From the NCBI GenBank assembly GCA_964403315.1, contig CAYOFZ010000001.1, positions 1-49,931 on the forward strand: a stretch of 49,931 nt of DNA, written 5' to 3'. Source of the DNA: an uncultured Halobacteriales archaeon. GTDB lineage: Archaea; Halobacteriota; Halobacteria; Halobacteriales; Halalkalicoccaceae. The notes under the pieces were generated by a model. It saw only the letters and a program-made list of their open reading frames with translations, did not search any database and was not told the origin of the DNA. The translations under genes were made by a program, and so were the position numbers. Of this stretch, positions 1-49,931 are shown piece by piece (within the stretch, counting starts at the first letter, position 1; each line of letters opens with the position of its first letter).

Positions 1-47
1 CAGAATGAAGAGGAGGGGACGGCCTCGCGGGTCGGGAGGATTCTCGA

Positions 48-374
48 ATGAGCGATCAACCCGAGACGATGCTCGAATACCACTTCCGCAAGCTTTCGCG
101 GAAGATCGCCGCCACGGCGTTGTTGGTGATGGCGAGCATCTATCTCGCCGCGGGCGCGGTCGTACACTCTTCCGATCCGGTAATGAGTTGGGTGTTCATA
201 TTTGGGGCAGTCCTGACGATACTCGCCGCGATCGGTGCATCGAACGAAGGGTACGCCCGGCGGACGTTGAACCGACTCTTTCGAACCGACCTGACGGACC
301 TCGAACGTCCGGACGAACCCGGAGAAGCCCCCGCCAACAGACCGTTCCGACGGGAGGGTATCGACGATGACTGA
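48..374 (+). CDS. small membrane protein, 2 predicted TM helices
   Basis: 108-aa ORF. Hydrophobic segments ATALLVMASIYLAAGAVV and WVFIFGAVLTILAAIGA, acidic tail. GGGAGG about 9 nt upstream of the ATG. 8-nt overlap with the next ORF. Confidence 0.55.
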   Translation: MSDQPETMLEYHFRKLSRKIAATALLVMASIYLAAGAVVHSSDPVMSWVFIFGAVLTILAAIGASNEGYARRTLNRLFRTDLTDLERPDEPGEAPANRPFRREGIDDD

Positions 375-1272
375 CGACAGCGTGGTCGAAACATACCGCG
401 AGCGGGGCCGCGACGCCGGGGACCGCCTCGGCACCGCCCTCGGCAGCCTCACCGCCGCCATCATCGGGTTTGCGATCGTCACAGCCGTCCGTTTCATGCT
501 CATCCTGCGCGGGAAGCTGTTCAAACGCCTCGCCATCAAATCCATCGAGAACTACCACAAGATCGCCGGGGGCGACGCCCTCGCGGTGAACGCCAAAGCC
601 GGCCAGCAACTCGCGCTCGAACCCGTGCTGTATCGCGCCCCCGAGGAGACCGACGAGGGCGAAAAGAGCGGCTGGAAAGTCAAGGGCCGCGACAAGGTGT
701 GGAACCCCGCGAAGGAGGGCAACAGCGTCAACTACCTCGGGCGAACGCCGATGATTCAACTCGAAGACGACGACCACGTTGAAGCCGGGTGGCTCGCCCC
801 CCGCGTCGGCACAGCCATCGAACTCGATCAATACTGGCCGCTGTTCACCGGCGCGACGATCAACGCCGTGATCGACTACGATGGAAGCGCCGCGGCACAG
901 GGGCAGGCGGTCGCCGACGGCGGCGTGAGCCTCGAACTCGATAGCCCCGGCGAGTGGGCACGCGATAACATCGTTGACCTCGGGTCGGGTGAGGGCTACG
1001 ACGGCATGCGAATTTCGACGCGCAAGGCTCGCGAGTGGCGCGCCGAACACACCGATTCCGAACACATGCAGCATCAAGAGGACCGGGGCTACCTGATGGG
1101 CCTCGCGAAGGGCGACGAGGGCCCGGGCATGGTCAAGATTCTGTTGATCTGCATGGGGATCATCCTCGGGACGCTCGCGATCGTCCTGCTCGGCCCGCAA
1201 CTCGTCGGCGGCGGCGACGGGGCGTCGATCAACCCGCTCATGCTCGCCGCACAGACCGCCTTCGGAGCCTGA
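367..1272 (+). CDS. membrane protein, N- and C-terminal TM helices flanking an acidic soluble domain
   Basis: 301-aa ORF. TM-like LTAAIIGFAIVTAVRFMLIL and ILLICMGIILGTLAIVLLGP. Acidic composition. The overlapping antisense 334-aa ORF is Arg/Pro-rich. Confidence 0.6.
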   Translation: MTDDSVVETYRERGRDAGDRLGTALGSLTAAIIGFAIVTAVRFMLILRGKLFKRLAIKSIENYHKIAGGDALAVNAKAGQQLALEPVLYRAPEETDEGEKSGWKVKGRDKVWNPAKEGNSVNYLGRTPMIQLEDDDHVEAGWLAPRVGTAIELDQYWPLFTGATINAVIDYDGSAAAQGQAVADGGVSLELDSPGEWARDNIVDLGSGEGYDGMRISTRKAREWRAEHTDSEHMQHQEDRGYLMGLAKGDEGPGMVKILLICMGIILGTLAIVLLGPQLVGGGDGASINPLMLAAQTAFGA

Positions 1273-1275
1273 CCC

Positions 1276-1506
1276 ATGTGGGGGGGCTACATCCGCGCCG
1301 TGCTCACGGTCGGCGTCGCGGTGCTGGCGTCGGCCATCCTGCAGTTCATCGTGCCGTTTCTGTTGCCGTATCAGGGCCCCGAAGATAGCATGCTGTATCA
1401 GGGATTCAGCGCGGTCGCCGAGAACGCGCTCTTCATCATGCTCGCGGCGATTGGCGCGGCGCTGCTCGCCCGCGCGGTCACAGAATCCAACGCGGGGGTG
1501 CGCTAA
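1276..1506 (+). CDS. small membrane protein (2 TM)
   Basis: 76-aa ORF, almost entirely hydrophobic helices. TAATG junction with the next gene. Confidence 0.55.
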   Translation: MWGGYIRAVLTVGVAVLASAILQFIVPFLLPYQGPEDSMLYQGFSAVAENALFIMLAAIGAALLARAVTESNAGVR

Positions 1507-1766
1507 TGTCGACGTGGCAACGGATCGGCGTCGCGCTGTTTTACACGATCGGCCTCATGGTCGGTGGCCTGCTGTACAACGAGGTGTTCGTCGGGGCGCT
1601 GTTGCCGGTCGTCCCGACGACGGGGACGTTCGGCACGCCCGTCGCGTGGCTCGAACGCCTCGTTCCGATCGTGCTGTTGGCCCTGTTGCTCGCCGTGTGG
1701 GTGTGGGTGATCGCCGGCGCGGTGCAAGATGAGCGGACCGTCCGAACGCGGAGGGGCCGACGATGA
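1506..1766 (+). CDS. small membrane protein (2-3 TM)
   Basis: 86-aa ORF with hydrophobic helices. Start overlaps the upstream stop (TAATG). Confidence 0.55.
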   Translation: MSTWQRIGVALFYTIGLMVGGLLYNEVFVGALLPVVPTTGTFGTPVAWLERLVPIVLLALLLAVWVWVIAGAVQDERTVRTRRGRR

Positions 1767-1981
1767 GCGGTGTCGATCGAATGGTCGTCGTGACGCCTTA
1801 CGGTCGGCGATACCACAGAGTCCGCGACGGTGAGCGGTTGAAACACGCCGCCTGTGGTGGATTTGTTCAAACGAACCTATCTCAGATTCCACAATCCGAA
1901 GCGTTAGAACAGGGATACAAGCCCTGTGATAACTGTTCGTGGGAAACGAACGCCGCCGAAATTGGGGGCACGGGCCCATGA
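1763..1981 (+). CDS. small Cys/His protein with Ada-like zinc motif (..YH..C..GYKPCDNC)
   Basis: 72-aa ORF. ATGA overlaps on both sides. The motif recurs in the 22358 and 29364 genes. Confidence 0.5.
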   Translation: MSGVDRMVVVTPYGRRYHRVRDGERLKHAACGGFVQTNLSQIPQSEALEQGYKPCDNCSWETNAAEIGGTGP

Positions 1982-3693
1982 ACCGCGACACCGCCCTCGC
2001 GATCGCGAGTGTCATATTCATCCTCGTCGCCGCGCCGGGGATGGTCGTCCTCGCACAGACGATACCTCAGTCGCACTCATCGACCGCCGGCACGACCTAT
2101 CAGACAAACGATGGCCTCACCGTCACGCTTACCGATGATCGGACTGTTGACGCTTCGCCGTACAACGATGATAGCACCTTCGCCGATCACAACCTCACGA
2201 TCTCGAGCCCCGGATCGGGCGCGATCGACATCGGCAACGCCGCCTACGACGGCGACCCGATCACCGTCACGAACGTCGACGCGCAGAATCCGATCACGAT
2301 CAACCGGTCGGACCTTGCTCGCGAATTCACGATCGAATCGGGCGACGCGACCACGTTCCAGATGCGCGACTACGCGGTCGATAACGACACGGAGGACTTC
2401 GCGTATGCGTCCTCGAACGGCCTGACGATCACGCTCGGCGATCTACCGACGGTCGGCGTCGCCGCGGTGGACGCGAACACCAACGCCGTCCTCGATTCGG
2501 ATATCGTCGAAACGACCGGCGACACCGCGACGCTCGAACTCCCGAGCGGGACGCACGCGATCGAACTCCAGAGCGTGCCGTCCGAACTGCAGGTCCGCAA
2601 CGAAGCCGAACCCGACGAGTTGATCGACGACAACGTGACGCTCCGGGCACGCTTTTTCGCCGAGGAGGACACCGTCATCGAGCGGCAGGTCCAGAACGGC
2701 ACCGTCAGTCTCGCCGGGTTGCCGCCGGACGAAGAGATCGTCGTGACGGTCAAAGAGCAGAATGCGAACTTCACGTATCGCCGGATTCTCATCGACAACA
2801 TCGTCGAAACGCGCGAGATTTATCTCCTCCCGACGACCGAGCCCTCGGCGGAAATCCGCTTCGAGATCAACGACCAGACGGGGCGATTCCCGAACGAAGA
2901 GACGCGCCTGTTCGTCGAAAAGCCGATCACGCGCAACGGCGAGACGGAGTACCGCATCATCTCGGGCGATCGCGTCGGCGCGGACGGCCAGTTCCCGACC
3001 ATCCTGATCGATTCGGAACGCTACCGCCTGCGCGTCGAGAACACCAACGGCGAGACACGCGTGCTCGGCTCTTACACCGTACAGGGGGCCGAAATCGCCC
3101 CGATCCCGATCGGCGAAGTCGAATTCACGGCGGACGTGTCTGAAGGCGCGGCCATGCAGGCCTCGCTTCGGGACGCCCCCGACGGCGCGAGCCACGACCA
3201 CGAGGCGCGGATCGTCTACGTCGACCCCGAGGGGCTGACATCCAAAATCGACGTGTCGATCGATTACGCAAACGGCACCGAGATCCGCCCGACGACGACC
3301 GAGACGCTGAACGGGAGCACGAACGTGTATGTCGAAACCTATCCCCTGCCGACGAGTTTCGACCCCGAGGCGGACACGGCGGTCGTGACGGTCGATGCAA
3401 CGCGCGACCTCGAAACCGAGACGTTCGAGCGGACGATCGGCGACGTGGCAGAGGCGTTCGGCGACGCCCCGATCGACCCCGACATCCTCGAACTGATGGG
3501 GTACGTGTCGATCATCGCACTCATCGGCCTGCTCGTGATCGTCTCGGCACCGATGGCCGCGCTCGTCGGGTCGGGCTATGCCGGCATACTCGTCCTGCTC
3601 GGTATCGTCCCGATCCCGATGCCGCTCGTCGTGCTGGCCGGGCTGGCCGGCGTGCTGGCGACCGTCGGGACGTCGCGGGGGGTGTTCGGCTGA
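1978..3693 (+). CDS. large secreted, membrane-anchored protein; candidate envelope or vesicle surface (spike-like) protein
   Basis: Start chosen at the internal ATG 1978 (ATGA overlap). N-terminal signal/TM segment ALAIASVIFILVAAPGMVVLAQT, about 500-aa acidic Thr/Asp-rich ectodomain, C-terminal multi-helix anchor. Confidence 0.65.
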   Translation: MNRDTALAIASVIFILVAAPGMVVLAQTIPQSHSSTAGTTYQTNDGLTVTLTDDRTVDASPYNDDSTFADHNLTISSPGSGAIDIGNAAYDGDPITVTNVDAQNPITINRSDLAREFTIESGDATTFQMRDYAVDNDTEDFAYASSNGLTITLGDLPTVGVAAVDANTNAVLDSDIVETTGDTATLELPSGTHAIELQSVPSELQVRNEAEPDELIDDNVTLRARFFAEEDTVIERQVQNGTVSLAGLPPDEEIVVTVKEQNANFTYRRILIDNIVETREIYLLPTTEPSAEIRFEINDQTGRFPNEETRLFVEKPITRNGETEYRIISGDRVGADGQFPTILIDSERYRLRVENTNGETRVLGSYTVQGAEIAPIPIGEVEFTADVSEGAAMQASLRDAPDGASHDHEARIVYVDPEGLTSKIDVSIDYANGTEIRPTTTETLNGSTNVYVETYPLPTSFDPEADTAVVTVDATRDLETETFERTIGDVAEAFGDAPIDPDILELMGYVSIIALIGLLVIVSAPMAALVGSGYAGILVLLGIVPIPMPLVVLAGLAGVLATVGTSRGVFG

Positions 3694-4094
3694 TGCAAAC
3701 CACGGACGTCCTCGGGCTGGTGCTGTGCTTCGGCGTCGCGTTCGCGCTCATCGCCGGCGCGGGTGCCGGGGCGATGTTCGGCGAGTCCCCCGGCGATTCC
3801 GAAGCGTCGCGAACGATCGACGACCTCGGCGGACAGGCGGACACCGAGCGGGGCGAGGACGACGAGGGCGGCGTCGTCGCGGACGTGGTCGGTGACAACG
3901 AACCCACGCTAACCGGCGTGGTCATCAGCGGCGGGTCGTTCGTCGTCCAGCTCGTCGGCGCGGTGGTCCTGCTGCCGATCACGCTGACGCGACTCGGCTT
4001 TCCGACGTACTTCGCGTTTACCCTCGGGCCGGTGGCGCAGGTGATCGCGTTCGTCGGCCTGCTGCAGTTCCTCGGGAGGACGGAGTTGCTATGA
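3693..4094 (+). CDS. membrane protein
   Basis: 133-aa ORF. N-terminal and C-terminal hydrophobic helices with an acidic loop. TGATG junction. Confidence 0.55.
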   Translation: MQTTDVLGLVLCFGVAFALIAGAGAGAMFGESPGDSEASRTIDDLGGQADTERGEDDEGGVVADVVGDNEPTLTGVVISGGSFVVQLVGAVVLLPITLTRLGFPTYFAFTLGPVAQVIAFVGLLQFLGRTELL

Positions 4095-4435
4095 CCGCCA
4101 CCGATCCCCCGAGCCTCAACGACTCGTCGCTGGCGTGCTTCGGCGAGGGGACCGAGGGCGATCTGGCCGCCTGTGTGACCGACGGGATGTTCGCCGCGGG
4201 GCCGTCGCCGGTCGTGATCGGCCTGCTCATCGCGGGCGTGCTGTTGGTCTCGCTGTATATCGCCGGCGACGGCACCGTGGTCGTGCCCGCGGTCGTGACG
4301 ATCCTGTTCGGCGGCGCGTTGATCCCGCTGCTGCCGGCACAGTTCGTCTCGCTGGCCTACACGGTGACGGTCATCGGGACCACGGTGGCGATGTTCGCGG
4401 CGTGGAAACGCTTCACGTCGCGGGGAGGATTCTAA
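4091..4435 (+). CDS. membrane protein ending in ..RGGF
   Basis: 114-aa ORF with hydrophobic helices. Its 3' end carries the GGAGGATTCTAACC box placed before the next ATG. Confidence 0.55.
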   Translation: MTATDPPSLNDSSLACFGEGTEGDLAACVTDGMFAAGPSPVVIGLLIAGVLLVSLYIAGDGTVVVPAVVTILFGGALIPLLPAQFVSLAYTVTVIGTTVAMFAAWKRFTSRGGF

Positions 4436-4437
4436 CC

Positions 4438-4818
4438 ATGGCAACAGAAACCAGCTACAGAGACACGATCGGGCGTATAAACTTCCGAACAGCCGCAAAG
4501 GCATTGCTGCAATTGATCGGCATACTTGCAGCTGCTGGCTCAGCGTTTATACTCTACGCAACTGCGATGCTCATCGTTAACGAGTCGTTCCTACGGTGGG
4601 GTGCCTTCGAGGATGCTGGCCGGTCGTTCGCACTCGTGATCCAATTCGCGTTTCAGGTGCCACTCGTCGGCGCACTCGGCGCGGCCGCGGCGTGGATCCT
4701 CAACATATTCAACGGCGAAAAGTGCATTCGCCGACGGGATGCGGCGTTCGTAGCGATCGGCCTCTACGCACTTGTGATGAGTGGCTGGCTCTGGCTAATC
4801 GACTTCGGGGTGATCTAA
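4438..4818 (+). CDS. membrane protein (MATET.. paralogue 1)
   Basis: Start at ATG 4438, 2 nt after the upstream TAA. 126 aa, 3-4 TM. N-terminus and upstream box are shared with the 5208 gene. Locally AT-richer. Confidence 0.55.
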   Translation: MATETSYRDTIGRINFRTAAKALLQLIGILAAAGSAFILYATAMLIVNESFLRWGAFEDAGRSFALVIQFAFQVPLVGALGAAAAWILNIFNGEKCIRRRDAAFVAIGLYALVMSGWLWLIDFGVI

Positions 4819-4821
4819 CCC

Positions 4822-5205
4822 ATGTCTGACAATCGACTGTGGTGCCCGACGTGCAAGGAAACGCACTACCGGCCGACGCATACCGACGACCCGGATTCAT
4901 GCAACGGCTGCGAGACGCGGCTCGACGAGACGATCCCGCTCCGGGTACGTACCCACGAACGAATCGGGCAGGCGGTGGCGCTCATCATCCTCGCCGCGGT
5001 CGCCCTCGGGCCGCCCGCGTACGCGGTTGTGAGGGCGCTATCCGGCGGGCCACTCGTCGCGACTCGAACAGTCACCACGACGCACACACAACCCTACGGC
5101 ATCCTCCCCGAAGTGGTACCGATGCTCTTCGTGTGGGGCTTGCTCCTGTTCGTCGGGTGGGGTGCGGTGACGGGTCGAATGCCTGCGCCGAGCGGGGGAT
5201 TCTAA
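4822..5205 (+). CDS. zinc-ribbon protein with TM helices, ends ..PSGGF
   Basis: 127-aa ORF. CPTCK..CNGCE followed by two hydrophobic helices. Confidence 0.55.
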   Translation: MSDNRLWCPTCKETHYRPTHTDDPDSCNGCETRLDETIPLRVRTHERIGQAVALIILAAVALGPPAYAVVRALSGGPLVATRTVTTTHTQPYGILPEVVPMLFVWGLLLFVGWGAVTGRMPAPSGGF

Positions 5206-5207
5206 CC

Positions 5208-5579
5208 ATGGCAACCGAAACACAACAACAGACGGTCGAACGTGGGCGTATCGGTCGAATAGCGAACACAGCCGTTGCGGTATTACAGACGCTCGGGGTC
5301 GCCATGATCACCGGCACGGTCTGGGTAATTTCGGCTTGGTTGTGGGTGCTCATACAAACGACATTCGCCACCGAGCTGGAATCGTTTACGGCTGTGCAAG
5401 TGGAATTGATGCTCGGGCCGTTGCTCATCCCATCGGTACTCGCCACCGTCGCCGCCGGCGTGTGGTTTTACAACGACCTCTTCGACGGAGGAATCTCGAT
5501 GTGGGATGCCGTCACGGTATCGGCCGGTGTGGCGGGGTTCTGTTGGCTCGTCGGCGTCGCGTACGTGGGGGTGGCCTGA
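5208..5579 (+). CDS. membrane protein (MATET.. paralogue 2)
   Basis: ATG 5208 preceded by GGGGGATTCTAACC. 123 aa, multiple TM helices. Confidence 0.55.
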   Translation: MATETQQQTVERGRIGRIANTAVAVLQTLGVAMITGTVWVISAWLWVLIQTTFATELESFTAVQVELMLGPLLIPSVLATVAAGVWFYNDLFDGGISMWDAVTVSAGVAGFCWLVGVAYVGVA

Positions 5580-5583
5580 CCCC

Positions 5584-5940
5584 GTGTCCCGTCTCACCCG
5601 CGCGGCCGCGGTGCTGTCGCTCCCCCCGACGCTCGCCCACGAATTGAGCCACTTCGCCATCGCCCGGCTCGGGACCGATGACGCCCAGTTTGCGGTCGAG
5701 GTCACCGGTGGACGGGCACTCGCGGCGTGGCCGCCGCTGGAGAGCCGTGCGTTGCGCGTGTTCGCCTTTCTCGCCCCGACGGTGTTCGGGACGGCACTCG
5801 CCGCGCTGTGGCTGTTCAGCGGTGTCTCACTCGATGGGTGGCGACTCATCGCCGCCGTCGGGCTCGGGATCTACACGATCCCCTCGCCGGCGGATATCGA
5901 GGGCGCACTCGGGCGGCAGGCGGCACAACAGGATTCATAA
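5584..5940 (+). CDS. membrane HExxH protein (zincin-like, DUF3267-type architecture)
   Basis: GTG 5584 lies 5 nt after the upstream stop (the track ORF starts at 5506 inside the previous gene). Motif LAHELSHFAIA followed by TM helices. Start uncertain. Confidence 0.45.
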   Translation: MSRLTRAAAVLSLPPTLAHELSHFAIARLGTDDAQFAVEVTGGRALAAWPPLESRALRVFAFLAPTVFGTALAALWLFSGVSLDGWRLIAAVGLGIYTIPSPADIEGALGRQAAQQDS

Positions 5941-5943
5941 CAC

Positions 5944-6255
5944 ATGTTCGACAAGATATTCGACTTCGGCGACGACGACAGCACAGACGCAGAGACACAG
6001 CGCGAGTGGGCGAACAACCCCGATGGGTTGACGAAACTCCAGCGCCAGCGCCCGAACGGACAACTCACGCCGCACGACTCGCCGGACGCACCCGACGCGC
6101 CGAACGCCGTCGACCGCGGGCGAGAGAGTGGCCGATTCGTCTCGAAGGATCGCGACCCGGTACCGTTCGTGCGCGACCGCGAGACCGGGCGGCTCGAAGC
6201 CGACGCGTTCGCGATCGGGAATTTCGACGCGGCGACGGAGCGTGATCGGCGATGA
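5944..6255 (+). CDS. acidic hypothetical protein with (S/T)GRF/L motifs
   Basis: 103-aa ORF. Ends ..DRR with the GTGATCGGCGATGAAGCC junction box. Confidence 0.5.
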   Translation: MFDKIFDFGDDDSTDAETQREWANNPDGLTKLQRQRPNGQLTPHDSPDAPDAPNAVDRGRESGRFVSKDRDPVPFVRDRETGRLEADAFAIGNFDAATERDRR

Positions 6256-6806
6256 AGCCGTTCGACGAAGACAGCAACTTCTTCGCACCCACGCCGACCA
6301 AGCCGACAGACATTGGCCGGGGAGCGACCGGGCGGTTCGATCGACCCGAAAGCGAACCGGACATCGAACCCCAGCCGATCGCCCGCAACACGAAAACCGG
6401 CCGGTTCGGGCTCGACCCGTTCGACCTCACAAGTGGCGGTACGGGCGAATCGGTCGAACTGTTCACCGGCGACGGGCCGGGTGAAACGTTCGACTTCCCC
6501 GAGTGGACGATCTCGCGCGGACAGACGTACCTCAACGAAAAGGTGTACGGCGAGGGGCGGGAGGACTTGGAACCACTTCGCAAGACAGTTGCACAGACGC
6601 GCCCCGATGAGTCGATCGAATTGGATCGTCGGGACTACGACACATTCCAGCGTGTTGTTCGCGAGGGCGCTGAACGAGAACTCGAGCAACTCGAAGGGAA
6701 AGAAGCGAACATCTTTGGCGACGCCGAAGGCCAGCGACAGATCGCCAGAGAAGCACGTCGTGGGATTATCAACAACCCACCGAGTTTTGGCGGTGATCGG
6801 CGATGA
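6252..6806 (+). CDS. acidic hypothetical protein with TGRF motifs
   Basis: 184-aa ORF. ATGA overlap. The same 18-nt junction box sits at its 3' end. Confidence 0.55.
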   Translation: MKPFDEDSNFFAPTPTKPTDIGRGATGRFDRPESEPDIEPQPIARNTKTGRFGLDPFDLTSGGTGESVELFTGDGPGETFDFPEWTISRGQTYLNEKVYGEGREDLEPLRKTVAQTRPDESIELDRRDYDTFQRVVREGAERELEQLEGKEANIFGDAEGQRQIAREARRGIINNPPSFGGDRR

Positions 6807-7171
6807 AGCCACCCGACGACGAGGGCTTTTCAGACGGCCCGTTCACCGACGGCCTCGGCGCAGATGGCGCATCCGTGCGCGGGCTCGGTGTCGGGATCGA
6901 CCACGACGGCGTGCTCACGATCGACGTTGAGGACGACGGCCCACACACAAACCTCAGGCAGATGGCCGGCGGTGCGCCGTGGGTGAACGGCGGAACCACC
7001 GCCTCAACAGACAACCAGCCGCTGGTAACTGACCGGACGAGTGGCGGCTGTTCCTGCGACGAGACCGAACTCGCGATTTCAAAAGCGACCGTCGGGCCGG
7101 CACGGGTGCAAATCGTCTACTGTTCATCCTGCGACGCGATACTCGAAAAGGTGATCGACGATGCCAGATAA
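6803..7171 (+). CDS. hypothetical acidic protein with C-terminal Cys cluster
   Basis: 122-aa ORF, coupled to its neighbours. CSCDE..CSSCD. Confidence 0.5.
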   Translation: MKPPDDEGFSDGPFTDGLGADGASVRGLGVGIDHDGVLTIDVEDDGPHTNLRQMAGGAPWVNGGTTASTDNQPLVTDRTSGGCSCDETELAISKATVGPARVQIVYCSSCDAILEKVIDDAR

Positions 7172-8123
7172 CGAACCGACCACCGCCCGCGCCCGCCGAG
7201 CACAGGCGGTCCGCGAAGGCACCGCAACCGACGCCGTAGAGCGCCGTGTCCCACGGTCGAACCCCCGGAGTCGCGGCGAAATGTCGTCACGCCGAAGGCA
7301 ACAGACCACGGCGCGCGAACTTGCCGAGGAGATCGACATCGACCGCGAGGGTGTCGGGACGGTCGACCGCATCGGCGGGCTCGATGTCTTCTTGCGCGGC
7401 CCCGGACCGAGCCAGTTCGGCCGGAACGTCCGCCGGGACTTCGCCAGCGAAGCGGATTTCGTCGAACCGGGCGACGTGAACCCGCGCATCGACGCACAGG
7501 ATATCAGCGCCGAACCCCGCGTCGCCCGCGACCGCCGCGACGACGTGGGGCGACGCGCACGGCAACACTTCGCCGAGGAAGACGAGTTCGCCGAGCCGTC
7601 GGATTTCACGACCGATGTCGGGGCGTTCGGCGTTCGCGAGGCCCGACTGTCCGATATCGGGGCACGACGCCGCGCCGGTCGCCAATTCGCGAGCGAGACG
7701 CGACTCGAATCGGTCGGTCCCGACGACGTGCGCGCAACCGACGGCGGCTTTGCGCTCGGCGAGGCCCCACAGCGCCAGCTTGCGGCGTTCGAGTTCGCCG
7801 ACGCGACACCCGTGGACACGTTCGATCCCGAATCCGATATCGTCCCGACCGAGGGCGGCTTCGGACTGACGAGCGGCGCACAGCGCGAGGTCGCCGCCCG
7901 CCAGTTCGAGACCGATTTCGAGCTGTTCGGTCGGCGCGAGCTTGATCCGACGACCGACATCCGCGCGGTCGGCGGCGGCTTCGGACTCGGCGAGGACCCG
8001 GCGCGCGAGCTTGCCGCCGCGGATATCGAAGCCCAGCTCGGCCAGCCGGTCGATCCGACGGACATCGATCTGGAGCCGGTCAACGGCGGCTTTGAAGCCA
8101 TCTTCGAAGGGGGTGGGCGCTAA
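7161..8123 (+). CDS. tandem-repeat protein (about six repeats of 37-40 aa, consensus RQFA..D..GGF.L..R..AA)
   Basis: 320-aa ORF. Repeats visible from aa 92 onward. Two overlapping antisense ORFs are Arg/Ser-rich and rejected. Confidence 0.6.
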   Translation: MPDNEPTTARARRAQAVREGTATDAVERRVPRSNPRSRGEMSSRRRQQTTARELAEEIDIDREGVGTVDRIGGLDVFLRGPGPSQFGRNVRRDFASEADFVEPGDVNPRIDAQDISAEPRVARDRRDDVGRRARQHFAEEDEFAEPSDFTTDVGAFGVREARLSDIGARRRAGRQFASETRLESVGPDDVRATDGGFALGEAPQRQLAAFEFADATPVDTFDPESDIVPTEGGFGLTSGAQREVAARQFETDFELFGRRELDPTTDIRAVGGGFGLGEDPARELAAADIEAQLGQPVDPTDIDLEPVNGGFEAIFEGGGR

Positions 8124-14764: not shown

Positions 14765-15672
14765 GTCGCGGCGTGCTCTACATGGCCGCGGGCGACGCGT
14801 ATCTCGCCGAAGTCGAGCGGTCGGCCGCGTCGGTGCGCGGGCAGATGCCCGACACCGACATCGCGATCGCCGCGCCACCCGACGCGGACGTGCCGGGGGT
14901 CTTTGATCGACACCTCGCGCGCGAGTTCGACACCGCGACGGACGACAGCGGGCGGACGTGGCTACTCAATTCGACGATTCCGCCGGACCTGTCGCCGTTC
15001 GAGAAGACGCTGTATCTCGATAGTGACACCCACCTGTGCGCGGACGTGAGCGAACTCTGGGGCCTGCTCGAACGCGTCGACCTCGCGGCGGCGGCGACGC
15101 CCTCGCGCGCGCCGGTGGCGGGCGTACCGGAGCCGTGGTGTCTGATGAACTGTGGCGTCATCGCCTACCGCGATCGCGCGGCCACGCGGACGCTGTTGGA
15201 GCGCTGGCGAGACGGCTACCGCGCGGCGCTCGACGCGCAGGGTCGGCCGGTGGATCAACCGGCGTTCGCCCGCGCGCTCTATGGGACCGATATCCGGTGG
15301 CACGAACTCCCGCGGCGGTACAACGTCCGCGTGCCGCGAAAAGGCGTGCTCACCGCGAGGGCGAAAATCATCCACGGTCGGCACCCCGCGGCGACACTCG
15401 CCGAGATCGCCGCCGAGTTGAACGCGACCGCCCGCCCGCGAGTGTATCGCGAGCGGTCGTATCTGTCGACGCCGACGCACACCCTCGTCGCGAACGGGAC
15501 GTATCGCTACCACGTCGAACGGACGCTCGCCGAGCACGGCCTCGCGGCGACGCTCAAACGCGCACTCGGGTGTCTCGGCCGGCGCGTGTCGAATCGCGAG
15601 GTGTTCGAGCGGTGGGTGCGGCCGCCGCATCACAACCGGCCGGAACCGGGTGCGGATCGACGCGGTGGGTGA
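14761..15672 (+). CDS. putative nucleotide-sugar glycosyltransferase (GT8-like, DxD)
   Basis: 303-aa ORF. YLDSDTHL DxD motif in a Rossmann-like N-terminal half. ATGA overlap with the FkbM gene. Confidence 0.5.
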   Translation: MSRGVLYMAAGDAYLAEVERSAASVRGQMPDTDIAIAAPPDADVPGVFDRHLAREFDTATDDSGRTWLLNSTIPPDLSPFEKTLYLDSDTHLCADVSELWGLLERVDLAAAATPSRAPVAGVPEPWCLMNCGVIAYRDRAATRTLLERWRDGYRAALDAQGRPVDQPAFARALYGTDIRWHELPRRYNVRVPRKGVLTARAKIIHGRHPAATLAEIAAELNATARPRVYRERSYLSTPTHTLVANGTYRYHVERTLAEHGLAATLKRALGCLGRRVSNREVFERWVRPPHHNRPEPGADRRGG

Positions 15673-15729
15673 GGTCGTGTTTTTGGATCGGTGTGTCCGC
15701 TTTTATACCCACCGCGGCAACGCTCCCAC

Positions 15730-16446
15730 ATGGCACCCTCAGACAGCCAGCCACCCGACACCGACGACACAGCCGACTTGCGCGAGCGCGTCGCACAGCT
15801 CGAACAGACGGTCTCGAAACAGTCCGAACTGCTCAGACGCGTCATGCCCTCGCGGCGTGATTTCGTGAAAATGGGCGGCGGTGCGGCCGTCGGTGCCGCG
15901 GGCGTCTACGCGGCGACCGGCGGGGCCGCGGGGCAAACTGGCCCGGCGGGCCAGCAGGGGACCGAATCGGAGCCGAACGACATGTACGCGTGGGATCTGG
16001 ACGTCCAGAACGGCGCGACGTTTAACGGCAATCCGCTGTCAGGTGTGGGGGCGATGGATGTAGAAAAACGCATAGTTCCAGATATAACGACTGGAACAAG
16101 TGAGTTTTTTGTTGAATATAGCGACACGAGTGGATATTCAAACAGTCAAATCCAGCAAATAACTGAAGGGGTGTCAACAACAACGACCGTTATATATTCG
16201 TCGCCTCATGCTGGTGGCGGGGGCCTCTGTTTGGTGCAGGGTCGATCATCCGATGTGAGTGGGCGGTTCACCGAGTTGGTCATGTTCCATCCATTCGGTT
16301 CGGGGCCAACGGTTATCAATTCTGAGACAAGAGACACGCCAGACGGACGCACATACGCCATTGATGGTGCGGAATTAGAGCTGTCAATGGCCGCAAACAC
16401 GTATAATATCATCGCCACATCGATGGATATGCAGGCTTCAGGATAA
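15730..16446 (+). CDS. Tat-motif anchored fibre-like or adhesin-like protein with short collagen-like GXY run and an AT-richer C-terminal domain
   Basis: Start at ATG 15730. N-terminal coiled coil, SRRDFVKMGGGAAVGAAGV, then GAAGQTGPAGQQGTE. GC drops visibly from about 16060. Confidence 0.6.
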   Translation: MAPSDSQPPDTDDTADLRERVAQLEQTVSKQSELLRRVMPSRRDFVKMGGGAAVGAAGVYAATGGAAGQTGPAGQQGTESEPNDMYAWDLDVQNGATFNGNPLSGVGAMDVEKRIVPDITTGTSEFFVEYSDTSGYSNSQIQQITEGVSTTTTVIYSSPHAGGGGLCLVQGRSSDVSGRFTELVMFHPFGSGPTVINSETRDTPDGRTYAIDGAELELSMAANTYNIIATSMDMQASG

Positions 16447-16577
16447 TGACTAAAGTAATACTCAAAACCGACGATGGCGATAAGACGCTAACGATTGTCG
16501 GAGACTATCCGATTGATGATGCGATAACGGATCATGGATATGACCCCGATGTTGTGAAGTGGTCTGACGCTGAATAG
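16446..16577 (+). CDS. 43-aa acidic mini-protein coupled to the fibre-like gene
   Basis: TAATG junction. MTKVILKTDDGDKTLTIVGDYPIDDAITDHGYDPDVVKWSDAE. Same low-GC patch as the upstream C-terminal domain. Below the track length cutoff. Confidence 0.35.
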   Translation: MTKVILKTDDGDKTLTIVGDYPIDDAITDHGYDPDVVKWSDAE

Positions 16578-16611
16578 GCGCTCCGGTACTCAACAACCCC
16601 CACACACTGAC

Positions 16612-16624
16612 ACCAAAAAATAAG
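16612..16624 (-). terminator. oligo-T tract (minus strand) after the 17656-16636 operon
   Basis: The + strand reads CCAAAAAATAA, which gives T6 on the minus strand 12-20 nt past the stop at 16636. Confidence 0.3.
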
Positions 16625-16635
16625 AGACCGCGCCT

Positions 16636-17205
16636 TCAGTTCGTCTCGATCGTCAACGTGCCAGAGCCACCAACGTCGCCGTACTGGCCGGGCTCGTAGC
16701 CGTCACGCTCCACGGTGAGCGTCGGGGTATCGCTCGCCGTATCACTCGCCAGCACGTCACCGTTGGAGTTCAACACCTCGAACCGAACCTCCACGGTCAC
16801 GTCAGTTTGCAGCTCCCCGGCGACGGGGGCGAGTGCCGAGGCGTCGAGGATGCCTTCGGCGACGAGATCCACCTCGAACGTCGCGCTACCCGAGGCCTCG
16901 CCGAACAACTGCGCCGAGTCGTCGGTGGCGAGCACTTCAAGCTCGCCCGCGCCGGCGGCGAGTGCCAGCGTCACTTCGGCGGGTTGCACGCCCGACGGGA
17001 CGTCGTAGCTCCACGCCACGTCGGCGGCGAGCCACACCGCACTTACCGACCCCGTTTCGTCGAGGACGACCGAATCGTCGGCGACATCGAGTGTCGTCGA
17101 GGCCTGCGCGTCGGCGGTCGTTGCGAGGGCGTGGACGCCGGCCATGGTGAGCACGCCGCCGCCGGTCGCAGCCGCCCCACCGCGCAGCACGGTCCGGCGC
17201 TTCAT
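16636..17205 (-). CDS. Tat-signal secreted protein
   Basis: Start at MKRRTVLRGGAAATGG (ATG 17205, ATGA overlap). 189 aa, acidic and beta-rich in composition. Confidence 0.6.
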   Translation of the reverse strand: MKRRTVLRGGAAATGGGVLTMAGVHALATTADAQASTTLDVADDSVVLDETGSVSAVWLAADVAWSYDVPSGVQPAEVTLALAAGAGELEVLATDDSAQLFGEASGSATFEVDLVAEGILDASALAPVAGELQTDVTVEVRFEVLNSNGDVLASDTASDTPTLTVERDGYEPGQYGDVGGSGTLTIETN

Positions 17206-17366
17206 TGCTCGGCCTCGCGTTCGCAATCGAGACACCGGCCGTCGACGTGATACAGCACGTCGTGCCGTTCGCAGTGTTCGATTTCGTCATCCCGCAGGCC
17301 GATTTCGTCGCGCCCCGGTGGTGTCGCCATCAACTCGGTCACGTCGATTTCTCGCGGGTAGTTCAT
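17202..17366 (-). CDS. 54-aa Cys/His mini-protein
   Basis: Not in the track: MNYPREIDVTELMATPPGRDEIGLRDDEIEHCERHDVLYHVDGRCLDCEREAEQ. ATGA overlaps at both ends. Confidence 0.45.
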   Translation of the reverse strand: MNYPREIDVTELMATPPGRDEIGLRDDEIEHCERHDVLYHVDGRCLDCEREAEQ

Positions 17367-17656
17367 CGCAGCGCCTCGCGAAGGATGTCGCCGAAGGACT
17401 CCCGGTAGTGAATCGAGCGCCAGCCTCTTTTAGAATCGACGTAGCCGATCCACGCGGCGAGCCGGCGATCGGTCAGGTCCACGGTCCGTTCGATCGAGCC
17501 GTCGGCGGCGACCACCACCACGCGGTCGTCGTACGGCGAGTGGTGATGCACCGCGCCCGTGCCGTCGATCCCGAGGGTGTTCGGGCGATCGAGTGCGTCG
17601 AGTGCGTCTGTGCTGTCGTGCGGGGCTTTAATATCCCCGGCTGTCTTAGTTGACAT
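17363..17656 (-). CDS. hypothetical protein
   Basis: 97-aa acidic ORF, first gene of a three-gene coupled unit. Confidence 0.5.
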   Translation of the reverse strand: MSTKTAGDIKAPHDSTDALDALDRPNTLGIDGTGAVHHHSPYDDRVVVVAADGSIERTVDLTDRRLAAWIGYVDSKRGWRSIHYRESFGDILREALR

Positions 17657-17765
17657 TGTCTACCTTCGTAGACACCCCGCCGCGGGCGTTCCATCGCCCC
17701 CGGCATCTGTGTCAAAAGTGCCAGATAGCGGCGGGTGTGTCTATACAAATACCACGGTGTCTGAC
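17657..17765. promoter_or_regulatory. operator/promoter region with TGTCT(A/G) half-sites
   Basis: Perfect palindrome TGTCTAC-CTTC-GTAGACA at 17657-17674, abutting the ATG at 17656. Further TGTCTAT (17738) and TGTCTGA (17758). Confidence 0.4.
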
Positions 17766-17785
17766 CCCTTAACAGTTGCGTATTG

Positions 17786-18160
17786 TCATGCAGAGTTGCC
17801 GGACTCGCGCAATTCAGCGGCCACCGACGCGGCGATGAAATGTCCGCGTTCGCCCCGGTCGATTTCGACGAGGTCGCCATCGCCGAGCGCGTCGGAGTCC
17901 ACCTTCAACACGTCGCCGGATTCGAGGAGTTGGCCGAGATAGTTCGTCGCCGTTCGGCGTTCGAAGGTCGCCCCGTGGAGCTTCGCCGTCCGCCAGACGT
18001 CCACCCCGCGCATCGCCGTCCCCGACGCTTCGAGTACCGCGAGCAGCTGTGCGCGTCGATCCCGGGGAGCCATACGGCCGCTATCAGCGCCATCCTGTTT
18101 AACTTCGGCGGAGTTGTCCGATTGCTGCGATGTTATGCAATCACGCTCGTCTTTAGGCAT
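17786..18160 (-). CDS. winged-helix DNA-binding protein
   Basis: 124-aa ORF. RAQLLAVLEASGTAMRGVDVWRTAKLHGATFERRTATNYLGQLLESGDVLKV fits a wHTH. The start may be the internal MAPRD (18073). Confidence 0.55.
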   Translation of the reverse strand: MPKDERDCITSQQSDNSAEVKQDGADSGRMAPRDRRAQLLAVLEASGTAMRGVDVWRTAKLHGATFERRTATNYLGQLLESGDVLKVDSDALGDGDLVEIDRGERGHFIAASVAAELRESGNSA

Positions 18161-18253
18161 GCTTACGTGTTATTGGGCAATGTTTATAAGAACGGGCTTC
18201 GATATCGAGCGTATGCGACTCGAAACCGACGGTCGCGGCGGGTGTGGTCGAGT

Positions 18254-18442
18254 ATGACTGAGAGCGAACGCGAACGGCACGACGGCTGCGGCTGCACGAA
18301 CGGTCGGCTTGTCGGTGACGCCCCGGCGTGCAAGGAAACGCACCCGGACGGCCGACTCGTCTGTACGCGAGAGTTGGGCCACGAGGGGGCGCACGAGGCG
18401 TGTAGCCCGAGCGAACATCCGAAAGCGAGGTGGTCGGCGTGA
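18254..18442 (+). CDS. Cys/His-rich mini-protein
   Basis: 62 aa starting at ATG 18254. TATA-like TTTATAAG about 65 nt upstream. First gene of a long + polycistron. Confidence 0.45.
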   Translation: MTESERERHDGCGCTNGRLVGDAPACKETHPDGRLVCTRELGHEGAHEACSPSEHPKARWSA

Positions 18443-18741
18443 CGGACGACCCTGAACAGGGGGCGGCTGCTGCCGCTCGTCGCGCGAAACAACAGAACTG
18501 CGACATCCCGAACATCGTCAGGGCCGGACAACCGATCGGCGAGTGCCCGTCGTGTGGGCACCGCTTCGACTACAGCCGGGGCACGGATGTCCACAACCTC
18601 GACCGGTGTCCCCGATGTGGATCTGACGACTGGCACAAGTGGGGATACCGGTACAACGGCGAGGAGATCCGGCGCGACGACGCATGGGATCGCTACGACG
18701 AACCGCCATCGGTGCAGTCCGATGGGGGCGGGTCGCGATGA
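18430..18741 (+). CDS. zinc-ribbon protein
   Basis: 103-aa ORF. CPSCGH..CPRCGS. Confidence 0.55.
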   Translation: MVGVTDDPEQGAAAAARRAKQQNCDIPNIVRAGQPIGECPSCGHRFDYSRGTDVHNLDRCPRCGSDDWHKWGYRYNGEEIRRDDAWDRYDEPPSVQSDGGGSR

Positions 18742-18974
18742 GTGCTCGGTGTGAGAGCGGTGTCGAACGGCCCACGGTTCCATTTGCAATCGTGGCCGAA
18801 ACGTGGGTTGAAAAGGGCGATGGTCGGTATCAAGTCAAATACCGATACGAAGGGATGCTGAATGGCGAGCGGACGAAAGCCATCATCCCGGAAAAGTCGG
18901 GGAGGGATCGGGCCGAGGAGATCGCCGAGGACTTCGACGGTGTTCGCCTCGAATGGGGGCATTTCATTCCATGA
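18738..18974 (+). CDS. hypothetical protein
   Basis: 78 aa from ATG 18738 (ATGA overlap). Mixed-charge, globular-looking sequence. Confidence 0.5.
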   Translation: MSARCESGVERPTVPFAIVAETWVEKGDGRYQVKYRYEGMLNGERTKAIIPEKSGRDRAEEIAEDFDGVRLEWGHFIP

Positions 18975-19141
18975 ACAATACTGAGCGCATTCCCACCTGT
19001 GAGAACTGTGGCGTAAAACACCAGTGGATTCTCTCCTTGAACAGCATGGTCCGTGTTGTCAACTTCGAGTGTAACGAGTGCGGGTGGCAACAGACCCGCA
19101 CGCTAAACACGGACACCGACCGGCCGGAGGACTCGCCATGA
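18971..19141 (+). CDS. zinc-ribbon mini-protein
   Basis: 56 aa from ATG 18971 (ATGA overlap). CENCG..CNECG. Locally AT-richer. Confidence 0.5.
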   Translation: MNNTERIPTCENCGVKHQWILSLNSMVRVVNFECNECGWQQTRTLNTDTDRPEDSP

Positions 19142-19416
19142 CGGACGCATACCGCTGCGACGAGTGCGACACGTTCGGCGACGGCGACGCCCCGCTGTCG
19201 CTCTCGATGCGGATCGAGGGCGACGACGCGGGCCTGCTCGGTGGCCTGTTCGGGGTGAACGGCGGGCCGTCGGAGACCTACGACTTCTGTTCGATCGCGT
19301 GCGCAGAGTCGTTCGACTTCAATGCGGTCCGCGAGGGGCTTATCGCCGAGGTGGACGACAAACAGCAGGTGCTCGATGCCGACGTAAGTGGTGCGTCAGG
19401 GGTGGTTGAAGAATGA
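19138..19416 (+). CDS. zinc-binding hypothetical protein
   Basis: 92 aa from ATG 19138 (ATGA overlap). CDECD..CSIAC. Confidence 0.5.
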   Translation: MTDAYRCDECDTFGDGDAPLSLSMRIEGDDAGLLGGLFGVNGGPSETYDFCSIACAESFDFNAVREGLIAEVDDKQQVLDADVSGASGVVEE

Positions 19417-19664
19417 CAGAGCGCGAAACGGTTCCCGTCGCCGACATCCCGAAGCGGATGCTCGGTAACCTACTGCACGACGGCCCCGACGGCCAGTGTG
19501 CATACATGCACGCCGGGATCGAACAGCGGTGTTCGAACGCCGCCGACGCGCACACGTTTTACGAACACGGTGACGAGTACGTGCGGGTCGAAATGTGCGC
19601 CGAGCACGCCCGCGAGGACGTGCCGAGATACGACGAGTGGGAACAGGCGGTGCTATCGGAATGA
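19413..19664 (+). CDS. hypothetical Cys/His protein
   Basis: 83-aa ORF, ATGA-coupled. Confidence 0.5.
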   Translation: MTERETVPVADIPKRMLGNLLHDGPDGQCAYMHAGIEQRCSNAADAHTFYEHGDEYVRVEMCAEHAREDVPRYDEWEQAVLSE

Positions 19665-20044
19665 CTGAGACCGGCAGGGGAGACGAGTTCCCAACAGACT
19701 GGTGGCACCTTCCGATACTGTTCGGTCTCTTGGTCGGCTTCGGCTGGATATACGTGCCGAGCGCGTTCAGTCGCCGCGACTGGGGATACCTTGCCGGTGT
19801 CGTCGGCGCGTGGGCGGTGTCCATCGGCGTTTTCATCGGTCTCTGGACGATTGTCGAGCGCGGGTATGTCGATCCCGTGTTCGAGAGTATCCATCGATGG
19901 ATCGGACAGGCCGCGGCGGCGGTGCGTGCGGCCATCGAGTCGGTCGATCCGTTGGCCGCCGGGGCGCTGTTGATTGTGGTCGGCGGCGGGCTGTTCGCCT
20001 GCTCGATCGTGACCTACTATCGAGACGGTGATTCGAATGAGTGA
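19661..20044 (+). CDS. membrane protein (3-4 TM)
   Basis: 127 aa from ATG 19661 (ATGA overlap) with hydrophobic helices. Confidence 0.55.
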   Translation: MTETGRGDEFPTDWWHLPILFGLLVGFGWIYVPSAFSRRDWGYLAGVVGAWAVSIGVFIGLWTIVERGYVDPVFESIHRWIGQAAAAVRAAIESVDPLAAGALLIVVGGGLFACSIVTYYRDGDSNE

Positions 20045-20330
20045 GACCGACGCGCCTCGGTGGGCGCGGGTGTGGGAGGCCGTCGTGCCATCCAACCAGA
20101 CAATCATTACAGGCCTATTCGGAATCTGGGTACTGACTGGTGCCTTTGTGATCTGTTCGCTTCTGTTCGGCTCTATCGCCGGTGCGGTTTTACACGGTTC
20201 CACAGCGCCGGCATGGTCCTTGTCGAAAACAATCTGGGTCGGTGCCCCGATTACACTCGTCATCGCGGCGTTCGCCGCCGCGAACTGGTACGCACACACC
20301 CGCGCAAAGGACGGTGGTTCAAATGACTGA
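20037..20330 (+). CDS. membrane protein (3 TM)
   Basis: 97 aa from ATG 20037, overlapping the upstream stop. Confidence 0.55.
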   Translation: MSETDAPRWARVWEAVVPSNQTIITGLFGIWVLTGAFVICSLLFGSIAGAVLHGSTAPAWSLSKTIWVGAPITLVIAAFAAANWYAHTRAKDGGSND

Positions 20331-20907
20331 GACCGAACTCGCACTCGCCGCCGGACGCGTGGGCGACGTTTGCGACGCGATTGATGCCGAGGTCTCACCG
20401 GCCGTCCGCGACCGCGCCGAGGGATTCGCCCGCCGCGCCGACCACGAACACCCGATCAACCGCTCGCCCGGCGTGGTGGCCGCGAGTGCGGTGTATCTCG
20501 CCGCGTTGCTCGAAAACGAAAAGATAACACAACGGCCGCTCGCCGACGGCGCAGGGGTGAGCACGACCGCGATTCGAGAGTGTTATCACGAACTGTTCGA
20601 ACACGAGGGGCTCGGCGAGCAGTTCACGCTGGGAAAGCGAAGCGGGGGCGACGGAGGTGACGAACCGATCGCGGTGCTCACCACGCCGCCGGTCGTTCGC
20701 GTATGCATCGGGGTCGTGATTGCGCTTTTCGTCGGGGTGCTCGTCGCGCACCACCTCCTCGTCGAATCGGCGGGTGTGGACACCTACCGCGGGTTTGCCG
20801 AGAACGCCCCGACGGTCGTGGACCTGTGGCCGGTCGTCGCGCTGGTGGCGCTGTTGGCGCTGGCCGTTACGGCGTGGCCGTACGTGCTGGGAGGGGTCGG
20901 ACGATGA
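20323..20907 (+). CDS. single cyclin-fold TFB/TFIIB-like domain fused to C-terminal TM helices
   Basis: 194 aa from ATG 20323. NRSPGVVAASAVYLAALLENEKITQRPLADGAGVSTTAIRECYHEL matches the TFB cyclin-repeat/HTH pattern. Two C-terminal hydrophobic helices. Confidence 0.65.
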   Translation: MTETELALAAGRVGDVCDAIDAEVSPAVRDRAEGFARRADHEHPINRSPGVVAASAVYLAALLENEKITQRPLADGAGVSTTAIRECYHELFEHEGLGEQFTLGKRSGGDGGDEPIAVLTTPPVVRVCIGVVIALFVGVLVAHHLLVESAGVDTYRGFAENAPTVVDLWPVVALVALLALAVTAWPYVLGGVGR

Positions 20908-21386
20908 GCGACCAACACGGCGCAACCACGGTCGATGTTCCGATGGCGGTCGAGAAAGCATGGCACCTGATTCAATCGGAATTGCCCGTCGCTTCGTGGG
21001 CCAAGGGCGCGTCGGTACACGAATTTAGCCTGATTGATGAAACGGGCCATTTCGCCTTTTCGTTGGTTGCGGACGGACACCACGGAAGCGCGGTCATCTA
21101 CCGGACGGATGTGGCATATTCCGACGCGCTGGAGCGCGACACGCTCGATGTCTTGGAGACCGATGCTGACCGGCCAGAGGGTGCCACGATGAGCGACGAG
21201 ACCGAGCGGTGCGAAACGTGCGAAGTGCGTGATTGGGGACTCGACAGCGACGGTCAGTTGGTCCCGGTGTGGGAGAACCCCGCGGACTACACGCGGGGCG
21301 AAGGCCCCGATTATATCGGGTGCACGAACTGTGGGACCATGCGCCCGGTGGGCGAGGACGCCGACCGATCGGGAGCGGGGCCATGA
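20904..21386 (+). CDS. hypothetical protein with C-terminal zinc ribbon
   Basis: 160 aa from ATG 20904 (ATGA overlap). CETCE..CTNCG. Confidence 0.5.
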   Translation: MSDQHGATTVDVPMAVEKAWHLIQSELPVASWAKGASVHEFSLIDETGHFAFSLVADGHHGSAVIYRTDVAYSDALERDTLDVLETDADRPEGATMSDETERCETCEVRDWGLDSDGQLVPVWENPADYTRGEGPDYIGCTNCGTMRPVGEDADRSGAGP

Positions 21387-21709
21387 ACGACCGTCGAATC
21401 GGACGCGACGACCTCGATAACTGTTGGTGCTGTGGTGGGTTACACGACAGTCCGAAAGCGCTCTGTCCGGCCTGTGACGACGCGGGGTGTCGGCACTTCG
21501 GCGGCGAGTGTCGGAGTGACCACCAGCCGGTTGTTTCGGACGGTGGTGCCGACGTTGGCGATGCCGAACAGTACCGCATTGAGGCAGAAGCCGTTAGTAA
21601 AGACTCTGCATACACCCTTCGGCAGGTCATCGAGGATAACGTCGACCTTCGGTTAATTGCCTTCGATCCAGCGACCGCGGAGGTCGACCTATCGGGAGAC
21701 AACCCATGA
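21383..21709 (+). CDS. Cys-rich hypothetical protein
   Basis: 108 aa from ATG 21383 (ATGA overlap). CWCCGG..CPACDDAGC. Confidence 0.5.
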   Translation: MNDRRIGRDDLDNCWCCGGLHDSPKALCPACDDAGCRHFGGECRSDHQPVVSDGGADVGDAEQYRIEAEAVSKDSAYTLRQVIEDNVDLRLIAFDPATAEVDLSGDNP

Positions 21710-22215
21710 ACACCCAGCGCGACCCCGATCCGCACGGCATCGTCCCCGACGCGTTTCTCGATCGATTCCCAGAGGCCGACACGATTCGGGAGGCGCTCGA
21801 GCTGGCCGAACGCGAATTGAGCGAGACCGACCCCGACACGATGCCGCGGTGCCCGCGGTGTAAATCTGAGAACATCCGTACGAAACGTGATCGCGGGCGC
21901 AAACAGCCGAATCGCCGGGGGGGGGCCATGAAGTGCTGGTCGTGCGATAATCACTTTGACGATCCATTGCCGCCGGTCGCGTCGCGGGCGGGGGTGCAGG
22001 GGTCGATCGCCGACGAGGGCGAGGTCGCACTCGATGTCCCGCATTGCCCCGACTGCCACCAGACCGACCGCGTGCGTGCGTACCGAAGCGTCGAGGGGCA
22101 GCCGCAAAACTGGAAGTGTGAGGACTGCAATCGCCACTTCAACGACGGCGACGAGCCGGTGCCCGAACCGCGAGACATCGGCGAGCAGGCGACGCTGGGG
22201 GAGGCGAGTCGATGA
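21706..22215 (+). CDS. double zinc-ribbon protein
   Basis: 169-aa ORF. CPRCKS..CWSCDN and CPDCHQ..CEDCNRH. Confidence 0.55.
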   Translation: MNTQRDPDPHGIVPDAFLDRFPEADTIREALELAERELSETDPDTMPRCPRCKSENIRTKRDRGRKQPNRRGGAMKCWSCDNHFDDPLPPVASRAGVQGSIADEGEVALDVPHCPDCHQTDRVRAYRSVEGQPQNWKCEDCNRHFNDGDEPVPEPRDIGEQATLGEASR

Positions 22216-22358
22216 ACGGTGATACCGACCGCCCGGCGAAACTCGGGCCGACAATCAGAATGGCGAAGTATTGGCCGAACGGGACCGATCCGAAGGGGCT
22301 TGATCACTACACCGACCTTGAGGACTTGGTAGCGGATACCGACCGAGAGGCCGACTGA
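22212..22358 (+). CDS. 48-aa acidic mini-protein
   Basis: Not in the track. ATGA overlap upstream, TGATG downstream. It fills the only gap in the polycistron. Confidence 0.35.
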   Translation: MNGDTDRPAKLGPTIRMAKYWPNGTDPKGLDHYTDLEDLVADTDREAD

Positions 22359-22666
22359 TGAACAGCGATACAGAGACGGTCTACATCAACGACAACCCGA
22401 TCGGCGAGACCGAGGTCTACCACGCGCGACAGTTCCATGCGACGAAGCACCGCTGGACAGCCCAACACACCCGCGAGACGACGGCCGCCGAGGCCCAGGC
22501 CGAGGGCTATCGGCCGTGCAAGCAGTGCTATCCCCACCGGACGGCCGACGCATGCCCGGCGTGTGGACACGGCGGCGATGGGGACGAGGACCCCGACACC
22601 GGCCAGAGGAAGTGTCCGAACGACGACTGTCGGGTTGCCAGTTTTTACGCAGAGGCCGACCGATGA
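22358..22666 (+). CDS. Ada-like zinc motif plus zinc-ribbon protein
   Basis: 102-aa ORF. VYHARQFH..AEGYRPCKQCYPH, then CPACGH..CPNDDC. Confidence 0.5.
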   Translation: MNSDTETVYINDNPIGETEVYHARQFHATKHRWTAQHTRETTAAEAQAEGYRPCKQCYPHRTADACPACGHGGDGDEDPDTGQRKCPNDDCRVASFYAEADR

Positions 22667-22764
22667 CGCTCTGGCTCGCGATCGTCGTCGGCTGGCTCGC
22701 GATGGGGTGCTTTGTCATCGGGTATGGACTCGGGTGGATGCAGGCGCGCGGCGGGGCGGAGTGA
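22663..22764 (+). CDS. 33-aa single-TM peptide
   Basis: ATGA overlap. MTLWLAIVVGWLAMGCFVIGYGLGWMQARGGAE. Below the track cutoff. Confidence 0.3.
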   Translation: MTLWLAIVVGWLAMGCFVIGYGLGWMQARGGAE

Positions 22765-22771
22765 TTGTTTT

Positions 22772-22850
22772 CGGAAGTGTCGGAAGTGTCCCGTTCCTTT
22801 GTGGGTAAGTATGGGAAATATTTATTATGATGGGGTACTATGTACCACAT
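22772..22850 (+). promoter_or_regulatory. internal promoter: tandem CGGAAGTGT x2, TATA-like AAATATTTATTA, palindrome GGTAC-TAT-GTACC
   Basis: Tandem 9-mers at 22772-22789. AT box at 22816-22827. Palindrome at 22834-22846. This is the only AT-rich gap in the 18254-23424 gene string. Confidence 0.45.
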
Positions 22851-22863
22851 AGAGGGAGACAAC

Positions 22864-23127
22864 ATGAGCCAAACCGACTACGACATTTCCGAGGGTGACG
22901 AACTCGAAATCACGATCCGCTCGATGGCGAGCGGCGACGAACAGACTGGGACGATGACGGCGCTGGCGGACCAGCAGGGCGGGACGATCCAGCTCGAGGA
23001 TACCCACGGCCGGACGATGAAGGCCATCTTCGCCGCCGACCTCGGCCGCAAATACGACGACAGCATCGCCGGCCTGATGATGCAGGGCGACAAAATCGCG
23101 GAAGTCATCGACATCGAGGTGGCCTGA
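22864..23127 (+). CDS. acidic hypothetical protein
   Basis: Start at ATG 22864 (GGGAG 7 nt upstream) rather than 22840, which lies inside the promoter palindrome. 87 aa. Confidence 0.55.
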   Translation: MSQTDYDISEGDELEITIRSMASGDEQTGTMTALADQQGGTIQLEDTHGRTMKAIFAADLGRKYDDSIAGLMMQGDKIAEVIDIEVA

Positions 23128-23128
23128 G

Positions 23129-23251
23129 ATGTCCACTGCGATCGTCCCCTGCGCCGGATGTGGCGAGGACGTCAACACGATGGAGGGCGCACCGGCCTGT
23201 GAGAACTGTGGGACGGACAAGCTCGAATCGCTGGAAGCGCACCACGAATGA
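23129..23251 (+). CDS. 40-aa zinc-ribbon mini-protein
   Basis: Not in the track: MSTAIVPCAGCGEDVNTMEGAPACENCGTDKLESLEAHHE. Confidence 0.4.
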   Translation: MSTAIVPCAGCGEDVNTMEGAPACENCGTDKLESLEAHHE

Positions 23252-23424
23252 CCGACGTCGAAACACTCGCCGATCATATCGCCGCAACGACGGCCGCGCG
23301 CGGTGTCGATCTGTTCGCTGTCGAAGAGTGTGGCTTCTCACCGACCGAGTGGGCCGAGATGACCGGACGAGACCGCTCCACAGTCGCGCGGAACGTTCGC
23401 CGCGCGGTCCGATCCGAGGACTAA
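23248..23424 (+). CDS. 58-aa HTH mini-protein
   Basis: ATGA overlap. FSPTEWAEMTGRDRSTVARNVRRA is HTH-like. Followed by TAATTTTAT. Confidence 0.45.
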   Translation: MTDVETLADHIAATTAARGVDLFAVEECGFSPTEWAEMTGRDRSTVARNVRRAVRSED

Positions 23425-23453
23425 TTTTATACCCCCGGCGGGCTGATTGCTAC

Positions 23454-23518
23454 CCGTTCCAGCCGGTGCGAAGCGACGTTGAAGCTGGCGTTCGGACCAC
23501 ACGATCCGTTCCAGCCGG
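23454..23518. repeat. two perfect 13-bp direct repeats CCGTTCCAGCCGG spaced 52 bp
   Basis: Copies at 23454-23466 and 23506-23518, in the intergenic region upstream of the 23593 wHTH gene. Confidence 0.5.
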
Positions 23519-23592
23519 CCCTTTTGACAGTCAATCGGAAATCCGGAAGTGGCCCTGTAACACCTCTTAGTAAGCTCTGCGTACCCGGTGGC

Positions 23593-23823
23593 ATGGCACA
23601 GAAAAGCGCCGAGATAACCGTGCAAGAGTACGGCCGCGTCGAAGATGTGATCCACAGCTATATCGACGAACGGGCGACGGAGCTCCCGACGCGCGAGATC
23701 GCCCGGACGGCGGACGTGACGCTCCCGAAGGTTCGCGAAGCACTCGCGCACATGGCGCTCAAACACGACTGTCTCGTGGACGCGGGGGCGGGTGAATGGC
23801 GGCTCGAGCTGCCAGAGGAATGA
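23593..23823 (+). CDS. winged-helix DNA-binding protein
   Basis: 76 aa from ATG 23593. LPTREIARTADVTLPKVREALAHMALKHDCLV. Confidence 0.5.
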   Translation: MAQKSAEITVQEYGRVEDVIHSYIDERATELPTREIARTADVTLPKVREALAHMALKHDCLVDAGAGEWRLELPEE

Positions 23824-24018
23824 TTATGCGCACTCGTGTGCGCCGCGTTCGATGCGCTCGGGGAGACCCACGCGGTGGCATATTGGGCATTCGACGAGTT
23901 CGGTCGGTCGGTCGGGATCGACGAGTTCGAGAATCGCGCGAAAGTGGTCCTTCGCGTCTGGATCAACGGCACGGCTCAACCCCTGTGCCGCATGCATGCG
24001 AACCTGCTCGTCATTCAT
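23824..24018 (-). CDS. hypothetical Cys/His protein
   Basis: 64-aa ORF. CPICH..HECA. Convergent with the 23593 gene. Confidence 0.45.
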   Translation of the reverse strand: MNDEQVRMHAAQGLSRAVDPDAKDHFRAILELVDPDRPTELVECPICHRVGLPERIERGAHECA

Positions 24019-24155
24019 CGCTCGGCCACCAGCGGGCGCTCGCGTCCGAATTCGCGAAGCTGGGTCTGTCGGCAGTCGAAGAAGACCGACAGCGCGCGGG
24101 CGGTCGGATGGGAGAGTCCCGAATCGCGTTGTTCCGAAACAGGCGCGGGTGTCAT
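24015..24155 (-). CDS. 46-aa mini-protein
   Basis: Not in the track. ATGA-coupled to the 23824 gene. Starts next to the operator palindrome. Confidence 0.3.
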   Translation of the reverse strand: MTPAPVSEQRDSGLSHPTARALSVFFDCRQTQLREFGRERPLVAER

Positions 24156-24160
24156 TATCT

Positions 24161-24209
24161 ATTGTTTCGTAACAATCCCACAGGCATAAAGTTTTTGTTT
24201 GGTAACAAT
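24161..24209. promoter_or_regulatory. two operator-like palindromes ATTGTT-N4-AACAAT in a divergent promoter
   Basis: ATTGTTTCGTAACAAT at 24161-24176 and TTTGTTTGGTAACAAT at 24194-24209, in an AT-rich gap. Confidence 0.5.
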
Positions 24210-24222
24210 AAATTACACATGC

Positions 24223-24465
24223 ATGAGTGTCTCGATGGACGAGTCAAACACCGACGACGATCTAAAGCGGCTGTTCGAGAACACAGACGATCCCGTGCTC
24301 ACCGCCATCGACGTGGCGGGCGAGCTGGGGATCTCCCAGCAGGCCGCATACAACCGGCTGTCGAACGCGTCGGACGCGGGGCAACTGACCCGGAAAAAGG
24401 TCGGTGCGCGAGCGGTGGTCTGGTGGCCGGTGCGTCAGGGCTCCGGGGCGAATTCCTCGCGGTAG
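24223..24465 (+). CDS. wHTH regulator (paralogue A)
   Basis: DPVLTAIDVAGELGISQQAAYNRLSNASDAGQLTRKKVGARAVVWW. ATG 24223 (alternative 24235). Its 3' end overlaps paralogue B by 31 nt. Confidence 0.6.
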   Translation: MSVSMDESNTDDDLKRLFENTDDPVLTAIDVAGELGISQQAAYNRLSNASDAGQLTRKKVGARAVVWWPVRQGSGANSSR

Positions 24466-24689
24466 ATGTCGGTGCCGACGGTGGTAAGCCACCACACGAC
24501 GGCCTTCGAACCGACCTTTTTTCGCTTCGCGATGCCGCGCTCGTGAAAGGAACTCAATTTGTTGTACGCCGCCTGTTGAGTGACGGCGACCGCCTTCGCC
24601 AGCTCGGGTGCGGTGAGGACCGGGTCCGGGTGAGTGTGCATCGCCCTGATGTATTTGAGGTCGTTTTCCGCATACTCGACGCCGCCCAT
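24435..24689 (-). CDS. wHTH regulator (paralogue B)
   Basis: Start at MGGVEYAEND (ATG 24689) within track ORF 24435-25103. DPVLTAPELAKAVAVTQQAAYNKLSSFHERGIAKRKKVGSKAVVWW. Confidence 0.6.
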   Translation of the reverse strand: MGGVEYAENDLKYIRAMHTHPDPVLTAPELAKAVAVTQQAAYNKLSSFHERGIAKRKKVGSKAVVWWLTTVGTDIYREEFAPEP

Positions 24690-24753
24690 TGTGAGACCGG
24701 TCGATGTACCGAAATAAAAACCCCGGTGAAGTCGAATTGCTTGCTTCCTATCT

Positions 24754-24769
24754 ATTGTTACAAAACAAT
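24754..24769. promoter_or_regulatory. third ATTGTT-N4-AACAAT palindrome
   Basis: ATTGTTACAAAACAAT, preceded by the same TATCT as the first copy. Lies 65 nt upstream of the 24689 start. Confidence 0.5.
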
Positions 24770-24994
24770 TAAGTATGTGGAGTACGCTACACCTACTCAT
24801 GACTCTCGCGAGTGGCTCGGTGCGACCCACGAAAAACGCGCCGAGCGTGCCAAGAGCACGCCGACGCTCCGTGGGAGTCTTGGTGATAAGACCATGTATA
24901 CAAACGCGACACGCGTAAAAGGGCTTTTCGGCCCGACGCGACAGAGTGGTATAACGCAGGGACAGCGTACCGGCGATAGGGGAGGTTTTCGGCG

Positions 24995-25204
24995 ATGAAC
25001 TACGCCGTCGAACTGCCGACCGAGAACCACGACGCCGAATGGCTCGAGCACTACGGCGACCGTGGTGGGTTGAACATCGTCTGTGGCGAATCGTCGACGG
25101 CACCGGGAGAGGGTCCGGTGGTCATCGTCGCGGCCGGCTGGGGGCACATCGACGTGTGCCCGGTCTGTGGGGCCGAGATCGACCTGTCGACGGAGGAACT
25201 ATGA
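24995..25204 (+). CDS. hypothetical acidic protein
   Basis: 69-aa ORF, first gene of the next + polycistron. CPVCG. Confidence 0.5.
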   Translation: MNYAVELPTENHDAEWLEHYGDRGGLNIVCGESSTAPGEGPVVIVAAGWGHIDVCPVCGAEIDLSTEEL

Positions 25205-25410
25205 GCACCGAGTCGAACGGCCGGTGTGAGAGCGACATCGAGTGGTCGGACGTCGAACGGCTCATATCCGACCTGAAGAACGACGGGTACAAACCCACGG
25301 TGCTGGAGGGAGTTCCTTCGGACGCGCGGCGGAAAAAGCAAATATACCTCTCCGTTGATCGTTCTGGGGGTATGGATACCGACCGACCGCAGGGCGGTGA
25401 TTCGGCATGA
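25201..25410 (+). CDS. hypothetical protein
   Basis: 69 aa from ATG 25201 (ATGA overlap). Confidence 0.5.
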   Translation: MSTESNGRCESDIEWSDVERLISDLKNDGYKPTVLEGVPSDARRKKQIYLSVDRSGGMDTDRPQGGDSA

Positions 25411-25619
25411 CTCCCGAGCAGGTCGATCGGCAAAGAGGCGGTACCGAGCGAGTCTATGGGTGGTGCCATACCTGCCGCAAATCCATAGGAGTCGCGATGA
25501 CTGACAAGGAATCCCGATTGTTGGATTTGTCGCACCAAGATGAATTGCGGACTCACGCGACGAGTTGGGCCGGCGAACGGTACGGTTCGGACGCCGACCG
25601 ATCGGGAGAACAGCCATGA
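25407..25619 (+). CDS. hypothetical protein
   Basis: 70-aa ORF, ATGA-coupled. Confidence 0.45.
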   Translation: MTPEQVDRQRGGTERVYGWCHTCRKSIGVAMTDKESRLLDLSHQDELRTHATSWAGERYGSDADRSGEQP

Positions 25620-25891
25620 GCGGTGTCGAACCCCACGAGATCGTCCCCGACGGCGTGAGTCTGGATGGGATTCGCGCCCTCCAGACGCAACATTCGACGG
25701 GCGTTCGGAAAGCCTGCCCGAACGAGGACTGTCTGGAGCGCGTCGACGGGCGTGGGTCGCTCAAGATCCGACGACGGACCGGGAGTGTCGGGACGCGTTC
25801 GATCCCCTCGGGTAAGGCGTACTCGTGCACCAACTGCGGCCACGAGTTCGACGAGCCGATTCTCGTCGCGTGGGACGGTGACGTAAAATGA
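25616..25891 (+). CDS. zinc-ribbon protein
   Basis: 91 aa from ATG 25616. CPNEDC..CTNCGH. Confidence 0.5.
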   Translation: MSGVEPHEIVPDGVSLDGIRALQTQHSTGVRKACPNEDCLERVDGRGSLKIRRRTGSVGTRSIPSGKAYSCTNCGHEFDEPILVAWDGDVK

Positions 25892-26016
25892 GTTGCGCGG
25901 ATTGCGGTGAATCGTGTTCGGGGCGGCTCTGCCGGACCTGTGAGCAGATCCGCGGCAACGAACGCCGCCACGGCGTCCCGGCCGACTACGACGACGCAGG
26001 CGGTGGGGAGAAATGA
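25888..26016 (+). CDS. 42-aa zinc-ribbon mini-protein
   Basis: Not in the track. CADCGESC..CRTC. ATGA overlaps at both ends. Confidence 0.35.
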   Translation: MSCADCGESCSGRLCRTCEQIRGNERRHGVPADYDDAGGGEK

Positions 26017-26162
26017 GCCGTCTGGGGTATAAATGCGACAAGTGCGGGACGGAGATTCGGGGGCGCGATCCGGCCGCGTACGTCGGACGGAACGGCGAGC
26101 AACAAGAACTGTGTTCGCCGTGTTACGAAGAGTTCCACGACGAACGGGAGGCCGGCGCATGA
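26013..26162 (+). CDS. 49-aa zinc-ribbon mini-protein
   Basis: Not in the track. CDKCG..CSPC. ATGA overlaps. Confidence 0.4.
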   Translation: MSRLGYKCDKCGTEIRGRDPAAYVGRNGEQQELCSPCYEEFHDEREAGA

Positions 26163-26287
26163 GCATCCAGCGCGAGACCGAATGGATGCCGTGGTGTGTG
26201 CGCTGTGAGGCGTTCTCGGTTCCGCAGGCCGACGGCACCTGTGGGCGCTGTGGGACGGCCATCCAGCACCGGGAGGGCGCGACATGA
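26159..26287 (+). CDS. 42-aa zinc-ribbon mini-protein
   Basis: Tail of track ORF 26033. CVRCE..CGRCG. ATGA overlaps. Confidence 0.4.
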   Translation: MSIQRETEWMPWCVRCEAFSVPQADGTCGRCGTAIQHREGAT

Positions 26288-26679
26288 GCGATCGGTCTGC
26301 GGGCGGAAGTGACGACGACAGGGTGGTGATGAAGGAAGGCCGTTTCGGGGTCGAGAAGCCCCACGTCCGCGTCGGGTTCGGCACCGCCGTTCTGGAGGTG
26401 CCTGTGAGAATCCGGAACCCGAGTACGGAGCGACGGCACGACCTCCGGAACCTGAGCGACGACGGCTATCTAAAGCCATTCCTCGCCCTCTACCACCACT
26501 TTACGAATCGGTCGGAGGACATCATCAACGTCGGGTCCGCGCCCGTCCTCACCTTCGACAGGGACCGGTTCGAATACCGCGAGATGGACGGTCAGCACGT
26601 CCTCGTCAAGCGGGACGCCGAGACCAAATTCGAGGAGATGGTCCTCGACGGTGAGCATGTCGAGGGGGGCGGCCCATGA
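26284..26679 (+). CDS. hypothetical protein
   Basis: 131-aa ORF with globular mixed composition. The huge antisense ORF 25051-26439 is rejected. Confidence 0.55.
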   Translation: MSDRSAGGSDDDRVVMKEGRFGVEKPHVRVGFGTAVLEVPVRIRNPSTERRHDLRNLSDDGYLKPFLALYHHFTNRSEDIINVGSAPVLTFDRDRFEYREMDGQHVLVKRDAETKFEEMVLDGEHVEGGGP

Positions 26680-27026
26680 ACGACGAAGCGGGCGTATTGG
26701 CGCAGATACAGGAACGAACGGCCCCGGAGCCTGACGGCGTGCAGAGTGCCCGCGGGAACCTGTGGACAAGCAACCGGCGGATGCGTGGCGACGCGGTGAA
26801 GCCCCACACCGAATACACCAAAGCGGGCCTGAAGGACGCGATTGTGACACTCGCTGAGCGTGGTGAGATCGTCCGCTGGCATGGGATTCTCGCCCCCGCG
26901 ACGGACGGTCATCTCAAAGCGATTATCGAGAACGAACGAAAGGCCGAGATAACGCGAGCGTTGCTCGTCGGGCTGTGTAATGAACTCAGGTCTGCCGACG
27001 ATAATGCCGAGGAGGGCGACCCATGA
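26676..27026 (+). CDS. hypothetical protein
   Basis: 116-aa ORF, ATGA-coupled. Confidence 0.55.
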   Translation: MNDEAGVLAQIQERTAPEPDGVQSARGNLWTSNRRMRGDAVKPHTEYTKAGLKDAIVTLAERGEIVRWHGILAPATDGHLKAIIENERKAEITRALLVGLCNELRSADDNAEEGDP

Positions 27027-27250
27027 GCGACCACCCGGCTGCGTGCCCCCACTGCGGACAGACGGGGGAGTTCGATGCGCTCGGGACGTTCGCGCGCCGC
27101 GTCGATCGGCTCCCCCACGACGCGATCGAGGAGCGGTTCGATCGGTGGTCGAAGTTCCACTGTCCCGACTGTGGCGAGGTGTTCGCCCTGCGCTACGAGA
27201 CGGTTCGAGAGGGCGAGGATGCGGGCGCGGTCGAGGGGTTAGAAGCATGA
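27023..27250 (+). CDS. zinc-ribbon protein
   Basis: 75-aa ORF. CPHCG..CPDCG. Confidence 0.55.
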   Translation: MSDHPAACPHCGQTGEFDALGTFARRVDRLPHDAIEERFDRWSKFHCPDCGEVFALRYETVREGEDAGAVEGLEA

Positions 27251-27774
27251 TCCGCAAGCGCGAAACCGCCGCGTTCCGCGACCAACAGGCCGACGCGATG
27301 GGAAGCGTCAACGACACCGTGGACTGTGCCGACGATGAGTGTGACAGCGCCGAAACGTGGAAAACGATCAAAGAGAGCGACGACTGGCAGGTGTCGAACG
27401 ATCCACAGCTCCCGCTGTTGTGCCCGTCGTGCGCCGATCGGACGTCCGATGAGACGTGCACCCCCACGGAAGCGCGTCATGAATCGAATCGGAGTCTTGG
27501 GGAATACTCGCGGACTGGGGACACGGACACAGACCAACCCCGGACCGACGGTGGCGTGTCCACGTGTGAGAACCCCGAGGCGGACTGCCACCGCGAACCC
27601 ACGCGAGAGGTGTCGTGGGGCGAAGATATCACGTCGGAGACGCCGCGGGTGGATGTCCGCCTCTGCGATCCGTGTGCCAAAATCCTCGAGCGCGGGACCG
27701 TCATTTCCCCGAACGAGCTGGATATCGGCCACCCTGCCGACGCGGCGGCCAACGGAGGTGCGTCGGACCGATGA
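27247..27774 (+). CDS. Cys-rich acidic protein with QPRTDGG motif
   Basis: 175 aa from ATG 27247 (ATGA overlap). Confidence 0.55.
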   Translation: MIRKRETAAFRDQQADAMGSVNDTVDCADDECDSAETWKTIKESDDWQVSNDPQLPLLCPSCADRTSDETCTPTEARHESNRSLGEYSRTGDTDTDQPRTDGGVSTCENPEADCHREPTREVSWGEDITSETPRVDVRLCDPCAKILERGTVISPNELDIGHPADAAANGGASDR

Positions 27775-28688
27775 ACACGACCGACTGGGAGTTTCGGGCC
27801 GGCGACGAGATCGAAAAGCCGGCGGTGGTTCGACTCTCCATCGGTGACGGGGGGGTAGAGCACAACGAGTGTATCGTCAAACGGCGGTTGATGAACGTGG
27901 ACTCGGGGAAGCGGTACTACCACGTCGAAACTCCCCTTGGCCTGGAGTTGTGCGCCGCGCGGACGCTCGAGGGCGTGTATCGCGTGGTCGAAGGTGCCGC
28001 CGAGCAGCCCCGAACGGACGGCGGAGTCACAACCCGCGAACGGGTCGTCTTCACCGATGCGTACGACGGAATGGCCGAGGAACTCGACGTGCTGGTCGGT
28101 GACGCCGGATTCATCGTCCCGGCGAGTCGAAAGATTCCGGCCGACGACCGCGTGCTCGTTCAGTTCGACGAAAACAGGACCGGGCGACCGGGGGGCGAAC
28201 GGCACTGGATTCCCGAGGGGTGTCTGGAGCCGGAGGGTTCGGAGATCCGGGCCGACGGTGGTCGCGTGCGAGCGTGCCCACAGTGCAATTCGTCGCGGCT
28301 GAAGCGCCGCAAACCGAAGTCGTCGCTGTCGCCGCTGCCCGCCTCTGCGCCGAAATACCGCTGTCGGGACTGTGGACACACGTTCGACTCGCCGACCGAG
28401 CGGGAGTCGTTCCACGGCCTGAGCGAGGCCGCCAAAGCGCTCGTGAGTGCGGACCCCGACGAGTTCGAAATTCGGACGGATGGTGGGGCCGACGCCGATC
28501 GGCTCGCCCACCGCAAGCACAGCCGCTCCAGCACCGACCCGGCCACGCGGCGGCGGTGTCCCGAGTGTGGCTCGCTGCAGGTGAGTTCGGTGACGCGGGG
28601 AACCGAGCACCCCGCGACCGCCGAGCCGGTCGATCGGTGTGATAAGTGCGGCGCAGAGTTCGGTGCGGGGGTCGATCGCGATGACTGA
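27771..28688 (+). CDS. multi-zinc-ribbon protein with three R(T/A)DGG motifs
   Basis: 305 aa from ATG 27771. CPQCNS..CRDCGH and CPECGS..CDKCG. Confidence 0.6.
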   Translation: MNTTDWEFRAGDEIEKPAVVRLSIGDGGVEHNECIVKRRLMNVDSGKRYYHVETPLGLELCAARTLEGVYRVVEGAAEQPRTDGGVTTRERVVFTDAYDGMAEELDVLVGDAGFIVPASRKIPADDRVLVQFDENRTGRPGGERHWIPEGCLEPEGSEIRADGGRVRACPQCNSSRLKRRKPKSSLSPLPASAPKYRCRDCGHTFDSPTERESFHGLSEAAKALVSADPDEFEIRTDGGADADRLAHRKHSRSSTDPATRRRCPECGSLQVSSVTRGTEHPATAEPVDRCDKCGAEFGAGVDRDD

Positions 28689-29178
28689 GAGTGATACCGA
28701 CCGCTTCGCCGAGTCCACGACGCGAAAGTGGGGCGTCGTCGACGACGCGATCCCCGAGGAGGACGTGTACCGCCACGACGAAAACCCGGTGTTAGTCAGT
28801 CAGTTCGGCGAGGGGGAGAAATACTGGATCCATCTCGGGAGTCGCGTCGGGCTGGACACGACGATCATGTTCGACTCGCTCCGGTGGGAGCCGGGCGAGT
28901 ACGGCGGCACGCTCTGGTTCGAGCGCGACTGTGGCGACGAGAGCGTGACGGTTGGAAACGTCGACTGGCATCCCGCGACGCCGATGCGAAAGCTCGGGTT
29001 GGTCGGCGAGTGGCTGGCCGAGCGGATCGATCTGAGCGAGTACCGCTCTGGAGTCGACTGTCCGAAGTGCGACGGCGAGATACTCCACATCGGCCTGCAT
29101 TCGACGTGTGAGAACCACGAGTGCGATCTCTACACCGAAGGGTACATCCAGCCACCGGAGGACGATGGTGATGAGTGA
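28681..29178 (+). CDS. hypothetical protein with C-terminal zinc ribbon
   Basis: 165 aa from ATG 28681. CPKCDG..CENHEC. Confidence 0.55.
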   Translation: MTESDTDRFAESTTRKWGVVDDAIPEEDVYRHDENPVLVSQFGEGEKYWIHLGSRVGLDTTIMFDSLRWEPGEYGGTLWFERDCGDESVTVGNVDWHPATPMRKLGLVGEWLAERIDLSEYRSGVDCPKCDGEILHIGLHSTCENHECDLYTEGYIQPPEDDGDE

Positions 29179-29371
29179 GAACGATACTGAGCGGCCGAAG
29201 TGGGAACACCTCGGGAACCCGTGGTGCTCCGCCGAGGAGTTTAGATGTACTGGATGCGACCGCGTTCGGTACATCTCTAACCGGAGCGACCGTTTTCAAG
29301 AGGCCGGTGAACCGGATCCGTGCGGTTGCTCCGTAGACGCGGATGTCGAGGTGATCGGTGCCGATGACTGA
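29171..29371 (+). CDS. Cys-rich mini-protein
   Basis: 66 aa from ATG 29171 (alternative 29165). Confidence 0.45.
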   Translation: MSENDTERPKWEHLGNPWCSAEEFRCTGCDRVRYISNRSDRFQEAGEPDPCGCSVDADVEVIGADD

Positions 29372-29618
29372 GCCCGAGACCGTCGGTGAGCTCGACGGCG
29401 ACACGTGGCTGTGGACGATCCCCAACAGCACGTTCGCCCACACAAGGGAAACCTGTGACCTGTTGAACGACAGTCCACGGACGCCGAAACGGAAGCGCGC
29501 CGCGATCCTGTTCGACGACAGAGAGCTGTGTCGGGACTGTACCGGCGTGGCCGAGAACGGAAGAGGCGGCGGTAATCAACCCATGCTACCAAAATCGACG
29601 GAGGTCACGGACGGATGA
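29364..29618 (+). CDS. hypothetical protein (FAHTRETC..LCRDC motif)
   Basis: 84 aa from ATG 29364. Last gene of the polycistron. Confidence 0.5.
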   Translation: MTEPETVGELDGDTWLWTIPNSTFAHTRETCDLLNDSPRTPKRKRAAILFDDRELCRDCTGVAENGRGGGNQPMLPKSTEVTDG

Positions 29619-29653
29619 TTTCGTATCACGCCATGTGGTTTATGAATCCCATT

Positions 29654-29914
29654 TCACACATCGTCAGAATCGTCGGCCTGCTCGGCGCGGATGAAGTCGT
29701 GGACCGCCTGCCGGACCCAGATCCGGCGCGTGCGGTCGTCCATGTCGTAGTCGGCGTCGTCGAGCGCGCGCTCGACCTCGATCAGTATCTCCATCGCTTC
29801 GAGAATCTGGCTGGTTCGCGAGTCGTCCTCACACACGATGCGCTCGAAGCGTTCGACGACATCGGACCCCTCGGGAATCCAGATGCCGATCGTCCCGCCC
29901 GTCTCGTCGGACAT
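29654..29914 (-). CDS. ribbon-helix-helix (CopG-like) protein
   Basis: Start at MSDETGGTIGIWIPEGSDVVERFERIV (ATG 29914). Strand-helix-helix pattern with an acidic tail. Confidence 0.55.
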   Translation of the reverse strand: MSDETGGTIGIWIPEGSDVVERFERIVCEDDSRTSQILEAMEILIEVERALDDADYDMDDRTRRIWVRQAVHDFIRAEQADDSDDV

Positions 29915-29961
29915 GCGGACGTGGGCGAGCGGCACGTGGTTAATGCTATCGGAGGGTCGCC

Positions 29962-30111
29962 ATGACGCACACCTGCGCCTGCGGTTTCGAGGCCGCGTCG
30001 ATGGGCGCGTTCGTCGACCACGTGAGCGACGAGCACGACGCGTTCGACATCGCCGTCAACGCGCTGCTGGCAGAGCGTCCCAGCACGGCCGGACCCGAGG
30101 TGACGCCATGA
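29962..30111 (+). CDS. 49-aa C2H2-like mini-protein
   Basis: Not in the track: MTHTCACGFEAASMGAFVDHVSDEHDAF... Confidence 0.35.
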   Translation: MTHTCACGFEAASMGAFVDHVSDEHDAFDIAVNALLAERPSTAGPEVTP

Positions 30112-30125
30112 CACCAACAGCCGGG

Positions 30126-30349
30126 CTGCAAGGGCCGACATCCGAACCTGCAAGGAAAAATACGCGATCGCCCGAGGGCGCGGCATTGGCCACGCTGGAA
30201 AGTGCAGCACGCAGCGAGATAAGAGCCTGTATCCCCGCCGTCCAAATTCATACCGGAGGAGTTCCCTGCCGTCCGATATGCCGCGTTTTAAGTGCTGGCC
30301 GGTCGCCTGCAAGCCTTGCAGGAATCGGTGAGACAGGTGTCCTGCAAGG
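30126..30349. repeat. iteron cluster, five copies of CCTGCAAGG including one palindromic pair
   Basis: Copies at 30126, 30147, 30306 and 30341, plus an inverted copy at 30314. 30306-30322 reads CCTGCAAG-C-CTTGCAGG. The only ORF across the region has non-protein-like composition. Confidence 0.6.
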
Positions 30350-30385
30350 ATCGCGAGTGTGGGCGTTCGTGGGTGGTGTCGCGAC

Positions 30386-30619
30386 ATGACGAGTACTGGT
30401 TCGTCTACGGGTGATACCGAACAGCCGTTCGAGGAATGGCTGACCGAAAAAGTAGAAGAATGGAGGGGTGTCTACAAGGACGGGCCGAGGACCAAGGACA
30501 ATGCACGACGAAAGGATGTTGCACTCGGTCGGCTCCGCGCGTTCCGTGACGCTCGGACTGAATACCTAAACCGTTCTGTGGACTCGGAGACCGACCGATC
30601 CACGAGAGGCCAGCCATGA
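30386..30619 (+). CDS. hypothetical protein
   Basis: 77 aa from ATG 30386. Charged and helical-looking. Confidence 0.45.
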   Translation: MTSTGSSTGDTEQPFEEWLTEKVEEWRGVYKDGPRTKDNARRKDVALGRLRAFRDARTEYLNRSVDSETDRSTRGQP

Positions 30620-30888
30620 AGTTGAATCGCCCCGCGAACACCCGCGAGCGGCCGACCTTTCCCCAGTTTCGCGAGCGGTTCGGGGAGGACCCCGCCCGCA
30701 TCCTGCATTCGGATCTCGACCCGACGCCGCGGCTCAAAGCGATCGAGGATCCCGACCTGTTGCGCGCGTACATCCACGTCGAGGCCGAACGCGACACGCC
30801 CGATCGGACGTTGATCGGCTGGTGCAATCGGCGGATTGAGACGCTCGAAGAGAGATCGGCGGTCGATGGTGAGGTGAGTGATCCATGA
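30616..30888 (+). CDS. hypothetical protein
   Basis: 90-aa ORF, ATGA-coupled to the ATPase gene. Confidence 0.5.
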   Translation: MKLNRPANTRERPTFPQFRERFGEDPARILHSDLDPTPRLKAIEDPDLLRAYIHVEAERDTPDRTLIGWCNRRIETLEERSAVDGEVSDP

Positions 30889-32591
30889 GCGACGCAGAGA
30901 CCATTCCGTTCGACGCCGTGGGCGAGACGACACTCCCGATCGTCGAGTTGCTGACCGGGCGTGGCTTCATCACCGGCAAAAGCGGATCGGGGAAATCGAA
31001 CACCGCCTCCGTCGTCGTTGAAGAGCTTCTCGACCGCGGGTTTCCGGTAATGATCATCGATACGGACGGCGAATACTGGGGCCTGAAGGAGGACTACGAA
31101 CTTCTCCACGTCGGGGCGGACGAGGAGTGTGACCTTCAGATCGGTCCGGAGCACGCGGAAAAACTCGCTGACCTGGCGTTGGCGCAGTCCGTTCCCATCA
31201 TCCTCGACGTGTCCGGGTACCTCGACGAAGACGAAGCGAGCGCACTGGTTAGAGAGACGGCATCGGCACTGTTTTCAAAGGAGAAGAAACTCAACAAGCC
31301 GTTCCTCCTGCTCGTCGAAGAGATCCACGAGTACCTGCCCGAAGGCGCTGGGAGCGACGAGACCGCGCGGATGCTGACCCGCGTGGCAAAGCGCGGGCGG
31401 AAACGTGGTCTCGGTCTCTGTGGGATGTCACAGCGCCCAGCAGACGTCAAGAAGGACTTCATCACACAGTGCGACTGGCTGATGTGGCACCGGTTGACGT
31501 GGGAGAACGATACGAAGGTTGTCGGCCGCGTTATTGGCACCGATTACAGGGAGTCGGTACAGGACCTCGCAGACGGCGAGGCATTCCTGATGGCGGACTT
31601 TCTCGACGACGACCGCCAGCGCGTCCAGGTCCGACGAAAGCGGACGTTCGACGCGGGCGCGACGCCCGATCTCGGCGACTACGAGCGCCCCGAACTGAAG
31701 AGTGTCGGTGGTGACCTCGTTTCCGAACTCGAAGGAATCTCCGATCGCGAACAGCAGCGCCAGGATCGGATCGCCCAGCTCGAAGCCGTCGTCGATGAGC
31801 GAGAGGCGACGATCGACGACCTCCGGGACGAACTGCAACAGGCCAGAGACATGACCGATATGGCAGACAAGTTCTCGGAAGCGTTGATAGAGTCCGCCAG
31901 CGGTGACTCCGGCGAAGCGATCGAATCCCAGATCGAAGAGATCAAAGAGGAAAAGAACGCCCGGATCGCCGAACTCGAGCGGGGGAACGAATCGCTTCGC
32001 GACGAGCTTCGCGAGCGTCGCGAGGAACTCACCGAAGTGCGAGATCGCGTCGACGAACTCGAAGAGTACGAGCAAGCGGTCGAAAATCTCGACGAGCTTC
32101 GCGAGGCCGCCCAGCGGATGACCGACGCGCTGGGGGTCGAGACCGGGGGCGACGACAAACTTCGCGAACGAGTCCAACGGCAATCCGACGAGATCGACCG
32201 CCTGCAGGCCGAGGTGCAACGGCTCGAAGACGCAAGTGACGCGCCACGCGTCCCGACCGAGTACCGCGAGTTCGTTTCGGATCCGGTTGTCGAAGCCGCG
32301 ATCGAAGATGCGACGAGCCAGGCCACCACCTCCCAGCGCTACGTCAAAGGCGTGGTGGCCGCGATAATCCAGGAGGGTGGCCCCGTGGACTACGAGACCG
32401 TCGCCGAGTATCTCGGGTTGAGCGGGACCGAACACGTCTCGAAAGCCAAGTCCGCGCTGGAGGCCCGTGGTGTCGTCACGGAGGTGTCCAAGCGGCCGAT
32501 GGAGATCGACTTCGACATGGACGCGATCGCCGAGATCAAAGCCCGGAACGAACGGCGTAAGCAGGCCGAATCGATCATGGAGGATCTATGA
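30885..32591 (+). CDS. HerA/DUF87-like P-loop ATPase with long acidic coiled coil and C-terminal wHTH
   Basis: Walker A GKSGSGKSNT. Walker B FLLLVEEIHEY. CGMSQRPADV. Heptad-rich aa 290-480. The C-terminus is wHTH-like. Confidence 0.8.
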   Translation: MSDAETIPFDAVGETTLPIVELLTGRGFITGKSGSGKSNTASVVVEELLDRGFPVMIIDTDGEYWGLKEDYELLHVGADEECDLQIGPEHAEKLADLALAQSVPIILDVSGYLDEDEASALVRETASALFSKEKKLNKPFLLLVEEIHEYLPEGAGSDETARMLTRVAKRGRKRGLGLCGMSQRPADVKKDFITQCDWLMWHRLTWENDTKVVGRVIGTDYRESVQDLADGEAFLMADFLDDDRQRVQVRRKRTFDAGATPDLGDYERPELKSVGGDLVSELEGISDREQQRQDRIAQLEAVVDEREATIDDLRDELQQARDMTDMADKFSEALIESASGDSGEAIESQIEEIKEEKNARIAELERGNESLRDELRERREELTEVRDRVDELEEYEQAVENLDELREAAQRMTDALGVETGGDDKLRERVQRQSDEIDRLQAEVQRLEDASDAPRVPTEYREFVSDPVVEAAIEDATSQATTSQRYVKGVVAAIIQEGGPVDYETVAEYLGLSGTEHVSKAKSALEARGVVTEVSKRPMEIDFDMDAIAEIKARNERRKQAESIMEDL

Positions 32592-33037
32592 GCTCGCAGA
32601 GTAAGGAGATCGGGACGGCGATCGAAACGCAACTCTGCCAGCAAAATGACTGGGAGCGCGTTGATGGCGCACTCGAGGAGCCGGACGCGATCAACGACAG
32701 CGGCGAACCGTTCGAGATCAAGGGGGCCCGAAAAACGATCAGTAACGGTGAGGGGGAGACTGCCGGTCGGTTCTATCTCCGGTACCGGGCGCATCAAGCC
32801 CTCATCGAAAACGATGGCAGCTATGCGCTATCGGTGTATGAGTATGCCGACGGCGCAGACATCGAGATCCTCGTAACCGAGATCGTCTCGGCGCAGGACG
32901 TCGACGAACTGATCGGGGACTGGACAACCGTCGATCGCCCCGGTGAAGTAGCTGTCGCGAAGTTATCTCATCACTGTTTCGACCTGCTTCCGGAGCTGGG
33001 CTCGGGGCGTTCCAACGGAGGTGGTCGTGATGTCTGA
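32588..33037 (+). CDS. PD-(D/E)xK nuclease (Hjc or restriction-endonuclease-like)
   Basis: 149-aa ORF. IGTAIETQL helix, then PDAINDSGEPFEIKGA (D..ExK). ATGA-coupled to the ATPase. Confidence 0.55.
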   Translation: MSSQSKEIGTAIETQLCQQNDWERVDGALEEPDAINDSGEPFEIKGARKTISNGEGETAGRFYLRYRAHQALIENDGSYALSVYEYADGADIEILVTEIVSAQDVDELIGDWTTVDRPGEVAVAKLSHHCFDLLPELGSGRSNGGGRDV

Positions 33038-33179
33038 TCACAATCGGGGTCGATTAGCCCACGCGACCGTGGAGTGTTGGCGCTGCGGCGAAGCGCGGTA
33101 CACATTTGAGTCGTGTCAGTACTGTGGGGCGTTCGGTAAACGGCTCACGAAACGCCAGCAGCGAGGTGACGTCGCATGA
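33030..33179 (+). CDS. 49-aa zinc-ribbon mini-protein
   Basis: Not in the track. CWRCG..CQYCG. Overlaps both neighbours. Confidence 0.4.
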   Translation: MSDHNRGRLAHATVECWRCGEARYTFESCQYCGAFGKRLTKRQQRGDVA

Positions 33180-33619
33180 CGAAGTACGACGTTCCGGACG
33201 ACCACTGGGAGCGTGACGAGCCCGCCGGCCCGCCAGCGTGGAAATCGGACACCTCGGCGGCGAGTATCGAAATCGACGTTCAACTGCACGACGAGGGCTA
33301 TCAGACCGACGAGAAGTGGACAATCCACTGCACGGACCGGCACGACGACGGCGGGATTGTCGCCGGCTATGCCATCAAGCACCAGAACAAGGGGAATTAC
33401 TGGCGAGAAGGCGACCACTGGCGCAACGCGGTGGATTTCGTCGATCTTCCTAGGCGCGTTCGACAGCGTGTGGCCCACGTCCTGAATCGTTCTCTGGAAG
33501 ACATCACGCCGGGGTCACGGACGATTCAGCGGGTGGATGGGACCGGGATCGCCGACCGCGACGGTCAGACTAGCAACGACGCTGTGGGTCGTTCCGAAGG
33601 GGGTGATCGCCATGTCTGA
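33176..33619 (+). CDS. hypothetical protein ending ..GGDRHV
   Basis: 147-aa ORF. Confidence 0.55.
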   Translation: MTKYDVPDDHWERDEPAGPPAWKSDTSAASIEIDVQLHDEGYQTDEKWTIHCTDRHDDGGIVAGYAIKHQNKGNYWREGDHWRNAVDFVDLPRRVRQRVAHVLNRSLEDITPGSRTIQRVDGTGIADRDGQTSNDAVGRSEGGDRHV

Positions 33620-33797
33620 GAGTGGTATAGACCACGGTCCAGATCTCTGCATCGCAATGTGTGGGGACTACCAGTGTGAGGGGTTCAACGGGCACGAATG
33701 TCCCCATTTCGCCCTTGGCGGCGACATCGAGTGGACTGGTGGGTCTGTTCCTAGATACGCAGGTACGGGTTCCGAGGAGGCCGATCGCCATGTCTGA
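33612..33797 (+). CDS. Cys-rich mini-protein (MSE...SEEADRHV cassette)
   Basis: 61 aa from ATG 33612, inside the conserved junction box. Confidence 0.5.
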   Translation: MSESGIDHGPDLCIAMCGDYQCEGFNGHECPHFALGGDIEWTGGSVPRYAGTGSEEADRHV

Positions 33798-34071
33798 AGG
33801 CGGTGTCGAACGGCCAGATCCCAAAGACGATCCGTTCGTCTGCTCCATCTGTGGATGCTACATCGGCCAATTCTCCGGCGACTACTGTGACGGTTGCGCC
33901 CGCGATATTGGCGTCAAACCACCGCTACGCCGCTGTATTGACTGCGGCAAACGATACCCCGAGGAGGGGATGGTCGGGATTGACGTATCGCAGCCGGACG
34001 AGTACTACCCCACGTTCGAGTTCGTTTGCCGCGGCTGTTCAACCACGGATACCGAGGAGGCCGCCCGATGA
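33790..34071 (+). CDS. multi-CxxC protein (MSE...TEEAAR cassette)
   Basis: 93 aa from ATG 33790. CSICGC, CDGC, CIDCG, CRGC. Confidence 0.5.
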   Translation: MSEGGVERPDPKDDPFVCSICGCYIGQFSGDYCDGCARDIGVKPPLRRCIDCGKRYPEEGMVGIDVSQPDEYYPTFEFVCRGCSTTDTEEAAR

Positions 34072-34229
34072 CGGACGGAATCGAACTCGGTCAGATAATG
34101 CAATTTGTCCGGAGGATCGGAAGTCGGGTAGTGTTGGAATGTCCCGACTGCAAAAAAAAGACCACAGTACCGGCAGGTACATTCGCGATTTGCGATTGTG
34201 ATACCGAGGAGGCCGATCGTCATGTCTGA
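34068..34229 (+). CDS. zinc-ribbon mini-protein (..TEEADRHV cassette)
   Basis: 53 aa from ATG 34068 (ATGA overlap). CPDC..CDC. Confidence 0.45.
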   Translation: MTDGIELGQIMQFVRRIGSRVVLECPDCKKKTTVPAGTFAICDCDTEEADRHV

Positions 34230-34743
34230 GCACGAGCCTTCGCAGTTCGTCGACGCGCGGACAAGCGCCGTGCTCAGCGACGATCGAACGTATCGCTACC
34301 GGCTGCGGCGGACGTGGGACGACGAGAAGCCGACCGTTGCATTTCTTATGCTGAACCCGAGCACGGCCGACGAAACCGAAGACGACCCGACGATTCGGCG
34401 CTGCATCGGCTATGCGAAACGGTGGGGCTATGGGACGCTCCTCGTCGGGAATCTGTTCGCGCTTCGGGCCTCCAATCCGGCGCAGCTCGCCGAGCACCCT
34501 GATCCCGTGGGGCCTGAGAACGACGAGTACCTGCGATCGATCTGCTCGGACGATCCTCTCGTAGTCGCGGCGTGGGGACAGAACGGCACACTGGACGCTC
34601 GCGGACGAGAGGTGGCCGCTCTGCTCGATGTCGAACTCTTTGCTCTGGAAACGACGAAGGACGGCCACCCAGTGCATCCGCTGTACCAGCCGTTGGACGC
34701 TGATCTCGAACGATTCGAGTACGGAGCTGATCGCGATGACTGA
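34222..34743 (+). CDS. DUF1643-family protein
   Basis: 173 aa from ATG 34222. YRYRLRRTW..VAFLMLNPSTAD..DPTIRRCIGYA..GNLFALRAS is the family signature as I recall it. Confidence 0.75.
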   Translation: MSEHEPSQFVDARTSAVLSDDRTYRYRLRRTWDDEKPTVAFLMLNPSTADETEDDPTIRRCIGYAKRWGYGTLLVGNLFALRASNPAQLAEHPDPVGPENDEYLRSICSDDPLVVAAWGQNGTLDARGREVAALLDVELFALETTKDGHPVHPLYQPLDADLERFEYGADRDD

Positions 34744-36550
34744 CCCCTTCCGGCTCGTCATCGTCGACCTGTTCTGTGGCGGTGGCGGGTTCTCGACCGG
34801 GATGGTTTCGGCGCTACTCGATCACTTCGATGACGTCATCTCTGCGGAGACTGGCGTCCCTCGCGAGGAGATCGAGGAACGTCACCCGGCCGTCCAGGAT
34901 TGGCTCGCCGATAACGTCCTGCTCGTCGCGGTTAACCACGATGAGCACGCAGTTGCGACCTACGAGGCGAACCACCCGTGGGCCATCGTCTACGAGGCGA
35001 AGGTGCAGAACCTCCACCCGCCCCAGGCCGTCACGGTCGAGCACGAGGGCGAGGAGATCATCGTCCGGCCGGACATCGTGATCGGCGGTCCGTCGTGCAT
35101 CCCCTGGAGCAAGGCGAACAACGGGATGGCGAAGGACAACCAGCTCCGGATGGCTCCCGATCACGTCAAGCACTGGCTCGAGCTGCTGCTCCCGAAGCAG
35201 TTCCTCCTGGAGAACGTCGAGGGGCTGCTGAAGTGGGGTCCCACAGTGTGGGAGGACGGCGAACCGCGGATGATAAAGGACGGCTCCCTATTCGAGCGGT
35301 GGGTCGGCGACCTCCGCGCGATCGGCTACACCGTCGAGTGGGACACATTCTACGCCCACGACTACGGCGACGCGCAGTCCCGGAAGCGTCTGTTCGTGAT
35401 GGGGCGACTGGACTACGAACCGCAGTGGCCGGAGCCGACGCACTCGGAAGATGGGGCCGGAGTGACCGACCCCTACCGACCGGCCGCCGACGTGATCGAC
35501 TGGACGGATCCCGGGATGAGCCTCTGGCGTCGCGATCGCGACCACCCGAACGTCCACACCACGCTGAAGTACACGACCATGCGCCGGGTTGCCGAGGGGA
35601 TTCGACGCCACTGCGCCGACGAGCTGTCCCCCTTCGCCGACGCCCTGGACCGGATCGGGCGCGTCAACCCTGAGACGGACGACGTCGACCCGGAGGCGTT
35701 CGTCGACGTGACCGAGCTGCGAGCCGACGCCGTCCCGATCGAAGAGGCGGCCGAGGCAGCAGCGGAGCGCGACGACCCGTTCCTCGTCGAAGGCCCCGCG
35801 CTCGAGGTGGGCCAGGAGGCCCTCGAAGAGCGGTACGGGCTGTGCGTCCCCTACCTCCTCGGCCAGCACGGAGGGTCGGTCGCCCGCGACGCGACCGAGA
35901 AGCCGGTCCAGTCGATCGCGACGAAAGGTTACATCAGCCTCACGACGGCGGAGCCGTTCGTCCTCCCTCGGAACGGCCGGCAGCGAGACGAGTTCAGCAA
36001 CGGTACTCGCGACCCGGAGGAGCGGCCGCTTCACACGGTCACCGCTCACAACCACGATGGCTGGCTCGTGAGTCCGTACCTCGTCCCCTTCTACGGTGAA
36101 CGAGAGAACCAGTCCCCGCGGACGCACGACGTCGAGGAGCCGCTCCCGAACGTCCCGGCATCGGCCATCAAACAGGCCGCCGTATCGCCGTACCTCGTCG
36201 TCTACAACGGCGCTTCGAACTGCGCGGACATCGAGGCACCGATGCCGACGGCCACCGCGACGGATCGCCTCGCGCTGGTCGTCCCGGAGGCGTTTCCCTG
36301 GGGCCTCGACCTGCGGTTCCGGCTGCTGAAGCCCAGCGAACTCGCGATGGCCCAGGGCTTCCCTCCGGACTACGAGTTTGTCACCGACACCAAACGCCAG
36401 CACACGAAGTTGATCGGGAACGCTGTGCCGGTCAATCTGGCGGAGTCGATGTGCCGGACGCTCCTAGAGCCGACGGATACTCCGACGCTGAACAACTTCG
36501 GCGATGGGCCGCGACCGGCGGCCGAAGGGGTGGTCTCGGACGATGACTGA
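34736..36550 (+). CDS. dcm: DNA (cytosine-5) methyltransferase
   Basis: 604 aa from ATG 34736. Motif I DLFCGGGGFS, PC motif GGPSCIPWS, ENV, QSRKRLFV, GNAVP. Long variable region. Confidence 0.9.
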   Translation: MTDPFRLVIVDLFCGGGGFSTGMVSALLDHFDDVISAETGVPREEIEERHPAVQDWLADNVLLVAVNHDEHAVATYEANHPWAIVYEAKVQNLHPPQAVTVEHEGEEIIVRPDIVIGGPSCIPWSKANNGMAKDNQLRMAPDHVKHWLELLLPKQFLLENVEGLLKWGPTVWEDGEPRMIKDGSLFERWVGDLRAIGYTVEWDTFYAHDYGDAQSRKRLFVMGRLDYEPQWPEPTHSEDGAGVTDPYRPAADVIDWTDPGMSLWRRDRDHPNVHTTLKYTTMRRVAEGIRRHCADELSPFADALDRIGRVNPETDDVDPEAFVDVTELRADAVPIEEAAEAAAERDDPFLVEGPALEVGQEALEERYGLCVPYLLGQHGGSVARDATEKPVQSIATKGYISLTTAEPFVLPRNGRQRDEFSNGTRDPEERPLHTVTAHNHDGWLVSPYLVPFYGERENQSPRTHDVEEPLPNVPASAIKQAAVSPYLVVYNGASNCADIEAPMPTATATDRLALVVPEAFPWGLDLRFRLLKPSELAMAQGFPPDYEFVTDTKRQHTKLIGNAVPVNLAESMCRTLLEPTDTPTLNNFGDGPRPAAEGVVSDDD

Positions 36551-37481
36551 CGGAGATGTCGGATTGGACGAGCTCGAAACACTCAATGAGAAGAGTGAAG
36601 ACGAACTCTCAGATGCAGAGGTCACGAGTAAAATCAAGCTCTCGGTAAAACGGCGGTTCGATTACCCAATGTGGTTGATGGTGTTTGAGTTCCAGAATCG
36701 AGACGGCAAGCGAGCGGATTGTCTGGCGTTCAACACCGCTGCGTCCCGCAACTTCAAACTCGTGGGTTATGAGTTCAAGGCGAGTCGGAGTGATTGGCTC
36801 TCTGAGAAAAAAGATCCGGAGAAATCGGACTACTTCATCGAGCTCTGTGATGAGTGGTACGTCGTGGCAGGACGTCGTGGGATCGTCCAGGAATCCGAAT
36901 TACCCGACGGGTGGGGGTTATTGGAACTGAAACCCAGTGGGCAACTTTACAAACTCGTAGAGTCCGATCTCGACGACGATCTACAGAACGTGGTGCCGGA
37001 TCGCCGATTCTACGCGAAATTTATGAAAAAAGCAGTCGGTAATAGTTCCAACTTCGACCAGCAAGACCTCCGCGAAGCCAAACGACGAGGGTATGATGAA
37101 GCAATGGACGAAGCCGTTGAGGAGCATCTCGACTACGAGACGGAGAAATTGAATAAGAAGGCCGAGAGTTTCGATAAGATCAGGGATAGTGAGCTCCACC
37201 TCCGTCCCCCGGTGAGTGACGATCGGGTTGCGAGGTTGAAGAAGGCGGAAACGTTGATACAGTCGGTCGAGTCGGACGGCTTCTCCAGTCTTCGTGGAAA
37301 CATCGACAGGTTACATACGACGTTTGAATCCACGCTCGAATCCTTCGCGCGAGATGTCGATCAACTGCATGGCCTGATGGACGAACTTCAAGTTGAACTA
37401 GATGACGTCGCTGCTACCGGAGATGATCCATCAACAGGAAAGGGAGATGGACAACCAGACGAGGGTGATGCAGACCGATGA
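36543..37481 (+). CDS. MmcB-like PD-(D/E)xK nuclease domain fused to a coiled-coil tail
   Basis: 312 aa from ATG 36543 (overlaps the dcm 3' end by 8 nt; its ATG lies 2 nt upstream of the dcm TGA). ADCLAF..LVGYEFKASRSDW..YFIELCDEWYVV..LPDGWGLLEL. AT-richer than dcm. Confidence 0.6.
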   Translation: MTDGDVGLDELETLNEKSEDELSDAEVTSKIKLSVKRRFDYPMWLMVFEFQNRDGKRADCLAFNTAASRNFKLVGYEFKASRSDWLSEKKDPEKSDYFIELCDEWYVVAGRRGIVQESELPDGWGLLELKPSGQLYKLVESDLDDDLQNVVPDRRFYAKFMKKAVGNSSNFDQQDLREAKRRGYDEAMDEAVEEHLDYETEKLNKKAESFDKIRDSELHLRPPVSDDRVARLKKAETLIQSVESDGFSSLRGNIDRLHTTFESTLESFARDVDQLHGLMDELQVELDDVAATGDDPSTGKGDGQPDEGDADR

Positions 37482-38242
37482 GCGCCGACAGCACAGTGCA
37501 GGTTGACGATGATTGCGTGGAAGAGGATCTCGTCGAAGAACTCATCGTACAGACCAATCGTCTGGAAGAGCACGTCGACGACCTCACCGACCAGCTTGAG
37601 ATCGCCGAAAACCGAATCGCCGACCTCGAAAAAGAAACCCAGTCGCAGTCGGCGTTGATCGACGCGCTTCGCACCCAGAACGAACACCTCAAAACCGTGC
37701 TCGCCGGGGGTCCCGATGAATTCTCGACTTGGGAGACCGACGACATGGTGCCGATGCACGCGCGGTTGTTGAACGTCGAAGACGGCCTGGAGGATCACGA
37801 GGACAAACTGCGAATGATGGTCGTCGACGACGGTCAGAAAGGCAGCCCTGACGAACGCGCCATACACCTTCGGCAAGTCCTGTACAACGAAGGGAAACAG
37901 GTCTACAAAGAGCAGGACCACGACGGGTCGATCGAAGCGCGGCTTTCGCGTGATCGGTGTAAAACCGCGCTCGGATCGACCGTAAACCGTGGGACAGTGT
38001 TGGACGCCATGAAACGCGCTGCTGACGGTCGTGACGCGTCCGAATCAGAGGCCGTCGCGTATACGCCAATCCAGGGCGCGAGTACGTTAGAGCCGATGGA
38101 CGCGATCTCGTTCCATACCGGTGCGTCCGTGAACAACGCCGGTGACACCGAACAGAGCCACATCTCGATTCGGCTGGACAGTCTAACGCTGGGAGACTTC
38201 CGTAAGAATCTAACGACGGTGACGGACGAGGAGGGGGCCTAA
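37478..38242 (+). CDS. coiled-coil acidic protein
   Basis: 254-aa ORF. Heptad-like N-terminal 80 aa. ATGA-coupled. Confidence 0.55.
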   Translation: MSADSTVQVDDDCVEEDLVEELIVQTNRLEEHVDDLTDQLEIAENRIADLEKETQSQSALIDALRTQNEHLKTVLAGGPDEFSTWETDDMVPMHARLLNVEDGLEDHEDKLRMMVVDDGQKGSPDERAIHLRQVLYNEGKQVYKEQDHDGSIEARLSRDRCKTALGSTVNRGTVLDAMKRAADGRDASESEAVAYTPIQGASTLEPMDAISFHTGASVNNAGDTEQSHISIRLDSLTLGDFRKNLTTVTDEEGA

Positions 38243-38906
38243 GCATGCCCACGAACCGTGGAGGAAAACCACCACCGTTGTACTAGAGTAAATTAATTTT
38301 GCAGTAGCGGTATGAAACTACGTTTCATTAGTTGTATCTACGATTTCAAGAGCGGCGCGCGAGCGGTTGAAGCACGCCCGAAAAAATCTTACACACTCTT
38401 CCCCACCGTCGTTAGAATCTTACAGTAGTGGTAAGGGATTTGAGATAACCGACGAGAGAACGTATTAAAACGGCGTATGAGCATAATGGCAAGCTAGTTA
38501 GTGAGGACGAATATCTTACTGACATCTTGGACCCCAGTGTTGATCGAGACACCCAGTCTTTTGTATACCCCGAAGAGTACCTCACCGAACTCCGGAAACT
38601 CCTCGATAATGTTATCTTAACTTATTTGAGAGCTATATCAAATGATCACTCCATATCTGAGTTAATTTAGGAGTTAGATAGCACACTACGAGATGCACCA
38701 TTCAACTTAGAGGAATCGTAAGAAAAATGCTAATTCTCTGCAAGTTTAATATGTGGGTTGGATTAGGGAAAATAACAACTACATTTTCTACATATAGGAT
38801 GTATAAATAAATTGAATTTGCAACAACTGATAAGGAACGCCAATTCTGATGCTGCCTCAAGCCTGCCAGTCCACCGGCGAATCACCTGACAGAGAGTAAC
38901 GATTGA

Positions 38907-40838
38907 CTACTGGTCGTCGATATCGATGTCGTGTTTCTCGTAGATCTCCTTGATACGTTCATTTACTTCAATGTGACTGTTTTCCTGCCATTCGTGAAGC
39001 GAGTGAAGTTGTTCGATAATCATCTTCCGGGTGACGTGCTCCCGTTCTTCGTCTTCTGACATGCGCTCGAGACATTCCTCCAGGGCGTCTACGACCACGA
39101 GGACTACCTCTGGATACCGGTCCATCACAGTTCGACCGAGGACCCCGAGATCATAATAGCCCTTCAACACGTCGTTTTCCACCGCGAGAACGGCACTGTC
39201 GCAAAAGAGTTCCGCCAATCCAACACCGAAGTCCTCCACTTCATCCGGGTCCATGATTTCAATGATATCACCAAGGCCGATCGGCCAGAAGAAGGACACC
39301 TCCACGCCGTGTTCTACGGCATTGTCGTGAATCCGTTTTTGCCTACGGAGCGTGCTATTGGCAAAGAAGTTACTGAAAGGTTCAACCTTTTCGTCCAGCG
39401 CCTTTTGCACGAATTCCGTACAGATTTGTAGTGCTGTTCGAACAGGCCGCTCAAATCCTCTCTCCGCCGCTGCCTCGGCGTAGTCCTCTAGGAACGAAAG
39501 CCGGTCTGTGAACATATCCCGGCTTGACATAAACCACATCCGCTCATCGTGTTCTTCATCGGAAAGTTCATCCATCCCCTTGTACGCGTCATCAAGCACG
39601 ATGTGCTTCTTCTTACGGGGAACACTGGCGAGTTCAGTCTCAGCAACCTCCTGTAGTGCATCGTCGTAGGATTGAAACACAGACTCGTACTCATTCTCGA
39701 CAATATCCATCCCGATTTTGTCAAAATGGGTTACGACTTCGTTCCTCCAGCCGGCTTCTCGCATCTCAATCAACTGTATCACGACGTTCGAGATGTTGGC
39801 GATGTAGGCGTTCAGAAACTCGACGCTGTCTGTATTCAAGATCTCTTGGTAGATCTGCCGCTGCAGATGGAGAAAATAGCTGCTGATGGCTTCTGCTTCA
39901 TTATCTGATAGAGTTGGATCTGTTTGCTCTTTCCGCTCCTGGATCTTTTCTAAGTACGTGATTTCCTTGCCGAACAGGAGACCCATCAATTCGCCGAACA
40001 GGTAGATATCGTTTTCCCGGACGGTTCGGATGATGATTTTCTGGATGTCCACATACCGGTCTCGTTGATCTGTCCCGCGAATCCGTCCCTGTCGATACTT
40101 CTGCACGATCTCTCTGGGAAAGTCGTCCGGAATACTCTCCTCTATGATGTCGAGCTGGCTTCCCGGCTGCAGCCGGCGAATCAGGTTGTACAGGTAGGCA
40201 ACGAGATAGAGCAGACACCATACCAGTGCGAGGAACGAATACAGGAGAAAAGACCCGACCCGGTCGGCAAAGAACGAGAGCACGGCAACGTTAGCGGCGA
40301 TAGATAGCACGTACGAGGCGAGGAGGAGTTTGATAAAGGTTGATTGGAGCACCGATTTTGCGATTCGCGGTGTGAGCCGTCGCGAGTAGTATTCAAGACC
40401 CAGCAGTGTGAGGGAGATGGTGATTGCGAAGATTGTGGCCAAGATCTGGGCGTTCGTCCGCAGCACCTGCTCCGGCGATTCCAGTTCGCTGGCAAAGACA
40501 CCGGGAAAGACGACTCCTGCCACCATTATCAGGAGCAAACCGAGACCGCCGAATGCCAAAATACGGTGTTCGATGTGGAATTGAGGGACATACCACCGGA
40601 TGGTATAGTATCGCTCCAGCACTTGGTCAGCAAGCCACCCGTGGTTCTCGACGCTGTTACCGAGAAACGCGAGGAAAAAACCGGAAAGCATTAATAGACC
40701 TCCGATTTCGGCGGTCCACGGCCACTTAGTGAATTCCACGTATCGACTTAGGTCTTCGACTATGAGCAGAAACCCGATCAAGACTGAAGACACGGCAGAG
40801 ATTACTAACTTTCCATGCAACGAAATCCGCGGAAACAT
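38907..40838 (-). CDS. 643-aa membrane protein: about 6 N-terminal TM helices (DUF2254-like) plus a large acidic helical cytoplasmic domain
   Basis: Uninterrupted ORF in AT-rich DNA. NAQILATIFAITISLTLLGLEYYSRRLTPRI resembles the DUF2254 core as I recall it. The family call is tentative. Confidence 0.8.
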   Translation of the reverse strand: MFPRISLHGKLVISAVSSVLIGFLLIVEDLSRYVEFTKWPWTAEIGGLLMLSGFFLAFLGNSVENHGWLADQVLERYYTIRWYVPQFHIEHRILAFGGLGLLLIMVAGVVFPGVFASELESPEQVLRTNAQILATIFAITISLTLLGLEYYSRRLTPRIAKSVLQSTFIKLLLASYVLSIAANVAVLSFFADRVGSFLLYSFLALVWCLLYLVAYLYNLIRRLQPGSQLDIIEESIPDDFPREIVQKYRQGRIRGTDQRDRYVDIQKIIIRTVRENDIYLFGELMGLLFGKEITYLEKIQERKEQTDPTLSDNEAEAISSYFLHLQRQIYQEILNTDSVEFLNAYIANISNVVIQLIEMREAGWRNEVVTHFDKIGMDIVENEYESVFQSYDDALQEVAETELASVPRKKKHIVLDDAYKGMDELSDEEHDERMWFMSSRDMFTDRLSFLEDYAEAAAERGFERPVRTALQICTEFVQKALDEKVEPFSNFFANSTLRRQKRIHDNAVEHGVEVSFFWPIGLGDIIEIMDPDEVEDFGVGLAELFCDSAVLAVENDVLKGYYDLGVLGRTVMDRYPEVVLVVVDALEECLERMSEDEEREHVTRKMIIEQLHSLHEWQENSHIEVNERIKEIYEKHDIDIDDQ

Positions 40839-41185
40839 GCCTGTTAGCGATCCAATTTAAACCCGGAACGGTAAAACCTAACTGTCTATAATTGATTCTC
40901 TATGTTCAGCACCGAGTTTCGGTTATATCACTATGATAACCAAATCAATTAGCCCATTATTTCCCTTTTCCCATAATGAAATTTTACTCATCCCCATTCT
41001 CGGGGCACAAGACTGGGCGGACCATATATCACCATACGGTTTATCACATTGGATATGAAACTGACCGCAGGTAGCGGTCGTGTACCCGACGATTTCGAAG
41101 GATTTGTAGCCTCGCGCGTGGGGCAACCTTCATCAACCCACCCTGCACGGATCGACGATTCTTGAAGCGGGATCGGTCTGTGCAC

Positions 41186-41213
41186 TATCCCAGTAACCCA
41201 TGTTTACGGGATA
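41186..41213. promoter_or_regulatory. imperfect 28-bp palindrome, candidate recombinase or regulator site
   Basis: TATCCCAGTAACCCATGTTTACGGGATA. Followed by two ATTAGGACT direct repeats (41218 and 41242) before the AbrB-like start. Confidence 0.35.
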
Positions 41214-41259
41214 GTCTTATTAGGACTGAAACCATACCTGTAATTAGGACTAATCAGGA

Positions 41260-41415
41260 ATGACCCAAACGAGCGTCAATCTCGGCAAGAACAACCAGTA
41301 CAAAACGACCATCCCGAAAGACATCGGCGACATGTTTGAGCTCGATGGGAAGAAACTCGAATGGCGTCGCGGGTCGGCCCGGAACAAACTCGAAGTGGAG
41401 ATAGTCGACGAATGA
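41260..41415 (+). CDS. AbrB/SpoVT-like mini-protein
   Basis: 51 aa, not in the track: MTQTSVNLGKNNQYKTTIPKDIGDMFELDGKKLEWRRGSARNKLEVEIVDE. ATGA overlap with the recombinase start. Confidence 0.6.
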   Translation: MTQTSVNLGKNNQYKTTIPKDIGDMFELDGKKLEWRRGSARNKLEVEIVDE

Positions 41416-42083
41416 CTGCACTTGGATACACCCGCCTTTCGCAGGATTCGGATACGAGCATCGATCGCCAAAAACGACACATCCGCGAGTACGCCACCGA
41501 GCACGGATTCGACCTCGAACGGATTTACGACGACGGTGAGCAATCCTCAGGGTGGGACAGCAGCCGGGGTGAGTATCAAGAACTCCGTCGGCGGATCGTC
41601 GACGACGAAAGCGTTCAGCAGCTCCTCCTCAACGACAAGCGTCGAATCGCCCGCGACATCGACGAGGTAATGCGGTTGGTGCCGGACCTTCGGCAACACG
41701 ACGTCGAACTCCACACACATCAGGACGGCCGGCTGGACCTATCCGACCCGATGCGGGCAGCGATCGAGATTTTACAGGCGGCCGCGGCACACAAAGAGAA
41801 GCTGGAGGAAATCAAGAAAAGCATCGAAGCCGTCGAAGAACGTCTCGAAGCCGGGTACGATCACGGCCGGGCACGCTTCGGGATGGAGTATGGGCCGGAC
41901 GGCCGGTATCAACAACCGGGCGACGATTTCGAGAAGGTTCTGGCGGTGTTGAAGCATCGAGATAACGGACTCACCTACTCCGAAATCGAATCGGAGACCG
42001 GCGTCCCGAGATCGACGGCGAACCGAGTGGTCCTGAAACGAGAATGGTACGAAGAGCGGGCGAAAACGGAGATTGAAACATGA
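41412..42083 (+). CDS. small serine recombinase (resolvase/invertase family)
   Basis: Start at MTALGYTRLSQDSDTSIDRQ (catalytic Ser region). C-terminal HTH GLTYSEIESETGVPRSTANRVV. 223 aa. Confidence 0.85.
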   Translation: MTALGYTRLSQDSDTSIDRQKRHIREYATEHGFDLERIYDDGEQSSGWDSSRGEYQELRRRIVDDESVQQLLLNDKRRIARDIDEVMRLVPDLRQHDVELHTHQDGRLDLSDPMRAAIEILQAAAAHKEKLEEIKKSIEAVEERLEAGYDHGRARFGMEYGPDGRYQQPGDDFEKVLAVLKHRDNGLTYSEIESETGVPRSTANRVVLKREWYEERAKTEIET

Positions 42084-42310
42084 ACTCCGAAAGTTCAGAT
42101 AGCAAACCCCCGTCCGAACTGTCGGACGGGGACCTTCTCGAAGCCATCCACGAAGCGTACCGAGAGACATTCCAATTGGACGATCAGGCGGATCGGTTAA
42201 CGGCCTTCAACCACTTTCACGATTTGCGAAAAGAGGCCGCTGACCGTGGCTTGCGGTCTGATGCGAGCGAAGTCACCGAACAAGTTCGGCAAGAGGAGAT
42301 CGAAACATGA
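42080..42310 (+). CDS. acidic hypothetical protein
   Basis: 76-aa ORF. Ends ..EEIET with the same junction (GAGATYGAAACATGAAC) as the recombinase gene. Confidence 0.5.
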   Translation: MNSESSDSKPPSELSDGDLLEAIHEAYRETFQLDDQADRLTAFNHFHDLRKEAADRGLRSDASEVTEQVRQEEIET

Positions 42311-42642
42311 ACGTCAAAACACTCCGTCGCCGGGTCGCCCTGTGGCTGCTCCCCGGAACCGGTGAACAGGAATTGAAAGCGCGCTTTCGACTCGCCGAAC
42401 GCGGTATGATGGGACTGCCCCGGTCGGACGTGAGGCTCGAAGGCAAGCAGCAGTTGGTCTCGCTCCAACGACTGCTCGGCATCGACCCGGCCCAAGTCCC
42501 CGAACCGTACAACGTCGATCCCGACGAGTTTGAATACGTCCCCGTACCGAACGCACCGGACATCGATTGGCAAGCACACCTCGATCGGCATGAGGAAACG
42601 TGGGCACCGCTATACGACGACGAAGAGGAGGTCGAACCATGA
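42307..42642 (+). CDS. hypothetical protein
   Basis: 111-aa ORF, ATGA-coupled. Confidence 0.5.
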   Translation: MNVKTLRRRVALWLLPGTGEQELKARFRLAERGMMGLPRSDVRLEGKQQLVSLQRLLGIDPAQVPEPYNVDPDEFEYVPVPNAPDIDWQAHLDRHEETWAPLYDDEEEVEP

Positions 42643-42932
42643 AATCCAGACCGTTCATCGAGTGGAGTCCGGTCTATACACTGCTCCTCGGTCTTGCGGT
42701 CGGGTTGCTACTCGGCACGGCAATCACGGCCGCGGGCGCAACTGAAGACACCGAACAGCCGTCTGTGAGTTGCACGACCTTCATCGACGAAGCGGGCGAC
42801 GCCAGCGGGATGTGCTTTGTCTACGGCGACGTAGAGTTCGAGTGGCTCGATGAGCAGAACGCCACGAGTGACGAGCTGTCGCTTGCGGGGCTGCCAGCCG
42901 AGAACAGCACGGTACGGAGAAAAGGGGCATGA
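42639..42932 (+). CDS. single-TM or signal-anchored protein
   Basis: 97 aa from ATG 42639. VYTLLLGLAVGLLLGTAITAAGA. Confidence 0.5.
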   Translation: MKSRPFIEWSPVYTLLLGLAVGLLLGTAITAAGATEDTEQPSVSCTTFIDEAGDASGMCFVYGDVEFEWLDEQNATSDELSLAGLPAENSTVRRKGA

Positions 42933-43213
42933 CACAGACAACCGACGAACAGGAACTCGAAGCGTTGCGAGAGATGGCAATCGACGCTGGTGACCGGGCG
43001 GTGTTTCCCGAGGATCGGGAGACGCGCGGCGTTTACACCGACGAGGAGTGTATCATTTTCGAGGATGCACCGCGGAAACTCTCATGTTGGCTGTTCGGTC
43101 ACAAAACCGACCGCGATCCGACGCTCGATCCCGAGACAAAAACGATCATCGGCGAGTCAACGTGGTGCCGGCGCTGCGGGGAAGTACTGAAACACGACCT
43201 CAACGGCGAGTGA
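42929..43213 (+). CDS. hypothetical protein
   Basis: 94-aa acidic ORF. CRRCG. Confidence 0.5.
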   Translation: MTQTTDEQELEALREMAIDAGDRAVFPEDRETRGVYTDEECIIFEDAPRKLSCWLFGHKTDRDPTLDPETKTIIGESTWCRRCGEVLKHDLNGE

Positions 43214-43365
43214 GAGCGTCCGGTTTTGCGCTGATTCTCGGACACCGGATCAAAAGCTCGAGTAACGCCCGATCGAACGGAACATATCGACGCGACCCCC
43301 ACAGTCAACGCCCCAAACCCACCGGTGCAGAACGGCTACAGACGATCTGGGGGGATTCGCGGGCG

Positions 43366-43527
43366 CTACTGCAATTCGACCGGTCCACGAATCAACGTCC
43401 ACCCCTGTTCGTGATACTCCGACGCACAATCTCGGCAGAGATGCAGTTCCAACCCACTCTTTTTCGAACGAAGCAACACGGGCGCGTCTCCCGAACACGC
43501 CTGCGTCTGACACCGCGGTGGAATCAC
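43366..43527 (-). CDS. 53-aa zinc-binding mini-protein
   Basis: GTG start overlapping the upstream TGA. CQTQAC..CRDC. Tail of the otherwise implausible track ORF 43366-43980. Confidence 0.35.
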   Translation of the reverse strand: MIPPRCQTQACSGDAPVLLRSKKSGLELHLCRDCASEYHEQGWTLIRGPVELQ

Positions 43528-43652
43528 GACTCTTCCTCCTCGGGTCGCAACCGCTCTATCTTCGCAACCACGCTGTCGTCCCCACAGTGGACACAGGCCC
43601 CACAGACGACGAACCGAACGCGCTCGCCACAGGATGGACAGGGGAATTTCAC
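43524..43652 (-). CDS. 42-aa zinc-ribbon mini-protein
   Basis: Not in the track. GTGA junction. KFPCPSCGERVRFVVCGACVHCG. Confidence 0.35.
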   Translation of the reverse strand: MKFPCPSCGERVRFVVCGACVHCGDDSVVAKIERLRPEEEES

Positions 43653-44035
43653 GGTCGGTCGGCCCCCAGTTCGAAGCGATGGCCGATAAAGGGCGGCCAT
43701 GCGACGCGGCGGCGTTCGAAGGGGGACGTACTCGGCATGCGAAGCGTATCGGCGTGGATCGGCGAGATGTCGGGCGGTGGGTTGGAGCTGTGGTCGTCAC
43801 GCTCTCCGAACTCGATACTACTGAGCAACAGAACGGCGAGCACGACGGCGACGATCGCCACCGCGCCCCGGAGTGGGTCGCGAGCAAGCAGGCCGAGATA
43901 CCCACTCGCCCGACCGAGGTTGTACGCGAGTGTGTGCTCCGATGCGACTTGCGCCCCGTAGATCGAATACCCGAGTGCAATCGCGAATGCGGCGAGATAG
44001 ACGAGTGCGATCGCGTGCGCTAACTGTTCGATCAT
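43649..44035 (-). CDS. membrane protein
   Basis: 128-aa ORF with three hydrophobic helices in the N-terminal two-thirds. Confidence 0.5.
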   Translation of the reverse strand: MIEQLAHAIALVYLAAFAIALGYSIYGAQVASEHTLAYNLGRASGYLGLLARDPLRGAVAIVAVVLAVLLLSSIEFGERDDHSSNPPPDISPIHADTLRMPSTSPFERRRVAWPPFIGHRFELGADRP

Positions 44036-44223
44036 CCACCCTCACCGCCCGCTCCCCTCGGTTCCAGAAACTCGTACGCCGCGAAGCTACTCACCACAAA
44101 CACGAGCGCGGCGGTCGCCGCCAGTTCTGGCTCACCGGCGTCCAGCGACCGCGCGGCGGTCGGGGCCATAACGATCGCTGTCAAAAACAACAGCGCGGCG
44201 ATGATGTCGTTGGGGGGTATCAC
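44032..44223 (-). CDS. small membrane protein (paralogue of the 45007-45198 gene)
   Basis: 63 aa. Shares the ..ARSL..GE.E.AATA..V....F.AYEF.. pattern. Confidence 0.5.
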   Translation of the reverse strand: MIPPNDIIAALLFLTAIVMAPTAARSLDAGEPELAATAALVFVVSSFAAYEFLEPRGAGGEGG

Positions 44224-44417
44224 GCCTGTTCACCCTCTGGGGTATTAGCACGTCCGCGTACGATATACCACACATGACCGAGCAGTATGACCGCCACACC
44301 GAACAGGAAGAGTGCGTCGGCCGTGTTATGGCGGTGGCGGATCCCCAGGAGGACGTACGCGAGCGCCAAGCCTGTGAGCACGACCGCCGGCCAAACTCCG
44401 AAGCCGCCCCGCATCAT
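44220..44417 (-). CDS. small membrane protein, ends ..GEQA
   Basis: 65 aa from ATG 44417 (ATGA overlap), within track ORF 44220-44729. Confidence 0.5.
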   Translation of the reverse strand: MMRGGFGVWPAVVLTGLALAYVLLGIRHRHNTADALFLFGVAVILLGHVWYIVRGRANTPEGEQA

Positions 44418-45010
44418 CCGCGCACCCGCCGGTAGGCGAGATACCCCCCGACCACGAACGGGGCGAACCCGATGGCGAACACGATCGCCTGTACCGTCTG
44501 CCAGCGCACGTCTTCGCGGTGCTCGAACACGACCCCGGCGGTGTAATCGCCGACCATTGCGGTAAAGCCGAACGCCATGTTGAGGGTGGCATTCCCGACG
44601 GCCGTCGCGGTCTCCTCGGCCGCACCCCCGACGCCCGCCGGCACCACGTCCTCGAACTCCGTTTCCTCCGACGCGCACGGGTCTCGCTCGGGTTCGGGCT
44701 CGCCGAGGCTGTCCGTGGTGTTCGCCCACGCTTCGCCGCGCTCGGAGAGCGGGATGAGCGGGTCGTGTTCGGTAATGTCGATCCCGCTCTGGCTCGGGGC
44801 GACCTCACTCGGCGCGTCGGCGTCACACTGATTGAGATTCGTGGTATAGCTGCCGAGGGTCACGTCCTGCGTCGCCGCGTCGTATTCGATCGTCGCGTTC
44901 TCTGCGTCGACGGCGTGGTAGCCGACCTGTGCACCGAGGAACATGCCCATGATGACGGCCGCCCACACGATCGCGAGCGAGATCGCGTTGAGTTGTGGAT
45001 TCGCAATCAC
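44414..45010 (-). CDS. membrane protein with acidic ectodomain
   Basis: 198-aa ORF (GTG start). N-terminal TM, acidic middle, C-terminal TM helices. Confidence 0.55.
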   Translation of the reverse strand: MIANPQLNAISLAIVWAAVIMGMFLGAQVGYHAVDAENATIEYDAATQDVTLGSYTTNLNQCDADAPSEVAPSQSGIDITEHDPLIPLSERGEAWANTTDSLGEPEPERDPCASEETEFEDVVPAGVGGAAEETATAVGNATLNMAFGFTAMVGDYTAGVVFEHREDVRWQTVQAIVFAIGFAPFVVGGYLAYRRVRG

Positions 45011-45198
45011 GGCTGTTCACCGACCGCACTGTACCCGGTCCAGAACTCATACGCCCCGAACAGGGCGAGCCAAGCGACGACCCCGGCGGTCGCGGCGACT
45101 TCGGTCTCACCAACCGACAGCGAGCGGGCCGACGCGTGCGCGGTGACGATCGCCGTCCCGACGAGTAACACAGCCATGAGGCGGTTCGATGAGATCAC
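45007..45198 (-). CDS. small membrane protein, ends ..GEQP
   Basis: 63-aa ORF, 2 TM. Confidence 0.5.
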   Translation of the reverse strand: MISSNRLMAVLLVGTAIVTAHASARSLSVGETEVAATAGVVAWLALFGAYEFWTGYSAVGEQP

Positions 45199-45392
45199 AA
45201 CTCGTCACCCCTCTCGTCGGGTAGCTTGGTTCTACTCCGATAGAGGACGGCGAACCCACCGAGGAGAACCGCCGCGAACACGAGTAGTATAAACGCGGCG
45301 TCCGGCGCGTGACGGAAGGCCCATGCGGCACCCGCGAGCACCACTCCCGAACTGAGGAGCACGGTTTCGGGAACGTCGGGGACGTCCGTCAC
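45195..45392 (-). CDS. small membrane protein
   Basis: 65-aa ORF, 2 TM. Confidence 0.5.
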   Translation of the reverse strand: MTDVPDVPETVLLSSGVVLAGAAWAFRHAPDAAFILLVFAAVLLGGFAVLYRSRTKLPDERGDEL

Positions 45393-45637
45393 GACCCGTC
45401 ACCGTCCTTGGGCGGGCTAAAGCCCCAGTACCCGGCTTCGGTGGACCCCATCGACCCACCCGGTCCGGCGAACACCGACCGATTCGGTAGCGGGGAGTAC
45501 CACCACACGAGGACACAGACGGCCGCGAGCACACCCGCCACGACGGCCGAAACGGGATCTGGGACCACCACCGACACCCCGATATACACACTCAATCCGG
45601 CGATGATACCGACGATGGGGAGGTATTCAGAACTCAC
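45389..45637 (-). CDS. small membrane protein
   Basis: 82-aa ORF, 2 TM. Confidence 0.5.
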   Translation of the reverse strand: MSSEYLPIVGIIAGLSVYIGVSVVVPDPVSAVVAGVLAAVCVLVWWYSPLPNRSVFAGPGGSMGSTEAGYWGFSPPKDGDGS

Positions 45638-45990
45638 GACTCCTCACCCCCGAACAACGACCCGACGAGCAACGCGTCGTGGGTCTCGATGCGCCCGGAT
45701 TCGACGAACACGACTTCGAGCGCGACCACGGCGGCCACCCCGAGCAGCCAGACGTTCACCGCGCGCACGAGCACCCACTCCGCCGCGACGTCGAGCGGCG
45801 CAGGCCCGAGCGGCGTGACGGGCGGGCTGATGATCGACACCGCGACGATCGCGACAAAGCCGAGCGTCGGGCCGAGGACGACGCCACTCTCGCGAAGCTC
45901 TTGATCGTCTCGAATGTCGCCGAGTCGCCAGCAGGCTTCCCAGCCGAAGATAGCGATGGCGACACCGGCGGCGGTGAGCAGGGCGGTCAT
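45634..45990 (-). CDS. membrane protein
   Basis: 118 aa from ATG 45990 (ATGA overlap), within track ORF 45634-46260. Confidence 0.5.
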   Translation of the reverse strand: MTALLTAAGVAIAIFGWEACWRLGDIRDDQELRESGVVLGPTLGFVAIVAVSIISPPVTPLGPAPLDVAAEWVLVRAVNVWLLGVAAVVALEVVFVESGRIETHDALLVGSLFGGEES

Positions 45991-46553
45991 TCGAGAATCC
46001 CGAGCCATTCCTGACAGCGTTTGATATAATGGCTGTTCCGCCCCCGCTCGTCGCGGTATTCGAGCGCGTCCTCGCATATCCCGGGCCACTCGGCTTTCGG
46101 CACGCCGGGCTCGCCGAGATACGAGATATCTGTCCGGGTGTCGTGTTCGAGGTGTCGAACGGGCATGCGCGAGACCGCGACGATCGAACAGTATTCTTCG
46201 GACTGCAGCGGCACGTCCTCGCCCTGTTCGTGTTGGACGAATATCGCGAGATGGGCGCATTCGTGATACACCGTCTGTATCGACGGCAACCGGTCGGTGT
46301 GATACACCGCGAGCAGGTTGTGGAAAAACGCCTGTGCCGCGTTGTCCTTGTCGGGATCGATCCGGCCGATCGTGACGGTCTTTCCCGCGAGTTCCGGGTA
46401 GTGTTCGAGCGCGAGCTGAGTTTTGTAGCGCACGTCCCGCTGGAGATCGTCGTCGGCGTGGTCATCGAACGTTTCGAGCACCCGATAGCTACCGAGCTGG
46501 ACCACATCGCGGTCGTTCATTTCGTACTCGATTTGCGTCGTTTCGAGGCTCAC
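45987..46553 (-). CDS. HExxH metallopeptidase-like protein (SprT-like)
   Basis: 188-aa ORF. TVYHECAHLAIF. Acidic, soluble-looking sequence. Confidence 0.6.
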   Translation of the reverse strand: MSLETTQIEYEMNDRDVVQLGSYRVLETFDDHADDDLQRDVRYKTQLALEHYPELAGKTVTIGRIDPDKDNAAQAFFHNLLAVYHTDRLPSIQTVYHECAHLAIFVQHEQGEDVPLQSEEYCSIVAVSRMPVRHLEHDTRTDISYLGEPGVPKAEWPGICEDALEYRDERGRNSHYIKRCQEWLGILE

Positions 46554-47092
46554 GGCTGTTCACCGCCCCTTGCTGCCGTCACCGGCGGCCGGCCACGCAA
46601 CCGCCGCCACAGATACCACCCCGACACGGCCACGGCGACCCAGAACAGCGTATTGAGCACCGGGACGATCGACGCGCCCCTCGGGCTGAACCACGCCAGC
46701 GGCGTCACCACGACGAGCAACGGGATGCATACACCGAGCATCGAACGCATGAAAAACATATAGTCGTCCGACATGGCCGGGTCGCCCCACTCGTCGGCGC
46801 AAACCACTTCGAGCCACGGCTGTAACGCGGTGTCGATCGCCCGCCGACGGGTCGCACTCACCCAGATGAGCACGCAGGCGAACACCAACGCCAGCACGGC
46901 ATCGACGCCGAACGCCGCCGTATACGTTTCGAGCGCGAACGGGACGATCCCCGCCTCTGCGTATCGGGTAATCTGAACGAACTGGCCGAAACTTATGCCG
47001 AGCGACAGCGCCAGCATGACCGAACCGGTGAAAAACACCCCGACGCTCGCCCAGAACGGCCGGCCGTCGTGGGTGTCGTAGACGTCTGTCAT
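46550..47092 (-). CDS. membrane protein (4-5 TM), ends ..GGEQP
   Basis: 180-aa ORF. Confidence 0.55.
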   Translation of the reverse strand: MTDVYDTHDGRPFWASVGVFFTGSVMLALSLGISFGQFVQITRYAEAGIVPFALETYTAAFGVDAVLALVFACVLIWVSATRRRAIDTALQPWLEVVCADEWGDPAMSDDYMFFMRSMLGVCIPLLVVVTPLAWFSPRGASIVPVLNTLFWVAVAVSGWYLWRRLRGRPPVTAARGGEQP

Positions 47093-47565
47093 CGCTGTTC
47101 ACCGACCTCGAACCCGGCCAACTCGATGAAGTAATGTTCGCGCTCGAACGGGTCGAGTTTTACCCGGCGGATGTATTCGAGACTGTGGTGCATTTCGACG
47201 TCGACGGCGTCGAGGATCGCTTTGTCGCGATTCGCACTCAGGATGACGAGGTTCTGTTCGCGCACCCGATTGAGGTGCGTCTCCTCGCGAACACGCTGCC
47301 AGTCGTCGGGGCTGTAGTCCGGTGGGACGGTCAGGATAAGCGTCTCGGGGTCGTCGTCGAGGTCGTACTGTTCCGGCGCACCGTCGTCCCAGATTCGCTC
47401 CCGATCCTCGGTGACGAGGTGGGCGACTCGTGTTGCGGTCGCGCGGCCGCTTGGGGGTTCGGACTCGAAATCGCCGTTGACAAGCACCGCCATCGCCCGC
47501 CCGGCGTCGCGGAACTGTTCGGCCAGCGCCGCGAACGTCTGTGCGGACGTCTCAACCGTCGACAT
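47089..47565 (-). CDS. acidic hypothetical protein, ends ..GEQR
   Basis: 158-aa ORF. Confidence 0.55.
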   Translation of the reverse strand: MSTVETSAQTFAALAEQFRDAGRAMAVLVNGDFESEPPSGRATATRVAHLVTEDRERIWDDGAPEQYDLDDDPETLILTVPPDYSPDDWQRVREETHLNRVREQNLVILSANRDKAILDAVDVEMHHSLEYIRRVKLDPFEREHYFIELAGFEVGEQR

Positions 47566-47702
47566 CTATCGATCACTCCCCGCGCACGCGTTGAGGTCGG
47601 CACCGGAAGTCGTCGCCCCCGCACGGAGTGTTAGAGACCGACCCAATACCATGTTAGCGCGTATGTGCGTACTCATACGCCGCCTCCCCCGATTAGTAAC
47701 GA

Positions 47703-48617
47703 TCATCCACGGACCTCCGTCGCGATCTGTGAGACACGACCGCGGGAAACGGGGCACGCTTCGAGTCGTGCGACCTCCTCGCCGGTCATGTCGGTGTCGC
47801 GGTACACCGACGCGATCCACTTGTTTCGCTCTTCCTCGCGTGCTTGCTTGCGGGCCCTTTCGATTTGTTCATCGACCTCGCTCTGTCGAATCCAGTTACC
47901 CGCGTAGTCGCCGTCGTCGAGGCGGTCGCCCTTCAGCCGGTCCATGTGCCGGAACGACGTGGACCTGTCCATGTTCGGCCATTCGAATGTCTGGAGCGTT
48001 TCGTAATACAGCACGCGCTTGGTCGGGTGAATCCGCTTTTTGTAGACGCGGGCGAACCCACGCCGTTCGACGTTGATCCAGTAGTCCGCCAACCGCTCGA
48101 ATCGACTGTCGATCTCCTGGGGCGACGGGAGGTTGATGAGCGCGACGATCTCGCGCACTCGCGCCATCTGCCACTTCTCGGCGGCGTCGACGTTCTTGTT
48201 CGAGTTCGAGCGCCGGGCGTCGAACTGCTCGCCCTCTTCCATAACCGAGGACGACCCCGGCGGCAGGTGGCTGTAAAAGTCCAAAAACTCGAACGGGTCG
48301 ATCGTCGTCTTGTGCTCCGAAAAGCCCGCCGGTGACGTATCGGCGACGTAGCCGAGAAAGTCACAGCAGTTCGTCTTCCCGACGCCGGTTTGCCCGTCCT
48401 TCGCCGTGACGATGTTTTTCGCGTCGCGCCCTTCCGATTTCCGCTGTGCCAGTTCGCGAAAGTACGGCCCGTTGAACGCGCCGAAGAGCCGCTCGGCCTC
48501 GGCTTCCGGGGCCGCTTCGACCTCCCGCTCGCGCAGCTCGTCGGCGAGATCCTTGTCGAGCACGCCGTCGAGATCGTGGGCGGGGTGGATGTCGGCGGTT
48601 GCGGCGGTCGCTGCCAT
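47703..48617 (-). CDS. P-loop NTPase with C-terminal HTH
   Basis: 304-aa ORF. Walker A GQTGVGKT. Walker-B-like SSSVMEEGE. C-terminal MTGEEVARLEACPVSRGRVSQIATEV. Confidence 0.65.
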   Translation of the reverse strand: MAATAATADIHPAHDLDGVLDKDLADELREREVEAAPEAEAERLFGAFNGPYFRELAQRKSEGRDAKNIVTAKDGQTGVGKTNCCDFLGYVADTSPAGFSEHKTTIDPFEFLDFYSHLPPGSSSVMEEGEQFDARRSNSNKNVDAAEKWQMARVREIVALINLPSPQEIDSRFERLADYWINVERRGFARVYKKRIHPTKRVLYYETLQTFEWPNMDRSTSFRHMDRLKGDRLDDGDYAGNWIRQSEVDEQIERARKQAREEERNKWIASVYRDTDMTGEEVARLEACPVSRGRVSQIATEVRG

Positions 48618-48619
48618 CG

Positions 48620-49132
48620 TCAGACCTCCCCCGGAACCTTTTCAAGCGCCTCGTCTTGCCCGCGGGCCTTCAACAGCGCCGCCAGATCGCCGTGGTCCGG
48701 GTCGTCGTGCGGCGTCTTTTCGCGCACCGACGCCCCGAAGCCGAGTTTTTTCCGACAGTCGTCGAGTTGCTTGGTCAACTGCATGAGGTACTGTTGATCC
48801 AACTCGCTCACCGCCGGGACGGATTGCATCTGTTGGCCCCCACCGCGGCGCGTCGATTCGACCGGCACCTGAACCGTCGTCCCAAGGCGGCTTTCGACCG
48901 GCTCGATATCGGGAAAGTCGCCCTCGTCGAGAATGCGTTCGTCGCGGTGCTCATACAGCACGTCCCAGTATTCGTACGCCGCGGCGGCGAGCTGGCGCTT
49001 CGTCTCGGGATCGGTGCGGCCATCAACGCCGTGGCGGCTAATCATCCGCCGGACGGCGAACGCCTCCTCGCGAACGTCGTGGATCAACCGCTCGGCGCGG
49101 GTGCTCTTGGTGTCGTCGTCGTAGTTACTCAT
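48620..49132 (-). CDS. hypothetical acidic protein
   Basis: 170-aa ORF. GGAGGT sits 7 nt before the downstream start. Confidence 0.55.
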   Translation of the reverse strand: MSNYDDDTKSTRAERLIHDVREEAFAVRRMISRHGVDGRTDPETKRQLAAAAYEYWDVLYEHRDERILDEGDFPDIEPVESRLGTTVQVPVESTRRGGGQQMQSVPAVSELDQQYLMQLTKQLDDCRKKLGFGASVREKTPHDDPDHGDLAALLKARGQDEALEKVPGEV

Positions 49133-49177
49133 GGCTGGCCTCCTGTGGGTCGGTATCCGTGTCTAAACACCGATCGC

Positions 49178-49438
49178 TCATTCGAGATCGCCCTCCACGC
49201 GGTAGTCCGACTTGGACGTGCGACGTTCGTCGAGGGCCAACTGATACCCGAACCCCGCGCCGATTTCGAAGTACTCCATGTTCACCTCATTTTCGACCCG
49301 CAACTCGGCCTTCTCTTGACGCCGGACGGCTTCTTCAGGCATGATCGCCCGGGCGACCCGGCACCGAAGTCGGTTGAGGCGGTCCATCGCCCCCGAGGAC
49401 GCGCCGGTATCGCCCCCACACAGATCGCTCTCACTCAT
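49178..49438 (-). CDS. hypothetical protein
   Basis: 86 aa from ATG 49438 (8-nt overlap with the upstream gene). Confidence 0.45.
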   Translation of the reverse strand: MSESDLCGGDTGASSGAMDRLNRLRCRVARAIMPEEAVRRQEKAELRVENEVNMEYFEIGAGFGYQLALDERRTSKSDYRVEGDLE

Positions 49439-49667
49439 CGCGTCCACCGTCCACACCGATCCATATCCCGTCGGGGTACACTTCGACGGTTAGATCCTGC
49501 CCGCGCCGCAACTGGTGCGTTTTGACGGCGTAGTCTGTCAGTCCGACGACCAACGAATTGCCATTTTTCGCGATACTTCGGGGATCTGAATAGAGCGGCT
49601 CCCCGCCATCGGCGCGGTGGGCGCGGTATTCTCGCACATCGGACCGCTGGTGTGGTTGCCCGGCCAT
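49431..49667 (-). CDS. AbrB/SpoVT-like DNA-binding protein
   Basis: 78 aa from ATG 49667. IAKNGNSLVVGLTDYAVKTHQLRRGQDLTVEVYPDGIWI. Confidence 0.5.
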   Translation of the reverse strand: MAGQPHQRSDVREYRAHRADGGEPLYSDPRSIAKNGNSLVVGLTDYAVKTHQLRRGQDLTVEVYPDGIWIGVDGGRDE

Positions 49668-49672
49668 GTGGG

Positions 49673-49728
49673 TACTAACAAGAATACTAACATAAGTCCC
49701 CACATGGATACTGACAGGTGTTAGTATC
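49673..49728. promoter_or_regulatory. operator array: TACTAACA x2, then palindrome GATACTGACA-GG-TGTTAGTATC
   Basis: Copies at 49673, 49685 and 49709, plus an inverted copy at 49719. Lies in a divergent intergenic region. Confidence 0.45.
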
Positions 49729-49768
49729 CCTCGGCGCAGTTATGAGTTTTGTGGCTGTTAGGCGACCT

Positions 49769-49931
49769 ATGGCGACAACCGCCAAGTCGTCTTCGCTCCA
49801 GCTCGGGGCGGGGGCGGTGACCAGACTCGAACGTAGTACCGGACTCTCAGAGGCACAGATCATGCAAGCGGTGCGTATCATCGGCGGCGCGATGATCGGC
49901 ATCGCGGTGCTGGCGCTCGTCCTGACGGAGG
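49769..49931 (+). CDS. small membrane protein, truncated by the window end (closes at window position 8 if circular)
   Basis: ATG 49769. MATTAKSS..GGAMIGIAVLALVLTE. The frame runs off the end. Confidence 0.4.
   Translation, partial: MATTAKSSSLQLGAGAVTRLERSTGLSEAQIMQAVRIIGGAMIGIAVLALVLTE

Follow-up and report, generated by a model that had tools for sequence, protein, structure and literature searches.

The ATPase and the small nuclease encoded side by side in this haloarchaeal mobile element of roughly 50 kb are probably not the two parts of a dedicated machine, since, as far as can be judged from sequence comparison, they belong to separate and widespread families, the members of which lie apart at all other loci examined. 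The reading that we favor, with moderate confidence, is thus that of two independent mobile-element genes that became neighbors by chance, and that are translationally coupled in one polycistron. With more than 2,300 full-length homologues of the ATPase and 106 representative homologues of the nuclease, the features described here are far beyond chance.

Organization of the Locus

The window, by which we mean the whole stretch of 49,931 nucleotides that was analyzed, gave a negative result in a circularity test based on terminal overlap, and Pfam searches of 28 window ORFs revealed no replication initiator of the Orc, MCM, PrimPol, or Rep families. The ATPase and nuclease genes are co-directional and lie in a long DNA-metabolism polycistron that extends from 30377 to about 38242, the first ATG of which comes just after a non-coding repeat region (Table 1). 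Both ORFs, as well as the ATGA overlap between them, are as described in the original prediction. The first of the two small ORFs that precede the ATPase has no Pfam match and no relative across 36 ATPase loci, and the second is not conserved beside ATPase relatives.

Table 1. Features of the ATPase–Nuclease Locus, in Window Coordinates
Feature	Position	Strand	Description
CCTGCAAG(G) repeat cluster	30126..30349	.	In a non-coding region of ~270 bp at the head of the operon
Small ORF, first of the polycistron	30377..30619	+	80 aa; 4-nt overlap with the next ORF
Small ORF, second	30616..30888	+	90 aa; 4-nt overlap with the ATPase start
ATPase ORF	30885..32591	+	568 aa
ATPase core, residues 1–257	30885..31655	+	Minimal HerA-clade P-loop domain without HAS barrel; RecA-like in the model
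Linker, residues ~251–275	31635..31709	+	Family-invariant RKRTFDAGATP; disordered in the monomer model
Acidic helical (coiled-coil) region, residues 276–450	31710..32234	+	Predicted from the AlphaFold model and composition
C-terminal region, residues 451–568	32235..32591	+	Predicted wHTH at 484–543, then a terminal helix
Nuclease ORF, PDDEXK_16-family PD-(D/E)xK	32588..33037	+	149 aa; candidate catalytic residues E13, D33, E43, K45

The repeat cluster comprises three direct copies of CCTGCAAG(G) and a near-palindrome, CCTGCAAG-C-CTTGCAGG. Exact CTGCAAGG occurs four times in the 49.9 kb window, in each case inside the cluster, compared to 0.52 occurrences expected window-wide. The cluster probably serves as an operator or as some other site of protein binding, putative as this assignment is, and any link between it and the winged helix–turn–helix (wHTH) of the ATPase is only conjecture. 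We considered the repeats as a recognition site of the wHTH, and found this to be unsupported in the relatives of the ATPase, the upstream regions of which hold no equivalent cluster.

Architecture of the ATPase

The catalytic motifs of the ATPase are intact, with Walker A (GKSGSGKS) at residue 31 and Walker B (LLLVEE) at residue 141, followed by the HerA-type motifs RGRKRG (residue 170) and SQRP (residue 182). The placement of this protein in the HerA/FtsK superfamily by the original prediction is borne out by matches of the core to Pfam DUF87 (2.7e-10) and PADLOC HerA (4.6e-25), by HerA structures in a PDB profile search (6.7e-18), and by a Foldseek search with the AlphaFold model (mean pLDDT 82), which returned HerA (4d2i, E = 2e-12) and STIV2 B204 (TMt 0.77). 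Solved HerA-Sir2, HerA-DUF4297, and TdpAB structures are also matched, and the core is 61–81% identical across the 36 loci. The ATPase shares a clade, along with the Walker A/B motifs and the (E/R)GRKxG...SQRP block, with canonical HerA from Sulfolobus solfataricus (4d2i) and the bacterial defence HerA proteins, which are its best matches in both the Foldseek and the PDB profile search. Unlike canonical HerA, however, it does not have an N-terminal HAS barrel: in the model, the core starts at about residue 20, with no such barrel before it. Furthermore, its score against NF040819, the HerA equivalog of NCBIfam, is 60 bits, versus a cut-off of 970, and this match covers residues ~120–240 only. 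The PADLOC HerA models match the same stretch (~120–240), and the PADLOC model mad8 aligns over positions 30–288 of 314 (5.3e-15), with the PADLOC models used here having no curated cut-offs.

To the HerA core, the window ATPase adds an invariant linker motif, a predicted coiled coil, and a C-terminal wHTH. The invariant columns of the linker are R251, K252, T254, D256, G258, and P261, and the model has pLDDT values of <50 at residues 258–274. The acidic region that follows is modeled as three long helices (residues 276–337, 343–415, and 423–450), with 32% D+E and a net charge of −31 over residues 276–450; family-wide, conservation of this region is limited to the first helix, such that chromosomal loci match just its first ~68 residues. 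The putative wHTH has a helix-helix-helix-strand-strand topology in the model, and gives a weak profile match to the TFE winged helix (E = 0.0025). These data agree with the acidic coiled coil and wHTH that had been read from the sequence originally. By tblastn, the type of C-terminal domain found here recurs at 15 of the 36 ATPase loci, which are plasmid-type loci, with 9 of them distinct.

The core can also be compared with STIV2 B204 (4kfr–4kfu) and the A32-like ATPases, which likewise consist of a minimal stand-alone core of about 200–250 residues. B204 is almost fully covered by the ATPase core (TMt 0.73–0.78), at an identity of only about 15%. Such a superposition would be expected if the ATPase were the DNA packaging or transfer motor of the element, in the manner of B204, A32-type NTPases, pR1SE ORF25, FtsK, or Streptomyces TraB, loading on the CCTGCAAGG repeats and driving the DNA of the element into vesicles or particles, or else across a cell bridge. 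We consider this role unlikely. It is consistent with the match of the ATPase to phrog_2666, annotated as "terminase large subunit" (4.9e-21), with the unique cluster of 8–9-bp repeats at the operon head, with the resemblance of a motor with a C-terminal wHTH to the layout of FtsK and TraB, and with the mobile copies having their own wHTH type and moving between host families; for pR1SE-type plasmids, moreover, a HerA/VirB4/B204-like ATPase has been proposed to act in vesicle loading (PMC10818511). However, the window ORFs scanned included none recognizable as a capsid, portal, or vesicle-core gene, and the ATPase has no transmembrane segment or membrane partner. B204 itself has neither coiled coil nor wHTH and comes from a capsid-forming virus. 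The lack of the repeat cluster upstream of relatives likewise argues against a loading site, and pR1SE ORF25 is set apart by its description, which places its ATPase domain at residues 135–565, a different layout.

Distribution and Phylogeny of the ATPase Family

The top 120 homologues of the ATPase are 48–72% identical to it over 74–100% of its length, and 377 of the 401 sampled Halobacteria genomes contain a relative. Most of these genomes have a single match, at about 65% identity over residues 15–340. The 20 genomic copies that we fetched lie on contigs of 0.7–4.1 Mb, and it is for these checked copies that we state a chromosomal location. The chromosomal forms share the layout of core, linker, coiled coil, and wHTH. 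In the phylogenetic tree, the sampled chromosomal copies cluster according to the families of their hosts, with 100% support for the f2 and f6 clades. Copies that have a C-terminus of the window type are dispersed over the tree, with host families mixed. Taken together, sequence comparison identifies the window ATPase as one member, carried on a mobile element, of a very large and uncharacterized haloarchaeal family, to which it is assigned by collinear full-length similarity that includes the core, the RKRTFDAGATP linker, the first helix, and the C-terminal wHTH. The layout of coiled coil and wHTH had been called unusual in the original prediction, which is correct in comparison with canonical HerA but not within this family of more than 2,300 members, where it is the rule.

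No conserved partner gene was found around either the mobile or the chromosomal type of the ATPase, across the 36 loci and the 20 chromosomal copies. The chromosomal copy has a recurrent position behind dinB. Searches of the literature for a haloarchaeal family of this kind (DUF87 or HerA-like, Haloferax) found no characterization, and members are currently annotated as "DUF87 / helicase HerA domain-containing protein", the family itself being unnamed.

This distribution bears on the packaging role discussed above: that about 94% of Halobacteria have a single orthologue on the chromosome, inherited vertically, would not be expected for a packaging enzyme, and sets the family apart from B204. 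Membership in the pleolipovirus NTPases, which had been raised as a possible home for the protein, was rejected, as BLASTP against SNJ2 gp17 matches the P-loop (Walker A) stretch only (E = 0.052), and tblastn of the phage collection gave no pleolipovirus match to the ATPase.

The Small Nuclease and the PDDEXK_16 Family

The model of the 149-aa protein (pLDDT 82, pTM 0.79) shows a restriction-endonuclease fold. Together with matches to phrog_2095 (1.6e-21) and to the database-precomputed Pfam family PF25941 (PDDEXK_16), this identifies the protein, at the level of prediction, as having a genuine PD-(D/E)xK fold and as a member of PDDEXK_16. This result upholds the original call of a PD-(D/E)xK nuclease. 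In a 61-sequence alignment, the window protein shares with the rest of the family the conserved D33..E43-x-K45 motif, along with E13, G60, H69, and Y79. Within the family it is divergent, and its loop between D33 and E43 is short, at 10 residues; the majority of relatives are about 170 aa long, and have a ~25-residue insert between the corresponding catalytic D and E positions.

Relatives are found in haloarchaeal viruses, including HHTV-1 (gp72), SH1 (ORF50), HHIV-2, and SNJ2 (gp22), as well as in proviruses, and by sequence comparison the pleolipoviruses, sphaerolipoviruses, and tailed viruses of haloarchaea have the gene in common, as do the proviruses derived from them. The model superimposes on the HHTV-1, SH1, and HHIV-2 proteins with TMq values of 0.72–0.78 and an rmsd of about 2 Å, and the family profile matches HHTV-1 gp72 at 99.4% probability in a profile–profile comparison; the 149-aa protein alone gave no match to viral contigs. 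Among the 401 genomes, 213 have PDDEXK_16, with up to 8 copies each. The usual neighbor is DUF7845, in an SNJ2-like provirus block (26 of 37 loci), rather than an ATPase.

The protein had originally been described as Hjc-like, and it does combine a PD-(D/E)xK fold with the catalytic residues of an E...D...ExK set (E13, D33, and E43xK45). At the family level, however, the description does not hold. The Pfam Hjc model (PF01870) gives no match to the window protein at E ≤ 0.1 and none among the 61 family members, and in a scan of the host genome it finds only one gene, the host's own Hjc (contig C36). Likewise, the family profile does not match the annotated Holliday junction resolvase of HHTV-1. 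In the Foldseek search against the PDB, small restriction endonucleases rank above Hjc (NhoI 9e-5, PvuII 2e-3, Hjc about 1e-2 to 4e-2), with Eco15I (N-domain) and DpnI also among the fold matches. The likeness to these BisI-family, small Type II, and Type IIM enzymes (NhoI 8rpx/8q5n, the Eco15I N-domain, PvuII, DpnI) and to Hjc lies in the common fold and similar size, at 12–16% identity and TM scores of about 0.4–0.56; no sequence-level match of the family to small restriction endonucleases or Hjc was found, and the family profile gave only spurious ABC-transporter matches when searched against the sequence profiles of solved structures.

As the best matches among solved structures are small restriction endonucleases, we also considered a restriction–modification or defence island in which the nuclease is a small restriction enzyme paired with the Dcm methylase encoded within the polycistron (34628–36550, 1.6 kb downstream of the nuclease), and the ATPase assists as a motor in the way known from methylation-associated defence. 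We regard this as improbable. Such an arrangement could account for the span of mad8 over the whole ATPase core, for the position of HHTV-1 gp72 directly upstream of a methyltransferase, for the N6/N4 methylase two genes downstream of one relative (L090), and for the C5 methylase near the ATPase at three of about 7 distinct mobile loci. On the other hand, consistent methyltransferase adjacency, as expected of Type II/IIM systems, is not found for PDDEXK_16: methyltransferases of mixed classes lie within 1.5 kb at only about 7–9 of the 37 loci, counting genuine methylases only and excluding matches to a conserved ~60-residue ORF upstream of the C5 methylase query. Thus, a methylase linkage of PDDEXK_16 is not supported, and the main partner is the DUF7845 provirus block instead. 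Furthermore, family-wide identities of 30–50% are high for Type II enzymes of differing specificity, NhoI, Eco15I, and DpnI are methyl-dependent and would not pair with a methylase, and most members of the ATPase family are chromosomal and stand alone.

Linkage of the ATPase and the Nuclease

The junction between the two genes is an ATGA, in which the nuclease ATG overlaps the TGA stop of the ATPase. Taking into account that the genes are also co-directional, the two proteins are almost certainly co-translated in this element, and local, element-specific cooperation between them is thus possible. We note, however, that the same 4-nt overlap is found at four of five consecutive junctions of the operon, and the ATPase/nuclease overlap is therefore not specific to this pair.

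HerA-type ATPases work with nucleases elsewhere, as in HerA-NurA and HerA-DUF4297. By analogy, the two proteins could form an element-specific helicase–nuclease machine, like HerA-NurA or the defence HerA–effector complexes, in which the PD-(D/E)xK nuclease receives DNA from the ATPase ring and thereby resects ends, takes part in recombination, or degrades foreign DNA. The translational coupling, the HerA-clade core with its matches to PADLOC HerA, HerA-Sir2, HerA-DUF4297, and TdpAB, and the nuclease fold with its intact catalytic motif are all compatible with such a machine. Against it, NurA is reported to dock on the HAS barrel of canonical HerA, and the window ATPase has no such barrel. It also has no NurA, Sir2, or DUF4297 partner and no Mre11-Rad50 operon, its downstream gene being a PDDEXK_16 member instead. 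A further point in favor of a joint machine is the interaction between Hjc and HerA that is reported in a review (PMC7776575).

What decides against it is the reciprocal comparison of neighborhoods, in which the adjacency is unique to the window locus. An HMM search for a PDDEXK_16 gene in the flanks of the other ATPase loci, mostly of 1.5 kb, found none in 36, with a match at the window's own locus only. Conversely, no ATPase was found at any of 37 distinct PDDEXK_16 loci (30 of them from one scan, with two short-loop relatives in addition), a set that leaves out the closest relatives of the 149-aa protein (P0122–P0124, 46–52% identity, from metagenomes). Even at L039 and L068, where the ATPase is 70–83% identical to that of the window, the downstream genes are different or convergent, and the only operon neighbors that recur beside ATPase relatives, occasionally, are Dcm and DUF1643. 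The adjacency expected of a defence HerA–effector system of the HerA-Sir2, HerA-DUF4297, or MADS type is likewise not seen among the 36 relatives. A conserved ATPase–nuclease module is rejected on the basis of these tests, and with the chromosomal orthologues being stand-alone and the overlapping junctions generic, a helicase–nuclease machine is in our view quite unlikely. The pairing proposed in the original prediction hence did not hold up; instead, the ATPase falls firmly into a family without nuclease association, as had been foreseen for the contrary case, albeit one that is uncharacterized.

Possible Roles of the Two Proteins

Returning to our preferred reading of two independent genes, the first would encode a paralogue, able to move horizontally, from an ATPase family that is nearly universal in haloarchaea, and would act as a stand-alone enzyme. 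By analogy with its HerA, FtsK, and B204 relatives, the ATPase would form a ring, presumably a hexamer, that translocates along double-stranded DNA at the expense of ATP, with the tethered wHTH providing specificity for a DNA site or a partner. As the mobile copy has its own wHTH type, its part in handling element DNA probably corresponds to that of the chromosomal copy on the chromosome, and the role shared by both copies may be the maintenance, processing, or segregation of DNA. The second gene, based on fold and motifs, would encode a DNA endonuclease that depends on Mg2+ and that acts, independently of the ATPase, in the replication or recombination of virus or plasmid DNA or in restriction-like functions, with its substrate likewise surmised from the fold and motifs.

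In the gamma domain of FtsK and in Streptomyces TraB, a motor is followed by a C-terminal wHTH that reads 8-bp DNA motifs. The ATPase has this design of a superfamily motor and then a C-terminal winged helix in common with them, a resemblance of layout unaccompanied by any sequence match, and the cluster of 8–9-bp repeats near the window ATPase would be the counterpart of the FtsK/TraB motifs, its recognition being putative. In contrast to FtsK and TraB, the window ATPase belongs to the HerA clade, has a ~175-residue predicted coiled coil between motor and wHTH, and has no membrane anchors. It is conceivable, although we think it rather unlikely, that the family is a sequence-directed, FtsK-like translocase of haloarchaea, in which the swapped wHTH of mobile copies reads element repeats such as CCTGCAAGG. 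The chromosomal copy could then act in clearing or processing the DNA of the chromosome, perhaps in connection with DNA damage in view of its recurrent position behind dinB, and the element versions could drive segregation, or transfer through cell bridges or vesicles.

Conclusions

The adjacency that drew attention to this locus is in itself ordinary, with two common mobile-element genes being neighbors in one element. For the nuclease, the assignment connects a nuclease that four groups of haloarchaeal viruses of differing morphology have in common with a conserved block of PDDEXK_16 and DUF7845 in proviruses. For the ATPase, it brings out a near-universal but uncharacterized HerA-clade family with a fixed design of core, coiled coil, and wHTH, of which separate, horizontally moving copies exist on plasmids and virus-like elements. 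HerA-NurA is absent from haloarchaea according to the literature (PMC7776575), and the papers searched yielded no FtsK-type translocase for this group. It is therefore reasonable to regard this ATPase family as a candidate for some unassigned role in the handling of haloarchaeal DNA.

Adjacency of the ATPase and Nuclease Genes

The ATPase and the small protein are each a new member of a known but uncharacterized family, and their pairing is incidental. The original prediction had read them as a pair, a HerA-like ATPase coupled to an Hjc-like nuclease; a recurrence survey in both directions finds the adjacency only in the window. The predicted folds stand, but the pair and the Hjc label do not. 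Searching 37 ATPase loci with the PDDEXK_16 HMM returned the window's own locus as the sole match, and the ATPase is absent from all 30 of the best 30 PDDEXK_16 loci, as well as from two short-loop PDDEXK_16 relatives on small contigs, which have tiny ORFs upstream. None of the small ORFs flanking the ATPase in the window recurs beside it in the comparison loci, and no conserved partner gene was found there. The closest ATPase relatives also have different neighbors: at comparison locus L068 (83% core identity), the ATPase is preceded by a 192-aa RHH-like gene and followed by a convergent gene pair, and at locus L004 it lies between a 1151-aa PrimPol upstream and, downstream, a pair of small ORFs with a Dcm (C5 methylase) gene after them.

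The ATPase and small-protein ORFs themselves were recovered at coordinates identical to those predicted, with the overlapping stop and start at an ATGA junction. Both genes lie within a long co-directional polycistron that also carries Zn-ribbon mini-genes, DUF1643, a C5 methylase gene, and another nuclease-like gene overlapping the 3' end of the latter. As 4-nt overlaps occur at 4/5 consecutive junctions in this part of the polycistron, the ATPase/nuclease overlap is the local norm and indicates no special link. An element-specific helicase–nuclease machine, which the almost certain co-translation of the two genes would allow, is unlikely and finds no support in the comparison of loci.

The window is the entire contig C1 of a 2.1 Mb genome bin (77% complete), and its G+C content of 60–70% and acidic encoded proteins fit a haloarchaeal origin. 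None of the 28 window ORFs scanned was recognized as belonging to an Orc, MCM, PrimPol, or Rep family. The sequence of the TFIIB-repeat protein suggests that the element brings its own transcription initiation factor.

Features of the window and of the polycistron
Feature	Position	Strand	Length	Profile matches
TFIIB-repeat protein of the element	20182-20907			Pfam TFIIB, 6.7e-10
Non-coding stretch heading the polycistron	about 30110-30376		~270 bp	
First small ORF of the polycistron	30377-30619			
Second small ORF of the polycistron	30616-30888			
ATPase ORF	30885..32591	+	568 aa	
Small-protein ORF	32588..33037	+	149 aa	
Second nuclease-like gene, end of the same polycistron	36504-37481			phrog_14517, 3e-29; phrog_5429 "DNA repair protein", 1.7e-15

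Four exact copies of CTGCAAGG are found in the 50-kb window (0.52 expected), all within 30126-30349, a non-coding stretch of 224 bp that heads the operon; the cluster includes the near-perfect palindrome CCTGCAAG-C-CTTGCAGG. The cluster is a real feature, and plausibly a site of protein binding. We found no tie between it and the winged helix-turn-helix (wHTH) of the ATPase, no CTGCAAGG motif near the ATPase in related loci, and no analogous unique repeat clusters upstream of its relatives.

The Small Protein as a PDDEXK_16 Family Member

An exhaustive HMMER search yielded 106 representative homologues of the small protein, whose family is labeled PF25941 (PDDEXK_16) in the source database and is present in 213 of the 401 sampled genomes, at a maximum of 8 copies per genome. 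The nuclease fold had been anticipated correctly: the model (pLDDT 82, pTM 0.79) has a restriction-endonuclease fold, and an alignment of 61 sequences conserves E13, D33, E43-x-K45, G60, H69, and Y79. The best solved fold matches are NhoI (E = 9e-5), the Eco15I N-domain, PvuII, and DpnI, with Hjc ranking below these (E about 1e-2 and above). Neither the small protein nor any of the 61 aligned sequences matches the Hjc Pfam family, the true Hjc of the host bin lies on contig C36 (1.6e-32), and the family profile matches gp65, the annotated resolvase of HHTV-1, with 0.2% probability as against 99.4% for gp72 of the same virus, all of which place the small protein outside the Hjc family.

The top viral matches in the fold library are HHTV-1 gp72, SH1 ORF50, and an HHIV-2 protein (TMq 0.72–0.78, rmsd about 2 Å, 26–31% identity), and SNJ2 gp22 was detected as a further relative by tblastn. 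In the tailed virus HHTV-1 (L093:3902-5289, gp72–gp73), gp72 consists of a PDDEXK_16 domain with a ~90-residue C-terminal extension and is directly followed by a DNA methyltransferase; the annotated Holliday junction resolvase gp65 is encoded separately. The usual PDDEXK_16 block comprises a ~60–80-aa Zn-ribbon ORF, PDDEXK_16 (~173 aa), a ~97-aa ORF, and a large DUF7845 protein (the last in 26/37 loci), and corresponds to the gp22–gp19 region of the betapleolipovirus SNJ2 (L092:12951-16148). The sampled blocks (L008-L037; e.g., L011:1501-3496), which are multi-copy (up to 8 per genome) and mostly from one host family, are probably SNJ2-like proviruses. Restriction–modification by the nuclease together with Dcm would agree with the fold neighbors of the nuclease, but is at odds with this DUF7845 context, and the methylase linkage is inconsistent, with genuine DNA methylases near only about 7–9 of the 37 loci.

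Architecture of the ATPase

Profiles, Foldseek, and the AlphaFold model agree with the predicted HerA/DUF87-like ATPase bearing a coiled coil and wHTH. Sequence profiles place residues ~20–240 in the HerA/DUF87 clade (Pfam DUF87, 2.7e-10; PADLOC HerA, 4.6e-25; phrog_2666, 4.9e-21), NCBIfam HerA models match only partially and far under their cut-offs, and the best match of the family profile to a solved HerA structure reaches 6.7e-18 via an (E/R)GRKxG...SQRP block. The catalytic motifs are intact, and the HAS barrel is absent because Walker A already lies at residue 31. The model, with 53 homologues as input (pLDDT 82), comprises a RecA-like core (residues 1–257), a low-confidence linker, three long helices within 276–450 (32% acidic), and a canonical winged helix (484–543), then a last helix; a weak match also links the C-terminus to the TFE winged helix (E = 0.0025). 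The linker motif RKRTFDAGATP (window 31635-31667, residues 251–261) is invariant across the 53 homologues and disordered in the monomer model, and may be an inter-subunit arm or partner-binding peptide.

HerA hexamers are the top Foldseek matches (E = 2e-12), and the model almost wholly covers the STIV2 packaging NTPase B204 (TMt 0.77). By analogy with B204, pR1SE ORF25, and TraB/FtsK, a packaging or transfer motor would be an attractive reading; however, neither the universal chromosomal orthologue nor the lack of recognizable particle genes fits it easily.

Distribution and Probable Role of the ATPase Family

Most members of the large ATPase family are cellular. A word-seeded search returned >2,300 homologues, the best 120 being of equal length with 48–72% identity, and 377 of the 401 sampled Halobacteria genomes contain a relative, in most cases as a single match (about 65% identity over residues 15–340). 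The contigs of all 20 copies retrieved with wide flanks measure 0.7–4.1 Mb. These chromosomal genes share one plan: after the core and a conserved first helix comes a variable coiled coil or an acidic linker of low complexity, and the C-terminus is a wHTH-like domain. Full-length relatives with the window-type C-terminal domain are rarer, and occur on plasmids (pHALXA03, pSTJ003, pCBA1158-3, and others), small contigs, and contigs listed as viral in IMG/VR. In the core tree, chromosomal copies cluster by host family (f2 and f6 clades, 100% support) and window-type copies are scattered with host families mixed, a pattern that fits a vertically inherited cellular gene with horizontally moving mobile-element paralogues.

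Nearly all Halobacteria have a cellular orthologue, whereas the mobile copies have their own wHTH type and are found in replication/modification modules, either beside PrimPol or on MCM- and Dcm-bearing plasmids. At L004:4542-7997, the PrimPol/NrS-1-like polymerase gene stops 4 nt before the start of a 69%-identical ATPase, which places the ATPase within a replication module in this locus. Six plasmid-type loci (L044-L049) carry a conserved, convergent 134-aa wHTH-like protein about 1 kb downstream of the ATPase; this gene is absent from the window. In 6/20 chromosomal loci from three host families (L096, L098, L100, L103, L104, and L113), dinB/IMS (Y-family polymerase, 4.8e-39) precedes the ATPase on the same strand at a distance of 0.4–1.9 kb, in one case with a conserved 134-aa ORF in between, and some Natrialbaceae copies are, as judged by eye, preceded by a putative helicase C-terminal (XPB/Rad25-like) fragment. 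These neighbors suggest a DNA-damage context for the cellular ATPase, although related genomes do not count as independent cases. We infer that the ATPase would form a ring translocating on dsDNA, directed by its wHTH, and that the mobile copy would act on the element's own DNA.

HerA and NurA are missing from Haloferax volcanii according to a review (PMC7776575), and we found no characterization of the haloarchaeal ATPase family in the literature. This near-universal haloarchaeal family, combining a HerA-clade core with a coiled coil and wHTH, is the more interesting by-product of the analysis, and merits genetic testing in Haloferax.

Follow-up and report, generated by a model that had tools for sequence, protein, structure and literature searches.

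The AT-rich segment at positions 38243-41259 of the window (the whole 49,931-nucleotide stretch of haloarchaeal DNA analyzed here) is probably, with a probability of roughly 0.6, a patchwork of stretches gained by horizontal transfer and located where two transcription units of a plasmid- or virus-like replicon meet, in which one unit moves as a single gene. The apparent island is assembled, in mosaic fashion, from four parts: a resident element bounded by inverted repeats, the 3' end of a dead gene, a 2.07-kb gene unit and 288 bp of DNA (Table 1). On the left side, a long plus-strand operon comes to its end, closed by the conserved inverted-repeat element; on the right side, the segment meets a resident operon, in which a small 51-aa gene is followed by that of a serine recombinase. 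The DNA in between bears the marks of no fewer than two independent acquisitions: one of a low-GC orphan gene, which came earlier and has left only its dead 3' end, the other of the 2.07-kb unit, comprising promoter, gene and 3' end, which is still intact and evolves under purifying selection. The latter would travel alone between haloarchaeal chromosomes and mobile elements, most likely via illegitimate recombination.

Table 1. Features of the low-GC segment and its flanks, in coordinates of the window.
Feature	Position	Strand	Description
254-aa acidic coiled-coil gene, resident	37478-38242	+	last gene of the long plus-strand operon; left flank of the insert
Conserved element bounded by inverted repeats, resident	38196-38429	+	GC 0.46
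3' end of a dead, unrelated low-GC orphan gene	38453-38829	+	approximately the last 92 codons and ~108 nt of that gene's downstream DNA
Self-contained single-gene unit	38830-40896	-	2.07 kb: ~58 nt upstream, ORF 38907-40838 and ~77 nt of 3' sequence
643-aa membrane protein	38907-40838	-	six TM helices; DUF2254-type core, ~89-305; cytoplasmic acidic alpha-solenoid, ~306-643
AT-rich DNA	40897-41184		288 bp, GC 0.48; separates the gene unit from the recombinase operon's control region
Control region of the resident operon	41185-41259	+	30-bp palindrome (41185-41214) and two ATTAGGACT repeats (41219, 41243)
51-aa gene, resident	41260-41415	+	labelled "AbrB-like" in the sequence-only reading
Small serine recombinase, 223 aa	41412-42083	+	ATGA overlap with the 51-aa gene, translationally coupled; ORF open from 41361

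The segment (3017 bp) is the lowest-GC part of the contig, with a GC content of 0.485 (z = -7.8), compared with 0.637 ± 0.020 (minimum, 0.599) in 3017-bp scan windows outside it. The lowest value in the contig at this window length (0.484) was obtained from position 38251 onwards, and the scan bears out the abrupt switch from GC-rich to AT-rich DNA at 38243, and back at about 41260, that was described in the sequence-only reading. The stretches on either side of the large gene, which had been put at about 660 and 420 bp, measured 664 and 421 bp; their lengths were therefore correct, but the left one is not simply AT-rich non-coding DNA, as had been supposed, since it contains the resident element and the pseudogene remnant. 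Deviant GC content, patchy distribution and mosaic or decayed content, by which horizontally acquired islands are recognized, were all present. The earlier claim of foreign accessory cargo is likewise upheld by the extreme composition, together with the rarity of the full-length gene and its occurrence in unrelated contexts, as described below.

No insert-free sibling of the replicon was found among the DNA of 60 relatives, plasmids and phages. A search with the 254-aa flank protein in viral, metagenome and genome collections returned only relatives of 36-43% amino acid identity (in IMG/VR viral contigs, a Haloferacaceae MAG and a Haloarcula chromosome), whose loci had no other window gene in common. 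As an empty-site sibling was not found, insertion is argued from composition and mosaic homology rather than from a before/after comparison. Neither the source genome, nor 400 Halobacteria genomes, nor Rfam yielded a match to the AT-rich stretch at 40897-41184, in which no convincing ORF was seen either; the Rfam scan of the broader region 38000-41500 also gave no match.

The inverted repeat at the left edge has arms of 26 nt (38196-38221 and 38404-38429) that are 88% complementary and enclose 182 nt. It is unique in the window, and shuffled sequences gave 0 matches. The same architecture was observed behind all three of the distant 254-aa gene homologues examined, where the left arm lies within the 3' end of the gene and the right arm follows after 177-196 nt. 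Compensatory changes preserve the 19 pairs of the long-range stem, and the fold of the element has a z-score of -3.06. Within the element, a micro-ORF of 13 codons (38246-38287; MPTNRGGKPPPLY) adjoins the stop of the 254-aa gene, and this PPP micro-ORF is maintained in the relatives with synonymous codon differences. The element is resident rather than foreign DNA, despite its low GC content. The repeat was also considered as an insertion scar or att site, which was ruled out by the same architecture in relatives.

Downstream of this element, an open frame of 73 codons without a start codon (38449-38670) had been taken for a gene remnant, and this proved correct. The remnant shares 75-81% nucleotide identity with the 3'-terminal part of a 501-aa gene that is intact in another haloarchaeal genome (G141, locus L069, 264-1769), in which the gene has a GC content of 0.47 and its flank 0.62. 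The match covers approximately the last 92 codons of the gene and is interrupted by an in-frame TAG at 38668-38670 (a CAG-to-TAG change), the original stop being located at 38719-38721. The 501-aa gene family is rare and unnamed (7 clusters) and had no match in Pfam or PADLOC.

The remaining large part, the gene unit, carries the single minus-strand gene that had been predicted, present and intact at its full length. Two A/T-rich, TATA-like boxes were detected in the ~58 nt upstream of the ORF, and the 3' region, considered as a terminator or structured RNA, folded no better than shuffled sequences. In five other contexts (N. jeotgali L001, L055, L056/57 and L058) nucleotide homology of 82-89% ends within the limits of the unit, and in a further, 71% identical locus (L060) the match is confined to the inside of the ORF. 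In total, the unit was detected in at least six unrelated contexts, the flanks of which lack homology although dS is only 0.3-0.7. The break-points of homology shift by 5-20 nt between contexts, which argues for illegitimate and against site-specific recombination.

The full-length gene is present in 3 of 401 Halobacteria genomes, and among 5.8 billion proteins only 10 other clusters are more than 37% identical to its product; the plasmid, phage and IMG/VR collections contained no match. In every host the gene is low in GC (0.46-0.53), and in the window its GC3 is 0.63, compared with 0.77 ± 0.07 for contig ORFs of at least 100 aa. The dN/dS ratio is 0.10-0.22 across all domains, and no diversifying selection was detected on the solenoid (omega, 0.09-0.19). 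Substitution patterns thus mark the gene as being under purifying selection and, by that token, as a functional gene. It is a rare, horizontally moving item of accessory cargo and a variant within a known, uncharacterized family.

That family is DUF2254 (Pfam PF10011/IPR018723, "Predicted membrane protein (DUF2254)"), to which the N-terminal segment of the protein had been likened. The match passes the gathering threshold (E = 3.7e-10; 39.6 bits versus a cut-off of 28.8) and extends over residues 102-240, corresponding to profile positions 21-167 of 368 only, so that the likeness holds for the membrane part and leaves profile positions 168-368 unmatched. The protein thus shares with the family the membrane core and the first membrane-proximal helices. 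Two of its homologues are already labelled "DUF2254 family protein" by NCBI, and 68 of the 74 relatives from a profile search match PF10011 as well. In contrast to canonical members, however, a family-specific 340-aa alpha-solenoid replaces the C-terminal domain (profile positions 168-368), and two additional TM helices are present at the N-terminus. Approximately 35-40 distant clusters match positions ~90-635, while many more match the membrane module only; the full architecture is limited to ~40 clusters, mostly archaeal. A homologue search with a broad alignment again recovered only the close family.

Hydropathy analysis identified six hydrophobic segments (5-31, 41-63, 89-121, 128-151, 163-192 and 192-221), and loop charges suggest, by the positive-inside rule, an N-in, C-in topology. 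The description of about six N-terminal TM helices followed by an acidic helical domain of about 430 aa was thus accurate, the domain comprising 420 aa (residues 225-643; pI 4.5, 22% D+E, all-helical). The AF2 model is all-helical (pLDDT 79.5, pTM 0.71), and Foldseek comparison of the full model with PDB and BFVD retrieved only generic solenoids and helical repeats (TM-score ≤0.28). The N-terminal 310 residues modelled alone gave a weak model (pLDDT 64) with no structural match at E < 0.3, and the protein profile had no match among PDB sequences. No catalytic signature was found in the acidic alpha-helical repeat part (340-420 aa), and no PHROG or NCBIfam family was assigned to the protein; an NCBIfam match to PgsC (E = 0.009; 16 bits versus a cut-off of 96) was set aside as noise. 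The literature found on DUF2254 concerns only predicted knots in models of the family (PMC11184937).

Every context in which homologues of the gene occur differs from the others. In Halorubrum CSM-61, an AlbA_2/Schlafen-like gene adjoins the homologue, and genes of the HmaB/HmaC/PglZ type are situated 3 kb away. The homologue in Methanoperedens adjoins a gene of the nucleotidyltransferase toxin-antitoxin type, with a PDC-S01 ATPase and IS66 nearby, while an RHH/ParE pair, an IS and an integrase fragment are found near the homologue in N. jeotgali. In the window itself, a C5 methyltransferase and an MmcB-like nuclease are encoded near the gene. A distant member in Methanoregula is chromosomal and located beside a cobalamin operon, a YhcG nuclease and TBP, which does not constitute a defence island. 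Altogether, defence-type or toxin-antitoxin neighbours were observed in 3-4 of the ~7 contexts read, a number too small for an enrichment statistic.

From several of these neighbourhoods a role in defence or exclusion is plausible, and we tentatively propose that the protein may work alone, as a membrane-anchored sensor-effector in conflicts between hosts and mobile elements. Binding of a protein from an invading or rival element would fall to the solenoid, and a conserved polar TM helix (N129, Q131, T135, S142, T144 and E149) would then change membrane permeability or block entry; the permeability mechanism is pure conjecture. It is doubtful, though conceivable, that the protein represents the first one-polypeptide archaeal determinant of exclusion or abortive infection, in which a DUF2254-type effector would be fused to a sensing solenoid, lacking an NTPase switch and spreading as a bare unit.

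The protein may, with similarly modest likelihood, be a non-defence accessory membrane protein, such as a membrane-anchored scaffold, a regulator or a transport-related protein that confers an advantage connected with the envelope on the host or the element, apart from any conflict with viruses or plasmids. The canonical DUF2254 membrane module is indeed common in ordinary chromosomal genes (68 of 301 genomes in the class of Methanoperedens genome G424), the Methanoregula homologue adjoins housekeeping genes, and selection on the gene is purifying rather than diversifying. The protein also matched no PADLOC-DB 2.0 family at E ≤ 0.1, and the solenoid carries no effector-like domain. Such a reading has against it the extremely patchy distribution within the Halobacteria and haloarchaeal contexts that are always low-GC, variable or mobile, having toxin-antitoxin, IS, BREX/Hma-like or replication genes nearby; moreover, no conserved partner or operon hints at a pathway. 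It is highly unlikely that the protein serves the element itself as part of its membrane machinery, for instance in an envelope, in vesicles or in a transfer apparatus. The contig does code for many membrane proteins and for a HerA/DUF87 ATPase also found on haloarchaeal plasmids, but the gene is foreign in composition and is transcribed against both of the adjoining operons. Its homologues are located in chromosomes and unrelated contigs, without the other genes of the element, and related plasmids with the same ATPase lack the gene.

Still less credible, to the point of near-certain dismissal, is that the small serine recombinase next to the cargo delivered or inverted it, as had been suggested, or excises it. 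The recombinase itself is genuine (Resolvase PF00239, E = 8.5e-19, with a C-terminal HTH); its start is likely the ATG at 41412, which overlaps the stop codon of the 51-aa gene. The product of the latter gave no match in Pfam, NCBIfam or PHROG, and its AbrB assignment was not confirmed. The recombinase's position beside the island, its match to a PHROG "DNA invertase" (5e-20), a weak match to the NCBIfam Mpi-invertase and the 26-nt inverted repeat at the island's left edge are all compatible with such an activity. The repeat, however, is resident, and relatives carry it with no recombinase nearby. The 30-bp palindrome proximal to the recombinase is present as a single copy in the window, and the repeat pairs found across the island, of no more than 12-15 nt, are at chance level, with none bracketing the insert. 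The 51-aa gene is real, a 49% identical homologue being found at the same position in another genome. This gene and the recombinase occur as a pair in a Halorubrum-group genome (G018:C9; 49% and 54% amino acid identity, respectively) within DNA of GC 0.62-0.71 that lacks the insert; conversely, no serine recombinase was found beside homologues of the membrane-protein gene in any of the other contexts read. The differing break-points of the gene unit also speak against such a role. The ATTAGGACT repeats occur twice, compared with 0.05 expected, and similar repeats (TAGACCT/AGGACT) are found upstream of a homologous gene pair (L054). With a single palindromic site, the recombinase more probably serves the replicon by resolving its multimers.

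Read as a patchwork with a mobile single-gene unit, the locus resembles several known systems. Phages and plasmids carry single-gene accessory cassettes termed morons, and the unit is comparable to these in comprising a lone gene, equipped with a promoter region and a 3' end of its own, placed between transcription units, deviant in composition and shared by otherwise unrelated genomes. It differs from them in that its host elements are archaeal, a terminator hairpin was not detectable, and the unit is also chromosomal. The AT-rich islands of haloarchaea are regions of low GC content in which IS elements and acquired genes are over-represented, and the segment likewise is a low-GC patch in a high-GC replicon, mosaic, with a pseudogene remnant and mobile-element neighbours; homologues of the gene are also situated in low-GC patches. 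Unlike those islands, it is very small (~2.75 kb), contains no IS element and is located on an extrachromosomal element. Superinfection exclusion and abortive infection are mediated by membrane proteins such as lambda RexB, T4 Imm, P22 SieA and the transmembrane effectors of CBASS. The likeness to these is in working principle only, that of a stand-alone polytopic membrane protein borne by an element in an accessory region; no relation in sequence or fold was found, and the 643-aa protein exceeds them greatly in size and bears a cytoplasmic domain of helical repeats.

The locus displays, at nucleotide resolution, the accumulation and decay of cargo at a haloarchaeal transcription-unit boundary. 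DUF2254 is a large family of membrane proteins without known function, and the present gene belongs to a rare archaeal branch, in which the C-terminal domain has been exchanged for a helical-repeat domain and which travels as a single gene. The gene therefore offers a compact and readily cloned test case for what the membrane module does. Should the protein indeed act in exclusion or defence, it would be a new single-gene addition to archaeal immunity, for which few systems have been catalogued so far, and as a determinant of exclusion or abortive infection it would provide the first function for the large DUF2254 family.

The low-GC island is a mosaic, comprising a resident repeat element, a pseudogene remnant, the membrane gene with its putative promoter region and 3' sequence (the gene unit), a 288-bp piece of DNA and the control region of the adjoining recombinase operon. 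Its borders were accurately placed in the sequence-only reading: the GC content between 38243 and 41259 is 0.485, and the lowest 3,017-bp window of the contig begins at 38251. Compared with the contig outside the island (GC 0.637 ± 0.020 in windows of that length), this corresponds to a z-score of -7.8. The claim that the island carries a single gene also held, the membrane gene being its sole intact one, with a GC3 of 0.63 versus 0.77 ± 0.07 in the larger ORFs of the contig. All nine genes around the island are likewise rather GC3-poor (0.60-0.72; mean of the rest of the contig, 0.77), and the sharp trough of the island is thus set within a wider accessory region of distinct composition.

Features of the island, its surroundings and related loci
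Feature	Position	Strand	Remark
GC3-poor genes around island	36504-43213		include MmcB-like nuclease, 254-aa gene, recombinase operon, four small genes
Inverted repeat, 26 nt	38196-38221 / 38404-38429		part of resident repeat element
Repeat element	38196-38429		L018, 10509-10762; L063, 1895-2134; L064, 8592-8814
Micro-ORF	38246-38287	+	abuts/overlaps stop of 254-aa gene; L018, ~10567-10608; L063, ~1945; L064, ~8634
Pseudogene remnant	38453-38829		coding part, 38453-38721; premature stop, 38668
Parent gene of remnant (L069, genome G141)	264-1769		501 aa
Gene unit	38830-40896	-	homology limits in window
Membrane gene	38907-40838	-	643 aa
288-bp DNA piece	40897-41184		between gene unit and control region; no match in own genome or 400 Halobacteria genomes
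Control region of resident recombinase operon	41185-41259		one 30-bp palindrome, two ATTAGGACT repeats
Repeats upstream of homologous operon in G018 (L054)	1690-1790		three
TnpB/CRISPR cassette	10742-13891		direct repeats, 10742-10791 / 13842-13891
TnpB gene	10836-12146	-	
CRISPR array	12686-13182		
Defence-type genes of Halorubrum sp. CSM-61 (L003)	8394-9758; 14887-21156		first is AlbA_2/Schlafen-like, 454 aa

The host MAG measures 2.1 Mb and is 77% complete, and the window is one entire 49,931-bp contig with a mean GC of 0.62 and acidic predicted proteins. It encodes a HerA/DUF87 ATPase, whose nearest relatives (51-58% amino acid identity) reside on haloarchaeal plasmids of 34-180 kb, together with a C5 DNA methyltransferase, an MmcB-like nuclease, several long series of small genes, and a TnpB gene adjoining a CRISPR array. 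The analysis took the window to be an extrachromosomal element resembling a plasmid or virus. The CRISPR array is type I-B-like, with eight repeats, and the cassette that it forms with the TnpB gene is framed by a 50-nt direct repeat (86%).

Comparison of the window with five contexts of the membrane gene (L001 of N. jeotgali, L055, L056/57 and L058) revealed 82-89% nucleotide identity over ~2.0-2.07 kb. The homology ends ~42-58 nt before the ATG and, on the 3' side, between a point just inside the stop codon (L058) and ~77 nt past it, while in the more distant L060 (71%) the match is confined to the ORF. No similarity whatever was detected between the flanks of the unit in the contexts compared, and the same was true of the flanks of the gene in L003 and the JGI contig L004. 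Since synonymous divergence between the copies is only 0.3-0.7, homologous non-coding flanks would still be detectable, and the contexts are therefore truly different. The break-points vary by 5-20 nt from pair to pair, a pattern pointing to illegitimate recombination, with selection preserving the functional unit, rather than to a site-specific process. Two A/T-rich boxes lie in the conserved upstream piece, TTTTAC (at -38) and TTTAAAT (at -23, both relative to the ATG), consistent with an archaeal promoter of the gene's own and a very short leader; the 3' piece showed no significant fold. The dN/dS ratios (0.10-0.22 overall and 0.09-0.19 in the C-terminal solenoid) indicate that the gene is functional everywhere, and no diversifying selection was visible from them.

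The proposal that the neighbouring serine recombinase had delivered or inverted this cargo found no evidence: its presumed site is single-copy in the window, nothing brackets the insert, and no serine recombinase lies beside any membrane-gene homologue in the contexts read. The enzyme is of the small resolvase/invertase type with a C-terminal HTH, and its gene shows translational coupling to a conserved 51-aa gene. In a Halorubrum-group genome the same pair (49% and 54% identity) is found where the GC content is 0.62-0.71, and no low-GC insert adjoins it. Upstream of the operon lies the 30-bp palindrome CTATCCCAGTAACCCATGTTTACGGGATAG, present once in the window, and the homologous operon in genome G018 is preceded by similar repeats of the TAGACCT/AGGACT type. 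The palindrome and the ATTAGGACT repeats are probably operator or res-type sites. The multimer-resolution systems of plasmid resolvases need a single site per replicon, and the single presumed site would fit such a role for the recombinase.

At the left edge, the 26-nt inverted repeat was considered as an insertion scar and rejected, because the same arrangement is present in all three distant homologues of the 254-aa coiled-coil gene examined. In these relatives (L018, L063 and L064) the left arm falls within the final codons of the gene, and its partner follows 177-196 nt downstream. Across the loci the inverted repeat measures 22-36 nt, with a dyad core common to the arms, of the form CGTnAGAnTCTnACG, and a 19-pair stem is maintained through compensatory changes. 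A micro-ORF abuts the stop codon of the 254-aa gene or, in the relatives, overlaps it (as TGATG or ATGA), and the short peptides encoded share a polyproline motif (MPTNRGGKPPPLY, MPSHGVGKPPPLH, MRRSRGKPPPP.. and ..WIPPPF..), of which PPP is kept, with synonymous differences in the proline codons from locus to locus. Another possibility is that the CCACCNCC run forms an anti-Shine-Dalgarno-like hairpin with the upstream GGAGGGGG. The conservation of repeat arrangement, stem and micro-ORF assigns 38243-38429 to the backbone; downstream of the element, different genes are found at every locus. This non-coding element may act as a 3' structure of the RNA, as two sites for protein binding or as a small invertible switch, and its orientation is identical in all four assemblies.

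An open frame of 73 codons, suspected earlier of being a gene remnant, indeed belongs to the 3' end of a gene unrelated to the membrane gene. The remnant shares 75-81% identity with the final ~92 codons and downstream DNA of an intact low-GC haloarchaeal gene of 501 aa, and is interrupted by a CAG-to-TAG change. The parent family is a rare, unnamed orphan of seven clusters, with no Pfam or PADLOC match. The 501-aa gene likewise forms a low-GC patch of one gene (GC 0.47 versus 0.62 in the flank), and the C-terminal helices of its product carry an R-x4-H sequence (RGKLVH) reminiscent of the HEPN motif; the window's remnant has NGKLVS in its place, with both R and H changed.

The 643-aa protein has six transmembrane helices, on which hydropathy and an AlphaFold model (11-sequence alignment; pLDDT 79.5, pTM 0.71) agree, followed by an all-helical domain of ~420 residues with a pI of 4.5. 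From the loop charges and the positive-inside rule, the N-terminus, a strongly basic loop at 150-166 (YYSRRLTPRIAKS) and the C-terminal domain would be cytoplasmic. The suggested likeness to DUF2254 was borne out by a Pfam match above the gathering score, but this is limited to residues 102-240, against profile positions 21-167 of 368. In its membrane part the protein is a divergent member of that uncharacterised family, whose full profile it does not match. Conservation in the family peaks at TM4 and the cytoplasmic stretch continuing it (TNAQILATIFAITISLTLLGLEYYSRRLTPRI), where invariant polar residues are unusually numerous for a membrane helix. Among solved structures, the C-terminal domain resembled only generic alpha-solenoids (designed repeat proteins, karyopherins and retromer VPS35; TM-scores ≤0.28), and it had no specific match among viral models. 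A profile search of PDB sequences gave no match, no catalytic-type motif was seen in the consensus or conserved columns of the broad alignment, and residues 1-310 modelled separately gave a weak model (pLDDT 64) with no fold relative. Searches of PADLOC, PHROGs and NCBIfam assigned the protein to no family.

Among 5.8 billion clustered proteins, close relatives were found in ten other clusters only (37-88% identity), all of ~630-650 aa and haloarchaeal wherever named. Searched exhaustively with a profile, 1.84 billion representatives yielded 144 matches, ~35-40 of which span positions ~90-635; these long forms typically measure 540-620 aa, without the first two helices, and many are lysine-rich and therefore from low-GC organisms. 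The remainder match over the membrane module alone. Among the long forms that could be named, one is from a Methanoperedens MAG and one from a Methanoregula MAG, and a Thermococci MAG has a decayed copy. Full-length copies were present in 3 of 401 Halobacteria genomes sampled (one more is cut by a contig end); in the class of the Methanoperedens genome the membrane module occurred in 68 of 301 genomes and the long form in one. The membrane module is thus common, and its fusion to the solenoid represents a rare, patchily distributed branch.

No neighbour is conserved across the contexts, which argues that the protein acts alone or with host factors. In Halorubrum sp. CSM-61 an AlbA_2/Schlafen-like gene is adjacent, and 3 kb away lies an HmaB/HmaC/PglZ-type cluster encoding a DUF499 ATPase, a short PglZ protein and a DUF1156 methylase (matching the PADLOC models HmaC, PglZ and HmaB/PglX). 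These genes sit in a low-GC region and resemble a BREX/Hma-like defence cluster. The Methanoperedens copy adjoins a nucleotidyltransferase of toxin-antitoxin type, with a PDC-S01 ATPase and IS66 nearby; the others are accompanied by an IS, an integrase fragment and RHH/ParE (N. jeotgali), by Orc1/Cdc6, TFB and HerA-like genes (JGI contig), or by a cobalamin operon, a YhcG nuclease and TBP (Methanoregula). Such settings suit an accessory gene belonging to the mobile gene pool, and a conflict function would be compatible with them. We tentatively put at about 30% the probability that the protein is a stand-alone membrane sensor-effector whose solenoid would bind a protein of the invader, whereupon its polar transmembrane core would change permeability or block entry; an accessory membrane role outside defence is about as likely. 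The protein may work on a principle like that of membrane exclusion proteins carried by phages, though homology lends the comparison no support.

There is nothing unusual in a haloarchaeal mobile element carrying low-GC accessory cargo. Newly resolved here are a rare solenoid branch of the DUF2254 family, its carriage as a bare single-gene unit in at least six contexts, and the stacking and decay of cargo behind a conserved repeat element.
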